Shown here piece after piece: positions 1 to 28,768 of a DNA stretch of 28,768 nucleotides. Made by a program: the position numbers and the translations under genes. The DNA is from a virus, in the IMG/VR virus record IMGVR_UViG_3300017760_000057, one strand, 5' to 3'. Within the stretch, counting starts at the first letter, position 1. The number at the start of each line of letters is the position of its first letter. The notes beneath the pieces are model-generated. The model was not told where the DNA came from, did not search any database, and saw only the letters and a program-made list of their open reading frames with translations.

Positions 1-123
1 ATATCAGTAGTAGAAAATCCAGCAATAGAAGAAGATTTTATTGCACTTAAATCACAAGAGTTTAAACTTGCTGAGGTAGACAAAGAGAAACGCATTTTAA
101 TGGGTGCTTTACTAATTCCAAAT
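1..123. repeat. Left copy of the exact 123-bp terminal direct repeat (identical to 28646-28768)
   Basis: Base-by-base comparison of both window ends: atatcagtagtagaaaatcc...ttactaattccaaat is present at both. Confidence 0.95.
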
Positions 124-1158
124 AAGCCTATATACAGACGAAACGGAGAAGATGAATACTACATATACTTCTCAAAAGATACTGTCTTAAAAGCCTCACA
201 AATGTACTTAATGCAAGGCAAACAAAACAACTCAACCTTAGAACACCAATACCAAATAAACGGACTTAGTTTAGTAGAGAGTTGGATAGTAGAAGATAAG
301 GTACACGACAAGTCTGTAAAGTATGGTATGGATTTACCATTAGGTACTTGGGTAGGTGCTGTAAAAGTAAACAACGATAAGATTTGGAGTGAGTTTGTTA
401 AGACAGGTAAAGTAAAAGGGTTTTCTATAGAGGGTTACTTCGCTGATAAGATGGAACGACCAAAAGAGGCTATCAAAGATTTTAGTAGTGATAAAGTTCT
501 ACAAGAGATAGACGAAGCTGAGGCAGAATACTTATTAGCTCAAGTAAAGGCTATCATAAAAAATGACAAAAGATATAAGGGTGGTAAAAAGACTACTTTA
601 GAAAGTTACTCTGATTATCCAAGTGGTGTTAAAAACAATGCAAAGAGAGGCTTAGAGTTAAACGATAAAGTAAACAACAAATGTGCGACACAAGTAGGAA
701 AAGTAAGAGCACAACAATTAGCACAAGGTAAAGCGATAAGCGAAGAAACTATAAAACGTATGTACTCTTATTTATCAAGAGCAGAGGAGTACTATGATGA
801 GGGAGATACTAAAGCGTGTGGTACTATCTCGTATTTACTATGGGGAGGTAAAGCTGGTAAGCGTTGGGCAGAGAGCAAACTAAAAGAATTAGGTGTATTA
901 GAATTAGCAAGTGAAGTTGTAAGTGATACTATGGCTATTATTGATGATAGATTAGCTTATGCAACTAAAGAACTTGCTATAAAAGCTGCACAAGATATAG
1001 GATGTGATAAATACCACGAACACGAGTTTGAGGGTAAGACTTGGTATATGCCTTGTGAACAACACAACCTTAAAGCACCTTGTACTGCTGGTTATGAGCA
1101 ATACGGAATGAAAATGAAAAATGGTAGATTAGTACCTAATTGTATTCCAATAAAATGA
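1..1158 (+). CDS. Prohead protease-like (XkdF-type) multidomain head-maturation protein, 3' part. The real start is ATG 28592 across the circular junction, and ATG 100 is an internal Met.
   Basis: The frame is open from base 1 (ISVVENPAIEEDFIALK...) and is in phase with ATG 28592 through the repeat. The VENPAIEEDF / EKRILMGALLIPNKP / YYIYFSKD pattern matches what I recall of XkdF-family phage proteases. The gene sits directly upstream of the scaffold-like and capsid genes. The C-terminal half carries LLWGGKAGKRWA and Cys/His motifs. Confidence 0.6.
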   Translation: MSVVENPAIEEDFIALKSQEFKLAEVDKEKRILMGALLIPNKPIYRRNGEDEYYIYFSKDTVLKASQMYLMQGKQNNSTLEHQYQINGLSLVESWIVEDKVHDKSVKYGMDLPLGTWVGAVKVNNDKIWSEFVKTGKVKGFSIEGYFADKMERPKEAIKDFSSDKVLQEIDEAEAEYLLAQVKAIIKNDKRYKGGKKTTLESYSDYPSGVKNNAKRGLELNDKVNNKCATQVGKVRAQQLAQGKAISEETIKRMYSYLSRAEEYYDEGDTKACGTISYLLWGGKAGKRWAESKLKELGVLELASEVVSDTMAIIDDRLAYATKELAIKAAQDIGCDKYHEHEFEGKTWYMPCEQHNLKAPCTAGYEQYGMKMKNGRLVPNCIPIK

Positions 1159-1298
1159 GAAAGCTAATAAAGAAATTTATAACACCAAGTAAAACAAGTC
1201 CTAAAGGTAAACGTAGAGGTTGTTTATGTGAGGATAACACTTACAAGATAGAGTGTTGTGATGGTAGCCTTAGAGCGCAAGGTATAGGAAAAGTATAA
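1155..1298 (+). CDS. Small basic Cys-rich protein (47 aa), hypothetical
   Basis: Hand-translated as MRKLIKKFITPSKTSPKGKRRGCLCEDNTYKIECCDGSLRAQGIGKV. Its ATG overlaps the upstream stop as ATGA, which is the dominant gene junction in this genome. Confidence 0.4.
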   Translation: MRKLIKKFITPSKTSPKGKRRGCLCEDNTYKIECCDGSLRAQGIGKV

Positions 1299-1318
1299 CT
1301 AATAAATAAATTAATAAA

Positions 1319-1846
1319 ATGAACACATTTCAAAAGGTATTAAATCAATTATCAAAAGCACAAAAGTTGCAAGAAAAAACAGAACTAACAACACAAAAAG
1401 TAGAGTTAGGAATTGTAGATGATTTAAACAAAATTTTAAAGCCATCAGAAGAATTAATAAAACAAATTAAGTCTTTAGATAATGACATAAATCAATTAGA
1501 CAAAAATTCAAAAAGCAATAGTAAAAATATTGCTAAATTAAAGCAAGAAGTACAAAAACAGGAAGATAAAGTTTTTAAATTAGAAAGAGAATTTAGAACT
1601 TCAAGTAATGAATTAGAGCGAACGAAAAAACAATTTGATAGTGCAGTTTTTCAACAAAAGCAATATGTTAGTGATATTGACAAAAAGAACTCTAAACAAG
1701 ACCCATTAATAAAAGAAGCGAAAAAAAATATAGCAACTTTTGATAAATTAATAGACGAAGCTGAAAAAATGGCACAAGAGTTAGGTGTTAAAATACCTAC
1801 AGGCTCTTTTTCTAAAATGAGAGATAGATTAAGAAAAGTAATCTAA
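1319..1846 (+). CDS. Coiled-coil protein, possibly scaffold or head-assembly associated
   Basis: 175-aa ORF rich in K/E/Q with heptad-like composition, located between the protease and the acidic scaffold-like gene. Confidence 0.4.
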   Translation: MNTFQKVLNQLSKAQKLQEKTELTTQKVELGIVDDLNKILKPSEELIKQIKSLDNDINQLDKNSKSNSKNIAKLKQEVQKQEDKVFKLEREFRTSSNELERTKKQFDSAVFQQKQYVSDIDKKNSKQDPLIKEAKKNIATFDKLIDEAEKMAQELGVKIPTGSFSKMRDRLRKVI

Positions 1847-1852
1847 AAATGC

Positions 1853-1885
1853 AAAATTAATTTTTAACACTTATATATTAATATG
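1853..1885 (+). promoter_or_regulatory. Copy A of the repeated element AAATTA-N-TTATATATTA(A/G)TATG, ending in the start codon of 1883
   Basis: Exact TTATATATTAATATG at 1871-1885, with aaaattaa upstream. See the other copies at 4142, 19655, 21187 and 28561. Confidence 0.5.
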
Positions 1886-2506
1886 AACACGAATGATATG
1901 ATTAGTAAAATCAAAGAAGTTCTAAACTTATCCGAAGAAGTTAAGTTAGAACAACAGACGTTAGAAAACGGAACTGTCCTTGAGGCAGAAGCGTTTGAAG
2001 CTGGTAACGAAATCTTTATCGTAACAGAAGATGAGAAAGTAGCTGTACCAGTAGGAGAATACGAAATGGAAGATGGTCGTATTTTAGTAGTAGCAGAAGA
2101 AGGTCTTATTGCTGAAATCAAAACTGGAGAAGAAGAAGAAGTTGAGGAAGTAGAAGCAAAAGAAGAAGAAGAAGAAATGTACGCTACTAAAACTGAATTA
2201 GCTGAGGTTAAAGAAATGATTGAAGAAATCAAAGCTATGTTAGAGCCTAAAGAAGAAATGAGCGAGGAACTAAATGCTGATGAGTTAGGAAATCTTATGA
2301 CTGAGGAACTATGCAAACACGACAAGGTTGAGTTAAGCGAAGTGCCAGAGGAAGTACAAGAGGAGCTAAACAAACCATCTGCTGAGCCAATCGTTGCAAA
2401 TCCAGAGGCTAATACAAAAAATAATGATGGCTATAAATTTGGTAAAAATAGAAAACCAAGTATAGCTGATAGAGTAATGCAAAGAATAATTAATATTAAT
2501 AACTAA
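1883..2506 (+). CDS. Acidic scaffolding-like protein
   Basis: 207 aa, very Glu-rich (EEEEVEEVEAKEEEEE), predicted helical, immediately upstream of the major capsid gene. Confidence 0.55.
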   Translation: MNTNDMISKIKEVLNLSEEVKLEQQTLENGTVLEAEAFEAGNEIFIVTEDEKVAVPVGEYEMEDGRILVVAEEGLIAEIKTGEEEEVEEVEAKEEEEEMYATKTELAEVKEMIEEIKAMLEPKEEMSEELNADELGNLMTEELCKHDKVELSEVPEEVQEELNKPSAEPIVANPEANTKNNDGYKFGKNRKPSIADRVMQRIININN

Positions 2507-2517
2507 AATTTAAACAA

Positions 2518-3429
2518 ATGAGTGTAACAATTACAAGTTCGTATGCTGGAGAATTTGCTGGAAAATATATAGCTGCAAGTTTATTAGCTGCGAAAACAAT
2601 CGATGATGGTGCTATTACAGTATTACCTAACATCAAATACAAGGCTGCTATGAAAGTAGGAGCTTTCTCAAACTTAATTAAAGGTGCAAGTTGTGATTTC
2701 GATACAGCTACTTCAAGTTTGGCTTTAACTGAAAAGGTACTTACTCCAAAAGAGTTACAAGTAAACCTTGACATTTGCAAGAAAACACTTCACTCTGACT
2801 GGGAAGCTGCTCAAATGGGATATTCTGCATTTGATAACTTACCTCCACTATTTAGTGATTTCGTAATTTCAAGAGTTGCTGCTGAGGTTGCTTCTGCTAC
2901 AGAAACTTCTCTTTGGGATGGTGCTTCTGGTGCTGATGATTTTGATGGGTTTAGAGCTTTAGCTTTAGCTGATGGTACTGTAAATGATGTTACAGGAACT
3001 ACAGTAACTTCTGCTAACGTTGTTGCTGAACTTGGGAAAATCGTTGATGCTATTCCTTCTGGAGTATATGGTGCTGAGGATTTAAAAATATATGTATCAC
3101 AAAATATCTTTAAGGCTTATGTAAGAGCTTTAGGTGGATTTGCTGCTACTAACTCTGGTGTAGATGCTCAATCACATATGTGGTATCAAGGTGGTGCAAC
3201 TTCTTTTGATGGTGTTGATTTATACCCAACAAGTGGTTTAAGAGATAACTGTGCAATCGCAGCAAGAACTTCTAACTTATTCTTCGGAACAGGTCTATTA
3301 GATGACAGAAACGAAGTAAGAGTTATTGATATGGCTGAGAACGATGGTAGTATGAATGTGCGTATCGTTATGCGATATACTGCTGGTGTACAAATCGGTG
3401 TTGGTGCAGACGTAGTTCTTTACGATTAA
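2518..3429 (+). CDS. Major capsid protein (probably HK97-fold)
   Basis: 303 aa, Ala/Gly/Thr-rich, positioned after protease and scaffold and followed by a strong intrinsic terminator. The segment LTPKELQVNLDICKKTLHSDWEAAQM resembles capsid families I recall. Confidence 0.75.
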   Translation: MSVTITSSYAGEFAGKYIAASLLAAKTIDDGAITVLPNIKYKAAMKVGAFSNLIKGASCDFDTATSSLALTEKVLTPKELQVNLDICKKTLHSDWEAAQMGYSAFDNLPPLFSDFVISRVAAEVASATETSLWDGASGADDFDGFRALALADGTVNDVTGTTVTSANVVAELGKIVDAIPSGVYGAEDLKIYVSQNIFKAYVRALGGFAATNSGVDAQSHMWYQGGATSFDGVDLYPTSGLRDNCAIAARTSNLFFGTGLLDDRNEVRVIDMAENDGSMNVRIVMRYTAGVQIGVGADVVLYD

Positions 3430-3452
3430 TAAATTAAATTAACTAACATAAA

Positions 3453-3484
3453 GAGGGTGGGCAAAACTGCCTACCCTTTTTTAT
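3453..3484 (+). terminator. Rho-independent terminator after the capsid gene
   Basis: Stem gggtgggca (3455-3463) pairs with tgcctaccc (3468-3476) with one G-U pair. Loop aaac, then T6. Confidence 0.8.
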
Positions 3485-3497
3485 TAAAACAAATAAT

Positions 3498-4037
3498 ATG
3501 GCTTGTGCAATAACAAAAGGTAGAGGGGTTGGATGTAAGACTGCCTTTGCTGGAATTAAAAATATTTACATCTTAGATTATAGTGCTGTTGTAGCTGCAT
3601 TGTCAGATTCAAGTGGAACTATTACTCTACCTACTGATAACTCTGCTGAGTTTTTTAAGTTTGAAGTAAAAGGTGGGCAGTCTTCGTTAGAAACAGTAGT
3701 AAACTCATCAAGAGAAAATGGTACTACTTTTTACGAAAGTACTTTAAATGTAACTTTTCAAGTTTTAGACGTAGCGACACAAGAGGAGATAAAACTTCTT
3801 AATAGAGGTAGAGCTCACTACGTTATAGAATTATATCCAAATGGTGCTGGAGTTACTAAGTATTTACTATTAGGTAGAGATAATGGTGCTGAGATTACTG
3901 GTGGTACAATCGTAACAGGTGCTGCTGCTGGAGATTTACAAGGGTTTACTTTAACTGCTGTAGCAACTGAGGTATTTCCTCCGTTCTTCTGTACTGTACC
4001 AGATGTAGCTTCTGCTACGCCAATTAGTCCAGCTTAG
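3498..4037 (+). CDS. Virion structural protein, possibly the major tail (tube) protein
   Basis: 179 aa. N-terminal C..GRGVGCKTAFAGIKNIYIL and ...YESTLNVTFQVLD...HYVIELYPNG...LLGRDNGAEITGG resemble tail-tube families by recall only. The gene has its own terminator downstream. Confidence 0.4.
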   Translation: MACAITKGRGVGCKTAFAGIKNIYILDYSAVVAALSDSSGTITLPTDNSAEFFKFEVKGGQSSLETVVNSSRENGTTFYESTLNVTFQVLDVATQEEIKLLNRGRAHYVIELYPNGAGVTKYLLLGRDNGAEITGGTIVTGAAAGDLQGFTLTAVATEVFPPFFCTVPDVASATPISPA

Positions 4038-4054
4038 GTTTAAATATATTTTTG

Positions 4055-4062
4055 TATATTTG
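4055..4062 (+). promoter_or_regulatory. TATATTTG, a match to the Bacteroidota -7 promoter element TAnnTTTG
   Basis: Exact TAnnTTTG match in an intergenic region, one of four intergenic TATATTTGT copies. It lies upstream of a terminator rather than a gene. Confidence 0.4.
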
Positions 4063-4099
4063 TCCTATGTCTGTTTTTGGTTGACGACATAAAGAAATT

Positions 4100-4130
4100 A
4101 GCCATCTCTTAAAGGGGGTGGCTTTTTTTA
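4100..4130 (+). terminator. Rho-independent terminator
   Basis: agccatc (4100-4106) pairs with ggtggct (4117-4123) with one G-U pair and is extendable. It is followed by T7. Confidence 0.75.
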
Positions 4131-4141
4131 TTAATACAATA

Positions 4142-4175
4142 CAAAATAAATTAGTTTTGTTTATATATTAGTATG
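4142..4175 (+). promoter_or_regulatory. Copy B of the repeated element, ending in the start codon of 4173
   Basis: caaaataaattagttttgtttatatattagtatg. The first 12 nt and the TTATATATTA core are identical to copy D (28561-28594). Confidence 0.5.
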
Positions 4176-4523
4176 AAGTTAATAGGAACAAATGGGAATA
4201 AGACTTTTAAGGTAATTCCTAGACAATTTATTAATGGTGCAATTACTGTAAATCTTACAAGTGAAAGCACAGGAACTAATGTAAGTATTACACCAACAGG
4301 CTCAACGGATGGAAACTATATGTCTTTTGTTGCTGCTTTTGGTACATTAACTGAGGGCGATTTTTATACCTTAGAAATAAAAAATGGTACTGCTGTTATA
4401 TACAAGGATAGAGTTTTTTGTACAGACCAGACAGTAAACCAAACAAATAATGATTACTATTCAGTAAATGATGGAGAATACACCACAGAGAATAGTTTTG
4501 ATAACGATTATATTATTTTATGA
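4173..4523 (+). CDS. Small beta-rich virion-associated protein, hypothetical
   Basis: 116-aa ORF starting at the repeated element, with an ATGA overlap onto the portal gene. Its C-terminus NDGEYTTENSFDNDYIIL resembles the shared C-terminal peptide. Confidence 0.5.
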   Translation: MKLIGTNGNKTFKVIPRQFINGAITVNLTSESTGTNVSITPTGSTDGNYMSFVAAFGTLTEGDFYTLEIKNGTAVIYKDRVFCTDQTVNQTNNDYYSVNDGEYTTENSFDNDYIIL

Positions 4524-6340
4524 ACGATTTAAGAATAGTTAATTTAAGCACCTATACAAGTCCAGAGATTGTAGAGAAGTCTAACAAGAAATGGGTTGCT
4601 TACGGAAGTGATAATAATTACTTTGGGTACTTAATAGACAGATATAACGGAAGTCCTACAAACAATGCTATAATTAATGGTATTAGCCAAATGATTTATG
4701 GTAAAGGCTTAGATGCTTTAAATAGCAACAGAAAGCCAGAAGCATACGCTAAAATGATTACGTTATTTAATAAAGATTGCGTAAGAAAGTTATGTTATGA
4801 CTTAAAGCTAATGGGTCAATGTGCTATACAGATAATCTACTCTAAGGATAGAAAGACTATCGCCCAAGTAGAGCATATACCTGTAGAAAACTTAAGAGCA
4901 GAAAAGTGTAACGAAAAAGGACAAATAGCTGCTTACTATTATTCTGATAATTGGAGTAAAGTAAAACAAAGTACAGAACTAAAGAGAATACCATCTTTTG
5001 GTTTATCTAATGAAAACATAGAAATACTATATGTAAAACCTTACAGAGCTGGGTACAAGTATTATAGTAGTCCAGACTATCAAGGTGGTTTACAATATAG
5101 TGAGTTAGAAGAAGAAATAAGTAACTATCACTTAAACAACATTCTAAACGGATTAGCACCAAGTATGCTAATAAACTTTAACAACGGAACTCCAAACGCT
5201 GAGGAACGTCAAATGTTAGAGAATAGAATATATCAAAAGTTTAGTGGGTCAAGTAATGCTGGTAAGTTTATACTTGCATTTAATGACAATGCAGAGAGCC
5301 AAGCAACTATAGAGCCTATACAACTAAGTGATGCACATAATCAATACCAGTTCTTATCAGACGAAAGTAGTAAAAAGATAATGGTAGCACATAGGGTAGT
5401 AAGTCCTATGCTATTAGGAATTAAAGATAGTACAGGTTTAGGAAACAACGCAGATGAGTTACAGACTGCAAGTACGTTAATGGATAACACAGTTATTAGA
5501 CCATTTCAGCATCTTTTAATAGATGCCTTTGATGAGATATTAGCTTTTAATAATATTAGCTTAAAACTATACTTTAAGACCTTACAACCACTTGAGTTTA
5601 CAGACTTAGAAAACGTAGAAGACGAAGAAACAAGAGAAGAAGAAACAGGAGTAAAGTTAGCTAAGGAATTACCAGAAGATTTAGGTGTAGAAATAGCAGA
5701 TGCTTTAATTGACTTAGGAGAGGACGAGGAAGAGCTTTTAAGCGACTTTGACGTAATGGATGAGCGTGAGGTTAACTATGACGAAGAAGATGGCTTAGAC
5801 GAGGTTATTACGGACTTAAACAAACCAAAAGAAAAAAGCACACTTGCTAAAATATGGGAGTTTGTAAGTACAGGTAGTGCAAAGCCTTTTAGAGAGAGTG
5901 AGCAAGATGGAGAGAGCAAACAAGAAGCTGAGGAGGGTAATACTTTCTTAGTTAGATATATGTATTCTCCACAGAGATATAGTGCAAACTCAAGAAAGTT
6001 TTGTAAGAAAATGGTAGATGCTAAAAAGGTATATAGAAAAGAGGATATTATTTCTATGGATAAAAAAGTAGTTAATGCTGGTTTTGGTAAAGGTGGAAGT
6101 GATACTTATTCTATATGGCTTTACAAGGGTGGTGCGAGATGCCAACATAAATGGCTTAGAAAGACGTATGTGCGTAAAGATGGTGCAAAAGGTTTAGGAG
6201 ATGCTATAACAACGTCAGAGGCAAGGTCAAGAGGTTTTAAGCCAGAAGCAAACGCACAGAAAGTACCTGTAGCACCTAAAGATATGAAGTATAAAGGTTA
6301 TACTGCTGAGTATTGGAATAAAATAGGATTTAAGAATTAG
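4520..6340 (+). CDS. Portal protein fused to a C-terminal MuF/SPP1-gp7-like head-morphogenesis domain
   Basis: 606 aa. The N-terminus KWVAYGSDNNYFGYLIDRYNGSPTNNAIINGISQMIYGKG is portal-like. An acidic linker (EDEETREEE...GEDEEELLSDFD) follows. The C-terminal SRKFCKKM...YSIWLYKGGARCQHKW resembles the MuF-type motif. Confidence 0.7.
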   Translation: MNDLRIVNLSTYTSPEIVEKSNKKWVAYGSDNNYFGYLIDRYNGSPTNNAIINGISQMIYGKGLDALNSNRKPEAYAKMITLFNKDCVRKLCYDLKLMGQCAIQIIYSKDRKTIAQVEHIPVENLRAEKCNEKGQIAAYYYSDNWSKVKQSTELKRIPSFGLSNENIEILYVKPYRAGYKYYSSPDYQGGLQYSELEEEISNYHLNNILNGLAPSMLINFNNGTPNAEERQMLENRIYQKFSGSSNAGKFILAFNDNAESQATIEPIQLSDAHNQYQFLSDESSKKIMVAHRVVSPMLLGIKDSTGLGNNADELQTASTLMDNTVIRPFQHLLIDAFDEILAFNNISLKLYFKTLQPLEFTDLENVEDEETREEETGVKLAKELPEDLGVEIADALIDLGEDEEELLSDFDVMDEREVNYDEEDGLDEVITDLNKPKEKSTLAKIWEFVSTGSAKPFRESEQDGESKQEAEEGNTFLVRYMYSPQRYSANSRKFCKKMVDAKKVYRKEDIISMDKKVVNAGFGKGGSDTYSIWLYKGGARCQHKWLRKTYVRKDGAKGLGDAITTSEARSRGFKPEANAQKVPVAPKDMKYKGYTAEYWNKIGFKN

Positions 6341-6341
6341 T

Positions 6342-6842
6342 ATGGCAACAGCATTATTTATAAACAGGACAGATTTAGTCAAGAACTCAATACTTGATGG
6401 CAATGTAGACACAGATAAGTTTATACAATTTATCAAGGTTGCACAACAGATAGACATTCAGAATTTATTAGGAACAGACTTATACAACAAAATAAGTGGT
6501 CATATTATAGCTGGTAATTTAGCTGGTAATTATTTATCATTAGTAAACACTTATGTACAACCTACATTGATTTGGTTTGCTCAAATGAACTATATACCAT
6601 TTGCAGCTTATCAGATAAAAAATGGTGGTGTATTTAAGCATAGTAGCGAAACTGCACAGAACGTAGATAAGAATGAAGTAGATTATTTAGTAGGTAAGGC
6701 AAGAGAGTATGCTAATTATTATTCAACAAGATTAGTAGATTATTTAAGTTTTCACAATGATTTATTTCCAGAGTATAATAGTAACACAGATGAGGATATA
6801 AGTCCAGATACAGATACAACCTTTAAAGGATGGGTTTTATGA
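6342..6842 (+). CDS. Head-tail adaptor/connector-like protein
   Basis: 166 aa immediately after the portal. Helical N-terminal pattern (FIQFIKVAQQIDIQNLLGTDLYNKI) resembles gp6-type connectors by recall. Confidence 0.4.
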   Translation: MATALFINRTDLVKNSILDGNVDTDKFIQFIKVAQQIDIQNLLGTDLYNKISGHIIAGNLAGNYLSLVNTYVQPTLIWFAQMNYIPFAAYQIKNGGVFKHSSETAQNVDKNEVDYLVGKAREYANYYSTRLVDYLSFHNDLFPEYNSNTDEDISPDTDTTFKGWVL

Positions 6843-6890
6843 GATATAAAGTAAAAGAAACAAATTTAACAAAATTAAAAAATTACATAG

Positions 6891-7022
6891 ATGCCGATAC
6901 CAAAACCAAAAGCGAGAGAGAAGCAAAAAGATTTTATGATTCGGTGTGTAGCAGAGATGACAAAGGAATACAATAGAGAACAAGCAGTAGCGATATGCTA
7001 CCAAACATATAAAGACAAATAA
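6891..7022 (+). CDS. Small conserved phage protein (43 aa) with an F..RC...QAVAICY motif
   Basis: Hand-translated as MPIPKPKAREKQKDFMIRCVAEMTKEYNREQAVAICYQTYKDK. I recall this P.P...F..RC...QA.A.C pattern as recurrent in phage head modules. Its stop abuts the next ATG. Confidence 0.5.
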   Translation: MPIPKPKAREKQKDFMIRCVAEMTKEYNREQAVAICYQTYKDK

Positions 7023-7199
7023 ATGGCATTTGGAAAAATATACGATACGACTTATTGGGGTAATGGTGCTATAGATAACACTATAGGATGGGGTATAGTT
7101 TATAGAGATTATATTGACCCTACAACAGCTTTTGAAGTATTAGCTGAGAATGGAGATTATTTACAAACTGAACAAAACGAATATATAATAATAGAATAA
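7023..7199 (+). CDS. Small protein (58 aa) carrying the shared C-terminal peptide LAENGDYLQTEQNEYIIIE
   Basis: Hand-translated as MAFGKIYDTTYWGNGAIDNTIGWGIVYRDYIDPTTAFEVLAENGDYLQTEQNEYIIIE. It is tightly packed between neighbouring genes, just upstream of the tail fibre. Confidence 0.5.
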   Translation: MAFGKIYDTTYWGNGAIDNTIGWGIVYRDYIDPTTAFEVLAENGDYLQTEQNEYIIIE

Positions 7200-7209
7200 A
7201 TTTAAAAAA

Positions 7210-8850
7210 ATGGCAAATAAAAAATTTAGTGAATTTACAGTAAAAACTGACCCAGCAAATGTTGATTTTTTGGTCGGTTATGATGGTACGGATAACGTCC
7301 GTATTGACCCATCTAATTTAGGTGGCGGTGGAGCTTCAGACTTGAATGGTCTTACAGATTGTTTAGTTGATACTGCTTCTTTATATGTTGGAGAAGTGCC
7401 GAGCGGTTTAAGTGGTAATCCACAAGGTAATACTATTCTTGGTATAAATGCTGGTAATTCTTTAACAACTGGTAATAGTAATATTGCGATTGGTTTTGAA
7501 GCTGCTCGCGACACTACTACTACAAGTGCAGTTATTGCTATTGGCTCAAAAGCTGGTCGAGTTGCTACAACTGGAATAGGTGAAACTATAATTATTGGTA
7601 ACTTTGCAATGAACTCAAATACTGGTGCTGCAAAATCTGTTATTATTGGTGGTCAAGCTGGATGGAATGCGTCTGGTGGTCAAGGTCTTTCAATAGGTTA
7701 TTTAGCTGCTCCATCTAACACAAACGTAGGACACCATAGTATAGGTTATCAAGCTGGTTACTCACAAACTTCTGGGATACAAAATACTAATATAGGTTAT
7801 GAAGCTGGATATAACAATACAACTAATGCGTTTAGAACTTGTATAGGTTATAAAGCTGGAAAATTAAACACTGGAAGTGGTAATACTTTTATTGGTAATA
7901 ATGCTGGTGCAGATAGAGCTAATGTTGAGGGGCATAGTACAGCAGTAGGAAATTCTGCTGGAAGATATTGGGAATCTGGCTCAAACACTGCTTTGGGGGA
8001 GAATGCTGGTCAATATGCTAATGGAACAAGTCGCTATAATGTAATGGTAGGAAGAGATGCTATAGGTGGTTCTTTTGGTTCTAAATCAAACAATGTAGGA
8101 GTAGGATATAGAGCTGGATATAATTTAACTACAGGTTTTAGAAATGTTTTACTTGGTCATCAAGCTGGATTAGCTTTAACAACTGCTTACGATAACATAT
8201 TAATTGGCTCAGAATCTGGTAAATCATTAACAACAAATCCAAACTCAAGTCAAAATATTATTCTTGGAACTCAAGCTGGATTTTCAGCTAATGGTGCAAA
8301 TGGTAATGTAATATTAGGTTATCAAGCTGCATATGGATTAACAAGTGGAGAAACTAATGTAATAATTGGTCAATTTGCATCAGCTTATAGTGGTGCATTA
8401 ACTACAGGAGATAATAATACTATTATAGGTTTTAACTCATATCCAAGTTCTGCAACTGTAAATAATGAAATAACTTTAGGAAATTCAAGTATATCTACTT
8501 TACGTTGTGCAGTTACTTCTATAACTTCATTATCTGACGAAAGAGATAAATCAGAAATAAAAGATTTAGGTTATGGACTTGCTTTTATAGATGCTTTACA
8601 ACCAAGAGAATTTGTGTGGGATAATAGACCAGAATTAGATAAAGACGGCGAGGAAATTTATTCAGCTAATAAAGGTAAAAAAGACTTTGGTTTTATAGCT
8701 CAAGAAGTACAAGAATTAGATAATGATACTTTAAGACTTGTTTATGATAGCAACCCAGAAAAACTTGAGTTAAGTTATGGTAAACTTGTTCCTATATTAG
8801 TACAAGCAATAAAAGAATTAAAAGCAGAAGTAGAATTATTAAAATCATAA
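7210..8850 (+). CDS. Tail fibre/spike with a repetitive G-x-x-A-G beta-helix region and a C-terminal intramolecular chaperone (peptidase S74) domain
   Basis: More than 20 repeats of about 14 aa (IGYQAGY, IGYEAGY, IGYKAGK, VGYRAGY, LGHQAGL...). The C-terminal SDERDKSEIKDL...FGFIAQEVQEL...LSYGKLVPILVQAIKELKAEVELLK matches the S74 chaperone-of-endosialidase pattern. Confidence 0.85.
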   Translation: MANKKFSEFTVKTDPANVDFLVGYDGTDNVRIDPSNLGGGGASDLNGLTDCLVDTASLYVGEVPSGLSGNPQGNTILGINAGNSLTTGNSNIAIGFEAARDTTTTSAVIAIGSKAGRVATTGIGETIIIGNFAMNSNTGAAKSVIIGGQAGWNASGGQGLSIGYLAAPSNTNVGHHSIGYQAGYSQTSGIQNTNIGYEAGYNNTTNAFRTCIGYKAGKLNTGSGNTFIGNNAGADRANVEGHSTAVGNSAGRYWESGSNTALGENAGQYANGTSRYNVMVGRDAIGGSFGSKSNNVGVGYRAGYNLTTGFRNVLLGHQAGLALTTAYDNILIGSESGKSLTTNPNSSQNIILGTQAGFSANGANGNVILGYQAAYGLTSGETNVIIGQFASAYSGALTTGDNNTIIGFNSYPSSATVNNEITLGNSSISTLRCAVTSITSLSDERDKSEIKDLGYGLAFIDALQPREFVWDNRPELDKDGEEIYSANKGKKDFGFIAQEVQELDNDTLRLVYDSNPEKLELSYGKLVPILVQAIKELKAEVELLKS

Positions 8851-8853
8851 ATA

Positions 8854-9099
8854 ATGTATAAAAACGTAATAACATCTGAAAACACAGACGATAGTCATAA
8901 AGAAGTAATTACTTCACAGATACCAGAGCAATTAACTCAAATAGGTGCTGATGATAATGTAGAAGCAATTAAAGAACATTTCAAATGGGTTTTAGCAAAT
9001 GACTTTTATAAAGATGAGTTAAGTGCAGAACAGATTACTGAAATGGAATCTTACTTAGATAGCGACTATCAAGACGAGTACGAAGATTTGCCAGAATAA
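8854..9099 (+). CDS. Acidic hypothetical protein
   Basis: 81-aa ORF in a tight gene array. No recognisable motif. Confidence 0.4.
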   Translation: MYKNVITSENTDDSHKEVITSQIPEQLTQIGADDNVEAIKEHFKWVLANDFYKDELSAEQITEMESYLDSDYQDEYEDLPE

Positions 9100-9103
9100 T
9101 TTG

Positions 9104-9111
9104 TATATTTG
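9104..9111 (+). promoter_or_regulatory. TATATTTG (-7-type element) 31 nt upstream of ATG 9135
   Basis: The 12-mer TATATTTGTATA is shared with 16368, and both lie at the same 31-nt distance from the next ATG. Confidence 0.45.
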
Positions 9112-9134
9112 TATAATAACAAATAAATATAATT

Positions 9135-9266
9135 ATGGAAATTACAAAAGAACAAATTGCAAGAGTAAATCAAGTCATTAACACATTGCCTATCGCTGTA
9201 TTAGCACAAGCTCAAGAGATTGTAAAAATACTAAACGAATCGCTACCAAAAGAAGAAGATGAATAA
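9135..9266 (+). CDS. Small hypothetical protein (43 aa)
   Basis: Hand-translated as MEITKEQIARVNQVINTLPIAVLAQAQEIVKILNESLPKEEDE. It overlaps the next gene by 8 nt. Confidence 0.4.
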   Translation: MEITKEQIARVNQVINTLPIAVLAQAQEIVKILNESLPKEEDE

Positions 9267-10530
9267 CCCTGTTTTAGCACTTATACCAAGCGGATATAAA
9301 CAAGATAAAGTTTATTCTGTATTGCCAAATGATGGTACAGGAGATTTTGACTTTGTTAGAGTTGGTGCTGGTACAAGAGTTAATAAAGATGGACTTATAG
9401 AAACTATAGGTGCTTCAACAAACGATATACCAAGACTTGATTGGTTAAATAGCAACTGTCCGAGTTTACTATTAGAGGCACTTAGAACAAACAGACAAGT
9501 TTATTCTGAGCAGTTTGACAATGCAGCTTGGACTAAACAAGCAGACTTAACTGTTACTGCAAATCAAATAATATCTCCTACTGGGGAATTAAATGCTGAT
9601 AAAATAAAAAGAGGCTCAACAAGTGGTACAAACAATTACCTTTCTGATGCTGCTTCTAAGTCATCATCTGCACAGTTAGACATTTGTACTTCTGTTTTCG
9701 TCAAACAAGGCGAGGGCGATTTTTTTGCTTTAAGGATGCAAGGCACTTACCCAAATAGAGCTGATGCTATTTTTCAATTTAGCAATACAACTTTAACAAC
9801 AAGTGTGGCTGGTGCAGATTTTACAATAACAAGTTCTAAAGTAGAAAATTATGGTAATGGTTGGTACAGACTTTCTGTTGTTTACAATACAGATGCTGCT
9901 GCTACTATTGGAAGTTATTTTAGTCCAAGAGCTACAACTGGTCAAATAGATGCTTCAGATACTTCTACAAGTGCTTTTGTTTATATGTGGGGTTGTCAAG
10001 TAGAAGAGGGTAAAACCTTATCAAGCTATATAGAAACACCAGCAAATTCAATGGTAACAAGAAACGCAGATGTTTGTACTGATGCTGGAGATGTTAATTT
10101 ATTTAATATTACAGAGGGTACATTTTTTGTTGATGTAAATAGCTTTAATCCTCCTTATTTAGATTATAATATTATTAGTCTAAGTGATGGTACAACTAAT
10201 AATTATATTACGTTTACTTATCAACTTAATAGTTTAAGAGTTATGGTTTACAATGGCTCAAATCAGCTGAATTTAATTATAACTTCAGAATTTAATATAA
10301 ACCAAAGAAACAAAGTAGCTTTAAAATTTAAAGAAAATGAGTTTAAGGTATATATTAATGGTGCATTGAGGTCTACTACTACAAATGTTGTAGTTCCTAC
10401 TGGTTTTAACAGATTTAATTTTGCAAGTCAAACTGGTGCAGATAGATACTTTGAGGGTAAAGTATATGATGCCAGAGTCTACGACACATACTTAACTGAT
10501 AGCGAATTAGAAACACTTACAACATTATGA
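9259..10530 (+). CDS. Putative receptor-binding/tail-fibre protein with a C-terminal LamG (concanavalin-like) domain
   Basis: 423 aa. The C-terminal FEGKVYDARVYDTYLTDSELETL is the typical LamG_3 ending. The gene lies in the fibre region. Confidence 0.55.
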   Translation: MNNPVLALIPSGYKQDKVYSVLPNDGTGDFDFVRVGAGTRVNKDGLIETIGASTNDIPRLDWLNSNCPSLLLEALRTNRQVYSEQFDNAAWTKQADLTVTANQIISPTGELNADKIKRGSTSGTNNYLSDAASKSSSAQLDICTSVFVKQGEGDFFALRMQGTYPNRADAIFQFSNTTLTTSVAGADFTITSSKVENYGNGWYRLSVVYNTDAAATIGSYFSPRATTGQIDASDTSTSAFVYMWGCQVEEGKTLSSYIETPANSMVTRNADVCTDAGDVNLFNITEGTFFVDVNSFNPPYLDYNIISLSDGTTNNYITFTYQLNSLRVMVYNGSNQLNLIITSEFNINQRNKVALKFKENEFKVYINGALRSTTTNVVVPTGFNRFNFASQTGADRYFEGKVYDARVYDTYLTDSELETLTTL

Positions 10531-10832
10531 TAAAGATAGGTAAATACGAGTTTGTAGATGAGGCACAAGCAAATACTAAGATAGATGCTTTAGAAGAAAA
10601 TCATACACACGCTATAGTAAAACTTGGTCATATAGTTTTAGAACAAAGCGAAATAGATGCAGAGGGTAATGAAATAAAACCAAATGTATTAAGTGAAAAA
10701 TACCACATAGACGTTATGTGGAAAGGAATAGAAGAACATCCTTATGGCTGGAAATCCTATGCAGTTGGAGTAGCAGATGGTAATGGAGTACACAGCTTTT
10801 ATGGGGTGGATTATCAAACAAATAAAATGTAA
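10527..10832 (+). CDS. Hypothetical protein
   Basis: 101-aa ORF with an ATGA overlap onto the upstream gene. Confidence 0.45.
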   Translation: MIKIGKYEFVDEAQANTKIDALEENHTHAIVKLGHIVLEQSEIDAEGNEIKPNVLSEKYHIDVMWKGIEEHPYGWKSYAVGVADGNGVHSFYGVDYQTNKM

Positions 10833-10836
10833 TAAA

Positions 10837-10935
10837 ATGATTAAAGGACTAAGGTACTTAGCAGACAAGTTAGAGCAGTTTAAATTTTGGTTAATTGCAA
10901 AATGGAATAACTTTTTAAAGTCTTTAATGATATGA
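10837..10935 (+). CDS. Very small amphipathic ORF (32 aa), uncertain
   Basis: MIKGLRYLADKLEQFKFWLIAKWNNFLKSLMI. Supported only by tight spacing. Confidence 0.2.
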   Translation: MIKGLRYLADKLEQFKFWLIAKWNNFLKSLMI

Positions 10936-11090
10936 ATTTAGAGGATATAAAATTAGCTTGTTTAAACGTTGTTACTTTAGGTGTTAGTTTTACTGCTGTA
11001 GAGAATAGTTTGAAAATTATACTTCTTTTGGTGTCTATTGCATATACATTACAGAAGATTTATGAAACACATAAAAAGAAAAATAAATAA
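10932..11090 (+). CDS. Holin-like small membrane protein (52 aa, two hydrophobic segments, basic tail)
   Basis: Hand-translated as MNLEDIKLACLNVVTLGVSFTAVENSLKIILLLVSIAYTLQKIYETHKKKNK. It sits directly upstream of, and overlaps, the amidase gene. Confidence 0.5.
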   Translation: MNLEDIKLACLNVVTLGVSFTAVENSLKIILLLVSIAYTLQKIYETHKKKNK

Positions 11091-11502
11091 AATAATAATT
11101 CATTGTACTGCTACTCCAGAGGGCAGACAAATTGATATTGATGATGTCAGACGTTGGCATATTGAAGAAAGAGGGTGGTCAGATGTTGGCTACCATTTTT
11201 TAGTTTTATTAGATGGTACAATACAAATAGGCAGACCATTAGAACGTTCTGGCGCACATACAAGAGGACATAACACAGATAGTATTGGTATAGCTTATGT
11301 AGGTGGTATGAGTGCTGATGGAGAACAAAGCATACCTAAAGATACAAGAACAGAAGAACAAAAAGAGAGTTTAGTAGATTTACTATGTGAGTTAAGATTA
11401 TACTATGGTGGTATAATATACGGACATAGAGATTTTAGTAGTAAAGCTTGTCCGAGCTTTGATGCAAAGAAAGAATACGAAAACATAAGCAACAGATATT
11501 AA
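11062..11502 (+). CDS. N-acetylmuramoyl-L-alanine amidase (T7-lysozyme/PGRP type) endolysin
   Basis: IIIHCTATPEG...VRRWH...GWSDVGYHFLV..DG.I..GRP....GAHT.GHN..SIGIAYVGG...HRDF..KACPSFD. The ORF is open from 11038, and I prefer ATG 11062 (MKHIKRK) to limit overlap. Confidence 0.9.
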   Translation: MKHIKRKINKIIIHCTATPEGRQIDIDDVRRWHIEERGWSDVGYHFLVLLDGTIQIGRPLERSGAHTRGHNTDSIGIAYVGGMSADGEQSIPKDTRTEEQKESLVDLLCELRLYYGGIIYGHRDFSSKACPSFDAKKEYENISNRY

Positions 11503-11988
11503 ATGTCAGATAAAAAATCATATAAAGAACGTAACGGAACTACAAGAGTAGGAGATGCTCTTAGATGGCTTGTAAAACAAGGTAAGGAAGTAGCACCAGA
11601 GATATTAACTATAGCTGGGAATGTTACAGGCATAGAAGCTCTTAATGAATTATCTACAAAAATTAAGGGCGATACAGGACTAAGCGAAACTGATAAGCAA
11701 ATGCTATTAGAGGAGTTGAGGTATGATATGATAGAGATGCAAGAAACTACAAAGAGATGGGTAAGCGATAATCAAACAGACAGCTACTTAACACGCAATA
11801 TAAGACCATTAACACTTGCTTTCTTAACAGCTACATTATTTATATATATAATTTTAGATAGTACATTAGAGGGTTTTAATATAGATTCTCATTGGATAGA
11901 TTTACTATCTTCTCTTATGCTTTTAGTATATGGTGGGTACTTTGGTATGAGGTCTGCTGAGAAGATTACTAAGCAATGGAAAAAATAA
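11503..11988 (+). CDS. Membrane protein of the lysis cassette, possibly a GTA-type 3TM holin
   Basis: 161 aa with a soluble N-terminal half followed by hydrophobic segments (NIRPLTLAFLTATLFIYIILD, WIDLLSSLMLLVYGGYFGM). It starts immediately after the amidase stop codon (TAA then ATG). Confidence 0.45.
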   Translation: MSDKKSYKERNGTTRVGDALRWLVKQGKEVAPEILTIAGNVTGIEALNELSTKIKGDTGLSETDKQMLLEELRYDMIEMQETTKRWVSDNQTDSYLTRNIRPLTLAFLTATLFIYIILDSTLEGFNIDSHWIDLLSSLMLLVYGGYFGMRSAEKITKQWKK

Positions 11989-12141
11989 ATTTTTTTATTT
12001 AAAAATAAAGATATAACTTTACACCATTTATTAGTAAATATATATTTAGGTATAAATAAATAGATATATATAAGTATTAAAAAATAGTCATAAAAAGTTA
12101 TAATAAATAATGACATCTGAAATCTATTCTAATTCCAAGTA

Positions 12142-12543
12142 ATGCCAAAAAAAAAGACTTTAAAATATTGGAAGAATAAGATTGATAAACCTTTTCACGA
12201 ATACATAAGACGTAGAGATGCAGATAACAATACTGGTTATTGTAGTTGTATAAGTTGTGGTAAAAAGGTACACTTTACAGAAACAGATGCTGGTCATTTT
12301 ATAGGTAGGCAACATTTAGTTACAAGATACGATGAACGTAATGTACACGCACAATGTAGAAAGTGTAATAGATTTGAGTATGGTCGTCAATATGAATATT
12401 CTATATCTTTAGGAAAAAAGTTATCTAATCAATTACTACAAAAGTCAAGAGGAGTACTAAAACTTACAGACCCAGAGTGGCAAGAAATATACGATACTTA
12501 TAAGACAAAATTAGATGAAATAAAAAAGCAACAAAACTTTTAG
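12142..12543 (+). CDS. ninG: NinG/Rap-like recombination endonuclease
   Basis: FHEYIRRRDA...CISCGK...DAGHFIGRQHLVTRYDERNVHAQCRKCN matches the lambda NinG family pattern. Confidence 0.75.
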   Translation: MPKKKTLKYWKNKIDKPFHEYIRRRDADNNTGYCSCISCGKKVHFTETDAGHFIGRQHLVTRYDERNVHAQCRKCNRFEYGRQYEYSISLGKKLSNQLLQKSRGVLKLTDPEWQEIYDTYKTKLDEIKKQQNF

Positions 12544-12560
12544 GTATAAGATATAATACC

Positions 12561-12568
12561 TATATTTG
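12561..12568 (+). promoter_or_regulatory. TATATTTG (-7-type element) lying between the ninG-like stop and its terminator
   Basis: Exact TAnnTTTG match in the same arrangement as at 4055. Confidence 0.4.
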
Positions 12569-12620
12569 TGTAAGATGAATTGTCTTTGTTTTTGTTTAAT
12601 AGCTAACCAGCTATAGAAAG

Positions 12621-12647
12621 AGCCACCTTAATTGGTGGTTTTTTTTG
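12621..12647 (+). terminator. Rho-independent terminator
   Basis: gccacc (12622-12627), loop ttaatt, ggtggt (12634-12639) including a G-U pair, then T7. Confidence 0.7.
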
Positions 12648-12708
12648 TTTACATTTTGTTTATTAAAAAATAATTTGTAGCTTTGGGTTAAACAATAAAA
12701 CAATTACA

Positions 12709-12924
12709 ATGACTTACAAAATGATTAGCCTCTATGATAGGCTTAAACCCCACTACAAAGATGCTCTTAAAGTAAAGAACATATCAGAGCCAGACTTAGT
12801 AAACATAACAGTAGAAGCCTTAGAAAGCGAAAGCTATGTAGCAGACTTAAAATATTCAAGTGTTTTAAATTTGCAGTTTTTATTTGGTAATATAAATCCT
12901 TTTGTTTATTTTAAAGACATATAA
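12709..12924 (+). CDS. Hypothetical early protein
   Basis: 71-aa ORF, first gene after the terminator. Confidence 0.45.
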   Translation: MTYKMISLYDRLKPHYKDALKVKNISEPDLVNITVEALESESYVADLKYSSVLNLQFLFGNINPFVYFKDI

Positions 12925-12925
12925 G

Positions 12926-13066
12926 ATGACACATTACGAAGATGTAAAACGAGTAGCCTCAAACGAAACAATAGATTTTTTAAATGCCAGAATAAAAGCA
13001 TTAGAAAAAAGAGTAGAATACTTAGAAGCAATAATGGAAGTAGAATATTTAAACAAACAACAATGA
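12926..13066 (+). CDS. Small coiled-coil hypothetical protein (46 aa)
   Basis: MTHYEDVKRVASNETIDFLNARIKALEKRVEYLEAIMEVEYLNKQQ. It starts 1 nt after the upstream stop and has an ATGA overlap with the next gene. Confidence 0.45.
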   Translation: MTHYEDVKRVASNETIDFLNARIKALEKRVEYLEAIMEVEYLNKQQ

Positions 13067-13473
13067 ACAAAGAAAAATTAAAAGACCTTTACAACAAGTA
13101 CAAATTAGACAAATCAGACTTTTTTAAACACCAACATTACACAATCATTACAAGACAAGGTATTGACAAGATACAAGCATTAGAACAAATAAGTGTAAAC
13201 TATGAAGTTATTAGGTGTGAGCCTAACTTTGCAGTATTTAAAGCACTTGCAAGTAAAGATGGTAAAAGTATAGAAACCTTTGGTAGTGCGTTAAAAGGAG
13301 ATACTTACAAAGAATCAAACACTAACTCTTGGTATGTTGCTGAGATGGCAGAGAAAAGAGCTATGAGTAGAGCAATCCTTAAACTTACAGGTTTCTATAG
13401 TTTAGGCGTGTTTTCAGAAGATGAAAGCGAAAGCTTTAAGAAACCTAAAACAGAATATAAAACCCTTAAATAA
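13063..13473 (+). CDS. Possible Rad52/Sak-like single-strand annealing protein (minimal)
   Basis: DGKSIETFGSA...YVAEMAEKRAMSRAILKLTGFYSLGVF resembles the G.G...A.K.A...A.KRA...G.G motif of Rad52-type annealases. The gene is followed by an SSB-like gene. Confidence 0.4.
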   Translation: MNKEKLKDLYNKYKLDKSDFFKHQHYTIITRQGIDKIQALEQISVNYEVIRCEPNFAVFKALASKDGKSIETFGSALKGDTYKESNTNSWYVAEMAEKRAMSRAILKLTGFYSLGVFSEDESESFKKPKTEYKTLK

Positions 13474-13482
13474 TAAATAAAT

Positions 13483-13785
13483 ATGAGTGCATTAATTAAT
13501 TTTAGTTTAAACGTAGCTAAGCTACCAAAAGAAAAGTTTATTGCTGGTAAAGATGGTAATGTTTATGTAAACCTTACTATGGCAGTAAATGATGAAACAA
13601 GATACGGAAACAATACAAGCGTATATGTTAATCAAACAAAAGAAGAAAGAGAAGCTAAGAAACAACGTCATTACTTAGGCAACGGAAAAGTTGTATGGAC
13701 TGATAACAATATTGTGTTAGCAGAAAGAGAACAAGAGGCTGAACAAGCACCTCAGCAAAAAGAGGTAGCTGATTTACCATTTTAA
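13483..13785 (+). CDS. SSB-like protein with an acidic C-terminal tip ending DLPF
   Basis: 100 aa. The C-terminal EQEAEQAPQQKEVADLPF mimics the bacterial SSB tail (D-I/L-P-F). It lies next to recombination genes. Confidence 0.45.
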   Translation: MSALINFSLNVAKLPKEKFIAGKDGNVYVNLTMAVNDETRYGNNTSVYVNQTKEEREAKKQRHYLGNGKVVWTDNNIVLAEREQEAEQAPQQKEVADLPF

Positions 13786-13797
13786 TTTAATTTACTA

Positions 13798-13826
13798 AAG
13801 AGGGGTTTTTTAACCCCTTTTTTTTA
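13798..13826 (+). terminator. Rho-independent terminator
   Basis: aggggtt (13801-13807), loop tttt, aacccct (13812-13818), then a T-run. Confidence 0.75.
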
Positions 13827-13858
13827 TACCTTTAACAAAAACAAAGCAAAAACTAACA

Positions 13859-14713
13859 ATGACCGAAGAACAAACAACTCAAGAAATGCTAATGGAACTC
13901 ATAAAAGAGGAGTGTACTGTTGACACATCCGAAGTTATGGAGTACCCACCTACAGCATTGAGTTACGGAGAAAAGACAATTCAGACTAAAAAAGGAGATT
14001 TAACATTTCCTATACCTATTGGTACTTATGGAAATTTTTCATTTGTACAAGCACCACCTAAAACAAAGAAAACATTTTTTGCATCACTACTTGCATCAGT
14101 ATATTTAAGTGGTGGTAATAACTTTGGTGGTAACATTAGAGGACACAGAGATAATAAATGCCTTATACACTTTGATACAGAGCAAGGGCATTGGCATAGC
14201 CAGAGAGTATTTAAAAGAGTTTTAGATATGGCTAATATAAAAGAACTTGGGTGTTATCAGACTTATGCTCTTAGAACTATAAACTATAAGACTCGATTAC
14301 AATTTATAGAACACATACTGAAAGAGAACGGAGATAAAAATGGTTTAGTACTTATAGATGGTATAGCAGACTTAGTAAGTGATGTAAACAACTTAGAGGA
14401 AAGTAATCTATGTGTACAAAAGATTATGGAATGGTCTGCTAAATTTAATTGTCATATAGTAACTGTTATACACAGCAACTATGGTAGTGATAAACCTACA
14501 GGACATTTAGGCTCGTTCCTTGAAAAAAAGACAGAAACACAGATACAATTAGAAGCTAACACAGTAAACAAAGAATGGATAACAGTAAGCTGTAAAAGGT
14601 CAAGAGGTTACTCATTTGAAACATTTAGCTTTAGTATAAATGAATATGGTCTACCTTTTGTAGTAGGGGAGATATACGACCCATTAGAATATTATGTACC
14701 TAAAAAATTATGA
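13859..14713 (+). CDS. RecA-superfamily ATPase (AAA_25 / DnaB-C-terminal-like) with an atypical P-loop
   Basis: P-loop-like APPKTKKT, Walker B LVLIDGIADL and sensor-like IVTVIHSN. 284 aa. Confidence 0.5.
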   Translation: MTEEQTTQEMLMELIKEECTVDTSEVMEYPPTALSYGEKTIQTKKGDLTFPIPIGTYGNFSFVQAPPKTKKTFFASLLASVYLSGGNNFGGNIRGHRDNKCLIHFDTEQGHWHSQRVFKRVLDMANIKELGCYQTYALRTINYKTRLQFIEHILKENGDKNGLVLIDGIADLVSDVNNLEESNLCVQKIMEWSAKFNCHIVTVIHSNYGSDKPTGHLGSFLEKKTETQIQLEANTVNKEWITVSCKRSRGYSFETFSFSINEYGLPFVVGEIYDPLEYYVPKKL

Positions 14714-15204
14714 AATCATTAGTAGAAATTGCTTACGACAAACACAAAGACTGGATAAACATAGTTAAAAGCTTTGGATGTAATCCAAGTTTGGCTGAGG
14801 ACGTTGTTCAAAGTATGTATCTACAGTTGATATGCGATATTGATAAAGGATTAGATTTATGGTACGGAAATGAAATTAACAGTTACTATGTCTATAAAGT
14901 ATTGCGTGGAATTTATTTAAATACTCATAAGAAAGAGGCACGAATGATAAAAAGATATATAGAGGATATAGAGGGAGAGATAAGACAAATAGATGAATTA
15001 GGAATAGACGAGATAGAATATGCACAACGTAAAGACTTCATAGATAATATACTTAGTGAGATGTATTGGTATGATAGTAAAGTATTTACTTTAGTTGCTT
15101 CTGGTAAGTCTGTAGCCTCGCTAAGTAGAGATACTAAGATAAGTTATTATAGCTTATACAATACATACAGAAACGCTTTAAAACACATAAAAGACCAACT
15201 GTGA
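14710..15204 (+). CDS. ECF/sigma-70-family-like sigma factor
   Basis: Region-2-like LAEDVVQSMYLQL...YYVYKVLRGIYLNTHKKEAR and region-4 HTH-like KVFTLVASGKSVASLSRDTKISYYSLYNTYRNALKHIK. Confidence 0.55.
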   Translation: MKSLVEIAYDKHKDWINIVKSFGCNPSLAEDVVQSMYLQLICDIDKGLDLWYGNEINSYYVYKVLRGIYLNTHKKEARMIKRYIEDIEGEIRQIDELGIDEIEYAQRKDFIDNILSEMYWYDSKVFTLVASGKSVASLSRDTKISYYSLYNTYRNALKHIKDQL

Positions 15205-15596
15205 GTTTAATAAGAAATAGTAAACAGGTAAAACAAACTATAGATTTTACTGGCATAGAAAGTGGTAAGATACACCCTACTGACATAGATGTAGTTTTAG
15301 AATTTGACAATGAGGTTTTAATATTAATGGAAGTCAAACGCAAAGGTAACAAAATACCATTAGGTCAAAGATTAGTTTTAGAAAGAATAGCAAACTCTTG
15401 GCATACATCTAAGGTTGTTGTATTATATGTTACACACAATTTTGATAATGACAATAAAGATATTCCACTTAATAAATGTCAAGTGGACAGTATATATATG
15501 GATAAGATTTGGAAACCAGCAAAAAAAGAAATATCACTTATAAATACATTAAAAGGTTTAAGCGAATTGTGGAACATTAAAAAACTTAATTTATGA
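15201..15596 (+). CDS. Possible PD-(D/E)XK (VRR-NUC-like) nuclease
   Basis: HPTDIDVVLEFDNEVLILMEVKRKGNKIPLGQRLVLERI fits the D...E.K...Q pattern. GTG start overlapping the upstream stop as GTGA. Confidence 0.35.
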   Translation: MSLIRNSKQVKQTIDFTGIESGKIHPTDIDVVLEFDNEVLILMEVKRKGNKIPLGQRLVLERIANSWHTSKVVVLYVTHNFDNDNKDIPLNKCQVDSIYMDKIWKPAKKEISLINTLKGLSELWNIKKLNL

Positions 15597-15736
15597 GATT
15601 GGGAGATATAGTATATTACATAACAAAGTACACAGGTATAAGATGGATAGTCAAAAAGATTTTTGGAGAAGATTGTGGATGTGATGAAAGAAGAGATGAG
15701 TGGAACGATATAGATTTAGACATATGGAAAAAATAG
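15593..15736 (+). CDS. Small hypothetical protein with a CGC motif (47 aa)
   Basis: MRLGDIVYYITKYTGIRWIVKKIFGEDCGCDERRDEWNDIDLDIWKK, with an ATGA overlap. Confidence 0.35.
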   Translation: MRLGDIVYYITKYTGIRWIVKKIFGEDCGCDERRDEWNDIDLDIWKK

Positions 15737-15915
15737 ATAAAGATAACTGGAAGCAATTTAAAGCTGAGGTAAAAAGTAAACTAACACAAGACCAATATAA
15801 ACTATTGTGTGAGTTACACGCTAAATACTATAACCATAAATACCACGAGCCTTGCAGCTGTAATCCTAAAAGGTTAGTACAATGGATAGAAGACATAGAT
15901 AAGATATATGATTAA
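15724..15915 (+). CDS. Small Cys/His-containing hypothetical protein
   Basis: MEKIDKDNWKQFKAEV...KYHEPCSCNPKRLVQWIEDI. The ORF track starts at GTG 15700, and I prefer ATG 15724. Confidence 0.4.
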   Translation: MEKIDKDNWKQFKAEVKSKLTQDQYKLLCELHAKYYNHKYHEPCSCNPKRLVQWIEDIDKIYD

Positions 15916-16321
15916 AGATATACACAAGTGGGAAAAAGCTGTGATAATGTTACTAAACTTAGATGGTTGGAACTTGACACACACAGGAGATAGTTTTAAG
16001 CATTTTGATGCAATAGGTACAAGTCCAAAAGGTACTGAGGTTGTTATTGAAATGAAGTTTAGAAACAAATATTACAAAGAGAAACTATTAGAGTGCTACA
16101 AGTACGATAAGCTAATAGAAACAGGAAAGATAGCATTATACTTTGTAAATGACCCTAAAGGTAATTATATGTTCTGGCTAAACAACCTAAAGGATTTAAA
16201 AGCAAAAGATATGTACTGTCCAGACACAACACTATGGACTAAAAAGAAACTTCTAAAGCCTTGTTATTTGATAGACGAAAGCCAAGCATCAATAATGAAT
16301 TTAAACGATTTTAAGAAGTAG
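15908..16321 (+). CDS. Possible Hjc-like PD-(D/E)XK endonuclease / Holliday-junction resolvase
   Basis: WEKAVIMLLNLDGWNLTHTGDSFKHFDAIGTSPKGTEVVIEMKFR fits the E...D...E.K pattern. Its 137 aa is the typical size. Confidence 0.4.
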   Translation: MIKDIHKWEKAVIMLLNLDGWNLTHTGDSFKHFDAIGTSPKGTEVVIEMKFRNKYYKEKLLECYKYDKLIETGKIALYFVNDPKGNYMFWLNNLKDLKAKDMYCPDTTLWTKKKLLKPCYLIDESQASIMNLNDFKK

Positions 16322-16332
16322 AGTAAAAAAAG

Positions 16333-16353
16333 TTGTTTATAATTTGTTTATAA
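16333..16353. repeat. Tandem 11-bp-phased direct repeat TTGTTTATAA x2 upstream of a promoter-like element
   Basis: ttgtttataa at 16333-16342 and again at 16344-16353. TATAACAATTA also recurs at 16349 and 16378. Confidence 0.6.
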
Positions 16354-16367
16354 CAATTATTTTTATA

Positions 16368-16375
16368 TATATTTG
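16368..16375 (+). promoter_or_regulatory. TATATTTG (-7-type element) 31 nt upstream of ATG 16399
   Basis: The 12-mer TATATTTGTATA is identical to that at 9104, and the spacing to the next ATG is identical. Confidence 0.45.
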
Positions 16376-16398
16376 TATATAACAATTAAACAAAAACA

Positions 16399-16545
16399 AT
16401 GAACACTTTTACAATTACATTCAAAAACAAAAAAGGTTTAATGATTAGCAAAGACTTTTTATTCGATTGCCACACAGTACAAAAAGCTCAAGAGTTATTT
16501 GAAAACTCTAATGAAGCAAGTGCAAGAAGTATTACTAAACACTAA
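16399..16545 (+). CDS. Small hypothetical protein (48 aa)
   Basis: MNTFTITFKNKKGLMISKDFLFDCHTVQKAQELFENSNEASARSITKH. First ORF after the promoter-like element. Confidence 0.4.
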   Translation: MNTFTITFKNKKGLMISKDFLFDCHTVQKAQELFENSNEASARSITKH

Positions 16546-16549
16546 AACA

Positions 16550-16705
16550 ATGAGAACACAACTAACAGACTTACGCAAAGAACTTAGAGATATAGAATCT
16601 ACACTAAGTGCTAATATGCTTGTAAGACGATTACCCAAATCAACAGAAGCTAAACTGCTTGATAGAGCAGAATACATAAGAAGTGTAATATTTAATATAC
16701 AATAA
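16550..16705 (+). CDS. Small coiled-coil hypothetical protein
   Basis: The ORF is open from ATG 16499, but the internal ATG 16550 (MRTQLTDLRKELRDIE...) avoids a 47-nt overlap with 16399-16545. Confidence 0.4.
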   Translation: MRTQLTDLRKELRDIESTLSANMLVRRLPKSTEAKLLDRAEYIRSVIFNIQ

Positions 16706-16706
16706 A

Positions 16707-16895
16707 ATGAAAAAGACAAAGACAGGATTACATATCGAAACAAGAAAAAACAGGATAGAAGTTTATACACAAAAAGAACTGGAAGAACAAGAGCGTAAAT
16801 TGATGAGGCAGAGAGATACTTTAATGCAATTAATTTTAATCTTAATGTTTTTAGGCATTGCAGTAATAGGTTTTTTAATAGGAACTTCTGTATGA
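16707..16895 (+). CDS. Small single-pass membrane protein
   Basis: 62 aa with the C-terminal hydrophobic helix LMQLILILMFLGIAVIGFLIGTSV. Confidence 0.45.
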   Translation: MKKTKTGLHIETRKNRIEVYTQKELEEQERKLMRQRDTLMQLILILMFLGIAVIGFLIGTSV

Positions 16896-17146
16896 ATCTA
16901 CTACAGAAACAAGCATACAATCAATGGTTTACTTTTTTAGCAGATAAGTTAATGGAGTGGCATAAACAAAAGCCAAACAATAAAGACATAACTAATTGTG
17001 TAAAAGCTATTACAGAGGTTGGTATGTTTAACAATACATTACTTACTGAGTTAGATATAATAACTAAAAGAGAAACCCTTGCAAGAAACGATAAGAACAA
17101 AGAGATACTAAAACTAAAAGAAGAATTAAAACAATATGAAATCTAA
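16892..17146 (+). CDS. Hypothetical protein
   Basis: 84-aa ORF with an ATGA overlap onto the upstream gene. Confidence 0.45.
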   Translation: MNLLQKQAYNQWFTFLADKLMEWHKQKPNNKDITNCVKAITEVGMFNNTLLTELDIITKRETLARNDKNKEILKLKEELKQYEI

Positions 17147-17912
17147 AATAAAATTACTTGATGGTAAATACTACGACAGAGTAGAACTATTAGAACGTAT
17201 GGAAGATGATAGCTTTTACTATGGAGAACTAAACAAGTTAGCACTTAGTAGTAGTAGCCTTAAACAACTTCTGTCAAGTCCTAAGACATATAGCTTCAGC
17301 TTGAAGTATGGTAGTGGAGATAGTGCTGCACTTAGAGCTGGTGCTTTATTCCATTGGGCAATCCTTGAGCCAGAGAAGTTTGCATCACAGAAATTTGTTG
17401 AGGTACAAAGCAGAAACACAAAGAAGTTTAAGGAAGTACAAGAAGAATTTGGTACAGCTTTTACTGCTAAGGAACGAGGAGAAGCTGATAGGCTTGTAGA
17501 TGCGTTCTACAGAAACGAACACGCAAAAGAACTAATAACTAAAGCAGAGTTTGAGATACCAGCTATAGATAATGTATTAGACTTTCCATTTAGAGGTAAA
17601 GCAGATGTATTAGCTACAAATAGAATAGTAGACCTAAAGACTACAACAAACATAAAAGACTTTAGCTGGAGTGCTAATAAGTACGGATATGACGTACAAT
17701 GCTACTTATACTGTAACTTATTCAACAAAGAGTATAAAGACTTCTACTTCCTTGTATTAGATAAAGGCTCATTAGACATAGGTATATTTAATTGTTCTGA
17801 GGAGTTTTATTACAGAGGCGAACAGAAAGTAGAGAAAGCACTTGACTTATACAACAAGTTCTTTATAGAGGGTGCAGACTTAGATAACTATTGTTTAACA
17901 GGAGAATTATGA
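17136..17912 (+). CDS. PD-(D/E)XK exonuclease (RecE C-terminal / DUF3799-like)
   Basis: ALRAGALFHWAILEPEKF and GKADVLATNRIVDLKTT...YGYDVQCYLY match the exodeoxyribonuclease-VIII-like pattern. Confidence 0.75.
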   Translation: MKSKIKLLDGKYYDRVELLERMEDDSFYYGELNKLALSSSSLKQLLSSPKTYSFSLKYGSGDSAALRAGALFHWAILEPEKFASQKFVEVQSRNTKKFKEVQEEFGTAFTAKERGEADRLVDAFYRNEHAKELITKAEFEIPAIDNVLDFPFRGKADVLATNRIVDLKTTTNIKDFSWSANKYGYDVQCYLYCNLFNKEYKDFYFLVLDKGSLDIGIFNCSEEFYYRGEQKVEKALDLYNKFFIEGADLDNYCLTGEL

Positions 17913-18508
17913 TAGCAAGTTTATTAAGCAGAATAGGTATTGAAGTATGGAGAGATATTCCAGAATATGAGGGTAGATATAAAGTTAGTAATTTAGGTAA
18001 TGTTAAAAGTTTAAATTATAACAAAACAAAGAAATCTAAAATAATGACAAAAGGTCTTAACAGCAATGGTAGATATAGAGTTGGTTTATCTAAAAATGGG
18101 AAGCATAGAGGTAATTGCAAAATATCACAGCTTGTCGCTATGGCTTTTTTAAATCATAAGCCTTGCGGTTTGAAAATGGTAGTAGACCATAAAGATAATG
18201 ATAAGTTAAATGACAGACTTTACAATTTGCAAGTAATAACAAATAGACAAAATACTTCTAAAGACAAGAGAGGTGGAACTTCAAAATATACTGGAGTATA
18301 TATGGATAAAAAAAAATGGAGAGCAGCTATAAGAATAAATGGTAAAATTAAATATCTTGGTCTTTTTACAGATGAGAAAGAAGCTGCTAAAGCATATCAA
18401 AACGAATTAAAAAAAATAAATGAAACAAAAGAAACACACACAGATACAAAGAATACTAAGATTAGAAAATGTAGTAGCTCAGCTATATGTACAGATAGAA
18501 GCTATTAA
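17909..18508 (+). mobile_element. Free-standing HNH homing endonuclease (NUMOD4 + HNH_3 + AP2 DNA-binding domain)
   Basis: EVWRDIPEYEGRYKVSNLGNVKSL (NUMOD4), VDHKDNDKLNDRLYNLQVITNRQN (HNH) and YTGVYMDKKKWRAAIRINGKIKYLGLFTDEKEAAKAY (AP2). ATG 17909 forms an ATGA overlap, whereas the ORF track starts at TTG 17891. Confidence 0.85.
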
Positions 18509-18540
18509 ACTTACATTATCCAAAAAAGAAAAAAAGAAAG

Positions 18541-18987
18541 ATGAACAAAAAGATTGATTATATTAGTGGTACTGAATCTGCATATACAATGAATGAACAA
18601 GAAGAGTTAGAGTACGAAGAATGGAAAGCTGGTGTATATGATGAAGAGGACTTCTACCAATATGAAGCAATGGTAAAACAAGAGAGAAAACAAATGCCTG
18701 TATATAGTGGAGTACTTAAATACTTCCCAGATGCAATAAGAGAGGTAGCTAAAGTATCTTGGGCTGGTAATGAACAACACCACCCAGACAAACCTCTGCA
18801 TTGGGATAGAGCTAAGTCATCAGACGAATTAGATGCATTAGCAAGACATTTAATAGAGGCTGGTACAATAGACAAAGATATGCAAAGACATTCAGCAAAG
18901 GTAGCTTGGAGAGCCTTAGCTAACCTACAGAAAGAATTAGAACAAGAGGGTAAAGCACCCTTGAGCCAATATAATAAAACAATATGA
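18541..18987 (+). CDS. DUF5664 / dATP-dGTP diphosphohydrolase-N-like (MazG-related) protein, tentative
   Basis: VYSGVLKYFPDAIREVAKVSWAGNEQHHPDKPLHWDRAKSSDELDALARHL...HSAKVAWRALANLQ resembles that family from memory only. Confidence 0.4.
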   Translation: MNKKIDYISGTESAYTMNEQEELEYEEWKAGVYDEEDFYQYEAMVKQERKQMPVYSGVLKYFPDAIREVAKVSWAGNEQHHPDKPLHWDRAKSSDELDALARHLIEAGTIDKDMQRHSAKVAWRALANLQKELEQEGKAPLSQYNKTI

Positions 18988-19154
18988 AATTTAATTTAAA
19001 GATAGAATACTTAGGTAAAATAGAAAACAAACACGAAGCAGAGAAAGATATGTACCACTTAACCTTTAAGACTTACAATGCAGAAATAACAGGTAAGTTT
19101 GAAAGAAGCGAGTTAAGACACTTAATACAACAATTAGACAACGCAATAGTATGA
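18984..19154 (+). CDS. Small hypothetical protein (56 aa)
   Basis: MKFNLKIEYLGKIENKHEAEKDMYHLTFKTYNAEITGKFERSELRHLIQQLDNAIV, with ATGA overlaps at both ends. Confidence 0.4.
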   Translation: MKFNLKIEYLGKIENKHEAEKDMYHLTFKTYNAEITGKFERSELRHLIQQLDNAIV

Positions 19155-19297
19155 AATCCTTGTGGAGAAAAAAGAATGGTAGATGGTATAAGCTAAAGCC
19201 TAATAACGACAAGGTTAAGTTTATAGCTTGTAACGAAGCGACACAAACAAACTACTATAGCAGAACAAATAAAAAGAGTACTTATAAAGAGTTATAG
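19151..19297 (+). CDS. Small basic hypothetical protein (48 aa)
   Basis: MKSLWRKKNGRWYKLKPNNDKVKFIACNEATQTNYYSRTNKKSTYKEL. It fills the gap up to ATG 19300. Confidence 0.35.
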   Translation: MKSLWRKKNGRWYKLKPNNDKVKFIACNEATQTNYYSRTNKKSTYKEL

Positions 19298-19299
19298 AT

Positions 19300-19656
19300 A
19301 TGAAATTAAAAGCAATTAGAGATATAATATTACAAGTAAACGATATAGATATATTTGAGCAATCAAGACGTAGAGAGGTTATAGAGATGCGAAGTGTAGC
19401 AAACAAGTATATGAGAAAACAAAACAAAAAGATATTTAGAGATATAGTAAATGAATATAAAGAGAACGGATATAACACATCACATTGTTCTATAATACAT
19501 AGCTTAAACACATATAAGCAACATTGTAAATACAATAAAAACATAGAGCTAACATATAAACACCTATTAGGAGATACTAAACTATATGTGATGGAGAAGT
19601 TACCAAAGGCTACTGACCTACAGATAGAACTGATAGAAGAAATACTATTAGGCTAA
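19300..19656 (+). CDS. DnaA-domain-IV-like helix-turn-helix protein
   Basis: SRRREVIEMRSVANKYMRK...GYNTSHCSIIHSL parallels the DnaA C-terminal pattern (R..i..aRqiamYl...HstV.ha). Confidence 0.45.
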   Translation: MKLKAIRDIILQVNDIDIFEQSRRREVIEMRSVANKYMRKQNKKIFRDIVNEYKENGYNTSHCSIIHSLNTYKQHCKYNKNIELTYKHLLGDTKLYVMEKLPKATDLQIELIEEILLG

Positions 19657-19685
19657 AAAAAATTAAAATTGTTTATATATTAATG
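19655..19685 (+). promoter_or_regulatory. Copy E of the repeated element. Here its ATG opens only a 2-codon ORF, and the element sits 37 nt upstream of the small terminase ATG.
   Basis: aaaaaaaattaaaattgtttatatattaatg, with the exact TTATATATTA core. Confidence 0.45.
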
Positions 19686-19686
19686 A

Positions 19687-19714
19687 ATTGATTAATCAAT
19701 CTTTTTTCAATCTT
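19687..19714. promoter_or_regulatory. 14-bp perfect palindrome ATTGATTAATCAAT followed by 11-bp-phased TCAATCTT x2, just upstream of the small terminase gene
   Basis: Palindrome at 19687-19700. TCAATCTT occurs at 19696-19703 and 19707-19714. Confidence 0.5.
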
Positions 19715-19721
19715 TATAAAT

Positions 19722-19991
19722 ATGGATAAGAGAGCAAACAATGGAGGTGCAAGACAAGGTGCTGGTAGAAAGACAAAACAACAAGAGCAAAAGCTAATAG
19801 AAAGGTTAGATGCAATAATAGACAAAGACGAAGCATTATCTAAATTAGGAGAGTTAGTATCTAAAGGAGATATGAGAGCTGTACAGTTATATCTAAGTTA
19901 CCGATATGGTAAACCAAAAGAAAGCGTAGATATAAATTCAAGTGAAGGCTTAAACATCAACTTTAGAGATTTAATAAAGTTCGTTGATTAA
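19722..19991 (+). CDS. terS: Putative terminase small subunit
   Basis: 89 aa with N-terminal NNGGARQGAGRK, a motif common in small terminases. It lies immediately upstream of, and overlaps, the large terminase gene. Confidence 0.5.
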   Translation: MDKRANNGGARQGAGRKTKQQEQKLIERLDAIIDKDEALSKLGELVSKGDMRAVQLYLSYRYGKPKESVDINSSEGLNINFRDLIKFVD

Positions 19992-21189
19992 TATACATAA
20001 CAAATACAAACCTATACTTAGTGAAGATAGTAGGTACTTTATAGTTAGTGGGGGTAGAGGTAGTGGAAAGTCTTTTACTATCAATGCCCTCTTAGTTATG
20101 CTTACATACGAGCAAGGACACACAATCCTGTTCACAAGATATACATTAACCTCAGCATACATATCAATCATACCAGAGTTCATAGATAAGTTAGAACTCT
20201 TTAATTGTGTACACGACTTCCATATAACAAAAGACGAGATACTAAATAAAAAGACAGGAAGCAAGATAATCTTTAGAGGTATCAAGACATCAAGTGGCGA
20301 CCAGACTGCAAACCTTAAATCTCTGCAAGGTATTACAACTTGGGTAGTAGATGAAGCTGAGGAACTAACAGACGAACAGAAGTTTGATACTATAGACTTA
20401 TCAGTAAGACAACAAGGTAAACAAAACAGAGTTATCCTAATACTAAACCCAACTACCAAAGAACACTTTATATACACACGCTTCTTTGAAGATAGAGGTG
20501 TACAAGAGGGTAGCAATACAACAAAAGAAAACACTACCTACATACACACCACATATATAGACAACATAGACAACCTATCTAAAAGCTATATAGACCAAAT
20601 AGCACAGATGAGAGAAAGACGACCAGAGAAATACAAACAACAGATGTTAGGTGCTTGGATGTCTAAAGCTGAGGGTGTTATATTTAGCAACTGGACTATA
20701 GGAGAGTTTAAAAGAAGTAGCGTAAGTGTGTGGGGTCAAGATTATGGTTTTGCTGCTGACCCATCTACATTAGTTGAGGTAAACATAGACAAAGCTAATA
20801 AAACAATATATCTAAAAGAGTGCTTTTACTTGCCAAGACTTACAACATCACAAATAGCAGACTTAAACCAGAAACACGCAAGAGATGGTTTGATAGTAGC
20901 TGATAGTGCAGAGCCAAGACTAATAACAGAACTTAAAAGACATTGTAACGTAAAGCCAAGTATAAAAGGTCAAGGAAGTGTTACATACGGAATAAGCTTA
21001 TTACAAGACTATGACTTAGTGGTAAGTCCAGATAGTACAAACCTCATCAAAGAACTAAACAACTATCGCTGGTTAGAACGCAAAAGCAATACACCAATAG
21101 ACAAATACAATCACTTGATAGATGCAGTTAGATACGCTGTAGGCTATCAATTACAAAATCCTAATAGAGGTAAGTATATTGTTCACTAA
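19984..21189 (+). CDS. terL: Terminase large subunit (PBSX/XtmB-like family)
   Basis: Walker A YFIVSGGRGSGKSF and Walker B TTWVVDEAEEL, with a C-terminal nuclease-like region. TTG 19984 is the only possible start, because two in-frame TAA codons lie at 19972-19977. Confidence 0.9.
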   Translation: MINIHNKYKPILSEDSRYFIVSGGRGSGKSFTINALLVMLTYEQGHTILFTRYTLTSAYISIIPEFIDKLELFNCVHDFHITKDEILNKKTGSKIIFRGIKTSSGDQTANLKSLQGITTWVVDEAEELTDEQKFDTIDLSVRQQGKQNRVILILNPTTKEHFIYTRFFEDRGVQEGSNTTKENTTYIHTTYIDNIDNLSKSYIDQIAQMRERRPEKYKQQMLGAWMSKAEGVIFSNWTIGEFKRSSVSVWGQDYGFAADPSTLVEVNIDKANKTIYLKECFYLPRLTTSQIADLNQKHARDGLIVADSAEPRLITELKRHCNVKPSIKGQGSVTYGISLLQDYDLVVSPDSTNLIKELNNYRWLERKSNTPIDKYNHLIDAVRYAVGYQLQNPNRGKYIVH

Positions 21190-21220
21190 AATAATTTAAA
21201 AACGTTTATATATTAGTATG
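21187..21220 (+). promoter_or_regulatory. Copy C of the repeated element, ending in the start codon of 21218
   Basis: taaaataatttaaaaacgtttatatattagtatg. Confidence 0.5.
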
Positions 21221-21874
21221 AAAGTTAATCTAAGAATACCGACAACTTTAAATGATGTAACTCTAAAACAATACCAAGAGTTTGCAAAGTTAGAAAACAA
21301 GTTAGATGATACAAATGATTCTACAATACAACTAAAGATAGTAGAGATATTTTGTAATGTTCCAGAGATAGTAGTAAGGAATATGAAAGCAACAGATATT
21401 GCTGAGGTCTGTGAAATCATAAATACTATGTTTGATGCACAACACCAGCTTATAAATAGATTTACACTTAATGGTGTGGAGTATGGGTTTATACCAGAGT
21501 TAGATGATATGAGCTTTGGAGAGTATATGGACTTAGATACCTTTATAGGCGATAATGATAATTTACATAGAGCAGTAAATGTATTGTTCAGACCAATAGA
21601 ACACAAGAGAGGGCATAGATACAAGCTAAAAGACTACGACCCAGATACAAGCGAAGATGCTAAAGATTTTCCTTTAGATGCAGTATTAGGTGCAATAGTT
21701 TTTTTTTACAATTTAGGCAAGGACTTATCTCTGGTTATGATGAACTCTTTGGAGAAGAAGAACGAGATAGCTTTAGCTCAGCATCTGCTTTCTCATCCAA
21801 ATGGGGATGGTTTAACGCACTCTATGGAATCGCTAACGGAGATATTACAAAATTTGAAAATATCACTAAACTAA
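21218..21874 (+). CDS. Tail-assembly-chaperone-like protein, zero-frame product (218 aa)
   Basis: ORF beginning at the repeated element and containing a T9 run at 21699-21707. The chaperone call rests on the frameshift architecture and loose motif recall (FGEYMDLDTFIG...LHRAVNVLFRPI). Confidence 0.45.
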   Translation: MKVNLRIPTTLNDVTLKQYQEFAKLENKLDDTNDSTIQLKIVEIFCNVPEIVVRNMKATDIAEVCEIINTMFDAQHQLINRFTLNGVEYGFIPELDDMSFGEYMDLDTFIGDNDNLHRAVNVLFRPIEHKRGHRYKLKDYDPDTSEDAKDFPLDAVLGAIVFFYNLGKDLSLVMMNSLEKKNEIALAQHLLSHPNGDGLTHSMESLTEILQNLKISLN

Positions 21875-21960
21875 ACGTACATCAATGCTTAACGTATTTA
21901 GAGTACACAAAAGAGAAAAACGAAATAGAATCAGCAAGAATTAAAAACAAGTTTAAATGA
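21218..21960 (+). CDS. Predicted -1 frameshift (or homopolymer-corrected) fusion product, 247 aa. The shift occurs at T TTT TTT (21700-21706).
   Basis: The -1 frame is open from 21664 to TGA 21958-21960 and contains no ATG, GTG or TTG. It ends in an ATGA overlap with the next gene and reads plausibly (SKWGWFNALYGIANGDITKFENITKLNVHQCLTYLEY). Confidence 0.5.
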
Positions 21961-22427
21961 GCCAAACAGGGATAAGAGGATTTTACCAATTAACAGAAAC
22001 TATTAAGACACAGCTTTTAAGTGATGTTAATGTAAACACAGTTACAACAGGGGATATATTTGATATAGACTTATCTAAGCAAAGCATATTTCCTTTATGT
22101 CATATTATCATAAACAACGTTACAACACAAGAACAAGTATTGTTGTTTAACATAACTGTTATGGCTATGGATATAGTAGACGAGAGTAAGAAAGAAACAA
22201 CAGACATATTTAGAGGTAACAACAACGAGCAAGATGTACTTAATACACAATTAGCAGTATTAAATAAGTTAGTAATGGTATTACGCAGAGGTACGCTATA
22301 TAGTGATAAGTTTCAATTAGAAGGAGATGCAACCTTAGAGCCTTTTTATGAAAGGTTTGATAATAGACTTGCTGGGTTTGCTGCTACTATGGATATTGTA
22401 ATACATAATGATATTACTATATGTTAG
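21957..22427 (+). CDS. Virion protein, possibly a head-tail joining or tail-completion protein
   Basis: 156 aa, assigned by position in the structural block only. Confidence 0.3.
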   Translation: MSQTGIRGFYQLTETIKTQLLSDVNVNTVTTGDIFDIDLSKQSIFPLCHIIINNVTTQEQVLLFNITVMAMDIVDESKKETTDIFRGNNNEQDVLNTQLAVLNKLVMVLRRGTLYSDKFQLEGDATLEPFYERFDNRLAGFAATMDIVIHNDITIC

Positions 22428-22981
22428 CAGATAAGTATTTAAGGGATGAGCTAAATAAGTTTGCTAAGTATGTTATACAACAATCAAGGACAAACTTGAC
22501 TAAAGGTGCTTCTCCTTATGGTACTTTCAATAGTACTAAAGAGTTATATAATAGTTTAGATTTTGATATAGATACAAAAGGAGATACAACATCACTATCA
22601 TTTGAAATGGCAGATTATGGTAAATTTAAAGATAGGGGTGTAAAAGGTACAAAATCTAATTATATAGAAAATAAACAATCTCCTTATAGTTTTAAATCAA
22701 AAGGTGGTAAGAGAGGTTTAAAAGGTATGCCACCACCAAAGGCATTTGATAAGTGGATAGTAAGAAAAGGCTTAAAGGGTATTAGAGATAAAAAAGGTAG
22801 ATTTTTGTCAAGAAAAACTTTACAGTTTTTAGTTGCTAAAAGTGTTTTCGAAAAAGGAATGAAAGCAAGTATGTTTTTTACAAAGCCTTTTGCTGCTGCA
22901 TTTAAGAGATTGCCAGATGAATTAGTAGAAGCATACTCAATAGGAATAGAAAAACAAATACAAGTAAACATAAGCAAATGA
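22421..22981 (+). CDS. Virion protein, possibly HK97-gp10-like
   Basis: 186 aa. SLSFEMADYGKFKDRGVKGT resembles the Y..f.e.G ending of the gp10 family. Weak. Confidence 0.3.
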   Translation: MLADKYLRDELNKFAKYVIQQSRTNLTKGASPYGTFNSTKELYNSLDFDIDTKGDTTSLSFEMADYGKFKDRGVKGTKSNYIENKQSPYSFKSKGGKRGLKGMPPPKAFDKWIVRKGLKGIRDKKGRFLSRKTLQFLVAKSVFEKGMKASMFFTKPFAAAFKRLPDELVEAYSIGIEKQIQVNISK

Positions 22982-24096
22982 GCAAGATAAACGCAAGAAG
23001 TCCATTTTACATATCAGTAACTGCAACTAATTTAACAAGCTGTAAGTTAGAGTTGTTTATATATACAGGAACACAAACAACTAACAGACCAACAACAGCT
23101 ACTTATACACTACAATCATTTGCAGTAGAAGAAAGATGTACTTTTGAAATAGCTGAGTTAGTAAGAGATTACTTTACTAATACATTTGACGGAGATTATG
23201 CAACTGAGATACAATGGGTAGATTATAGAACTACAAATACAATACAAAATACAGAAGGCTCTGCAAGTAGCTTTACACAACTAAAAGGTTTTTATGGTTA
23301 TGGCTTTTTTGAAGATGGTGTAAACCCAACTAACAATCAAGGTCTTTTACAATCTAATACAACAATAGTAAAGTTAGATGATGCACCAGCTACAATAGCA
23401 GTAGACACCTCAACAACAACTCAAGTAACATATGAGCTAAACGGACAACAAGTATATACTAAAGCTATTAGTTCAAATTCAGTATCTACAACACAAATAG
23501 AATACGTTACAAATGGTATAAATGGCTCTGATGAGTTTGAGGATAGAGTAATACAAGCTGGTGGTACTTTTGAGGGTAGTTCTTGTTTAGATGCTTTTAG
23601 TAATGAGTTTACTTTATTTGACTTTGACACGATATATGTAGATACTACAAGTGGTGTAACTAAGCTAACTGTAAAGAATGAAACTGAATGTAAGTTTACA
23701 CCATACAAAATAACATTTATAAATAAGTTTGGTAGCTTACAAGATATATGGTTTTTTAAACGTACTAACGAAGCACTAACAACTAAAACAGAAAAGTTTA
23801 AGAGAAACATAATTAGCAATGCTACTTATAATATAAGCAACCATCAAGATAAAACACTTACTAAGAATGGTAAAGAGAAACTAACACTAAACACAGGATA
23901 TTATCCAGAGGCTTATAACGAAGTATTTAAAGAAATGCAATTAAGTGAGGATTGTTGGATAGAGATAGATTCTAAGACATTACCGATACAAGTAACAAGT
24001 AGCTCTTTAGCATATAAGACACAACTAAACGACAAGATAATAAATTACACAATAGAAGTTGAATTTGCTTTTGACACTATAAACAACATACGTTAA
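22978..24096 (+). CDS. Virion structural protein (tail or baseplate component)
   Basis: 372 aa, Thr/Asn-rich and beta-like, with an ATGA overlap upstream and a TAATG overlap downstream. Confidence 0.4.
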   Translation: MSKINARSPFYISVTATNLTSCKLELFIYTGTQTTNRPTTATYTLQSFAVEERCTFEIAELVRDYFTNTFDGDYATEIQWVDYRTTNTIQNTEGSASSFTQLKGFYGYGFFEDGVNPTNNQGLLQSNTTIVKLDDAPATIAVDTSTTTQVTYELNGQQVYTKAISSNSVSTTQIEYVTNGINGSDEFEDRVIQAGGTFEGSSCLDAFSNEFTLFDFDTIYVDTTSGVTKLTVKNETECKFTPYKITFINKFGSLQDIWFFKRTNEALTTKTEKFKRNIISNATYNISNHQDKTLTKNGKEKLTLNTGYYPEAYNEVFKEMQLSEDCWIEIDSKTLPIQVTSSSLAYKTQLNDKIINYTIEVEFAFDTINNIR

Positions 24097-26699
24097 TGCA
24101 GATAATAGAACTATACATAAGAGATGGTATTAGATATTATGGTAATGCTACATCTACCTCAACTAATAACTTAGTAGATGCAAACGCTGATTTTACAAGT
24201 ACAGTTAAAGTAGGCTATATAGCTTTTAATGAAGTTGATAACACATCTGCTAAAGTTACTTCTGTATCTGCAACTACATTAGGTTTATCTGATGATATAT
24301 TTACAGTTAATGAGCCTTACTTATTAATGAGTGATTATCAAAGGTTAGATTTATTTAAAGATGAAAGTGTAAGCATTACAGATAGTGTAAAGAACGTAAA
24401 AGATGTAGCTAAGATATTTACTCCTTTTTCTCAACAGTTTAATGTACCAGCTTCTAAGCATAACTCTAAGATATTTAGACATTATCAAGATAGTGATATA
24501 TTAGATAGCTTTGATGCGAGATATAAAGCAGATGCACTTATAAAATTAAACGGAGTAGATTACAAGAAAGGTAAGATAAGATTAAATAGCGTATCACTAA
24601 AAGACAATAAGCCACACTCTTATAAACTTATTTTCTTTGGCGAAACAGTAGGCTTAAAGGACTTATTAGGAGAAACTATGTTAAGTGGTCTTAACTATGA
24701 TTCAAGCTTAAACTTTGCTTATAGCCACGCAGTAATATATCCTAAATTTACAGCCTTAGATGATGTTTGTTTTCCTTTAATCACGCATACTAAAAATATG
24801 CGATATAATAATAACTCTTATATTTCTTCAACACCAGTAGCTAATGAAAAATTAAACTATAGAGATTTAAAACCAGCTATAAAGGTTAGAAAGATAATAG
24901 ATGCTATAGAAAACACTTTTGATGAGATAACATTTAGTGGAGAGTTTTTTAACACTACAGACTTTAATAGTCTTTATATGTGGATGCACAGAGAGAAAGG
25001 TTTTATGAGTAATGCAGATGAGGGTGGAGGTTTAACTATATTAGAAAATTTATTTCACTTACCTACTGATGAGGGTTTAACTATTGTTCCTGGTACTGGA
25101 GATGAGGCAAGACCTTTACAAGGTACACCTCCAGATATACTTGGTTTAAATGGTCAATTTGCAGCACTAAATATTAGAATTACAACCTCAGCAACAACTG
25201 ATGAATTTGATTTTAGAGCTGAACACGGATATTGGGGAAATACACTTACTGAAAGTACAGGTAATACAGGCAGTACGTCTTATACATTTACAGTTCCTGT
25301 AGGTTATTATGATACGGCTAATGTTAGATTAATACTTACATCAACAAATACATTTAATATTGTAGATTACGAAATAGATGCAAGTTTAAACGGAATTTTG
25401 CAATGTACTTATGAAAGTGATTCTTTCTCACTAGCTAATACAGTAGTAATAGGTAGACATATGCCTAAGATGAAAGCTATTGACTTCTTAACTAACTTGT
25501 TTAAGATGTTTAATTTAGTAGCTTACAAGGTAGACAATACAATTAGAGTAGTACCTTTAAATGATTACTATGAAGAGGGTTTAAATTATGATATTACTAA
25601 ATATGTAGATACAAGCAAAAACTCTATAAGTAAAGTATTACAATTTAAAAACATAGAATTTAACTTCCCAAGCAAAGAAAGTTTTTTAGTTAAAAAATCA
25701 GATGAATTACAAGGTGCTAATTTTGCTGGAGAAAATTATGGAGATGTAGAATGGGATGGCACAGATTATAAGATAGAGCCTATATTTGAAAAAATGCTTT
25801 ATGAAAGATTATCTGACGAGCAACACGGAACTCTTACAACTATATGTCAAGGCGCTATGCTTGATAAAGACTTTAATGCTACTATTGGTAAACCATTATT
25901 GTTATATATAGCTAATCAAACTGCAACACCAAACTTTTTATTTGCAAATGCTGATGGTGGTGGCAATGAAACTGTAACTGCATATAATAGACCAAGTCAA
26001 GTATTAGTACAGTCTGGAGGTAGTGTTTTAGGTGCTTCAAGTTCTTTAAATTATGGTGTAGAAAGTGATGAGTTCTTTTTAGAGCCTAAAGGTACAAACT
26101 TATTAGCTAAATATTATTTAGACTATGTACAAAGTGTATTTAACAGACAGGCACGAATAAACAAAGTAGATGCTTATTTGCCTTTACATATTATTTTAAA
26201 ATACGAATTAAATGATAAATTTGTAGTAGGTAATAAAACTTATAGAATAAATACAATAAAAACAAATCTATTAAACAACAAAAGTTCTTTAGAATTATAT
26301 AGCTTATCGCAAAGTATAACAGGGATAGAAAACGACCAAACAGCAAGTTTAGGTAGATTAGCAAGTCTTAATGTTACAGTTAAAGGCTCAGACTTTATTA
26401 CTATTGGGTGGACTGCTTTACCAAATCCTGTAGCTAATAATATTACTGGTTATGATTTATATGTAGATGACACATTTTCTCAAACATTACCAAATACAAC
26501 TGTATCTAAAAAAGTAACAGGTTTACAAAGCGAGATAACATATAAGTTTGCAATTAGAGTAAGATATACTATTGGTGGTGTTGTTTCTTTTTCAAATGAT
26601 ACAATAGCATATGGTACAACTTTACCAGCACCTACTGCTCTTGCAGAAAACGGAGATACGCTAATAACTGAACAAAGTGATACAATAATATTAGAATAA
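24096..26699 (+). CDS. Large tail/baseplate protein with a C-terminal fibronectin type III domain and a terminal LAENGD...TEQ...IILE peptide
   Basis: 867 aa. FN3-like LNVTVKGSDFITIGWTALPNPVANNITGYDLYVDD...VTGLQSEITYKFAIRV. The N-terminal region resembles distal-tail/baseplate proteins by recall. Confidence 0.55.
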   Translation: MQIIELYIRDGIRYYGNATSTSTNNLVDANADFTSTVKVGYIAFNEVDNTSAKVTSVSATTLGLSDDIFTVNEPYLLMSDYQRLDLFKDESVSITDSVKNVKDVAKIFTPFSQQFNVPASKHNSKIFRHYQDSDILDSFDARYKADALIKLNGVDYKKGKIRLNSVSLKDNKPHSYKLIFFGETVGLKDLLGETMLSGLNYDSSLNFAYSHAVIYPKFTALDDVCFPLITHTKNMRYNNNSYISSTPVANEKLNYRDLKPAIKVRKIIDAIENTFDEITFSGEFFNTTDFNSLYMWMHREKGFMSNADEGGGLTILENLFHLPTDEGLTIVPGTGDEARPLQGTPPDILGLNGQFAALNIRITTSATTDEFDFRAEHGYWGNTLTESTGNTGSTSYTFTVPVGYYDTANVRLILTSTNTFNIVDYEIDASLNGILQCTYESDSFSLANTVVIGRHMPKMKAIDFLTNLFKMFNLVAYKVDNTIRVVPLNDYYEEGLNYDITKYVDTSKNSISKVLQFKNIEFNFPSKESFLVKKSDELQGANFAGENYGDVEWDGTDYKIEPIFEKMLYERLSDEQHGTLTTICQGAMLDKDFNATIGKPLLLYIANQTATPNFLFANADGGGNETVTAYNRPSQVLVQSGGSVLGASSSLNYGVESDEFFLEPKGTNLLAKYYLDYVQSVFNRQARINKVDAYLPLHIILKYELNDKFVVGNKTYRINTIKTNLLNNKSSLELYSLSQSITGIENDQTASLGRLASLNVTVKGSDFITIGWTALPNPVANNITGYDLYVDDTFSQTLPNTTVSKKVTGLQSEITYKFAIRVRYTIGGVVSFSNDTIAYGTTLPAPTALAENGDTLITEQSDTIILE

Positions 26700-26839
26700 T
26701 GATAAAGAATATATTAGAACTTTTAAAACACGCAAACGGAGAAACAGAAAACATCCGTATAGCTCAAGGTAAACATAAACTACCTTTAACTATAAAAGAG
26801 GGATATAAAGCACTTAAACAAGAAATACAATGGCGATAG
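26699..26839 (+). CDS. Small hypothetical protein (46 aa)
   Basis: MIKNILELLKHANGETENIRIAQGKHKLPLTIKEGYKALKQEIQWR. TAATG overlap upstream and a 10-nt overlap downstream. It fills an otherwise empty 130-nt gap. Confidence 0.35.
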   Translation: MIKNILELLKHANGETENIRIAQGKHKLPLTIKEGYKALKQEIQWR

Positions 26840-28557
26840 AGAAAACAATATTAATAGACGTAGATAGTAAAGATGCTCAAAAGAGTATAAACTCATTAGA
26901 CAAAGGACTTACAGGACTTGATGATAGTGCATCTAAAGGTGCTAAAGGAATTGGTGGAGTATCTAAGGCTTTTAAGGGATTAGGTACTGCTATTAAAGCT
27001 GCTGGTATTGGTTTAGTTATTGCTGCTTTAGCAAAATTGTCTGAAATATTTAAGCAAAACCAAAAAGTTGCTGATTTATTTAATACAGCATTTGAAGCAG
27101 TAAGTATTGCTTTTAATGATTTTGTTAGTTTTATTGTAGACAACTCTGGTGCAGTTGTAGATTTTTTTAAGTCAATATTTGAAAATCCTTTAGAAAGTGT
27201 TAAGGCTTTAGGTAGAAGTATTAAAGCTAATATAATAGAAAGATTTGAAAGTTTTCTTGATACTTTAGGATTTTTAGCAAGTGCAGTTAAAAAAGTATTT
27301 AGTGGAGATTTTGCTGGTGCATTAGAAGATGTAAAAAGTGCTGGTAAAGAAAGTATAGATGTTTTAACTGGTGTAAACAATACAGTAGATAAAGCTAAAG
27401 AAGTTATAGATAAAACAACAAGTTCTATTGTAGATTATACAAATAAAACTATAAAATCTGCTAAAGAAAATGTAAAACTTGCAAACGCAGCAGAGTTAGC
27501 AGCTGTTAAAAATCAAGGTCTTATTGAAAAATATGATAGACAAGCAGAACAACTTAGACAAACAAGAGATGATGAAAGTAAAAGTATTGAAGAAAGAATA
27601 AAGGCAAATGAAGATTTAGCTAAAGTTTTAGATGACCAAGAAAAAGCAATGAAAGAAAATGCAGCTATTCAAGTTGCATCTGCTGCTGCAGAATTAGCTA
27701 AAAATAAAGAAAACATAGAACTACAAAAAGCTTATGCAGAAGCCTTAAACGAACAAGCAGCAATAGAAGCTCAAATAACAGGGTTTAGAAGTGAACAACA
27801 AACAAATGCTAATTCTTTATTAAGAGAGCAAAAAGATTTACAAAACGAACTTGCTTTAATTGGTAAAAGTGAAAGAGATATACAAAGAGAAGAATTACAA
27901 CAACAATACTTAGAACAAAAAGAATTAATAGATAGAGAGGTAACAGACGAGATTGAAAAAAACAATTTATTATTAGTTGCTGAAGAAGATTATAAAACTA
28001 AACTAAAAGAATTAAATGATGGTTTTGATGCAGAAGATTTAGCTACTAAAAAAGCTAATGCTGACGCTAAAAAGAAAATTGACGATGCCACAAAAAATGC
28101 ACAGATAGAAAATGCTGAAGCTGTTGGTGGTGCTATTGGTACTTTGGCTGGTATTGCTGGAGAGAGTACTGCTGCTGGTAAAGCTTTAGGTGTTGCTTCT
28201 GCAACAATAGATACTTATGTAGGTGCAAATAAGGCAATAGCAAAAGGTGGATTTGCTGGTATTGCTCAAGCCATAGCTATTATTGCTACTGGTCTATCTA
28301 ATGTTAAAACTATATTAAGTACAAAAGTACCAAAGCCTTCTGTTGGTGGTGTATCTACTGGTGGTGGTGGAGAAGCTACTCCAGCCTTACCAGCACCCCC
28401 ATCATTTAATATAGTAGGTGCGACTGAAACAAGTCAATTAGCAGATGCTATAGGTGGTCAAACACAACAACCTGTACAAGCGTATGTAGTAGCTAATGAT
28501 GTAACAACTGCACAAAGTTTAGAGAATAATATTGTAGAGGGTGCGACATTAGGATAA
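26830..28557 (+). CDS. Tape-measure-like protein
   Basis: 575 aa with an Ala/Gly/Lys-rich N-terminus containing hydrophobic stretches, a long central coiled coil and a C-terminal hydrophobic Gly/Ala segment (GGAIGTLAGIAGESTAAGKALGVASATIDTYVGANKAIAKGGFAGIAQAIAIIATG). Confidence 0.55.
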   Translation: MAIEKTILIDVDSKDAQKSINSLDKGLTGLDDSASKGAKGIGGVSKAFKGLGTAIKAAGIGLVIAALAKLSEIFKQNQKVADLFNTAFEAVSIAFNDFVSFIVDNSGAVVDFFKSIFENPLESVKALGRSIKANIIERFESFLDTLGFLASAVKKVFSGDFAGALEDVKSAGKESIDVLTGVNNTVDKAKEVIDKTTSSIVDYTNKTIKSAKENVKLANAAELAAVKNQGLIEKYDRQAEQLRQTRDDESKSIEERIKANEDLAKVLDDQEKAMKENAAIQVASAAAELAKNKENIELQKAYAEALNEQAAIEAQITGFRSEQQTNANSLLREQKDLQNELALIGKSERDIQREELQQQYLEQKELIDREVTDEIEKNNLLLVAEEDYKTKLKELNDGFDAEDLATKKANADAKKKIDDATKNAQIENAEAVGGAIGTLAGIAGESTAAGKALGVASATIDTYVGANKAIAKGGFAGIAQAIAIIATGLSNVKTILSTKVPKPSVGGVSTGGGGEATPALPAPPSFNIVGATETSQLADAIGGQTQQPVQAYVVANDVTTAQSLENNIVEGATLG

Positions 28558-28560
28558 ATA

Positions 28561-28594
28561 CAAAATAAATTAAAAACTATTATATATTAATATG
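28561..28594 (+). promoter_or_regulatory. Copy D of the repeated element, ending in the start codon of the protease gene
   Basis: caaaataaattaaaaactattatatattaatatg. Confidence 0.5.
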
Positions 28595-28768
28595 CGAATA
28601 GTAGAACTAATATTAGACGAAGAACAAGAGATAGGGATAGAAGCTATATCAGTAGTAGAAAATCCAGCAATAGAAGAAGATTTTATTGCACTTAAATCAC
28701 AAGAGTTTAAACTTGCTGAGGTAGACAAAGAGAAACGCATTTTAATGGGTGCTTTACTAATTCCAAAT
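28592..28768 (+). CDS. 5' part of the XkdF-like protease gene, continuing at base 124 of the window via the repeat
   Basis: ATG 28592 gives MRIVELILDEEQEIGIEAISVVENPAIEEDF..., which runs in frame into the terminal repeat and on to the 1-1158 ORF. Confidence 0.6.
   Translation, partial: MRIVELILDEEQEIGIEAISVVENPAIEEDFIALKSQEFKLAEVDKEKRILMGALLIPN
28646..28768. repeat. Right copy of the exact 123-bp terminal direct repeat (identical to 1-123)
   Basis: Same comparison. The implied unit length is 28,645 bp. Confidence 0.95.

What the first reader, a model, noticed from the sequence alone, without database searches (positions are those of the whole stretch)
4142..4175. A roughly 34-bp element occurs five times, always intergenic, and four copies end exactly in a start codon
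The exact 10-mer TTATATATTA occurs at 1871, 4161, 19673, 21206 and 28580, and I found it nowhere inside a gene.
- In four copies it continues (A/G)TATG, where the ATG is the start codon of 1883 (scaffold-like), 4173, 21218 (chaperone-like) or 28592 (protease).
- The fifth copy sits 37 nt upstream of the small terminase gene.
- An AAATTA/AATTTA box lies 7 nt upstream in four copies, and copies B and D share 15 nt (atacaaaataaatta).
The element differs from the TAnnTTTG-type sites also present, and it marks the heads of every structural operon. If the AT-rich core acts as a -10/-7 element, transcription would start at or within a few nt of the AUG. That implies leaderless or near-leaderless late mRNAs. 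Alternatively, the element could be a translation-initiation enhancer in a host that lacks Shine-Dalgarno use.
Basis: seen in the sequence. Interest (0 to 1): 0.8.

Follow-up and report, generated by a model that had tools for sequence, protein, structure and literature searches.

The report
Phage late promoter fused to start codons
A 37-base signal repeated five times in this small marine phage genome is most likely the late promoter read by the phage's own sigma factor, placed so that transcription starts on the start codon itself and the main virion-gene messages have no leader.

Summary
TTATATATTA occurs five times, all on the + strand and all between genes (0.78 expected genome-wide, 0.07 for intergenic sequence). 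Four copies sit exactly 2 nt before an ATG start codon.

The element is larger than reported. All five copies align without gaps as C(A/T)AAAA, 14 nt, TTATATATTA, 2 nt, then a purine.

The window is a complete 28.6-kb circular phage genome of a Flavobacteriia-type host. More than 200 related contigs and the cultured Nonlabens phage P12024S keep the same architecture in front of the same genes:
- A C(A/T)AAA(A) box lies near -29, and (CG or TT)(A/T)TATA lies at -12 to -6.
- T is at -1 and the A of the ATG is at +1.
- P12024S has AAC-N16/17-CGTTAATA-N4-ATG six times.

Where the ATG is displaced, T(-1)/purine(+1) stays in place. This happens at small terminase (leaders of about 22-37 nt) and at some orthologues of gene 21218 (12 nt). 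So the element is a promoter, not a ribosome signal.

The genome encodes a divergent ECF-type sigma factor (14710-15204), the likely reader.

Verdict: an ECF-like late promoter that yields leaderless or near-leaderless late mRNAs. This is a new variant of known kinds. No transcription start site has been measured.

The parts
1849..1885 (+). Late promoter copy 1. Box ATGCAAAA at 1849-1856, core TTATATATTA at 1871-1880, and the ATG of gene 1883-2506 (scaffold-like) at +1.
   Evidence: orthologous sites in relatives
4139..4175 (+). Late promoter copy 2 (the reported one). Box ATACAAAA at 4139-4146, core at 4161-4170, and the ATG of gene 4173-4523, which heads the portal operon. It is preceded by the terminator at 4100-4123.
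   Evidence: orthologues; P12024S gp05-portal has the same layout
19651..19685 (+). Late promoter copy 3. Box GGCTAAAA at 19651-19658 and core at 19673-19682. The predicted +1 is G19685, followed by a 37-nt leader to the small-terminase ATG at 19722.
21184..21220 (+). Late promoter copy 4. Box CACTAAAA at 21184-21191 (overlaps the end of the large terminase gene), core at 21206-21215, and the ATG of gene 21218-21874 at +1.
   Evidence: orthologues include variants with a 12-nt leader
28558..28594 (+). Late promoter copy 5. Box ATACAAAA at 28558-28565, core at 28580-28589, and the ATG of the prohead-protease-like gene (28592, wrapping to 1158; 403 aa) at +1.
14710..15204 (+). Phage ECF-type (group 4) sigma factor, 164 aa, with sigma2 and sigma4 domains joined by a disordered linker. 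It is the proposed reader of the five promoters.
19685..19721 (+). Predicted 5' leader of the small-terminase mRNA. It contains the palindrome ATTGATTAATCAAT (19687-19700).
12678..12685 (+). Host-type sigmaA -7 box TAGCTTTG preceded by TTTG. It is one of the host-type boxes (also 4047-4062, 9104-9111, 12561-12568, 16368-16375). These mark the other promoter class, which presumably drives the early region that contains the sigma gene.
   Evidence: consensus and geometry from PMC6847099

Best explanation
The five copies are the late promoters of this phage.

Anatomy. Each copy is a two-part promoter of about 37 bp. The upstream box is C(A/T)AAAA at about -31 to -26. After a fixed spacing comes the downstream box, TTATATATTA in this genome. 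The conserved part of that box across the lineage is (CG or TT)(A/T)TATA at -12 to -6.

Proposed mechanism:
1. Host RNA polymerase with its own sigmaA transcribes the early region from host-type promoters (inferred).
2. The early region yields the phage's ECF-type sigma factor, gene 14710-15204. That the gene encodes such a sigma is shown; its timing is inferred.
3. The phage sigma redirects host core polymerase to the five late promoters (inferred).
4. Transcription starts at the conserved T(-1)/purine(+1) step (inferred from geometry and conservation).
5. In four of the five promoters that purine is the A of the start codon, so the first cistron of each late operon is made as a leaderless or nearly leaderless mRNA (0-5 nt). 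Ribosomes start on it without any upstream signal, in a host group that does not use Shine-Dalgarno pairing anyway.
6. The fifth promoter uses the same start point but has a 37-nt leader before small terminase.
For: Position and conservation:
- The 10-mer is enriched and confined to the + strand between genes. All five copies align without gaps over about 37 nt, including a second box.
- In relatives found through the protease (over 595 contigs, 80 kept, 75-98% protease identity), the sites upstream of the orthologues of 1883, 4173, 21218, small terminase and the protease all keep the element. This holds although the flanking non-coding sequence and the proteins (down to 35-50% identity) have diverged.
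- Among 716 unique ORF-start contexts, (A/T)TATA begins at -10 in 191, against about 8 at other offsets.
- Columns that were not used to select the sites are still conserved: T at -1 (92%), AAA at -29 to -27 (85-94%), C/T at -12 and G/T at -11.
- Cultured Nonlabens phage P12024S (portal 36% identical) has CGTTA(A/C)TA-N4-ATG six times, against 0.02 expected. Each ATG is an annotated gene start, and each site is preceded by AAC at 16-17 nt. AAC and CGT boxes are what I recall as the ECF promoter hallmarks. [quoted passage not shown]

Separable from the start codon:
- Small-terminase promoters carry leaders of about 22-37 nt, and several 21218 orthologues carry a 12-nt leader. They still keep T(-1)/purine(+1) at the same offset from TATA.

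The ATGs are real start codons:
- Protein N-termini are conserved from residue 2, and 73% of 227 unique sites have no other in-frame start within 20 codons.
- All coupled starts seen by protein alignment are ATG, whereas 6 of 38 genes in the window use GTG or TTG.

- ORF 14710-15204 is an ECF-type sigma. The family profile hits SigR, SigH, SigW and SigL in the PDB.
- 20 of 53 family members match Pfam Sigma70_r2 and 8 match r4_2.
- The AlphaFold model (pLDDT 76) retrieves ECF sigma factors as its best matches (top 15 all ECF sigmas).
- P12024S gp33 belongs to the same family (hhalign probability 98%).
- The motif subtype tracks the sigma clade. Phages whose sigma is at least 65% identical to this one have TTT-ATATA; those at 40-50% have ACG-(T/A)TATA.

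A separate promoter class and host type:
- Host-type boxes TATATTTG occur in other intergenic regions.
- Only 2 of 38 genes have any Shine-Dalgarno-like 4-mer.
- The element has no RNA structure beyond shuffled controls.
Against: - No 5' end has been mapped, so the start point is inferred from geometry.
- Numbering by the M. tuberculosis sigmaL structures (C-14, G-13, T-12) would put the start 2 nt later in the CG-type relatives, inside the ATG. Only the conserved N-termini force it back to +1 or earlier.
- In this window the boxes are not the canonical ECF AAC/CGT. Only copy 4 has CGT, and it is shifted by 3 nt. The spacing between the C of the upstream box and the core differs by 1 nt from the CG-type relatives.
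- The window's sigma matches no Pfam model on its own.
- The link between sigma and motif rests on co-occurrence and parallel divergence, which shared ancestry alone could produce.
- Leaderless mRNAs are a minority in the two flavobacteria studied: 5.5% in F. psychrophilum, and 87% of F. johnsoniae leaders exceed 10 nt.
- The related contigs share descent, so the counts are not independent events.
Confidence: 0.7

Rival explanations
1. The element is a promoter that starts at or near the AUG, but it is read by a host holoenzyme rather than the phage sigma. This could be a host ECF sigma, or host sigmaA retargeted by a phage activator. The phage sigma would then serve other targets.
For: - Sigma dependence is untested.
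- Flavobacteria carry several ECF sigmas whose promoters have a CGT -10 box (PMC9723704).
- Part of the core, TATATTAG, matches the host TAnnTTTG at 5 of 6 specified positions in two copies.
- Phage systems that retarget the host sigma exist, for example P23-45 gp39 (PMC7403470).
Against: - The resemblance to TAnnTTTG is lost in relatives (for example TATACATA, TATAGTTA). True host-type boxes TATATTTG occur elsewhere in the same genome.
- A sigma of the same family is kept from this phage to P12024S, alongside the motif.
- The motif subtype changes in step with the sigma clade.
Confidence: 0.15
2. Transcription starts further upstream, for example about 20 nt before the ATG, driven by the C(A/T)AAAA/AAATTA region or by read-through. 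The TTATATATTA(A/G)T stretch would then be a conserved short 5' leader that promotes translation initiation in a host without Shine-Dalgarno pairing.
For: - The ATG sits at a fixed distance in four of five copies.
- A is frequent at -3 (70%), -6 and -8, and A at -3 favours initiation in F. johnsoniae (abstract of PMC6847099, as I recall it; the passages retrieved do not cover this point).
- The region is unstructured.
Against: - The same element sits about 22-37 nt upstream of small terminase and 12 nt upstream of several 21218 orthologues, too far away to act at the start codon.
- T(-1)/purine(+1) is kept even without an ATG.
- Internal cistrons of the same operons lack the element and have ordinary A-rich upstream regions.
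- The fixed spacing of two boxes and the AAC-N16/17-CGT form in P12024S are promoter features.
Confidence: 0.07
3. The repeats are not expression signals. They could be RNA-processing sites that cut polycistronic late RNA just before the AUG, or recombination cassettes that shuffle gene modules.
For: - The copies lie at module boundaries.
- Two copies share 16 identical nt beyond the core.
- Gene content between copies differs among relatives.
Against: - There is no RNA structure beyond shuffled controls (z about 0) and no Rfam family.
- Strict orientation, a fixed offset to start codons and a two-box layout with fixed spacing are not expected for recombination sites.
- A terminator lies directly upstream of copy 2, so a new start is needed there.
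Confidence: 0.04

Closest known systems
Phage-encoded sigma factors of phiEco32 (gp36) and Salmonella phage 7-11 (gp47) with their middle/late promoters
   Same: A small phage sigma redirects host core RNA polymerase to a phage-specific motif in front of late genes. The 7-11 promoters are bipartite (GTAAtg-N16-aCTA), and starts lie 6-9 bp from the element (PMC8948821).
   Different: - The host phylum, the motif sequences and the sigma are different, with no detectable sequence relation tested here.
- The passages I retrieved from that paper say nothing about a fixed fusion of those promoters to start codons, and the word 'leaderless' does not occur in it.
- Sigma dependence is demonstrated for those phages but only inferred here.
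Leaderless transcripts of Thermus phages (YS40, Lalka27a; P23-45 from my memory)
   Same: Most phage transcripts begin with the A or G of the initiator codon, and late promoters carry a phage-specific -10 motif (bioRxiv 10.64898/2026.04.20.719267).
   Different: - From my own knowledge, leaderless mRNAs are common in Thermus hosts; that preprint attributes the late-promoter specificity to a phage-encoded transcription factor modifying host polymerase, not to a phage sigma.
- Here the host group is Flavobacteriia, where leaderless mRNAs are a minority, and a phage sigma is present.
- Starts were mapped experimentally for the Thermus phages, but not here.
Bacterial ECF (group 4) sigma promoters, AAC -35 / CGT -10
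   Same: - There are two boxes at fixed spacing and a two-domain sigma2-sigma4 factor.
- The P12024S relatives carry AAC-N16/17-CGT.
- A CGT -10 box is known in F. psychrophilum, and a CG-T step precedes the -10 element of M. tuberculosis sigmaL.
   Different: - In this window the boxes have drifted to C(A/T)AAAA and TTATATATTA.
- No anti-sigma partner was looked for.
- The function is viral late-gene timing, not envelope stress.
Bacteroidetes sigmaA promoters (-33 TTTG / -7 TAnnTTTG)
   Same: They are AT-rich with a TA-containing proximal box. The same genome carries true copies (TATATTTG) at other intergenic sites.
   Different: The late element lacks the near-invariant TTTG at -8 to -5. Its conserved core is TATA at -9 to -6, and it has a different upstream box.
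T4 late promoters (TATAAATA, read by gp55 with gp33 and the sliding clamp); comparison from my own knowledge
   Same: An AT-rich -10-type late motif is read by a small phage sigma-like protein.
   Different: T4 late promoters have no upstream box, and gp55 lacks a sigma4 domain. Here there is a conserved upstream box and a sigma4-like domain.

Membership tests
ECF (group 4) sigma-dependent promoter | A cognate two-domain (sigma2 + sigma4) sigma factor is available. | tested here: met
   ORF 14710-15204. The family profile hits ECF sigmas in the PDB, family members hit Pfam r2 and r4_2, and the best fold matches are ECF sigmas (top 15 all ECF).
ECF (group 4) sigma-dependent promoter | Two conserved boxes lie at a fixed spacing. 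| tested here: met
   All five copies have exactly 14 nt between C(A/T)AAAA and the 10-mer. In relatives, AAA at -29 to -27 and TATA at -9 to -6 are conserved.
ECF (group 4) sigma-dependent promoter | AAC in the -35 box and CGT in the -10 box. | tested here: inconclusive
   Not met in this window: the boxes are ACAAAA/CTAAAA and TTATATATTA, and CGT occurs only in copy 4, 3 nt upstream. Met in P12024S (AAC-N16/17-CGT, six sites). CG(T/A) at -12 to -10 is met in the CG-type relatives.
ECF (group 4) sigma-dependent promoter | Transcription from the site depends on that sigma. | not testable with these tools
   This needs in vitro transcription or genetics. Only co-occurrence and parallel divergence were seen.
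Leaderless mRNA | The primary 5' end lies at, or within a few nt of, the start codon. | not testable with these tools
   Inferred from three things: the -10-type box at -12 to -6, T(-1)/purine(+1), and N-termini conserved from residue 2. Contig ends in a metagenome scan gave no information.
Leaderless mRNA | The start codon is AUG (a 5'-terminal AUG is what ribosomes recognise; established knowledge, Brock et al. 2008, listed in the references seen). | tested here: met
   All motif-coupled starts found by protein alignment are ATG, whereas 6 of 38 genes in the window use GTG or TTG.
Bacteroidetes sigmaA promoter | -7 box TAnnTTTG with T-8, T-7, T-6 and G-5 nearly invariant, 4-5 nt before the start. 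| tested here: not met
   The best register, TATATTA(G/A), matches 4-5 of 6 specified positions, and the TTAG part is not conserved in relatives. Geometry is from PMC6847099.
T4-type late promoter | A single -10-type element with no upstream box, read by a gp55-like factor without sigma4. | tested here: not met
   The upstream box is conserved, and the sigma has a C-terminal four-helix domain with r4_2 matches in the family.

The most novel reading that the evidence does not exclude
A widespread lineage of marine Flavobacteriia phages, from the cultured P12024S to this abundant uncultured group, has fused its own ECF-type sigma promoter to the start codons of its virion operons. The fusion forms one conserved cassette of about 37 bp, so the first late proteins of each operon are made from leaderless mRNAs. 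This would be a dedicated viral expression channel in a phylum where translation initiation without Shine-Dalgarno pairing is still poorly understood. It may give late messages an advantage over host messages. The cassette may also serve as a portable module boundary.
Probability: 0.55. Interest if true: 0.72.

Novelty: new variant of a known kind. Interest (0 to 1): 0.62.

Why it matters
- It would be the first described late-transcription scheme for this abundant group of marine flavobacterial phages, as far as the searchable literature shows. The scheme is a phage ECF-type sigma plus a defined promoter.
- It gives a clean natural set of leaderless mRNAs in Bacteroidetes, where ribosomes ignore Shine-Dalgarno sequences and leaderless messages are rare. 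How these ribosomes start on a 5'-terminal AUG therefore becomes testable.
- P12024S has the same architecture and a cultured host, so the prediction can be checked directly.
- The sigma-promoter pair could serve as an orthogonal expression tool for Flavobacteriia.
- The motif helps to annotate true start codons and operon heads in hundreds of uncultured viral contigs.

Tried and rejected
Searches that led nowhere:
- Megablast of 25 kb against cultured phages found no match.
- Pfam on the sigma ORF alone gave nothing. A single-sequence and a close-family profile search of the PDB gave nothing useful. Only the wider family profile worked.
- tblastn of the sigma against cultured phages found no match. 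The relation to P12024S gp33 needed a profile comparison.
- RNA folding of the five sites gave z-scores near 0. Rfam and tRNA scans were empty.
- The generic sigma70 promoter scan was no better than shuffles.
- The paper on P23-45 transcription is not held.

Attempt to use contig ends as a proxy for 5' ends:
- One viral contig (L012) begins 1 nt after the A of the protease ATG. One case among a few hundred contig ends is within chance by a rough estimate.
- A metagenome-wide pattern scan returned mostly DNA contigs and chance matches, with no obvious pile-up.

Readings rejected:
- Host sigmaA -7 box: the TTTG is absent and the resemblance is not conserved.
- T4-type single-element late promoter: an upstream box is present.
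- Structured RNA element.
- The mini-ORF ATG AAT TGA after copy 3: not conserved.

Full report
**1. The observation**

TTATATATTA occurs five times in the window (1871, 4161, 19673, 21206, 28580), always on the + strand. Dinucleotide shuffles of the whole window give 0.78 copies on average, and none of 100 reach five. AT-rich spacers could inflate this, so I also simulated the 2622 nt of intergenic sequence alone. That gave a mean of 0.067, with 0 of 5000 simulations reaching five. All copies lie between ORFs.

Four copies are followed by (A/G)T and then the ATG that opens ORFs 1883, 4173, 21218 and 28592. One-mismatch variants are not enriched, so the five copies form a sharply defined set.

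When the copies are lined up on the position after the two trailing bases, all five align without a gap over about 37 nt. They share a second box, nnC(A/T)AAAA, exactly 14 nt upstream of the 10-mer.

The shared 15-mer links the copies at 4161 and 28580, not the second and fourth.

**2. What the window is**

The first 123 nt repeat at the end of the window, so it is a complete circular assembly of 28,645 bp. The protease-like gene that starts at 28592 runs on to 1158. All genes are on one strand.

PHROG matches identify the following:
- large terminase, portal, tail fibre and tail proteins;
- a virion-structural-like protein and a prohead protease;
- amidase and holin;
- NinG, an exonuclease and an HNH endonuclease.

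The nearest cultured phages are Nonlabens (Persicivirga) phages P12024S and P12024L, with 36% portal identity. Three features fit a Flavobacteriia host:
- only 2 of 38 genes have any Shine-Dalgarno-like 4-mer, and A is the commonest base at -3;
- textbook Bacteroidetes -7 boxes (TATATTTG, often preceded by TTTG) sit in other spacers, at 4047/4055, 9104, 12561, 12678 and 16368;
- the genome is AT-rich throughout.

The genome therefore carries two distinct classes of promoter-like sites. The five copies studied here all lie in the virion half, from 19673 through the origin to 4161.

**3. Comparative evidence**

The protease retrieved over 595 related viral contigs, and 80 were kept (75-98% protease identity). 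The upstream regions of the orthologues of all five genes keep the element, even where the proteins are only 35-50% identical and the neighbouring non-coding sequence has changed.

When sites are anchored on the ATG, the invariant part is TATA at -9 to -6. It is preceded by A/T at -10 and by either TT (this clade) or CG (a more distant clade) at -12/-11.

Among 716 unique ORF-start contexts, (A/T)TATA begins at -10 in 191 cases, against about 8 at other offsets. Side peaks at -12 and -8 come from the TATATA repeat.

In sites selected only on that core, other columns are still conserved:
- T at -1 (92%);
- AAA at -29 to -27 (85-94%);
- C at -31 or -30.

The AAATTA positions carry only 0.14-0.26 bits.

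P12024S shows the same design in an older form. CGTTA(A/C)TA-N4-ATG occurs six times against 0.02 expected. Each ATG is an annotated gene start, including the gene ahead of portal, as in the window. Each site is preceded by AAC at 16-17 nt.

**4. Promoter, not ribosome signal**

The element can be separated from the start codon:
- Every small-terminase orthologue has it about 22-37 nt upstream.
- A group of 21218 orthologues has an extra 12 nt (AAGCAAAGTAAT-like) between it and the ATG.
- Two orthologues of 4173 have the ATG 3 nt further on.

In the small-terminase and 12-nt 21218 cases, the base 10 nt after the start of (A/T)TATA is still a purine preceded by T. A pyrimidine at -1 and a purine at +1 is the usual preference of bacterial RNA polymerase at start sites (established knowledge). 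Translation does not explain it.

Internal cistrons of the same operons lack the element. The region folds no better than shuffled sequence, and no Rfam family matches.

**5. Where transcription would start**

With the A of the ATG as +1, the proximal box occupies -12 to -6 and the distal box about -31 to -26. This is the canonical register of a sigma70-family promoter.

Published phage-sigma promoters start 6-9 bp from their element (PMC8948821). Scaffolds with spacers of 4-7 nt all worked for an ECF holoenzyme (PMC6372665).

The sigmaL numbering (C-14, G-13, T-12) would place the start 2 nt later in the CG-type relatives, so the geometry alone leaves an uncertainty of about 2 nt. The proteins settle the upper bound:
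- N-termini are conserved from residue 2 (MRIVELILD..., MKVNLRIPT..., MK(L/I)IGT...);
- 73% of 227 unique sites have no alternative in-frame start within 20 codons.

The AUG must therefore be in the mRNA. The start lies between about -5 and +1, which makes the message leaderless or nearly so. All coupled starts are ATG, while other genes in the window use GTG or TTG. This fits the requirement of leaderless translation for a 5'-terminal AUG.

**6. The likely reader**

ORF 14710-15204 (164 aa) had only a weak PHROG sigma hit and no Pfam hit of its own. The wider evidence is stronger:
- Some homologues are labelled sigma-24 family by JGI.
- A profile of 53 family representatives hits SigR region 2, SigH, SigW and SigL in the PDB.
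- 20 of the 53 match Sigma70_r2 and 8 match r4_2.
- The AlphaFold model has two helical domains and a disordered linker, with pLDDT 76.
- The model retrieves ECF sigma factors as its best matches, including all of the top 15.
- P12024S gp33, annotated with Sigma-70 region 2, belongs to the same family (hhalign probability 98%).

The gene lies in the early half of the genome, downstream of host-type boxes.

The motif subtype follows the sigma clade. Phages with a sigma at least 65% identical to this one have TTT-ATATA. Those at 40-50% have ACG-(T/A)TATA, and a further clade has TATTATATA. This fits co-evolution, but shared descent would also produce it.

**7. Rivals**

- A host holoenzyme could read the sites. 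The partial match to TAnnTTTG is not conserved, and true host boxes exist elsewhere in the genome, so I rate this at 0.15.
- A translation-enhancing short leader is contradicted by the displaced-ATG cases (0.07).
- Processing or recombination sites lack any supporting feature (0.04).

**8. Comparison with what is known**

Phage sigma factors with private late promoters are known from phiEco32 and 7-11. Phage transcriptomes that are mostly leaderless are known from Thermus phages. ECF-type promoters with a CGT box are known in flavobacteria.

The new part is the combination and its host range. An ECF-like promoter is fused at single-base precision to the start codons of virion operons. The fusion is conserved across a large, mostly uncultured lineage of Flavobacteriia phages. 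In this host group only 5.5% of F. psychrophilum mRNAs are leaderless, and 87% of F. johnsoniae leaders exceed 10 nt. Full-text searches found no description of it.

I therefore file it as a new variant of known kinds, not a new category.

**9. Limits**

No transcript ends were available. A look at contig ends and one metagenome-wide scan gave nothing usable. The related contigs share ancestry, so the large counts show conservation under divergence, not independent origin. Sigma dependence, timing and the exact start base remain inferences.

Noticed in passing
window 4047-4130: Candidate small RNA. Host-type -7 boxes TATTTTTG/TATATTTG lie right after the stop of gene 3498-4037. A body of about 40 nt follows, then the intrinsic terminator 4100-4123 with a T-run, and then late promoter copy 2. 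The same layout (promoter, 55-65 nt, terminator, late promoter) is kept in both close and distant relatives, although the body sequence differs. A G/U-rich stretch is shared. There is no Rfam hit.
   Followed up: partly
window 12561-12648: A second host-type box (TATATTTG, 12561-12568) is followed about 45 nt later by a strong terminator (12613-12648). This lies at the junction of the late and early regions. It may be another short transcript or an attenuator.
   Followed up: no
window 19687-19700: The predicted small-terminase leader contains the perfect palindrome ATTGATTAATCAAT. Most relatives keep a palindrome at this place with changes on both arms (CTTGAATATTCAAG, TTGATTAATCAA); a few have a less regular sequence (GTTCAGTTAACTAA). 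It could be an RNA hairpin or a protein operator that controls terminase expression.
   Followed up: partly
window 1-123 and 28646-28768: An exact 123-nt terminal direct repeat. The window is a circularly closed (or terminally redundant) complete genome of 28,645 bp, and the protease gene spans the junction.
   Followed up: yes
window 19683-19691: The 10-mer of copy 3 is followed directly by ATG AAT TGA, a two-codon mini-ORF. The ATG is not conserved in relatives (ATTG, AGTA and AATA occur instead), and the predicted start is its G, so it is probably accidental.
   Followed up: partly
L012, positions 1-12: One viral contig (IMGVR_UViG_3300037891_000092) begins with TGCGAATTGTAG, 1 nt after the A of the protease start codon. 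This is where a transcript-derived assembly would begin. A single case is within chance.
   Followed up: partly
window 28592-1158 and 1883-2506: The protease-like protein and the product of 1883 match adjacent parts of the same family (phrog_24921, profile positions 55-206 and 209-310). This suggests a protease-scaffold protein that is split here into two genes, each with its own late promoter.
   Followed up: no
window 13800-13825: A terminator-like hairpin GGGGTTTTTTAACCCC plus a T-run lies between gene 13483-13785 and the AAA_25 ATPase gene that heads the operon containing the sigma gene. The consensus scan missed it.
   Followed up: no
L207, L221, L227, L233 (about 11.6-16.1 kb into each locus): Phages whose sigma is only 44-48% identical to the CG-clade sigma have a third motif subtype, AAAACTT-N-TATTATATAnnT-ATG. 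It keeps TATA at -9 to -6 and T at -1. The motif subtype tracks the sigma clade.
   Followed up: partly
window 17891-18508: An HNH endonuclease gene lies about 1.2 kb upstream of the small and large terminase genes, an arrangement often linked to HNH-assisted packaging.
   Followed up: no

What the first reader, a model, noticed from the sequence alone, without database searches (positions are those of the whole stretch)
14710..15204. Phage-encoded ECF-like sigma factor in a 28.6-kb genome, a candidate cognate factor for the repeated late element
The 164-aa protein has a region-2-like segment (AEDVVQSMYLQL...VLRGIYLNTHKKEAR) and a region-4-like HTH (GKSVASLSRDTKISYYSLYNTYRNALKHIK). It lies in the early block, translationally coupled (ATGA) to the RecA-fold ATPase gene. 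The structural operons carry a promoter-like element unlike the host-type TAnnTTTG sites. Together these suggest a simple early-sigma to late-promoter switch. The pairing of the two is my inference.
Basis: inference. Interest (0 to 1): 0.65.

Follow-up and report, generated by a model that had tools for sequence, protein, structure and literature searches.

The report
Phage sigma factor with late promoters
A small marine phage that probably infects flavobacteria encodes a divergent ECF-type RNA polymerase sigma factor, and a five-copy promoter-like element in front of its packaging and structural genes is most likely this factor's target; this is an ordinary phage early-to-late switch, not previously described for this phage group.

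Summary
ORF 14710..15204 (164 aa) exists and overlaps the upstream AAA_25 ATPase gene by ATGA. It is a divergent two-domain (sigma2+sigma4) sigma-70 group IV-like protein. TIGR02937 aligns end to end (E=2.7e-7, below the curated cutoff). A family profile hits solved ECF sigmas. An AlphaFold model (pLDDT 84.5) retrieves almost only ECF sigmas.

The window is a complete ~28.6-kb genome whose closest cultured relatives are Nonlabens (Flavobacteriaceae) phages. The repeated element is real: AAAA-N14-TTATATATTA has 5 copies, all on the + strand and intergenic, against 0 expected. The copies precede terS/terL, the tail/internal-protein genes, the protease, the scaffold/capsid genes and the portal. 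Canonical Bacteroidota promoters (TTTG-N17-21-TAnnTTTG) occur only in the early block that contains the sigma gene.

The element variant tracks the sigma clade: GTTTATATATTA here, CGTTATATA at ~43% sigma identity, and AAAAC-N17-CGTTAATATA (ECF-type AAC/CGT) in Nonlabens phage P12024S. No other transcription factor or RNA polymerase is recognisable.

The sigma-to-late-promoter pairing is therefore well supported but remains an inference. It is a new member of a known kind (compare phiEco32 gp36 and phage 7-11 gp47). The fixed, very short distance from element to ATG suggests leaderless or near-leaderless late mRNAs.

The parts
14710..15204 (+). Gene for a 164-aa divergent ECF-type (sigma2+sigma4) sigma factor
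   Evidence: ORF. TIGR02937 E=2.7e-7 full length. Family profile hits PDB ECF sigmas. AF2 pLDDT 84.5 with a Foldseek top list of ECF sigmas.
13859..14713 (+). AAA_25 (RecA-like P-loop) ATPase gene, overlapping the sigma start codon by ATGA
   Evidence: Pfam PF13481 E=3.8e-7, above cutoff. The overlap is read directly from the sequence.
13797..13826 (+). Intrinsic terminator (GGGGTTTTTTAACCCC plus T8) directly upstream of the ATPase-sigma pair
   Evidence: RNA fold -14.1 kcal/mol, z=-2.8. A hairpin plus T-run is kept in 90 of 128 related loci, with different but complementary stems.
12655..12685 (+). Host-type (Bacteroidota) promoter TTTG-N19-TAGCTTTG; the only host-type promoter found upstream of the sigma gene, which it could reach only by read-through of the terminator at 13797-13826
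   Evidence: Pattern match and context. It follows terminator 12613-12648.
16343..16375 (+). Second host-type promoter, TTTG-N21-TATATTTG, in the early block
19655..19682 (+). Element copy upstream of the putative small terminase (19722) and large terminase (19984..21189)
   Evidence: TerL assignment from PHROG hits.
21188..21215 (+). Element copy abutting the ATG (21218) of the tail/internal-protein operon (21218..28557)
28562..28589 (+). Element copy abutting ATG 28592 of the protease-like gene, which wraps round the genome end to 1158
   Evidence: in-frame wrap shown; PHROG protease hits.
1853..1880 (+). Element copy abutting the ATG (1883) of the scaffold-like gene, followed by the capsid-like gene 2518..3429
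4143..4170 (+). Element copy abutting the ATG (4173) of the operon that contains the portal gene (4520..6340); it sits 20 nt after terminator 4100-4123

Best explanation
The 164-aa protein is a phage-encoded alternative sigma factor of the sigma-70 group IV (ECF-like, sigma2+sigma4) type.

Proposed mechanism:
- Host RNA polymerase with the host primary sigma transcribes the early/DNA-metabolism block from canonical Bacteroidota promoters (12655-12685 and 16343-16375).
- The sigma gene lies in that block, behind a conserved terminator, so it is probably made with a delay or at an attenuated level. This step is inferred.
- The phage sigma then binds host core RNA polymerase and directs it to five phage-specific bipartite promoters with consensus C(T)AAAA - ~12 AT-rich nt - (C/T)GTTTATATATTA.
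- Each promoter heads a late transcription unit: terS/terL, tail and internal proteins, protease, scaffold/capsid, and portal/tail.
- In four of the five copies the ATG lies 2 nt after the element. Initiation therefore probably occurs at or within a few nucleotides of the start codon, giving leaderless or near-leaderless late mRNAs. This step is also inferred.

Shown here: the protein's fold and family, the element's statistics and positions, the two promoter classes, and the sigma-clade/element-variant correlation. Inferred: core binding, promoter recognition, timing and TSS.
For: Protein:
- TIGR02937 matches end to end, E=2.7e-7.
- The family profile matches SigR sigma2 (E=3.6e-4) and full-length SigW, SigE and SigL. 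The AEDxVQxxY and YxYxxLRN motifs align to ECF regions 2.1-2.4.
- 32 of 76 family members hit Sigma70_r2 and 8 of 76 hit r4_2. Many relatives at 40-45% identity carry a precomputed PF04542 hit and JGI 'sigma-70 family' names.
- The AF2 model has pLDDT 84.5. Its top ~25 Foldseek PDB hits are ECF sigmas, and sigma2 superposes on sigmaE region 2 bound to -10 DNA (4lup) at 2.9 A.

Element:
- 5 copies against 0 expected, all + strand and intergenic, each before packaging or structural genes.
- It recurs right after intrinsic terminators, here (4100-4123 then 4143) and in relatives, so new initiation is required there.
- It has no RNA structure (z about +0.3) and no Rfam match.
- The terS-proximal copy is conserved without any adjacent ATG.

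Two promoter classes:
- Full host-type TTTG-N17-21-TAnnTTTG sites on the + strand occur only in the early block.

Pairing:
- The element variant tracks the sigma clade. Clade A has GTTTATATAT 70(+)/4(-) against CGTTATATA 2/10. Clade B (~43% sigma identity) has CGTTATATA 87/11 against GTTTATATAT 11/3.
- Cultured Nonlabens phage P12024S encodes a remote homologue, gp33 (hhalign probability 98.7%). It has AAAAC-N17-CGTTA 6 times against 0.14 expected, all before late genes. That is the AAC/CGT pattern typical of ECF promoters (PMC5758882).
- No RNA polymerase and no other DNA-binding regulator is recognisable in the genome.

Precedent:
- In phage 7-11, the phage sigma gp47 with host core recognises eight bipartite late promoters (PMC8948821).
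Against: - There are no experimental data: no TSS mapping, no RNA polymerase binding and no expression timing.
- On its own the protein scores below the curated cutoffs (TIGR02937 30.4 vs 42.9 bits; Sigma70_r2 14.4 vs 24).
- The sigma-clade/element-variant correlation is confounded by shared ancestry of whole genomes.
- The window's element lacks a clean AAC/CGT pair. Only C...(C/T)GTT is conserved, and the GTT lies 3 nt further from the ATG than in clade B and P12024S, so the -10/TSS assignment is uncertain.
- The 3' end of the element (TATATTAG) matches the host -7 box TAnnTTTG at 7 of 8 positions.
- About a third of the ORFs have no recognisable function and could hide another regulator.
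Confidence: 0.6

Rival explanations
1. The protein is sigma-derived but acts as a late-gene activator rather than a true sigma, like the RinA/ArpU/Ltr proteins of Gram-positive phages. It would bind the element as a DNA-binding protein and recruit host sigmaA holoenzyme.
For: It is small and has a C-terminal HTH. One copy of the element lies upstream of terS, as RinA sites do (PMC3152322). The protein is below curated sigma cutoffs. The 3' end of the element resembles the host -7 box.
Against: The end-to-end alignment and fold match ECF sigmas, including the region 2.1-2.2 core-binding motif. The NCBIfam scan at E<=10 returned sigma models and no RinA or ArpU model. The element lacks the host -33 TTTG. 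A host-type -7 box in that position would place the TSS beyond the conserved ATG.
Confidence: 0.15
2. The protein is a genuine sigma factor but the repeated element is not its target. The element would be read by a host sigma (primary or alternative), and the phage sigma would act on other phage or host promoters.
For: The pairing is purely correlative. ECF-type AAC/CGT-like motifs could in principle be read by host ECF sigmas. The element's 3' end is one mismatch from TAnnTTTG in two copies.
Against: No other repeated promoter-like motif stood out: the only multi-copy intergenic families returned by the repeat search are this element. The element variant switches together with the sigma clade. 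Homologues are virtually absent from 185,579 bacterial species genomes, with 3 hits on short MAG contigs, so this is a phage-specific pair. Host-type promoters in the same genome look quite different.
Confidence: 0.12
3. The element is mainly a translation signal: an AU-rich, unstructured 5' leader with A at -3 in a phylum that lacks Shine-Dalgarno use. The real promoters would lie elsewhere.
For: The distance from element to ATG is fixed: +15 in 36 of 70 unique clade A instances, +12 in 22 of 55 clade B instances and in 6 of 7 P12024S copies. The region is unstructured.
Against: The terS-proximal copy is equally conserved with no ATG at that distance (33 of 70 instances). Copies sit immediately after intrinsic terminators with no room for another promoter. 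The upstream AAAA / AAAAC block is conserved at fixed spacing 15-18 nt from the GTT block, which is promoter geometry rather than ribosome geometry.
Confidence: 0.08

Closest known systems
Salmonella phage 7-11 gp47 and E. coli phage phiEco32 gp36 (phage-encoded ECF-like sigma factors with cognate middle/late promoters; PMC8948821, PMC4331800, PMC5333181)
   Same: A small phage-encoded sigma-70-family protein uses host core RNA polymerase. A handful of well-conserved phage-specific promoters precede late genes (8 in 7-11, 5 here). Early genes are read from host primary-sigma promoters. The 7-11 promoters are bipartite with a ~16-nt spacer, as proposed here.
   Different: There is no specific sequence relationship: hhalign of the family profile against phiEco32 gp36 gives probability 4%. 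The host phylum differs (Bacteroidota, with its unusual -33/-7 primary promoters), the genome is much smaller (28.6 vs ~77 kb) and the promoter sequence differs. No gp79-like cofactor was identified. Here the promoters abut the start codons. None of this system is tested experimentally.
Nonlabens (Persicivirga) phage P12024S gp33, annotated 'hypothetical protein containing Sigma-70 region 2; PF04542' (NC_018271)
   Same: It is a remote homologue of the window protein (BLASTP 23% identity, E=5e-7; hhalign probability 98.7% against the family profile). It has a similar size (159 aa) and sits at the end of the replication block. The phage shares portal homology (36% identity). It has its own repeated element abutting late-gene ATGs.
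   Different: The element sequence is AAAAC-N17-CGTTAATATA rather than C(T)AAAA-N12-(C/T)GTTTATATATTA. The genome is larger (35.7 kb). No function or promoter has been assigned in the record, and no paper was found that does so.
Bacterial ECF (group IV) sigma factors, e.g. B. subtilis SigW, E. coli sigmaE, M. tuberculosis SigE/SigL/SigH
   Same: They share the two-domain sigma2+sigma4 architecture and the region 2 and region 4 motifs. They are the best sequence-profile and structural matches. Relatives' promoters carry the AAC...CGT signature (PMC5758882).
   Different: No adjacent anti-sigma factor, no autoregulatory promoter upstream of its own gene and no link to envelope signalling. The gene is phage-borne and almost absent from bacterial genomes. 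The protein is below the curated family cutoffs.
RinA/ArpU/LtrC late transcriptional activators of Gram-positive phages (PMC3152322)
   Same: A small phage protein is required for the late operon, and its site lies upstream of terS.
   Different: Those proteins act as activators at a single late promoter. Here there are five sites, and the protein's fold and sequence are those of a full sigma2+sigma4 sigma. No RinA or ArpU model was hit.

Membership tests
Sigma-70 family, group IV (ECF-type) | Two-domain architecture of sigma2 plus sigma4 only (no region 1.1, no sigma3) | tested here: met
   The 164-aa protein aligns end to end with the 165-position TIGR02937 model. The AF2 model shows two helical bundles (residues 4-~85 and 101-163) joined by a low-confidence linker. 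The top ~25 Foldseek hits are full-length ECF sigmas.
Sigma-70 family, group IV (ECF-type) | Score above the curated cutoff of the family models (TIGR02937, PF04542, PF08281) | tested here: inconclusive
   The window protein itself scores TIGR02937 30.4 bits vs cutoff 42.9 (E=2.7e-7) and PF04542 14.4 vs 24; PF08281 is not reported. Within the same homologous family, 32 of 76 representatives hit PF04542 and 8 of 76 hit PF08281 at E<=0.01, and many relatives at 40-45% identity carry a precomputed PF04542 hit.
Sigma-70 family, group IV (ECF-type) | Conserved region 2.1-2.2 (core-binding, D-x-x-Q-E) and region 2.3-2.4 motifs; region 4.2 HTH | tested here: met
   The profile alignment to SigR (1h3l) pairs AEDiVQemY with AEDLVQETY and fYiYktLrNlyldllRkkk with WLYRILTNTFINSYRKKQR. 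The alignment to SigW extends through the C-terminal HTH. D31, V33, Y37 and N57 are at least 90% conserved across 76 diverse members.
Sigma-70 family, group IV (ECF-type) | Binds core RNA polymerase and confers promoter-specific initiation | not testable with these tools
   This needs pull-down or in vitro transcription with flavobacterial core RNA polymerase.
Sigma-70 family, group IV (ECF-type) | Typical regulation: co-transcribed anti-sigma factor and an autoregulated promoter | tested here: not met
   The neighbouring genes give no anti-sigma domain: the upstream gene is AAA_25, and the downstream 131-aa ORF has only weak DUF6932/TraO hits. No element copy lies upstream of the sigma gene. 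The protein is therefore ECF-like in architecture, not in signalling logic.
Sigma-70 family, group IV (ECF-type) | Cognate promoters with -35 AAC and -10 CGT-type motifs, spacer ~14-17 (PMC5758882) | tested here: inconclusive
   The window element conserves C(T)AAAA and (C/T)GTT 15-16 nt apart, but 'AAC' and 'CGT' as such occur in only some copies. The relative P12024S has a clean AAAAC-N17-CGTTA, 6 copies vs 0.14 expected. Clade B has AAAAC-N17-CGTTATATA upstream of terS.
phiEco32 gp36 / 7-11 gp47 phage sigma lineage | Detectable sequence homology to gp36 | tested here: not met
   hhalign of the family profile A1 against phiEco32 gp36 gives probability 4.3%, and only the AEDxxQE stretch aligns. 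tblastn of the window protein against 50,697 phage records found nothing at E<=1e-3.
phiEco32 gp36 / 7-11 gp47 phage sigma lineage | A small set of conserved phage-specific promoters upstream of late genes, with host-type promoters for early genes | tested here: met
   There are five element copies before late operons, and host-type promoters only in the early block. The functional assignment is still inferred.
RinA / ArpU late activators | Match to RinA/ArpU family models | tested here: not met
   The NCBIfam scan at E<=10 lists only sigma-70 models plus two unrelated weak hits (F0F1 ATP synthase subunit delta; beta-RFAP synthase), and no phage_rinA or phage_arpU model. The Pfam scan at E<=1 lists none either.

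The most novel reading that the evidence does not exclude
A very large, marine, essentially phage-only sigma family (at least 1,670 clusters at 90% identity) reprograms flavobacterial RNA polymerase onto ECF-type promoters whose -10 block sits at a fixed 8-11 nt from the start codon. Whole late regulons would then be transcribed as leaderless or near-leaderless mRNAs. This would be a coupled transcription-start/translation-start design in a phylum that does not use Shine-Dalgarno sequences, with sigma dosage gated by a conserved read-through terminator.
Probability: 0.3. Interest if true: 0.55.

Novelty: new member of a known kind. Interest (0 to 1): 0.4.

Why it matters
Flavobacteria are major degraders of algal-bloom carbon, and their phages are abundant. 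Nothing is known experimentally about how these phages time gene expression, and Bacteroidota use unusual primary promoters (-33/-7).

If the inference holds, it would provide:
- a compact orthogonal sigma/promoter pair for Bacteroidota, useful as a genetic tool;
- a simple rule for annotating late operons in hundreds of uncultured marine phage genomes;
- a testable case of leaderless late-gene expression.

A cultured relative (P12024S on Nonlabens) makes the idea directly testable. Conceptually, though, it repeats the well-known phage strategy of using an alternative sigma factor to switch on late genes.

Tried and rejected
- Near-identical or protein-level matches of the window or the sigma in 50,697 deposited phage genomes: none. 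Only the portal found cultured relatives.
- Specific kinship with phiEco32 gp36: rejected (hhalign probability 4%).
- The downstream 131-aa ORF as an anti-sigma factor or as a VRR-NUC homologue of P12024S gp32: no support.
- A phage-encoded RNA polymerase or a second DNA-binding regulator as the factor acting on the element: none recognisable among the large ORFs or ten small early ORFs.
- The element as a structured RNA or a known RNA family: no structure (z about +0.3) and no Rfam hit.
- The generic sigma-70 TTGACA/TATAAT scan is uninformative in this AT-rich genome: 89 found against 90.8 expected.
- Element discovery in the most distant sigma clades (L084-L086 and clades C and D) was inconclusive, because the loci are partial and poor in late genes.
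- The search of bacterial genomes gave only 3 short MAG contigs (Flavobacteriaceae, Lacinutrix, Bacteroidetes). This is a hint at the host, not proof.
- The literature search found no study of sigma factors or late promoters in flavobacterial phages.
Full report
OBSERVATION

Its ATG overlaps the TGA of the upstream gene 13859..14713 (ATGA). That gene matches Pfam AAA_25 above the curated cutoff. The sigma stop codon overlaps the GTG start of the next ORF.

The window carries a 123-nt terminal direct repeat (1-123 = 28646-28768), so it is a complete genome of ~28,645 bp. All substantial ORFs are on the + strand and GC skew is positive throughout.

IDENTITY OF THE PROTEIN

Single-sequence profile searches all point to the sigma-70 family, although each falls below the curated cutoff:
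- NCBIfam TIGR02937 (sigma70-ECF): E=2.7e-7, residues 13-164 against model positions 12-165 of 165.
- TIGR02985 (Bacteroidetes sigma-70): E=8.6e-5.
- PHROG 1740 'RNA polymerase sigma factor': E=1.3e-4.
- Pfam Sigma70_r2: E=0.035.

The protein belongs to a large, mostly marine metagenomic family:
- 470 clusters at 90% identity from the single-sequence search.
- 512 representatives at 50% identity with E<=1e-3.
- 1,670 clusters from a family profile.
- Some members are named 'sigma24' or 'sigma-70 family' by JGI, and many relatives at 40-45% identity carry a precomputed PF04542 hit.

A profile built from 76 diverse full-length members (A1) finds solved ECF sigma factors in the PDB. It hits SigR sigma2 (E=3.6e-4) and full-length SigW, SigE and SigL (E about 4-7e-3). 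AEDiVQemY aligns to AEDLVQETY (region 2.1-2.2), and YiYktLrN...Rkk aligns to WLYRILTN...RKK (region 2.3-2.4). Scanned individually, 32 of the 76 members hit Sigma70_r2 and 8 hit Sigma70_r4_2.

An AlphaFold2 model (pLDDT 84.5) shows two helical domains joined by a low-confidence linker. Its best ~25 Foldseek matches in the PDB are ECF sigmas: Mtb SigE, SigL, SigH and SigK; E. coli sigmaE; SigW; AlgU; BldN; CnrH. The sigma2 domain superposes on sigmaE region 2 bound to -10 DNA (4lup) at 2.9 A.

I conclude with high confidence that this is a divergent two-domain sigma-70 group IV-type protein.

GENOME CONTEXT AND HOST

PHROG and Pfam hits give this layout:
- 19722-21189: small (?) and large terminase.
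- 21218-28557: tail and internal virion proteins.
- 28592, wrapping to 1158: a protease-like protein. The in-frame wrap is shown.
- 1883-3429: scaffold-like and capsid-like proteins.
- 4173-10530: portal, tail spike and tail proteins.
- 11038-11988: lysis genes (Amidase_2).
- 12142-19656: DNA-metabolism block with NinG, a RecT-like protein, an SSB-like protein, the AAA_25 ATPase, the sigma, an exonuclease, an HNH endonuclease and a dNTP diphosphohydrolase-like domain.

The closest cultured relatives are Nonlabens (Flavobacteriaceae) phages P12024S and P12024L, with 36% portal identity. Across 185,579 bacterial species genomes the sigma family appears on only three short MAG contigs, labelled Flavobacteriaceae, Lacinutrix and Bacteroidetes. 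A flavobacterial host is therefore likely, and the family is essentially phage-borne.

THE REPEATED ELEMENT

Five copies share AAAA-N14-TTATATATTA: 1853-1880, 4143-4170, 19655-19682, 21188-21215 and 28562-28589. All are on the + strand and intergenic, against 0 expected in 100 shuffles. They precede, in genome order from 19655, terS/terL, the tail/internal-protein operon, the protease gene, the scaffold/capsid genes and the portal operon.

In 70 unique instances from 82 related loci the consensus is cTAAAAtAAtttaaaaatGTTTATATATtA. Information peaks at the C(T)AAAA block and at the GTTTATATAT(T/A)A block.

Several features argue for a promoter rather than a coding, RNA or purely translational signal:
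- (a) Copies sit directly after intrinsic terminators, both here (4100-4123 then 4143) and in many relatives.
- (b) The terS-proximal copy is equally conserved with no ATG at the standard distance (33 of 70 instances).
- (c) The two conserved blocks keep a fixed spacing of 15-18 nt.
- (d) The region has no RNA structure (z about +0.3) and no Rfam match.

TWO PROMOTER CLASSES

Canonical Bacteroidota promoters (TTTG-N17-21-TAnnTTTG) occur on the + strand only at 12655-12685 and 16343-16375. Both are intergenic and both lie in the early block. Additional -7-box-only sites lie at 4055, 9104 and 12561.

The sigma gene lies downstream of the first host-type promoter, but behind a strong terminator at 13797-13826 (-14.1 kcal/mol, z=-2.8). 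A hairpin plus T-run at that position is kept in 90 of 128 related loci with different but complementary stems. In clade B the ATPase ATG follows the T-run directly. The sigma is therefore probably reached by read-through. This would delay or attenuate its synthesis; that conclusion is an inference.

EVIDENCE FOR THE SIGMA-ELEMENT PAIRING

(i) It is the only recognisable transcription factor in the genome. There is no RNA polymerase and no other DNA-binding domain in the large ORFs or in ten small early ORFs.

(ii) The element variant tracks the sigma clade.
- Clade A (this phage, 63-100% sigma identity): GTTTATATAT 70(+)/4(-), against CGTTATATA 2/10.
- Clade B (~43% identity, loci L083 and L087-L138): CGTTATATA 87/11, against GTTTATATAT 11/3. 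This count includes a coding coincidence inside the sigma gene itself. Typical sites are AAAAC-N17-CGTTATATA upstream of terS and CTAAAAC-N12-CGTTATATATAT-ATG upstream of the structural operon.

(iii) Cultured phage P12024S encodes gp33, annotated only as 'containing Sigma-70 region 2'. It is a remote homologue (23% identity; hhalign probability 98.7% against the family profile). That phage has AAAAC-N17-CGTTA six times against 0.14 expected, and a seventh copy at 23945 has the CGTTAATATA block only. All lie immediately before late genes, with CGTT-N8-ATG in six of the seven copies. AAC at -35 and CGT at -10 with a 14-17-bp spacer is the typical ECF promoter signature (PMC5758882).

(iv) There is direct experimental precedent. 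In phage 7-11 the phage sigma gp47 with host core RNA polymerase recognises eight bipartite late promoters, while two early promoters use sigma70. In phiEco32, gp36 does the same for middle and late promoters (PMC8948821, PMC4331800, PMC5333181).

The correlation in (ii) and (iii) is confounded by common descent of whole genomes. No binding or TSS data exist. The pairing therefore remains an inference, which I rate at about 0.6.

MECHANISTIC DETAIL (INFERRED)

Where an ATG abuts the element, its distance from the (C/T)GTT block is fixed: +15 in clade A, and +12 in clade B and P12024S. If (C/T)GTT is the -10 motif, initiation would fall at or within a few nucleotides of the AUG. The late mRNAs would then be leaderless or nearly so.

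The 3-nt difference between clades, and the absence of a clean AAC in the window's copies, leave the exact -35/-10/TSS assignment open.

RIVALS

- A sigma-derived activator of the RinA/ArpU type that recruits sigmaA holoenzyme (0.15). Against it: the full sigma2+sigma4 fold, the region 2.2 motif, the absence of RinA/ArpU model hits, and the lack of a host -33 box.
- A genuine sigma whose targets lie elsewhere, with the element read by a host sigma (0.12). Against it: variant switching with the sigma clade, and the lack of any other repeated motif.
- An element that is mainly a translational leader (0.08). Against it: the ATG-less terS copy and the terminator-adjacent placement.

COMPARISON WITH KNOWN SYSTEMS AND NOVELTY

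Functionally this is the phiEco32/7-11 type of system. It is not the same protein lineage, since hhalign against gp36 gives probability 4%. By architecture it is an ECF-type sigma, but it lacks the anti-sigma partner and autoregulation that typify bacterial ECF systems.

Its cultured homologue has carried a 'Sigma-70 region 2' note in its GenBank record. No paper assigning promoters or function in flavobacterial phages was found.

I classify it as a new member of a known kind. It is of moderate interest because of the host phylum, the size of the family in marine viromes, and the possible leaderless late regulon.

Noticed in passing
window 13797-13826 (and the equivalent position in L002-L143): A strong intrinsic terminator sits directly upstream of the ATPase-sigma gene pair. 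It is conserved in 90 of 128 related loci, with stems that differ in sequence but stay complementary. In clade B the ATPase ATG follows the T-run immediately, so the sigma seems reachable only by terminator read-through.
   Followed up: partly
window 4047-4135: A host-type -7 box (TATTTTTG/TATATTTG at 4047-4062) is followed by two stable hairpins (-23.5 kcal/mol, z=-3.8), the second being terminator 4100-4123. This could be a ~70-nt small RNA, or simply the structured end of the capsid operon. The same TTTGTATATTTG box recurs at 9100-9111.
   Followed up: partly
window 19688-19699: A perfect 12-nt palindrome, TTGATTAATCAA, followed by CTTTTTT lies just downstream of the terS-proximal element copy. 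It is conserved in sigma clades A and B with co-varying flanking bases (A..T, C..G, T..A). As an RNA hairpin it is weak (-2.1 kcal/mol), so a protein-binding site (an operator or a packaging-related site) seems more likely.
   Followed up: partly
window 19683-19691: The terS-proximal element copy is followed directly by a two-codon mini-ORF (ATG AAT TGA). Relatives have no conserved ATG there.
   Followed up: no
window 18541-18987: A 148-aa protein matches Pfam PF18909, the N-terminal domain of dATP/dGTP diphosphohydrolase (E=2.2e-9). Relatives also carry Mom-like and DNA methylase genes (L001, L083), which hints at nucleotide-pool or DNA-modification functions.
   Followed up: no
window 1-123 and 28646-28768; gene 28592..(wrap)..1158: An exact 123-nt terminal repeat shows that the window is a circularly permuted or complete assembly. 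The protease-like gene spans the junction and starts at ATG 28592, not at 100 as a linear ORF scan suggests.
   Followed up: yes
L083 9548 and the equivalent position in most clade B loci: In clade B the -10-like motif CGTTATATA also occurs inside the sigma gene itself, where it encodes the conserved S-L-Y-N of the region 4 HTH. This is probably a coding coincidence, but it inflates motif counts.
   Followed up: partly
window 1883-2506 and 28592..1158: PHROG 24921 is matched in two pieces by two separate genes: the N-terminal part by the protease-like gene and the C-terminal part by the 207-aa gene. This suggests a protease-scaffold fusion in other phages that is split here, with an element copy in front of each half.
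   Followed up: no

What the first reader, a model, noticed from the sequence alone, without database searches (positions are those of the whole stretch)
21664..21960. T9 slippery run with a 98-codon start-less -1 ORF: programmed frameshift or homopolymer error
In the zero frame the gene reads GTT TTT TTT TAC, so T TTT TTT (21700-21706) is a canonical X XXY YYZ -1 slippery heptamer.
- The -1 frame is open from 21664 to TGA 21958-21960 and contains no ATG, GTG or TTG.
- It encodes a protein-like sequence (..SKWGWFNALYGIANGDITKFENITKLNVHQCLTYLEYTKEKNEIESARIKNKFK).
- It terminates in the same ATGA overlap with the next gene (21957) that most genes here use.
- The zero-frame stop at 21874 instead leaves an atypical 82-nt gap.
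This is the G/GT-type architecture of tail assembly chaperones, yielding 218-aa and 247-aa products. However, the gene lies right after the large terminase and four genes upstream of the tape-measure-like gene, which is not the canonical position. Equally possible is that the true sequence has T10 and encodes a single 247-aa protein.
Basis: seen in the sequence. Interest (0 to 1): 0.75.

Follow-up and report, generated by a model that had tools for sequence, protein, structure and literature searches.

The report
Conserved programmed -1 frameshift in phage gene
A run of nine T's inside a phage assembly-module gene is a real, evolutionarily conserved "slippery" site where some ribosomes shift back one base, so one gene makes two proteins (218 and 247 aa) with the same front half and different tails; it is not a sequencing error, but whether the protein is a tail assembly chaperone is unproven.

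Summary
The homopolymer-error reading is rejected. 222 independent public contigs, down to 28% protein identity, need the same -1 shift at the same codon and carry T9 or T10 there. Eight further contigs of GC-richer lineages need the same shift at the homologous position but have no long T run. Four of these carry other canonical heptamers (T_TTT_TTC, T_TTT_TTA, G_GGT_TTT). The -1 tail is a conserved helical domain that AlphaFold2 models confidently. One lineage encodes the fusion in a single frame. The zero-frame tail is kept free of stops for 54-61 codons, far beyond expectation, so about 55 codons are dual-coding. Slip-site turnover in the correct codon phase points to ribosomal -1 frameshifting. 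No conserved downstream RNA structure was found, and transcriptional slippage on T9 may add to the shift here. The protein family is very large (1925 clusters at 50% identity), almost wholly uncultured, and has no Pfam, NCBIfam or PDB relative. It lies after the large terminase, beside a neck/tail-completion-like gene and about 5 kb upstream of the tape-measure-like gene. It is expressed like lambda G/GT, but membership in the tail assembly chaperone family is not shown. In the only cultured relatives, Nonlabens phages P12024L and P12024S, it is annotated as two separate hypothetical genes.

The parts
21218..21874 (+). Zero-frame ORF of gene X (218 aa): an acidic N-terminal domain (residues 1-163, pI 4.6) plus a 55-aa zero-frame tail
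   Evidence: It matches phrog_32199 (unknown function) at E 4e-19 over residues 4-179. Hundreds of 218-aa homologues come from independent assemblies.
21699..21707 (+). T9 run containing the slippery heptamer T_TTT_TTT (21700-21706) in zero-frame phase X_XXY_YYZ
   Evidence: T9 or T10 sits at the homologous codon in 222 contigs that need the shift. In GC-richer lineages it is replaced by T_TTT_TTC, T_TTT_TTA or G_GGT_TTT, by A_AAT_TTT (canonical in form, one contig), or by a bare T_TTT core.
21706..21960 (+). -1 frame extension: 84 codons plus TGA, encoding the helical C-terminal domain of the 247-aa product (KWGW...GDITKF...KEKNEIE)
   Evidence: The tail is conserved down to 28% identity. AF2 pLDDT is about 89-93 for residues 201-240 of the fusion. 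One lineage (L080-L083) encodes it in frame.
21664..21960 (+). Full extent of the start-less -1 ORF (98 sense codons)
   Evidence: no ATG, GTG or TTG. The longest comparable open run in 39 other genes is 45 codons.
21707..21874 (+). Dual-coding overlap, with both the zero and the -1 frame open and constrained
   Evidence: Wobble diversity is suppressed in both frames: pi 0.099/0.176/0.187, against 0.427 and 0.308 at the wobble position of the flanking single-coding parts. Synonymous resampling of the -1 tail predicts a zero-frame stop after a median of 5 codons. Observed open runs are 54-61 codons, P 0 (none of 5000 resamples) to 0.024 in 15 of 16 lineages.
19984..21189 (+). Large terminase, the upstream neighbour (context)
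   Evidence: Pfam Terminase_3 and Terminase_3C. It lies upstream of X in relatives, directly adjacent or with a 0.4-2 kb insert.
21957..22427 (+). Conserved downstream gene (156 aa), syntenic with X (context)
   Evidence: phrog_30964, unknown function. It is downstream of X together with the 186-aa gene in 217 of 243 loci. It is homologous to P12024L gp42.
22421..22981 (+). Conserved downstream gene (186 aa), weakly similar to tail completion / Neck1 (HK97 gp10-like) proteins (context)
   Evidence: phrog_5 'tail completion or Neck1 protein' matches 2 of 14 homologues, best E 4e-4. Pfam HK97-gp10_like matches one homologue at E 0.032. The evidence is weak.
26830..28557 (+). Tape-measure-like protein (575 aa), about 5 kb downstream (context)
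   Evidence: It matches tape-measure PHROGs 3336 (E 3e-14) and 339 (E 1.6e-7). It is homologous to P12024L gp50.

Best explanation
Gene X (21218..21874) carries a conserved programmed -1 frameshift site.

**What the sequence implies.** Ribosomes that keep the zero frame make a 218-aa protein. It consists of the N-domain, a continuation of its last helix, and a poorly ordered tail. Ribosomes with tRNA-Phe in the P and A sites on T_TTT_TTT (21700-21706) can slip back one base and read 84 more codons to TGA 21958-21960. The result is a 247-aa protein with the same N-domain fused to a small helical C-terminal domain.

**Shown.** The two-frame architecture, the slip site and both tails are conserved and under selection.

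**Inferred.** The shift is ribosomal, because relatives use other slip sites in the correct codon phase. On the T9 run of this phage, RNA polymerase slippage (U9 to U10) may add to the shifted product. The efficiency of the shift is unknown.

**Function (inferred, about 50%).** A non-virion assembly factor of the neck/tail module, used in a set ratio of short to long form, as with lambda gpG and gpGT.
For: **Conservation of the shift**
- In the window's clade, 65 of 66 full-length loci have a match length of 3n-1 and T9 or T10 at the same codon phase.
- A clade at 45% identity shows 77 of 77 loci with T9.
- A diverse set at 36-46% identity shows 78 of 78 loci with T9 or T10.
- Nonlabens phages P12024L and P12024S, at 28% identity, have T9 and the same -1 tail. 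The tail is annotated there as separate genes gp40 and gp41.

**Slip-site turnover at the homologous position, in zero-frame phase**
- L247: T_TTT_TTC. L248 and L249 (two samples): G_GGT_TTT. L253: T_TTT_TTA. L250: A_AAT_TTT.
- L252 and L254 keep only the T_TTT core.
- Where compared (L247, L248, L250), the -1 tail is homologous to the window's, blastp E 1e-19 to 1e-26. The L252-L254 tails show the same motifs on reading.

**The long form is a real protein**
- Lineage L080-L083 encodes a 258-aa in-frame fusion with no T run, and its other frames are full of stops.
- AF2 of the fusion gives pLDDT 86.6 and pTM 0.80, with a confident C-domain.

**Both frames are constrained**
- Codon-phase diversity is suppressed in both frames across the overlap.
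- The zero frame is kept open far beyond expectation.
- The slip site lies inside a helix that AF2 continues in either frame.

**No independent start**
- The -1 ORF has no start codon.
Against: - There is no expression data, so the shift and its efficiency are not observed directly.
- RNAalifold finds no conserved downstream stimulatory structure in 25 diverse sequences (0 pairs). Such structures are common, though not obligatory, for -1 frameshifting.
- In AT-rich lineages the run is always 9 or longer and appears in three codon phases. This length is where RNA polymerase slippage becomes efficient (review PMC5009743). The mechanism in this particular phage could therefore be partly or mainly transcriptional.
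- L252 and L254 have no canonical heptamer, only T_TTT. L251 has an interrupted run. Each is a single contig.
- The functional assignment lacks any homology support, and the in-frame lineage shows the short form is dispensable there.
Confidence: 0.78

Rival explanations
1. The shift in this phage is made mainly by RNA polymerase. Transcriptional slippage on the T9 run adds one U, giving U10 mRNA. Standard translation of the edited mRNA then yields the 247-aa protein.
For: - All 222 AT-rich loci keep a run of 9 or more T's. It occurs in phase 1 (T9 or T10), phase 0 (T10) or phase 2 (T9).
- Among 50%-cluster representatives, residues flanking FF covary so that a run of 9 or more stays possible in 125 of 131. 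Fisher p = 5e-9, not corrected for phylogeny.
- Nine A's or T's is the length at which bacterial RNA polymerase slips efficiently. Thermus dnaX and Shigella mxiE use such runs (PMC5009743).
- No conserved RNA structure follows the site.
Against: - Related lineages keep the two-frame architecture with only T4-T6 runs, several inside canonical heptamers. Polymerase slippage should be negligible on such short runs.
- The flanking T's of T9 are also explained by coding. The preceding residue is V, L or I. The following -1 frame residue is L or F.
- The covariation may come from a single clade.
Confidence: 0.15
2. Homopolymer sequencing or assembly error: the true genome has T10 and encodes a single 247-aa protein.
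For: - Rare contigs do carry the in-frame form, for example L003 with T10, which encodes P0001.
- Some 50%-cluster representatives are in-frame with an FFL junction.
Against: - 222 independent contigs from many samples and assemblers agree on a genome that needs the shift.
- The exact relatives of in-frame representative P0122 have T9.
- Eight contigs of non-homopolymer lineages also need a -1 shift.
- The zero-frame tail is kept open by selection. That would be pointless if the tail were never translated.
Confidence: 0.02
3. DNA-level phase variation: replication slippage makes a mixed phage population of T9 and T10 genomes. Each genome makes one form, and no recoding is needed.
For: - Occasional T10, T8-like and indel variants occur among metagenomic contigs. 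Examples are P0001, P0017, P0003, P0055 and P0058.
Against: - Such variants make up a few per cent of the protein clusters listed (6 of 120).
- The consensus is T9 everywhere.
- Lineages with non-homopolymer slip sites cannot phase-vary.
- If both forms are needed in one infected cell, population heterogeneity would not supply them.
Confidence: 0.03
4. Only the zero-frame 218-aa protein is made. The -1 ORF is a relic or a separately initiated small gene, as annotated for gp41 of P12024L.
For: - GenBank annotates gp40 and gp41 as separate genes.
- P12024L has an ATG inside the -1 ORF.
Against: - The window's -1 ORF has no ATG, GTG or TTG.
- Conservation of the -1 frame begins right at the slip site, upstream of the P12024L ATG.
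- In-frame fusions exist.
- AF2 models the -1 tail as a confident helical domain following the N-domain.
Confidence: 0.02

Closest known systems
Lambda gpG/gpGT and the conserved tail assembly chaperone frameshift of tailed phages (Levin 1993 and Xu 2004, as summarised in PMC5009743)
   Same: - A -1 shift at a heptamer inside a small acidic morphogenesis-module gene gives two proteins with a common N-terminus and a longer minor form.
- No strong conserved stimulatory RNA structure is present.
- The frameshift is conserved across very divergent sequences while the slip sequence itself changes.
   Different: - The gene is not located between the major tail and tape measure genes. It follows the terminase and precedes neck-like genes.
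- There is no sequence or fold similarity to any Phage_TAC family or to any PDB chain.
- The slip site is 55 codons, not a few, before the zero-frame stop, and that overlap is kept open by selection.
- One lineage has only the fused form.
Transcriptional slippage sites: Thermus thermophilus dnaX (run of nine) and Shigella mxiE (PMC5009743)
   Same: A homopolymer run of nine A's or T's inside a coding sequence, from which a frame-shifted extended product arises.
   Different: Relatives of the window gene achieve the same shift with T4-T6 runs inside ribosomal heptamers, so the run is not required family-wide.
T7 gene 10A/10B and other capsid or tail-tube C-terminal extension frameshifts (Listeria PSA and A500, SPP1 gp17.1*); from my own knowledge
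   Same: Frameshifting adds an alternative C-terminal extension to a phage morphogenesis protein.
   Different: - Those proteins are major virion components with recognisable capsid or tube folds.
- Gene X has neither fold.
- In this genome the candidate capsid gene (2518..3429) and the portal gene lie elsewhere.
HIV-1 and alphavirus U_UUU_UUA -1 sites; from my own knowledge
   Same: The slippery sequence is U-rich, and L253 carries exactly T_TTT_TTA. tRNA-Phe re-pairs in the -1 frame.
   Different: The viral sites depend on a downstream stem-loop or pseudoknot. None is conserved here.

Membership tests
Tail assembly chaperone G/GT (Xu et al. 2004 definition) | Two overlapping ORFs joined by a programmed frameshift, giving short and long proteins with a common N-terminus | tested here: met
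Tail assembly chaperone G/GT (Xu et al. 2004 definition) | Gene pair lies between the major tail protein gene and the tape measure gene | tested here: not met
   The gene directly follows the large terminase. Five ORFs (about 5 kb) separate it from the tape-measure-like gene 26830..28557. The layout is the same in P12024L. In other lineages it follows a Cys-rich 144-aa protein.
Tail assembly chaperone G/GT (Xu et al. 2004 definition) | [quoted passage not shown] | tested here: not met
   The zero frame continues for 55 codons in the window and 54-61 in most lineages. It continues for 25 in P12024L.
Tail assembly chaperone G/GT (Xu et al. 2004 definition) | Sequence or fold similarity to a recognised chaperone family (Pfam Phage_TAC_*, solved chaperone structures) | tested here: not met
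   Pfam and NCBIfam give no hit. Among 23 family members there is a single Phage_TAC_7 hit at E 0.15. Foldseek against the PDB gives a best E of 0.41-2.4. A profile search against PDB sequences finds nothing. The only hint is phrog_166 'tail protein' in 7 of 23 members, best E 0.006.
Tail assembly chaperone G/GT (Xu et al. 2004 definition) | Binds the tape measure protein (common part) and the major tail protein (extension), is absent from virions, and both forms are required | not testable with these tools
   This needs pull-downs, virion proteomics and genetics. The in-frame-only lineage L080-L083 argues that the short form is not universally required.
Canonical -1 programmed ribosomal frameshift site | X_XXY_YYZ heptamer in the zero-frame phase | tested here: met
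   The window has T_TTT_TTT at 21700-21706. Homologous sites are T_TTT_TTC, T_TTT_TTA, G_GGT_TTT and A_AAT_TTT. Two single-contig lineages keep only T_TTT.
Canonical -1 programmed ribosomal frameshift site | Downstream stimulatory hairpin or pseudoknot, or an upstream Shine-Dalgarno-like element | tested here: not met
   RNAalifold on 25 diverse sequences predicts 0 pairs. Single-sequence folds differ between relatives. An upstream Shine-Dalgarno-like element was not examined.
Programmed transcriptional slippage site | Homopolymer A or T run of about 9 or more, conserved as a run regardless of codon phase | tested here: inconclusive
   The feature is met in 222 AT-rich loci, across three phases. 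It is absent in eight contigs of GC-richer lineages that keep the shift.

The most novel reading that the evidence does not exclude
Gene X is not a tail assembly chaperone. It founds a new, very large family of recoded phage morphogenesis proteins. In this reading the 55-60-codon overlap is truly dual-coding, and both alternative C-termini are functional. One is a folded helical domain in the -1 frame. The other is a selected, flexible tail in the zero frame. The ratio of the two forms would be set by combined ribosomal and, on T9, transcriptional slippage.
Probability: 0.3. Interest if true: 0.65.

Novelty: new member of a known kind. Interest (0 to 1): 0.5.

Why it matters
- **Annotation.** A family of about 1,900 protein clusters (50% identity) in uncultured aquatic phages is mis-annotated. 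It appears as a truncated protein, or as two separate genes (gp40 and gp41) in the reference phages P12024L and P12024S. Annotating the frameshift recovers a conserved C-terminal domain that gene callers never see.
- **Recoding biology.** The family offers a natural series of slip sites at one homologous position: T9, T10, T_TTT_TTC, T_TTT_TTA, G_GGT_TTT, A_AAT_TTT and bare T_TTT, plus a fused lineage. This could show how frameshift sites turn over with genome GC content, and how ribosomal and transcriptional slippage combine.
- **Phage assembly.** If the protein is the tail chaperone of these siphoviruses, the 'always between the major tail and tape measure genes' rule used by annotation pipelines fails for this group.

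Tried and rejected
**Function by homology: nothing found**
- Pfam, NCBIfam and PHROGs give no annotated family for X.
- A profile search against PDB sequences finds nothing.
- Foldseek of both AF2 models against the PDB gives no hit with E below 0.4.
- Foldseek against BFVD returns only uncharacterised proteins.

**Stimulatory RNA structure: none conserved**
- Single-sequence folds are inconsistent between relatives.
- RNAalifold predicts 0 pairs.

**Annotated relatives**
- tblastn of three family members against 50,697 phage records finds only the two Nonlabens phages.

**Prophage or host search**
- A genome-contig scan with P0001 found nothing.

**Scans that found nothing**
- P0247 and P0182 in viral contigs.
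- P0253 in viral and metagenome contigs. It was later recovered by an exact look-up.

**Technical failures**
- Profile searches of the neighbours (156 and 186 aa) against the PDB were not significant.
- The P12024 genome announcement (PMC3421731) is not held.

**An argument I weakened**
- I first read the flanking-residue covariation as proof that a run length of 9 or more is selected, and hence that slippage is transcriptional.
- I downgraded this after finding lineages with short runs and canonical heptamers. The covariation may also reflect a single clade.

Full report
**1. The observation**

The sequence is as described.
- Gene X, 21218..21874 on the + strand, encodes 218 aa.
- Its zero frame reads GTT TTT TTT TAC. 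T9 lies at 21699-21707 and T_TTT_TTT at 21700-21706.
- The -1 frame is open from 21664, just after TAA 21661-21663, to TGA 21958-21960.
- That frame contains no ATG, GTG or TTG.
- Its stop overlaps the start of the next gene (21957) as ATGA.
- Slipping after codon 163 gives a 247-aa protein.

This is well beyond chance.
- In 39 other genes of the window, off-frame stop codons occur at 11-13% of codons. The longest open -1-frame run is 45 codons, against 98 here.
- This is the only T run of 9 or more in the window.

**2. Not a homopolymer error**

A protein search with the fused sequence returned 820 relatives. Most are 218-aa zero-frame forms from many independent assemblies.

I then fetched DNA for relatives.
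- In the window's own clade, 65 of 66 full-length loci have a match length of 3n-1. They carry T9, or T10 followed by G, at the same codon phase. Only L003 is in frame, with T10.
- A clade at 45% identity gave 77 of 77 loci with T9. This includes the exact relatives of an in-frame cluster representative (P0122), which is therefore a rare variant.
- A diverse set at 36-46% identity gave 78 of 78 loci with T9 or T10.
- The only cultured relatives are Nonlabens (Persicivirga) phages P12024L and P12024S, at 28% identity. They have CTT TTT TTT TAT and the same -1 tail with its KWGW motif. GenBank annotates this as two genes, gp40 and gp41.

**3. The long form is real**

- The -1 tail is conserved from the first codon after the slip site.
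- One lineage (L080-L083) has four contigs at 69-98% identity to the query. It encodes a 258-aa fusion in a single frame with no T run, and its other frames are full of stops.
- AlphaFold2 on a 23-sequence alignment gave pLDDT 86.6 and pTM 0.80. The model has an alpha/beta N-domain, a disordered linker at 181-188, and a confident helical C-domain.
- The slip site lies inside helix 153-173.

**4. The short form's tail also looks selected**

- Nucleotide diversity by codon position is 0.175/0.130/0.427 upstream of the site.
- After the zero-frame stop it is 0.112/0.308/0.128. There, the middle position is the -1 wobble.
- In the overlap it is only 0.099/0.176/0.187. Both wobble positions are suppressed.
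- I resampled synonymous codons of the -1 tail using the phage's own codon usage. This predicts a zero-frame stop after a median of 5 codons.
- The observed 54-61 open codons have P from 0 (none of 5000 resamples) to 0.024 in 15 of 16 lineages. P12024L, with 24 open codons beyond the first, is the exception.
- AF2 of the 218-aa product (97 sequences) continues the helix confidently for about 17 residues past the site. It then gives low confidence, with block means of 49-66.
- My reading is that the first part of the zero-frame tail completes the N-domain. The rest is a selected but probably flexible extension. Why it is kept open is unexplained.

**5. Mechanism**

RNAalifold on 25 diverse sequences finds no conserved structure downstream.

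At first the evidence suggested transcriptional slippage.
- The run of 9 or more T's is invariant and occurs in three codon phases.
- Flanking residues covary so that a run of 9 or more stays possible.
- Bacterial RNA polymerase slips efficiently on runs of nine (PMC5009743).

Exact look-ups of GC-richer family members changed this. At the homologous position, in the correct zero-frame phase, they carry:
- AG T_TTT_TTC (L247)
- GT G_GGT_TTT (L248 and L249, from two samples)
- TT A_AAT_TTT (L250)
- GA T_TTT_TTA (L253)
- GAT_TTT_A (L252) and CTT_TTT_A (L254), which keep only the T_TTT core

Each has a conserved -1 tail. Where compared with the window's (L247, L248, L250), blastp gives E 1e-19 to 1e-26.

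Turnover among X_XXY_YYZ heptamers in phase is the signature of ribosomal -1 frameshifting. Runs of T4-T6 are too short for efficient polymerase slippage. I therefore rank ribosomal slippage first for the family. For this T9 phage, a transcriptional contribution remains open.

**6. What the protein is**

Homology gives no function.
- There is no Pfam or NCBIfam hit, and the PHROG match is to a family of unknown function.
- There is no PDB relative by sequence or by fold.
- BFVD matches are all uncharacterised proteins.
- HMMER against 1.84 billion cluster representatives finds 1925 clusters at E up to 1e-3.

Genomic context gives some leads.
- The window is a circular assembly of about 28.6 kb, with a 123-nt terminal repeat.
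- The gene order is TerS-like, TerL, X, 156 aa, 186 aa, 372 aa, 867 aa (fn3), 46 aa, 575 aa (tape-measure-like). It continues with an XkdF-type protease, a coiled-coil protein, the candidate capsid protein, the portal and the fibres.
- The 156-aa and 186-aa genes follow X in 217 of 243 loci.
- The 186-aa protein weakly matches tail completion / Neck1 (HK97 gp10-like) families.
- The Nonlabens phages are reported as siphoviruses (PMC8776804). They should therefore need a tail assembly chaperone. X is the only recoded gene in the conserved structural core.
- The N-domain is acidic, with pI 4.6.

This makes a chaperone-like role plausible, at roughly 50%. However, three of the four testable defining features of the G/GT family are not met: position, slip site near the ORF end, and homology. 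The fused lineage also shows that the short form can be dispensed with.

**7. Verdict**

This is a real, conserved and previously unannotated programmed -1 frameshift. It is expressed like G/GT. It sits in a very large uncharacterised family of aquatic (likely Flavobacteriia-infecting) phage proteins. It has an unusually long, selected dual-coding overlap and a natural series of alternative slip sites. In kind it is a known phenomenon, so interest is moderate.

Noticed in passing
window 1-123 and 28646-28768: There is an exact 123-nt direct repeat at the two ends of the window. The window is therefore a circular assembly of a complete genome of about 28,645 bp. The XkdF-type protease gene (homologue of P12024L gp01) spans the junction.
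   Followed up: yes
window 15593-15915: A Cys-rich protein of about 144 aa (CGCD...PCTC) lies directly upstream of gene X in GC-richer lineages. In the window its homologue is split into two ORFs in a -1 relation. They overlap at ...TGG AAA AAA TAG, with the second ORF starting at ATG GAA AAA ATA. This is either a split gene or a second recoding site (an A6 run followed by a stop).
   Followed up: partly
window 12147-12155 and 18308-18316: There are two A9 runs inside coding sequence, at Lys-rich stretches MPKKKT and DKKKW. The alternative frames close quickly, so slippage there would only truncate the products.
   Followed up: partly
window 17305-17496: A 64-codon stop-free run lies in the +1 frame inside gene 17136..17912. 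It is the longest off-frame open run in the window apart from gene X, and an ATG ORF 17308..17499 is listed there.
   Followed up: no
L025 5225-6000, L075 4024-6000, L035 2550-3073 and other relatives: In the window the terminase and gene X are 28 nt apart. Many relatives carry 0.4-2 kb of variable inserted genes between them. One example is a 247-aa ORF whose DPPY motif suggests, on my own reading, a DNA methyltransferase. This junction looks like a hotspot for accessory genes.
   Followed up: partly
P0001 (contig L003), P0003, P0017, P0055, P0058: Rare metagenomic variants of gene X exist. They include T10 (in-frame fusion), a T8-like form (truncated after ..VFFTI), an indel a few codons upstream, and internal deletions that join the zero frame to the -1 C-terminus. 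They could be assembly errors or real population heterogeneity at the homopolymer.
   Followed up: partly
L251 about 960-975 (protein P0138): One AT-rich contig has the T9 interrupted by a C (GTT TTT TCT TAC) while keeping both frames intact. It is either a dead or weak slip site or a read error.
   Followed up: no
all lineages, 5-10 nt after the slip site (window 21712-21717): The hexamer TTTAGG or TTAGGG is nearly invariant after the slip site in every lineage. It is forced by Leu-Gly in the zero frame together with Phe/Val-Arg(AGG) in the -1 frame. Whether it also acts as a signal is unknown.
   Followed up: no

What the first reader, a model, noticed from the sequence alone, without database searches (positions are those of the whole stretch)
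26640..26696. Shared C-terminal peptide on three otherwise unrelated virion-module proteins
The 867-aa FN3 protein ends LAENGDTLITEQSDTIILE, and the 58-aa protein (7023-7199, C-terminal peptide at 7140-7196) ends LAENGDYLQTEQNEYIIIE. That is 13 of 19 identical residues, both running to the very last residue. The 116-aa protein (4173-4523, peptide at 4467-4520) ends in a looser version, NDGEYTTENSFDNDYIIL. The DNA differs at synonymous positions (gca gaa aac versus gct gag aat), so the conservation is at protein level and not a DNA repeat. A common terminal strand could be a docking tag for one virion site, a trimerisation/strand-exchange motif or an assembly signal.
Basis: seen in the sequence. 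Interest (0 to 1): 0.7.

Follow-up and report, generated by a model that had tools for sequence, protein, structure and literature searches.

The report
Portable docking peptide for tail fibres
Two unrelated tail proteins of this uncultured marine phage end in the same ~19-residue peptide, a mobile and undescribed module that is almost always encoded next to one class of tail-fibre gene and most likely serves as that fibre's attachment point.

Summary
The shared C-terminal peptide is real for two of the three proteins. The 867-aa FN3 protein and the 58-aa protein share 13/19 residues; the next-best pair in the window shares 6. The 116-aa protein is not a supported member (tag profile E=2.1); it shares only a terminal D-Y-I-I-L.

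The tag is 2.5 units of an 8-residue repeat (h-x-T/A-E-x-G-D-x). It is a portable module:
- Present or absent as a clean 72-nt in-frame block in FN3 homologs.
- Fused to other tail proteins elsewhere.
- Found in 1, 3 or ~6 copies per protein.
- Found on 89 protein families among 1.84 billion representatives.
- No genuine tag in 596 Gb of cellular genomes; no Pfam, PDB or literature record.

Several lines link it to a fibre with a conserved 37-aa N-terminal module (MANKKFSEF...):
- 67/75 independently found fibre genes have a tag-ending ORF immediately upstream.
- In relatives, a different C-terminal module on the small protein goes with a different downstream gene N-terminus.
- The FN3 tag occurs only in phages that carry the fibre cassette (6/6 versus 1/7).

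Best reading: a minimal docking peptide coupling tail-side proteins to the fibre. It works like the Klebsiella-phage "conserved peptide/branching domain" pair but has different parts. The physical contact is inferred, not shown.

The parts
26640..26696 (+). Tag core (19 aa, LAENGDTLITEQSDTIILE) at the extreme C-terminus of the 867-aa FN3 protein
   Evidence: Translation. Tag profile E=1.1e-14. 92% mean pairwise identity among homologs versus 64% for the protein body.
26622..26693 (+). 72-nt (24-codon) optional block, LPAPTA linker plus tag, that distinguishes tagged from untagged FN3 alleles
   Evidence: DNA alignment of tagged and untagged homologs shows one clean in-frame indel with perfectly aligned flanks. 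Coordinates were derived from that alignment and the reading frame.
24096..26699 (+). Carrier 1: 867-aa tail-region protein (phrog_38559, C-terminal FN3 domain) of unknown role
   Evidence: 41 IMG/VR homologs. No PDB relative by sequence.
7023..7199 (+). Carrier 2: 58-aa protein, made of an N-module (MAFGKIYDTTYWG...GWGIVY), a linker (DPTTAFEV) and the tag
   Evidence: AF2 monomer is unstructured, pLDDT 45.8.
7140..7196 (+). Tag core (19 aa, LAENGDYLQTEQNEYIIIE) at the extreme C-terminus of the 58-aa protein
   Evidence: Translation. Tag profile E=2.6e-16.
7210..8850 (+). Tail fibre gene starting 10 nt after the 58-aa gene; it has a C-terminal Peptidase_S74 intramolecular chaperone
   Evidence: Pfam PF13884 at 3e-10 and PHROG tail fibre/spike families. 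It is the only protein in the window carrying the fibre N-module.
7210..7320 (+). Conserved 37-aa fibre N-terminal module (MANKKFSEFTVKTDPANVDFLVGYDGTDNVRIDPSNL), followed by a GGGG linker. This is the proposed partner of the tag.
   Evidence: Conserved across 98 distinct tag/fibre pairs while the shaft varies. N-module HMM E=1e-26. 67/75 independently found fibre starts have a tag-ending ORF directly upstream.
4173..4523 (+). 116-aa protein claimed as the third carrier. It is NOT a supported member. It is an Ig-like beta-sandwich with its own invariant, unstructured C-terminal tail (residues 86-116, nt 4428-4520).
   Evidence: Tag profile E=2.1. hhalign aligns only NDYIIL. AF2 gives pLDDT ~90 for residues 8-85 and 41-55 for the tail. 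The tail is invariant in the 40-sequence alignment.
9259..10530 (+). 423-aa Laminin_G tail protein, untagged here. Its homolog in L093 has the tag fused to its C-terminus and replaces the small protein upstream of the fibre.
1155..1298 (+). 47-aa Cys-rich small ORF, an untagged homolog of a small-protein family that carries the tag in other phages
   Evidence: compared with P0015-P0026 and L065.

Best explanation
The tag is a portable docking peptide of about 19-25 residues. It consists of two 8-residue units (h-x-T/A-E-x-G-D-x, probably beta-strand plus tight turn) and a final hydrophobic strand ending in an acidic residue.

It is displayed on a flexible linker at the end of tail-side proteins. 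Its job is to couple those proteins to the tail fibre whose first 37 residues form a conserved module (MANKKFSEF...VGYDG.DNVRI.P.NL).

On this reading the 58-aa protein is a minimal adaptor. Its N-module holds on to the virion, and its C-terminal tag holds the fibre. The 72-nt block on the FN3 gene gives that protein a second copy of the same connector.

Shown here: the module is real, mobile, under protein-level selection, virus-specific, and genetically coupled to this fibre class in both directions.

Inferred: that the coupling is a direct physical contact between the tag and the fibre N-module, that it forms by co-folding or beta-strand addition, and the stoichiometry. The 3- and ~6-copy carriers hint that tags act in threes, which would match a trimeric fibre.
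For: (1) Portability. FN3 homologs differ by one clean 72-nt block, and its presence does not follow body similarity. The tag is fused to a Laminin_G tail protein in L093 and to a phrog_23052/6616 tail protein in L056. The Cys-rich small proteins exist with and without it. Carriers hold 1, 3 or ~6 copies separated by Pro/Thr-rich linkers, and the smallest carriers are 38-46 aa.

(2) Selection. Tag identity is 92% versus 64% for the body. pN/pS is about 0.2 with pS about 0.5.

(3) Forward linkage. 51/62 small tagged ORFs lie directly upstream of an MANKKFSEF/QF fibre gene, and 4 more precede MA-x-x-K-[I/F]-[S/T]-[E/G]-L genes. The gap is mostly 10-11 nt.

(4) Reciprocal linkage without selection on the tag. 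67/75 newly found MANKKFSEF genes (116/127 overall) have an ORF ending in the tag immediately upstream.

(5) Generality. In at least 11 other lineages, motif-bearing ORFs are followed by genes starting MA-x-x-K-I-S-E-L...G.T.K.

(6) Module swap. In L014, L020 and L038 the small protein keeps its N-module but has a different C-module, and the downstream gene starts MSNLLSKASILLTP... instead of MANKKFSEF.

(7) Rosetta-stone fusion. In L093 the tag fused to the Laminin_G tail protein replaces the small protein's N-module and sits directly before the fibre gene.

(8) Long-range co-occurrence. Tagged FN3 alleles occur only with the fibre cassette: 6/6 versus 1/7 for untagged alleles, Fisher p=0.005.

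(9) Subtype association. TEFQ-type tags pair 13/13 with the VSHIVGY/VSSLVGY fibre N-module variants (MI 1.36 bits; the maximum over 2,000 permutations was 0.91).

(10) The tag-bearing 58-aa protein has no confident fold alone (pLDDT 45.8), as expected for a peptide that folds on binding.

(11) Carriers elsewhere are tail-side structural proteins: P22 gp10-like hub proteins and a cyanomyovirus protein annotated as a baseplate wedge subunit.
Against: No physical or structural evidence for a tag-fibre contact could be obtained.

Gene adjacency and subtype association could reflect co-inheritance of a cassette rather than binding.

The window has two tags but only one fibre gene with the N-module, and the two tag subtypes stay distinct.

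There are exceptions. P22 gp10-like carriers are followed by genes with a different N-terminus (...REWYRFF...). Cys-rich tagged proteins sit in a head-gene neighbourhood and are followed by a non-fibre gene. 8/75 fibre genes have no tagged ORF upstream.

The co-occurrence table is small (13 contigs) and not corrected for relatedness.
Confidence: 0.5

Rival explanations
1. The tag is a self-associating oligomerisation element, like the T4 fibritin foldon or a short triple beta-helix built from 8-residue repeats. It would trimerise its carrier or set its register. The fibre linkage would then be incidental, because such elements simply belong to trimeric tail proteins.
For: Extreme C-terminal position in 94 of 134 stop-terminated profile hits. 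An 8-residue periodicity with a G-D turn. Carriers with exactly 3 or ~6 copies. Unstructured as a monomer. By my own inspection, not a tool test, the turn/hydrophobic spacing resembles the foldon (RDGQAYVRKDGEWVLL versus ENGDTLITEQSDTIIL).
Against: It is optional in the FN3 family, and its presence tracks the fibre cassette rather than the carrier. Minimal carriers of 38-46 aa have nothing else to trimerise. The small protein's C-module swaps together with the downstream gene's N-terminus. The tag profile does not retrieve fibritin or any PDB chain. This reading is compatible with the best explanation if three tags co-fold with three fibre N-termini.
Confidence: 0.2
2. The tag docks its carriers onto a third, common virion component such as a baseplate, hub or neck protein. 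The fibre would attach separately, and the small protein would be an accessory of the fibre cassette.
For: Two different carriers in one virion share the tag. There is only one fibre gene but two tags. Tagged Cys-rich proteins are not next to a fibre gene. Hub-type carriers are followed by a different kind of gene.
Against: No candidate receptor protein co-varies with tag presence in the loci examined. Untagged FN3 homologs are evidently functional, so the tag is not needed to place that protein in the virion. The reciprocal linkage, the module swap and the L093 fusion all point to the fibre N-terminus specifically.
Confidence: 0.2
3. The conservation is at DNA or regulatory level, for example a promoter, translational coupling or a recombination linker in front of the fibre gene. 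Alternatively the tag is a low-complexity or chance similarity without protein function.
For: The tag-coding sequence lies within about 70 nt of the fibre start codon in most cases, and it borders a frequently exchanged cassette.
Against: Synonymous sites are near saturation while the peptide is kept. The FN3 copy is not next to the fibre gene (about 17 kb away in the window coordinates). The same peptide occurs in high-GC lineages with different codons and in internal or tandem positions. Chance is excluded.
Confidence: 0.03
4. The tag has an activity of its own, for example binding Ca2+ or a host surface component through its invariant E-N-G-D...T-E residues, or forming a covalent (isopeptide or ester) link as in SpyTag-like systems.
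For: The invariant positions are polar or acidic (L, A, E, N, G, D, T, E) rather than only hydrophobic, which is unusual for plain beta-strand addition.
Against: No similarity to any known metal-binding, adhesin or isopeptide domain in Pfam or the PDB. Nothing in the context points to host binding, and the fibre has its own variable distal part. This could not be tested here.
Confidence: 0.07

Closest known systems
Conserved N-terminal peptide of RBP2 docking on the T4gp10-like branching domain of RBP1 in Klebsiella podophages KP32/K11/KP34 (Latka et al. 2026, PMC13352976; Latka et al. 2019, PMC6872550)
   Same: A short conserved peptide (29 aa there, 37 aa here) at the N-terminus of a receptor-binding protein is what attaches it. 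The partner element sits on another tail protein. Both elements are modular and exchangeable between phages, and the genes are adjacent.
   Different: The acceptor there is a folded branching domain homologous to T4 gp10. Here the proposed acceptor is a 19-25-aa repeat peptide on a linker, with no T4gp10-like domain detected in any carrier. There is no sequence similarity. The interaction there is shown experimentally; here it is inferred.
T4 fibritin foldon (C-terminal beta-hairpin trimerisation unit of about 27 aa)
   Same: Size, extreme C-terminal position, turn-rich beta-hairpin character, and occurrence on phage fibre-type proteins.
   Different: The tag profile retrieved no PDB chain at all, so it did not retrieve fibritin. 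The foldon is obligatory for its carrier, whereas this tag is optional, multi-copy in some proteins, and linked to another gene.
Dockerin-cohesin system of cellulosomes
   Same: A small duplicated-segment module appended by a linker to the C-terminus of many unrelated proteins plugs them into a common partner. Presence or absence is modular.
   Different: Dockerins are ~70-aa Ca2+-binding helical modules of bacteria with a defined cohesin partner. There is no Pfam dockerin hit. The tag is about 3 times shorter, probably beta, and viral.
Tail fibre assembly/chaperone proteins (lambda Tfa, T4 gp38/gp57A) and the intramolecular Peptidase_S74 chaperone
   Same: Small accessory genes tightly linked to fibre genes.
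   Different: Those are, from general knowledge, encoded downstream of the fibre gene and act on the fibre's C-terminal tip. Here the small gene is upstream, next to the fibre's N-terminus, and the fibre already carries its own S74 chaperone. The same tag is also fused to large structural proteins.
Eight-residue repeats of triple-stranded beta-helices (T4 gp5 C-terminal needle, VxGxxxxx)
   Same: Period of 8 residues with a conserved glycine, on phage tail proteins that work as trimers.
   Different: Only 2.5 units here, a different consensus, and no structural evidence. This comparison rests on recalled knowledge only.

Membership tests
   58-aa protein E=2.6e-16 and FN3 protein E=1.1e-14. 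The 116-aa protein at E=2.1 does not meet it.
   72-nt indel in FN3 alleles. Laminin_G protein with or without the tag. Cys-rich protein with or without the tag. For the 116-aa protein this is not met: its tail is invariant in all 40 aligned homologs.
Klebsiella-type branching domain / conserved peptide RBP docking pair | Acceptor is a T4gp10-like branching domain on the primary RBP | tested here: not met
   No T4gp10-like or related family in Pfam or PHROGs for any carrier. The acceptor candidate is a 19-25-aa peptide.
Klebsiella-type branching domain / conserved peptide RBP docking pair | Short conserved N-terminal peptide on the docked RBP, followed by a variable receptor-binding part | tested here: met
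   The 37-aa N-module is conserved across 98 distinct pairs, followed by a Gly linker and a variable shaft. There is no sequence relation to the KP32 peptide, so this is functional analogy only.
Klebsiella-type branching domain / conserved peptide RBP docking pair | Direct physical interaction required for RBP incorporation | not testable with these tools
This needs AF-Multimer or experiment.
T4 fibritin foldon | Detectable sequence or profile similarity to fibritin's C-terminal domain | tested here: not met
   The tag profile against all PDB sequences at E<=10 returned only one noise hit (a TLR6 chain).
T4 fibritin foldon | Forms a trimeric beta-hairpin propeller | not testable with these tools
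   Only a monomer prediction was possible, and it was unstructured.
Peptidase_S74 intramolecular chaperone fibres | C-terminal PF13884 domain | tested here: met
   Met for the fibre 7210-8850 (PF13884 at 3e-10). This applies to the fibre, not to the tag.
Tail fibre assembly proteins (Tfa / gp38-like) | Family match and position downstream of the fibre gene | tested here: not met
   No Pfam or PHROG hit for the 58-aa protein. The gene lies upstream, 10 nt before the fibre start.
Dockerin | Pfam Dockerin_1-type duplicated Ca-binding segments | tested here: not met
   No Pfam family at E<=0.1 for the 58-aa protein or for the C-terminus of the FN3 protein.

The most novel reading that the evidence does not exclude
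The tag and the fibre N-terminal module form a previously unrecognised, minimal peptide-to-peptide coupling standard. A 19-aa repeat peptide would co-fold with the first ~37 residues of a fibre, probably three tags with a trimeric fibre. Many unrelated marine phage lineages would use it (Flavobacteriia-type phages, high-GC phages, and a cyanomyovirus protein annotated as baseplate wedge) to hang interchangeable fibres on whatever tail protein carries the tag. That would be a natural plug-and-play connector far smaller than any known fibre-docking domain.
Probability: 0.3. Interest if true: 0.8.

Novelty: new variant of a known kind. Interest (0 to 1): 0.6.

Why it matters
How fibres are attached decides which receptor-binding proteins a phage can carry, and so its host range. 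Known attachment systems use folded anchor or branching domains.

A 19-25-residue tag would be the smallest fibre connector described. It can be pasted onto any tail protein as a 72-nt block, and it travels with a fibre cassette. That would explain how uncultured marine phages shuffle fibres so freely.

It would also give an engineering handle analogous to the Klebsiella "conserved peptide". In addition, it provides a sequence signature that annotates hundreds of "hypothetical" small ORFs in marine viromes as fibre adaptors, along with the N-terminal anchor of their fibres.

Tried and rejected
- **AF2 monomer of the 58-aa family.** No confident fold, so it says nothing about the mechanism beyond "not an autonomous domain".
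- **PDB profile searches.** I searched with the tag, the fibre N-module, the FN3 protein and the fibre. Nothing useful came back.
- **Pfam.** No hit for the 58-aa protein, the FN3 C-terminus or the fibre N-module.
- **Literature searches by peptide strings.** Only unrelated hits.
- **Word-indexed protein search with the 58-aa protein and with a tag alignment.** Returned mainly orthologous small proteins.
- **Cellular genomes.** 8 pattern matches, none a real tag, so there is no prophage or host anchor.
- **Cultured phages.** P12024S/L lack the tag. There are no significant tblastn hits for the 58-aa protein or the fibre N-terminus.
- **Pelagiphage lead.** Only the second half of the fibre module matches, it is internal to the fibre, and there is no tagged ORF upstream. 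Not supportive, so I dropped it.
- **The 116-aa protein as a third member.** Rejected. Fold search shows only a generic Ig/FN3-like sandwich.
- **DNA repeat or regulatory explanation.** Rejected on synonymous-site data.
Full report
**1. The observation**

The window is a 32% GC phage genome fragment with all long ORFs on the + strand. Translation confirms three C-termini:
- The 867-aa protein (24096-26699) ends ...TALAENGDTLITEQSDTIILE*.
- The 58-aa protein (7023-7199) ends ...EVLAENGDYLQTEQNEYIIIE*.
- The 116-aa protein (4173-4523) ends ...SVNDGEYTTENSFDNDYIIL*.

The first two share 13 of 19 residues, ungapped, up to the last residue. Among all 1,225 pairs of window proteins the next-best C-terminal pair shares 6. 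In 500 shuffles the maximum was 8.

The two coding stretches share 39/57 nt, and 5 of the 13 identical residues use different codons.

A profile of the tag built from other phages hits these two proteins at E=2.6e-16 and 1.1e-14 among 472 window ORFs. The 116-aa protein heads the noise at E=2.1, with only "DYIIL" aligned. Profile-profile comparison aligns only the last six columns. Gapped pairwise scores are marginal: p=0.02 and 0.11, with an unrelated C-terminus scoring nearly as high.

**2. What the third protein is**

In 40 aligned homologs of the 116-aa protein the last ~40 residues are the most conserved part, and they never vary in presence. AF2 predicts a confident Ig-like beta-sandwich for residues 8-85 (pLDDT ~90) and an unstructured tail for residues 86-116 (pLDDT 41-55). 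The fold matches only generic Ig/FN3 domains.

It is thus a similar kind of object, a folded domain with a conserved free C-terminal tail encoded just before the portal gene. It is a fixed feature of its own family, not a copy of the portable tag.

**3. Where the window comes from**

The nearest cultured relatives are Nonlabens (Persicivirga) phages P12024S/L, at 31-36% protein identity. Their proteins do not carry the tag.

IMG/VR holds 41 related contigs.

**4. The tag is a discrete, mobile module**

*In the FN3 family.* About 13 loci end with the tag, while about 25 stop right after the FN3 domain (...ATTD*). DNA alignment shows that the two forms differ by one clean in-frame 72-nt block (linker LPAPTA plus tag), and both flanks align perfectly. 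Presence does not follow overall similarity. An 86%-identical homolog lacks it and a 67%-identical one has it.

*Conservation.* Where present, the tag is among the three most conserved 19-aa stretches of the protein, at 92% versus 64% mean pairwise identity. pN/pS is about 0.2 while pS is about 0.5 (sequences there were selected by peptide pattern, so one search is the unbiased measure).

*In viral contigs.* A back-translated scan for L-A-E-N-G-D-x-L-x-T-E found at least 118 stretches, where I estimate fewer than one would be expected by chance. In 83 of the hits the stop codon lies exactly 19-22 residues after the L.

*In cellular genomes.* The same pattern in 596 Gb gave 8 matches, about the number I estimate from chance, and none is a real tag.

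*Carriers elsewhere.* These include FN3/phrog_38559 homologs, a Laminin_G tail protein, a phrog_23052/6616 tail protein, a tail fibre (motif near residue 73), and P22 gp10-like hub proteins with an internal copy.

*Exhaustive census.* A profile search of 1.84 billion representative proteins found 89 families at E<=1e-3. Most are 38-90 aa with the tag at the very end. Several carry 3 or ~6 copies separated by Pro/Thr-rich linkers.

*Repeat structure.* Variants such as VTAENGDF-LIAENGDN-IIIEE show that the tag is 2.5 units of an 8-residue repeat.

*Other examples.* The window's own Cys-rich 47-aa ORF (1155-1298) is an untagged member of a family that is tagged in other phages. The cultured cyanomyovirus S-H34 has one internal unit in a protein annotated as a baseplate wedge subunit.

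*Prior record.* Pfam, the PDB and the searchable literature contain nothing on the motif.

**5. Link to a tail fibre**

*Local context.* The 58-aa gene ends 10 nt before a 546-aa tail fibre gene (7210-8850), which has a C-terminal Peptidase_S74 chaperone.

*Forward linkage.* Across all loci, 51 of 62 small tagged ORFs are followed directly by a gene starting MANKKFSEF/QF, and 4 more by MA-x-x-K-[I/F]-[S/T]-[E/G]-L genes. The upstream neighbour varies.

*Reciprocal test.* I scanned for the back-translated fibre start without reference to the tag. Of 75 new loci, 67 have an ORF ending in the tag immediately upstream; over all loci it is 116 of 127.

*Fibre anatomy.* The fibre's first 37 residues are conserved. 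A Gly linker and a variable shaft follow.

*Other lineages.* In at least 11 lineages outside this phage group, motif-bearing ORFs are followed by genes starting MA-x-x-K-I-S-E-L...G.T.K.

Three further observations tie the tag itself, rather than the small protein as a whole, to the fibre:
- **(a) Fusion.** In L093 the tag is fused to the Laminin_G tail protein, the small ORF is absent, and the fibre gene follows directly.
- **(b) Module swap.** In L014, L020 and L038 the small protein keeps its N-terminal module but has a different C-terminal module, and the next gene starts MSNLLSKASILLTP... rather than MANKKFSEF.
- **(c) Long-range co-occurrence.** The FN3 tag is encoded far from the fibre gene, yet it occurs only in contigs that also carry the fibre cassette: 6/6 versus 1/7 for untagged alleles, Fisher p=0.005. 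The window and two multi-locus contigs agree.

Tag subtypes also associate with fibre N-module subtypes. TEFQ-type tags pair 13/13 with the VSHIVGY/VSSLVGY variants (MI 1.36 bits; the maximum over 2,000 permutations was 0.91). Linkage could produce this on its own.

**6. Mechanism proposed**

The tag is a docking peptide displayed on a linker at the end of tail-side proteins. It couples them to the conserved N-terminal module of the fibre.

The 58-aa protein is then a minimal adaptor, with its N-module on the virion side and the tag on the fibre side. The FN3 tag is a second copy of the connector.

The peptide is unstructured alone, so co-folding or beta-strand addition with the fibre N-termini is the likely mode. 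Copy numbers of 3 and ~6 hint at three tags per fibre trimer.

Genetic coupling, modularity and selection are shown. Direct contact, structure and stoichiometry are inferred. Complex prediction could not be run.

**7. Evidence that does not fit**

- The window has two tags but one fibre gene with the N-module.
- P22 gp10-like carriers are followed by genes with another N-terminus.
- Cys-rich tagged proteins sit among head genes and precede a non-fibre gene.
- 8 of 75 fibre genes have no tagged ORF upstream.
- The pelagiphage lead gave no support.

A foldon-like trimerisation role, or docking to a third virion component, remains possible. Both could coexist with the proposed role.

**8. Comparison with known systems**

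The closest documented analogue is the Klebsiella podophage system. There a 29-aa N-terminal conserved peptide of RBP2 docks on the T4gp10-like branching domain of RBP1, and both are needed for RBP2 incorporation (PMC13352976).

The logic is the same: a short conserved peptide on the fibre, an acceptor on another tail protein, and modular exchange. The parts differ. No T4gp10-like domain is present in any carrier, and the acceptor candidate is itself a 19-25-aa repeat peptide.

The foldon, dockerins, Tfa-type chaperones and triple beta-helix repeats share single features but fail the membership tests that could be run.

**9. Verdict**

This is a real, undescribed, virus-specific portable peptide module. 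It is carried by two, not three, window proteins and is genetically coupled to a defined class of tail fibre.

It is a new variant of a known kind (modular fibre attachment), of moderate to high interest. Its mechanism is well motivated but unproven.

Noticed in passing
window 1155-1298 (+): A 47-aa Cys-rich ORF (…RRGCLCEDNTYKIECCDGSLRAQGIGKV*) overlaps the stop of the 352-aa protease-like gene. It is an untagged homolog of a small-protein family that carries the tag in other phages, e.g. L065 12365-12604 and P0015-P0026.
   Followed up: partly
window 6830-6976 and 6891-7022 (+): Two small ORFs (48 and 43 aa) overlap by 86 nt in different frames. Both have conserved counterparts in relatives L010, L012, L024, L025 and L036. 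This could be overlapping genes or a frameshift product.
   Followed up: no
window 4173-4523 (+), tail at 4428-4520: The 116-aa protein just upstream of the portal gene is an Ig-like beta-sandwich with an invariant C-terminal tail of about 30 residues, predicted to be unstructured. The tail is the most conserved part of the family and may be a docking tail of its own, for example onto the portal or neck.
   Followed up: partly
window 7210-8850 (+): The tail fibre carries a C-terminal Peptidase_S74 intramolecular chaperone, so it is presumably auto-cleaved. Its first 37 residues form a conserved module that has no Pfam or PDB record.
   Followed up: partly
L244 (Synechococcus phage S-H34, NC_070965.1 ~57603-57725): This cultured T4-like cyanophage has one internal tag-like unit (RLLAENDDFLQTENDEYINYQ) in a large protein annotated as a baseplate wedge subunit. 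It is a possible experimentally tractable carrier.
   Followed up: partly
L014 22265-22444, L020 12887-13066, L038 22179-22358: An alternative 59-aa small protein has the same N-module as the window's 58-aa protein but a different C-module (…FENFGGSLDLLTEIQDVL*). It is followed by a gene starting MSNLLSKASILLTPTAY…. This suggests a second adaptor/fibre pairing class.
   Followed up: partly
window 100-1158 (+): The 352-aa protein combines an XkdF-like S78_2 protease N-domain with a C-terminal DUF3721. The structural genes run off both ends of the window, with fibre genes near the start and the FN3 and tape-measure-like genes near the end.
   Followed up: no
L047 7293-7637 and 7702-8718: In an unrelated phage, a 114-aa tagged protein and the following 338-aa protein share the same N-terminus (MSSLLTQLGQK…). 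It looks as if a short tagged paralog of a fibre is encoded in front of it.
   Followed up: no
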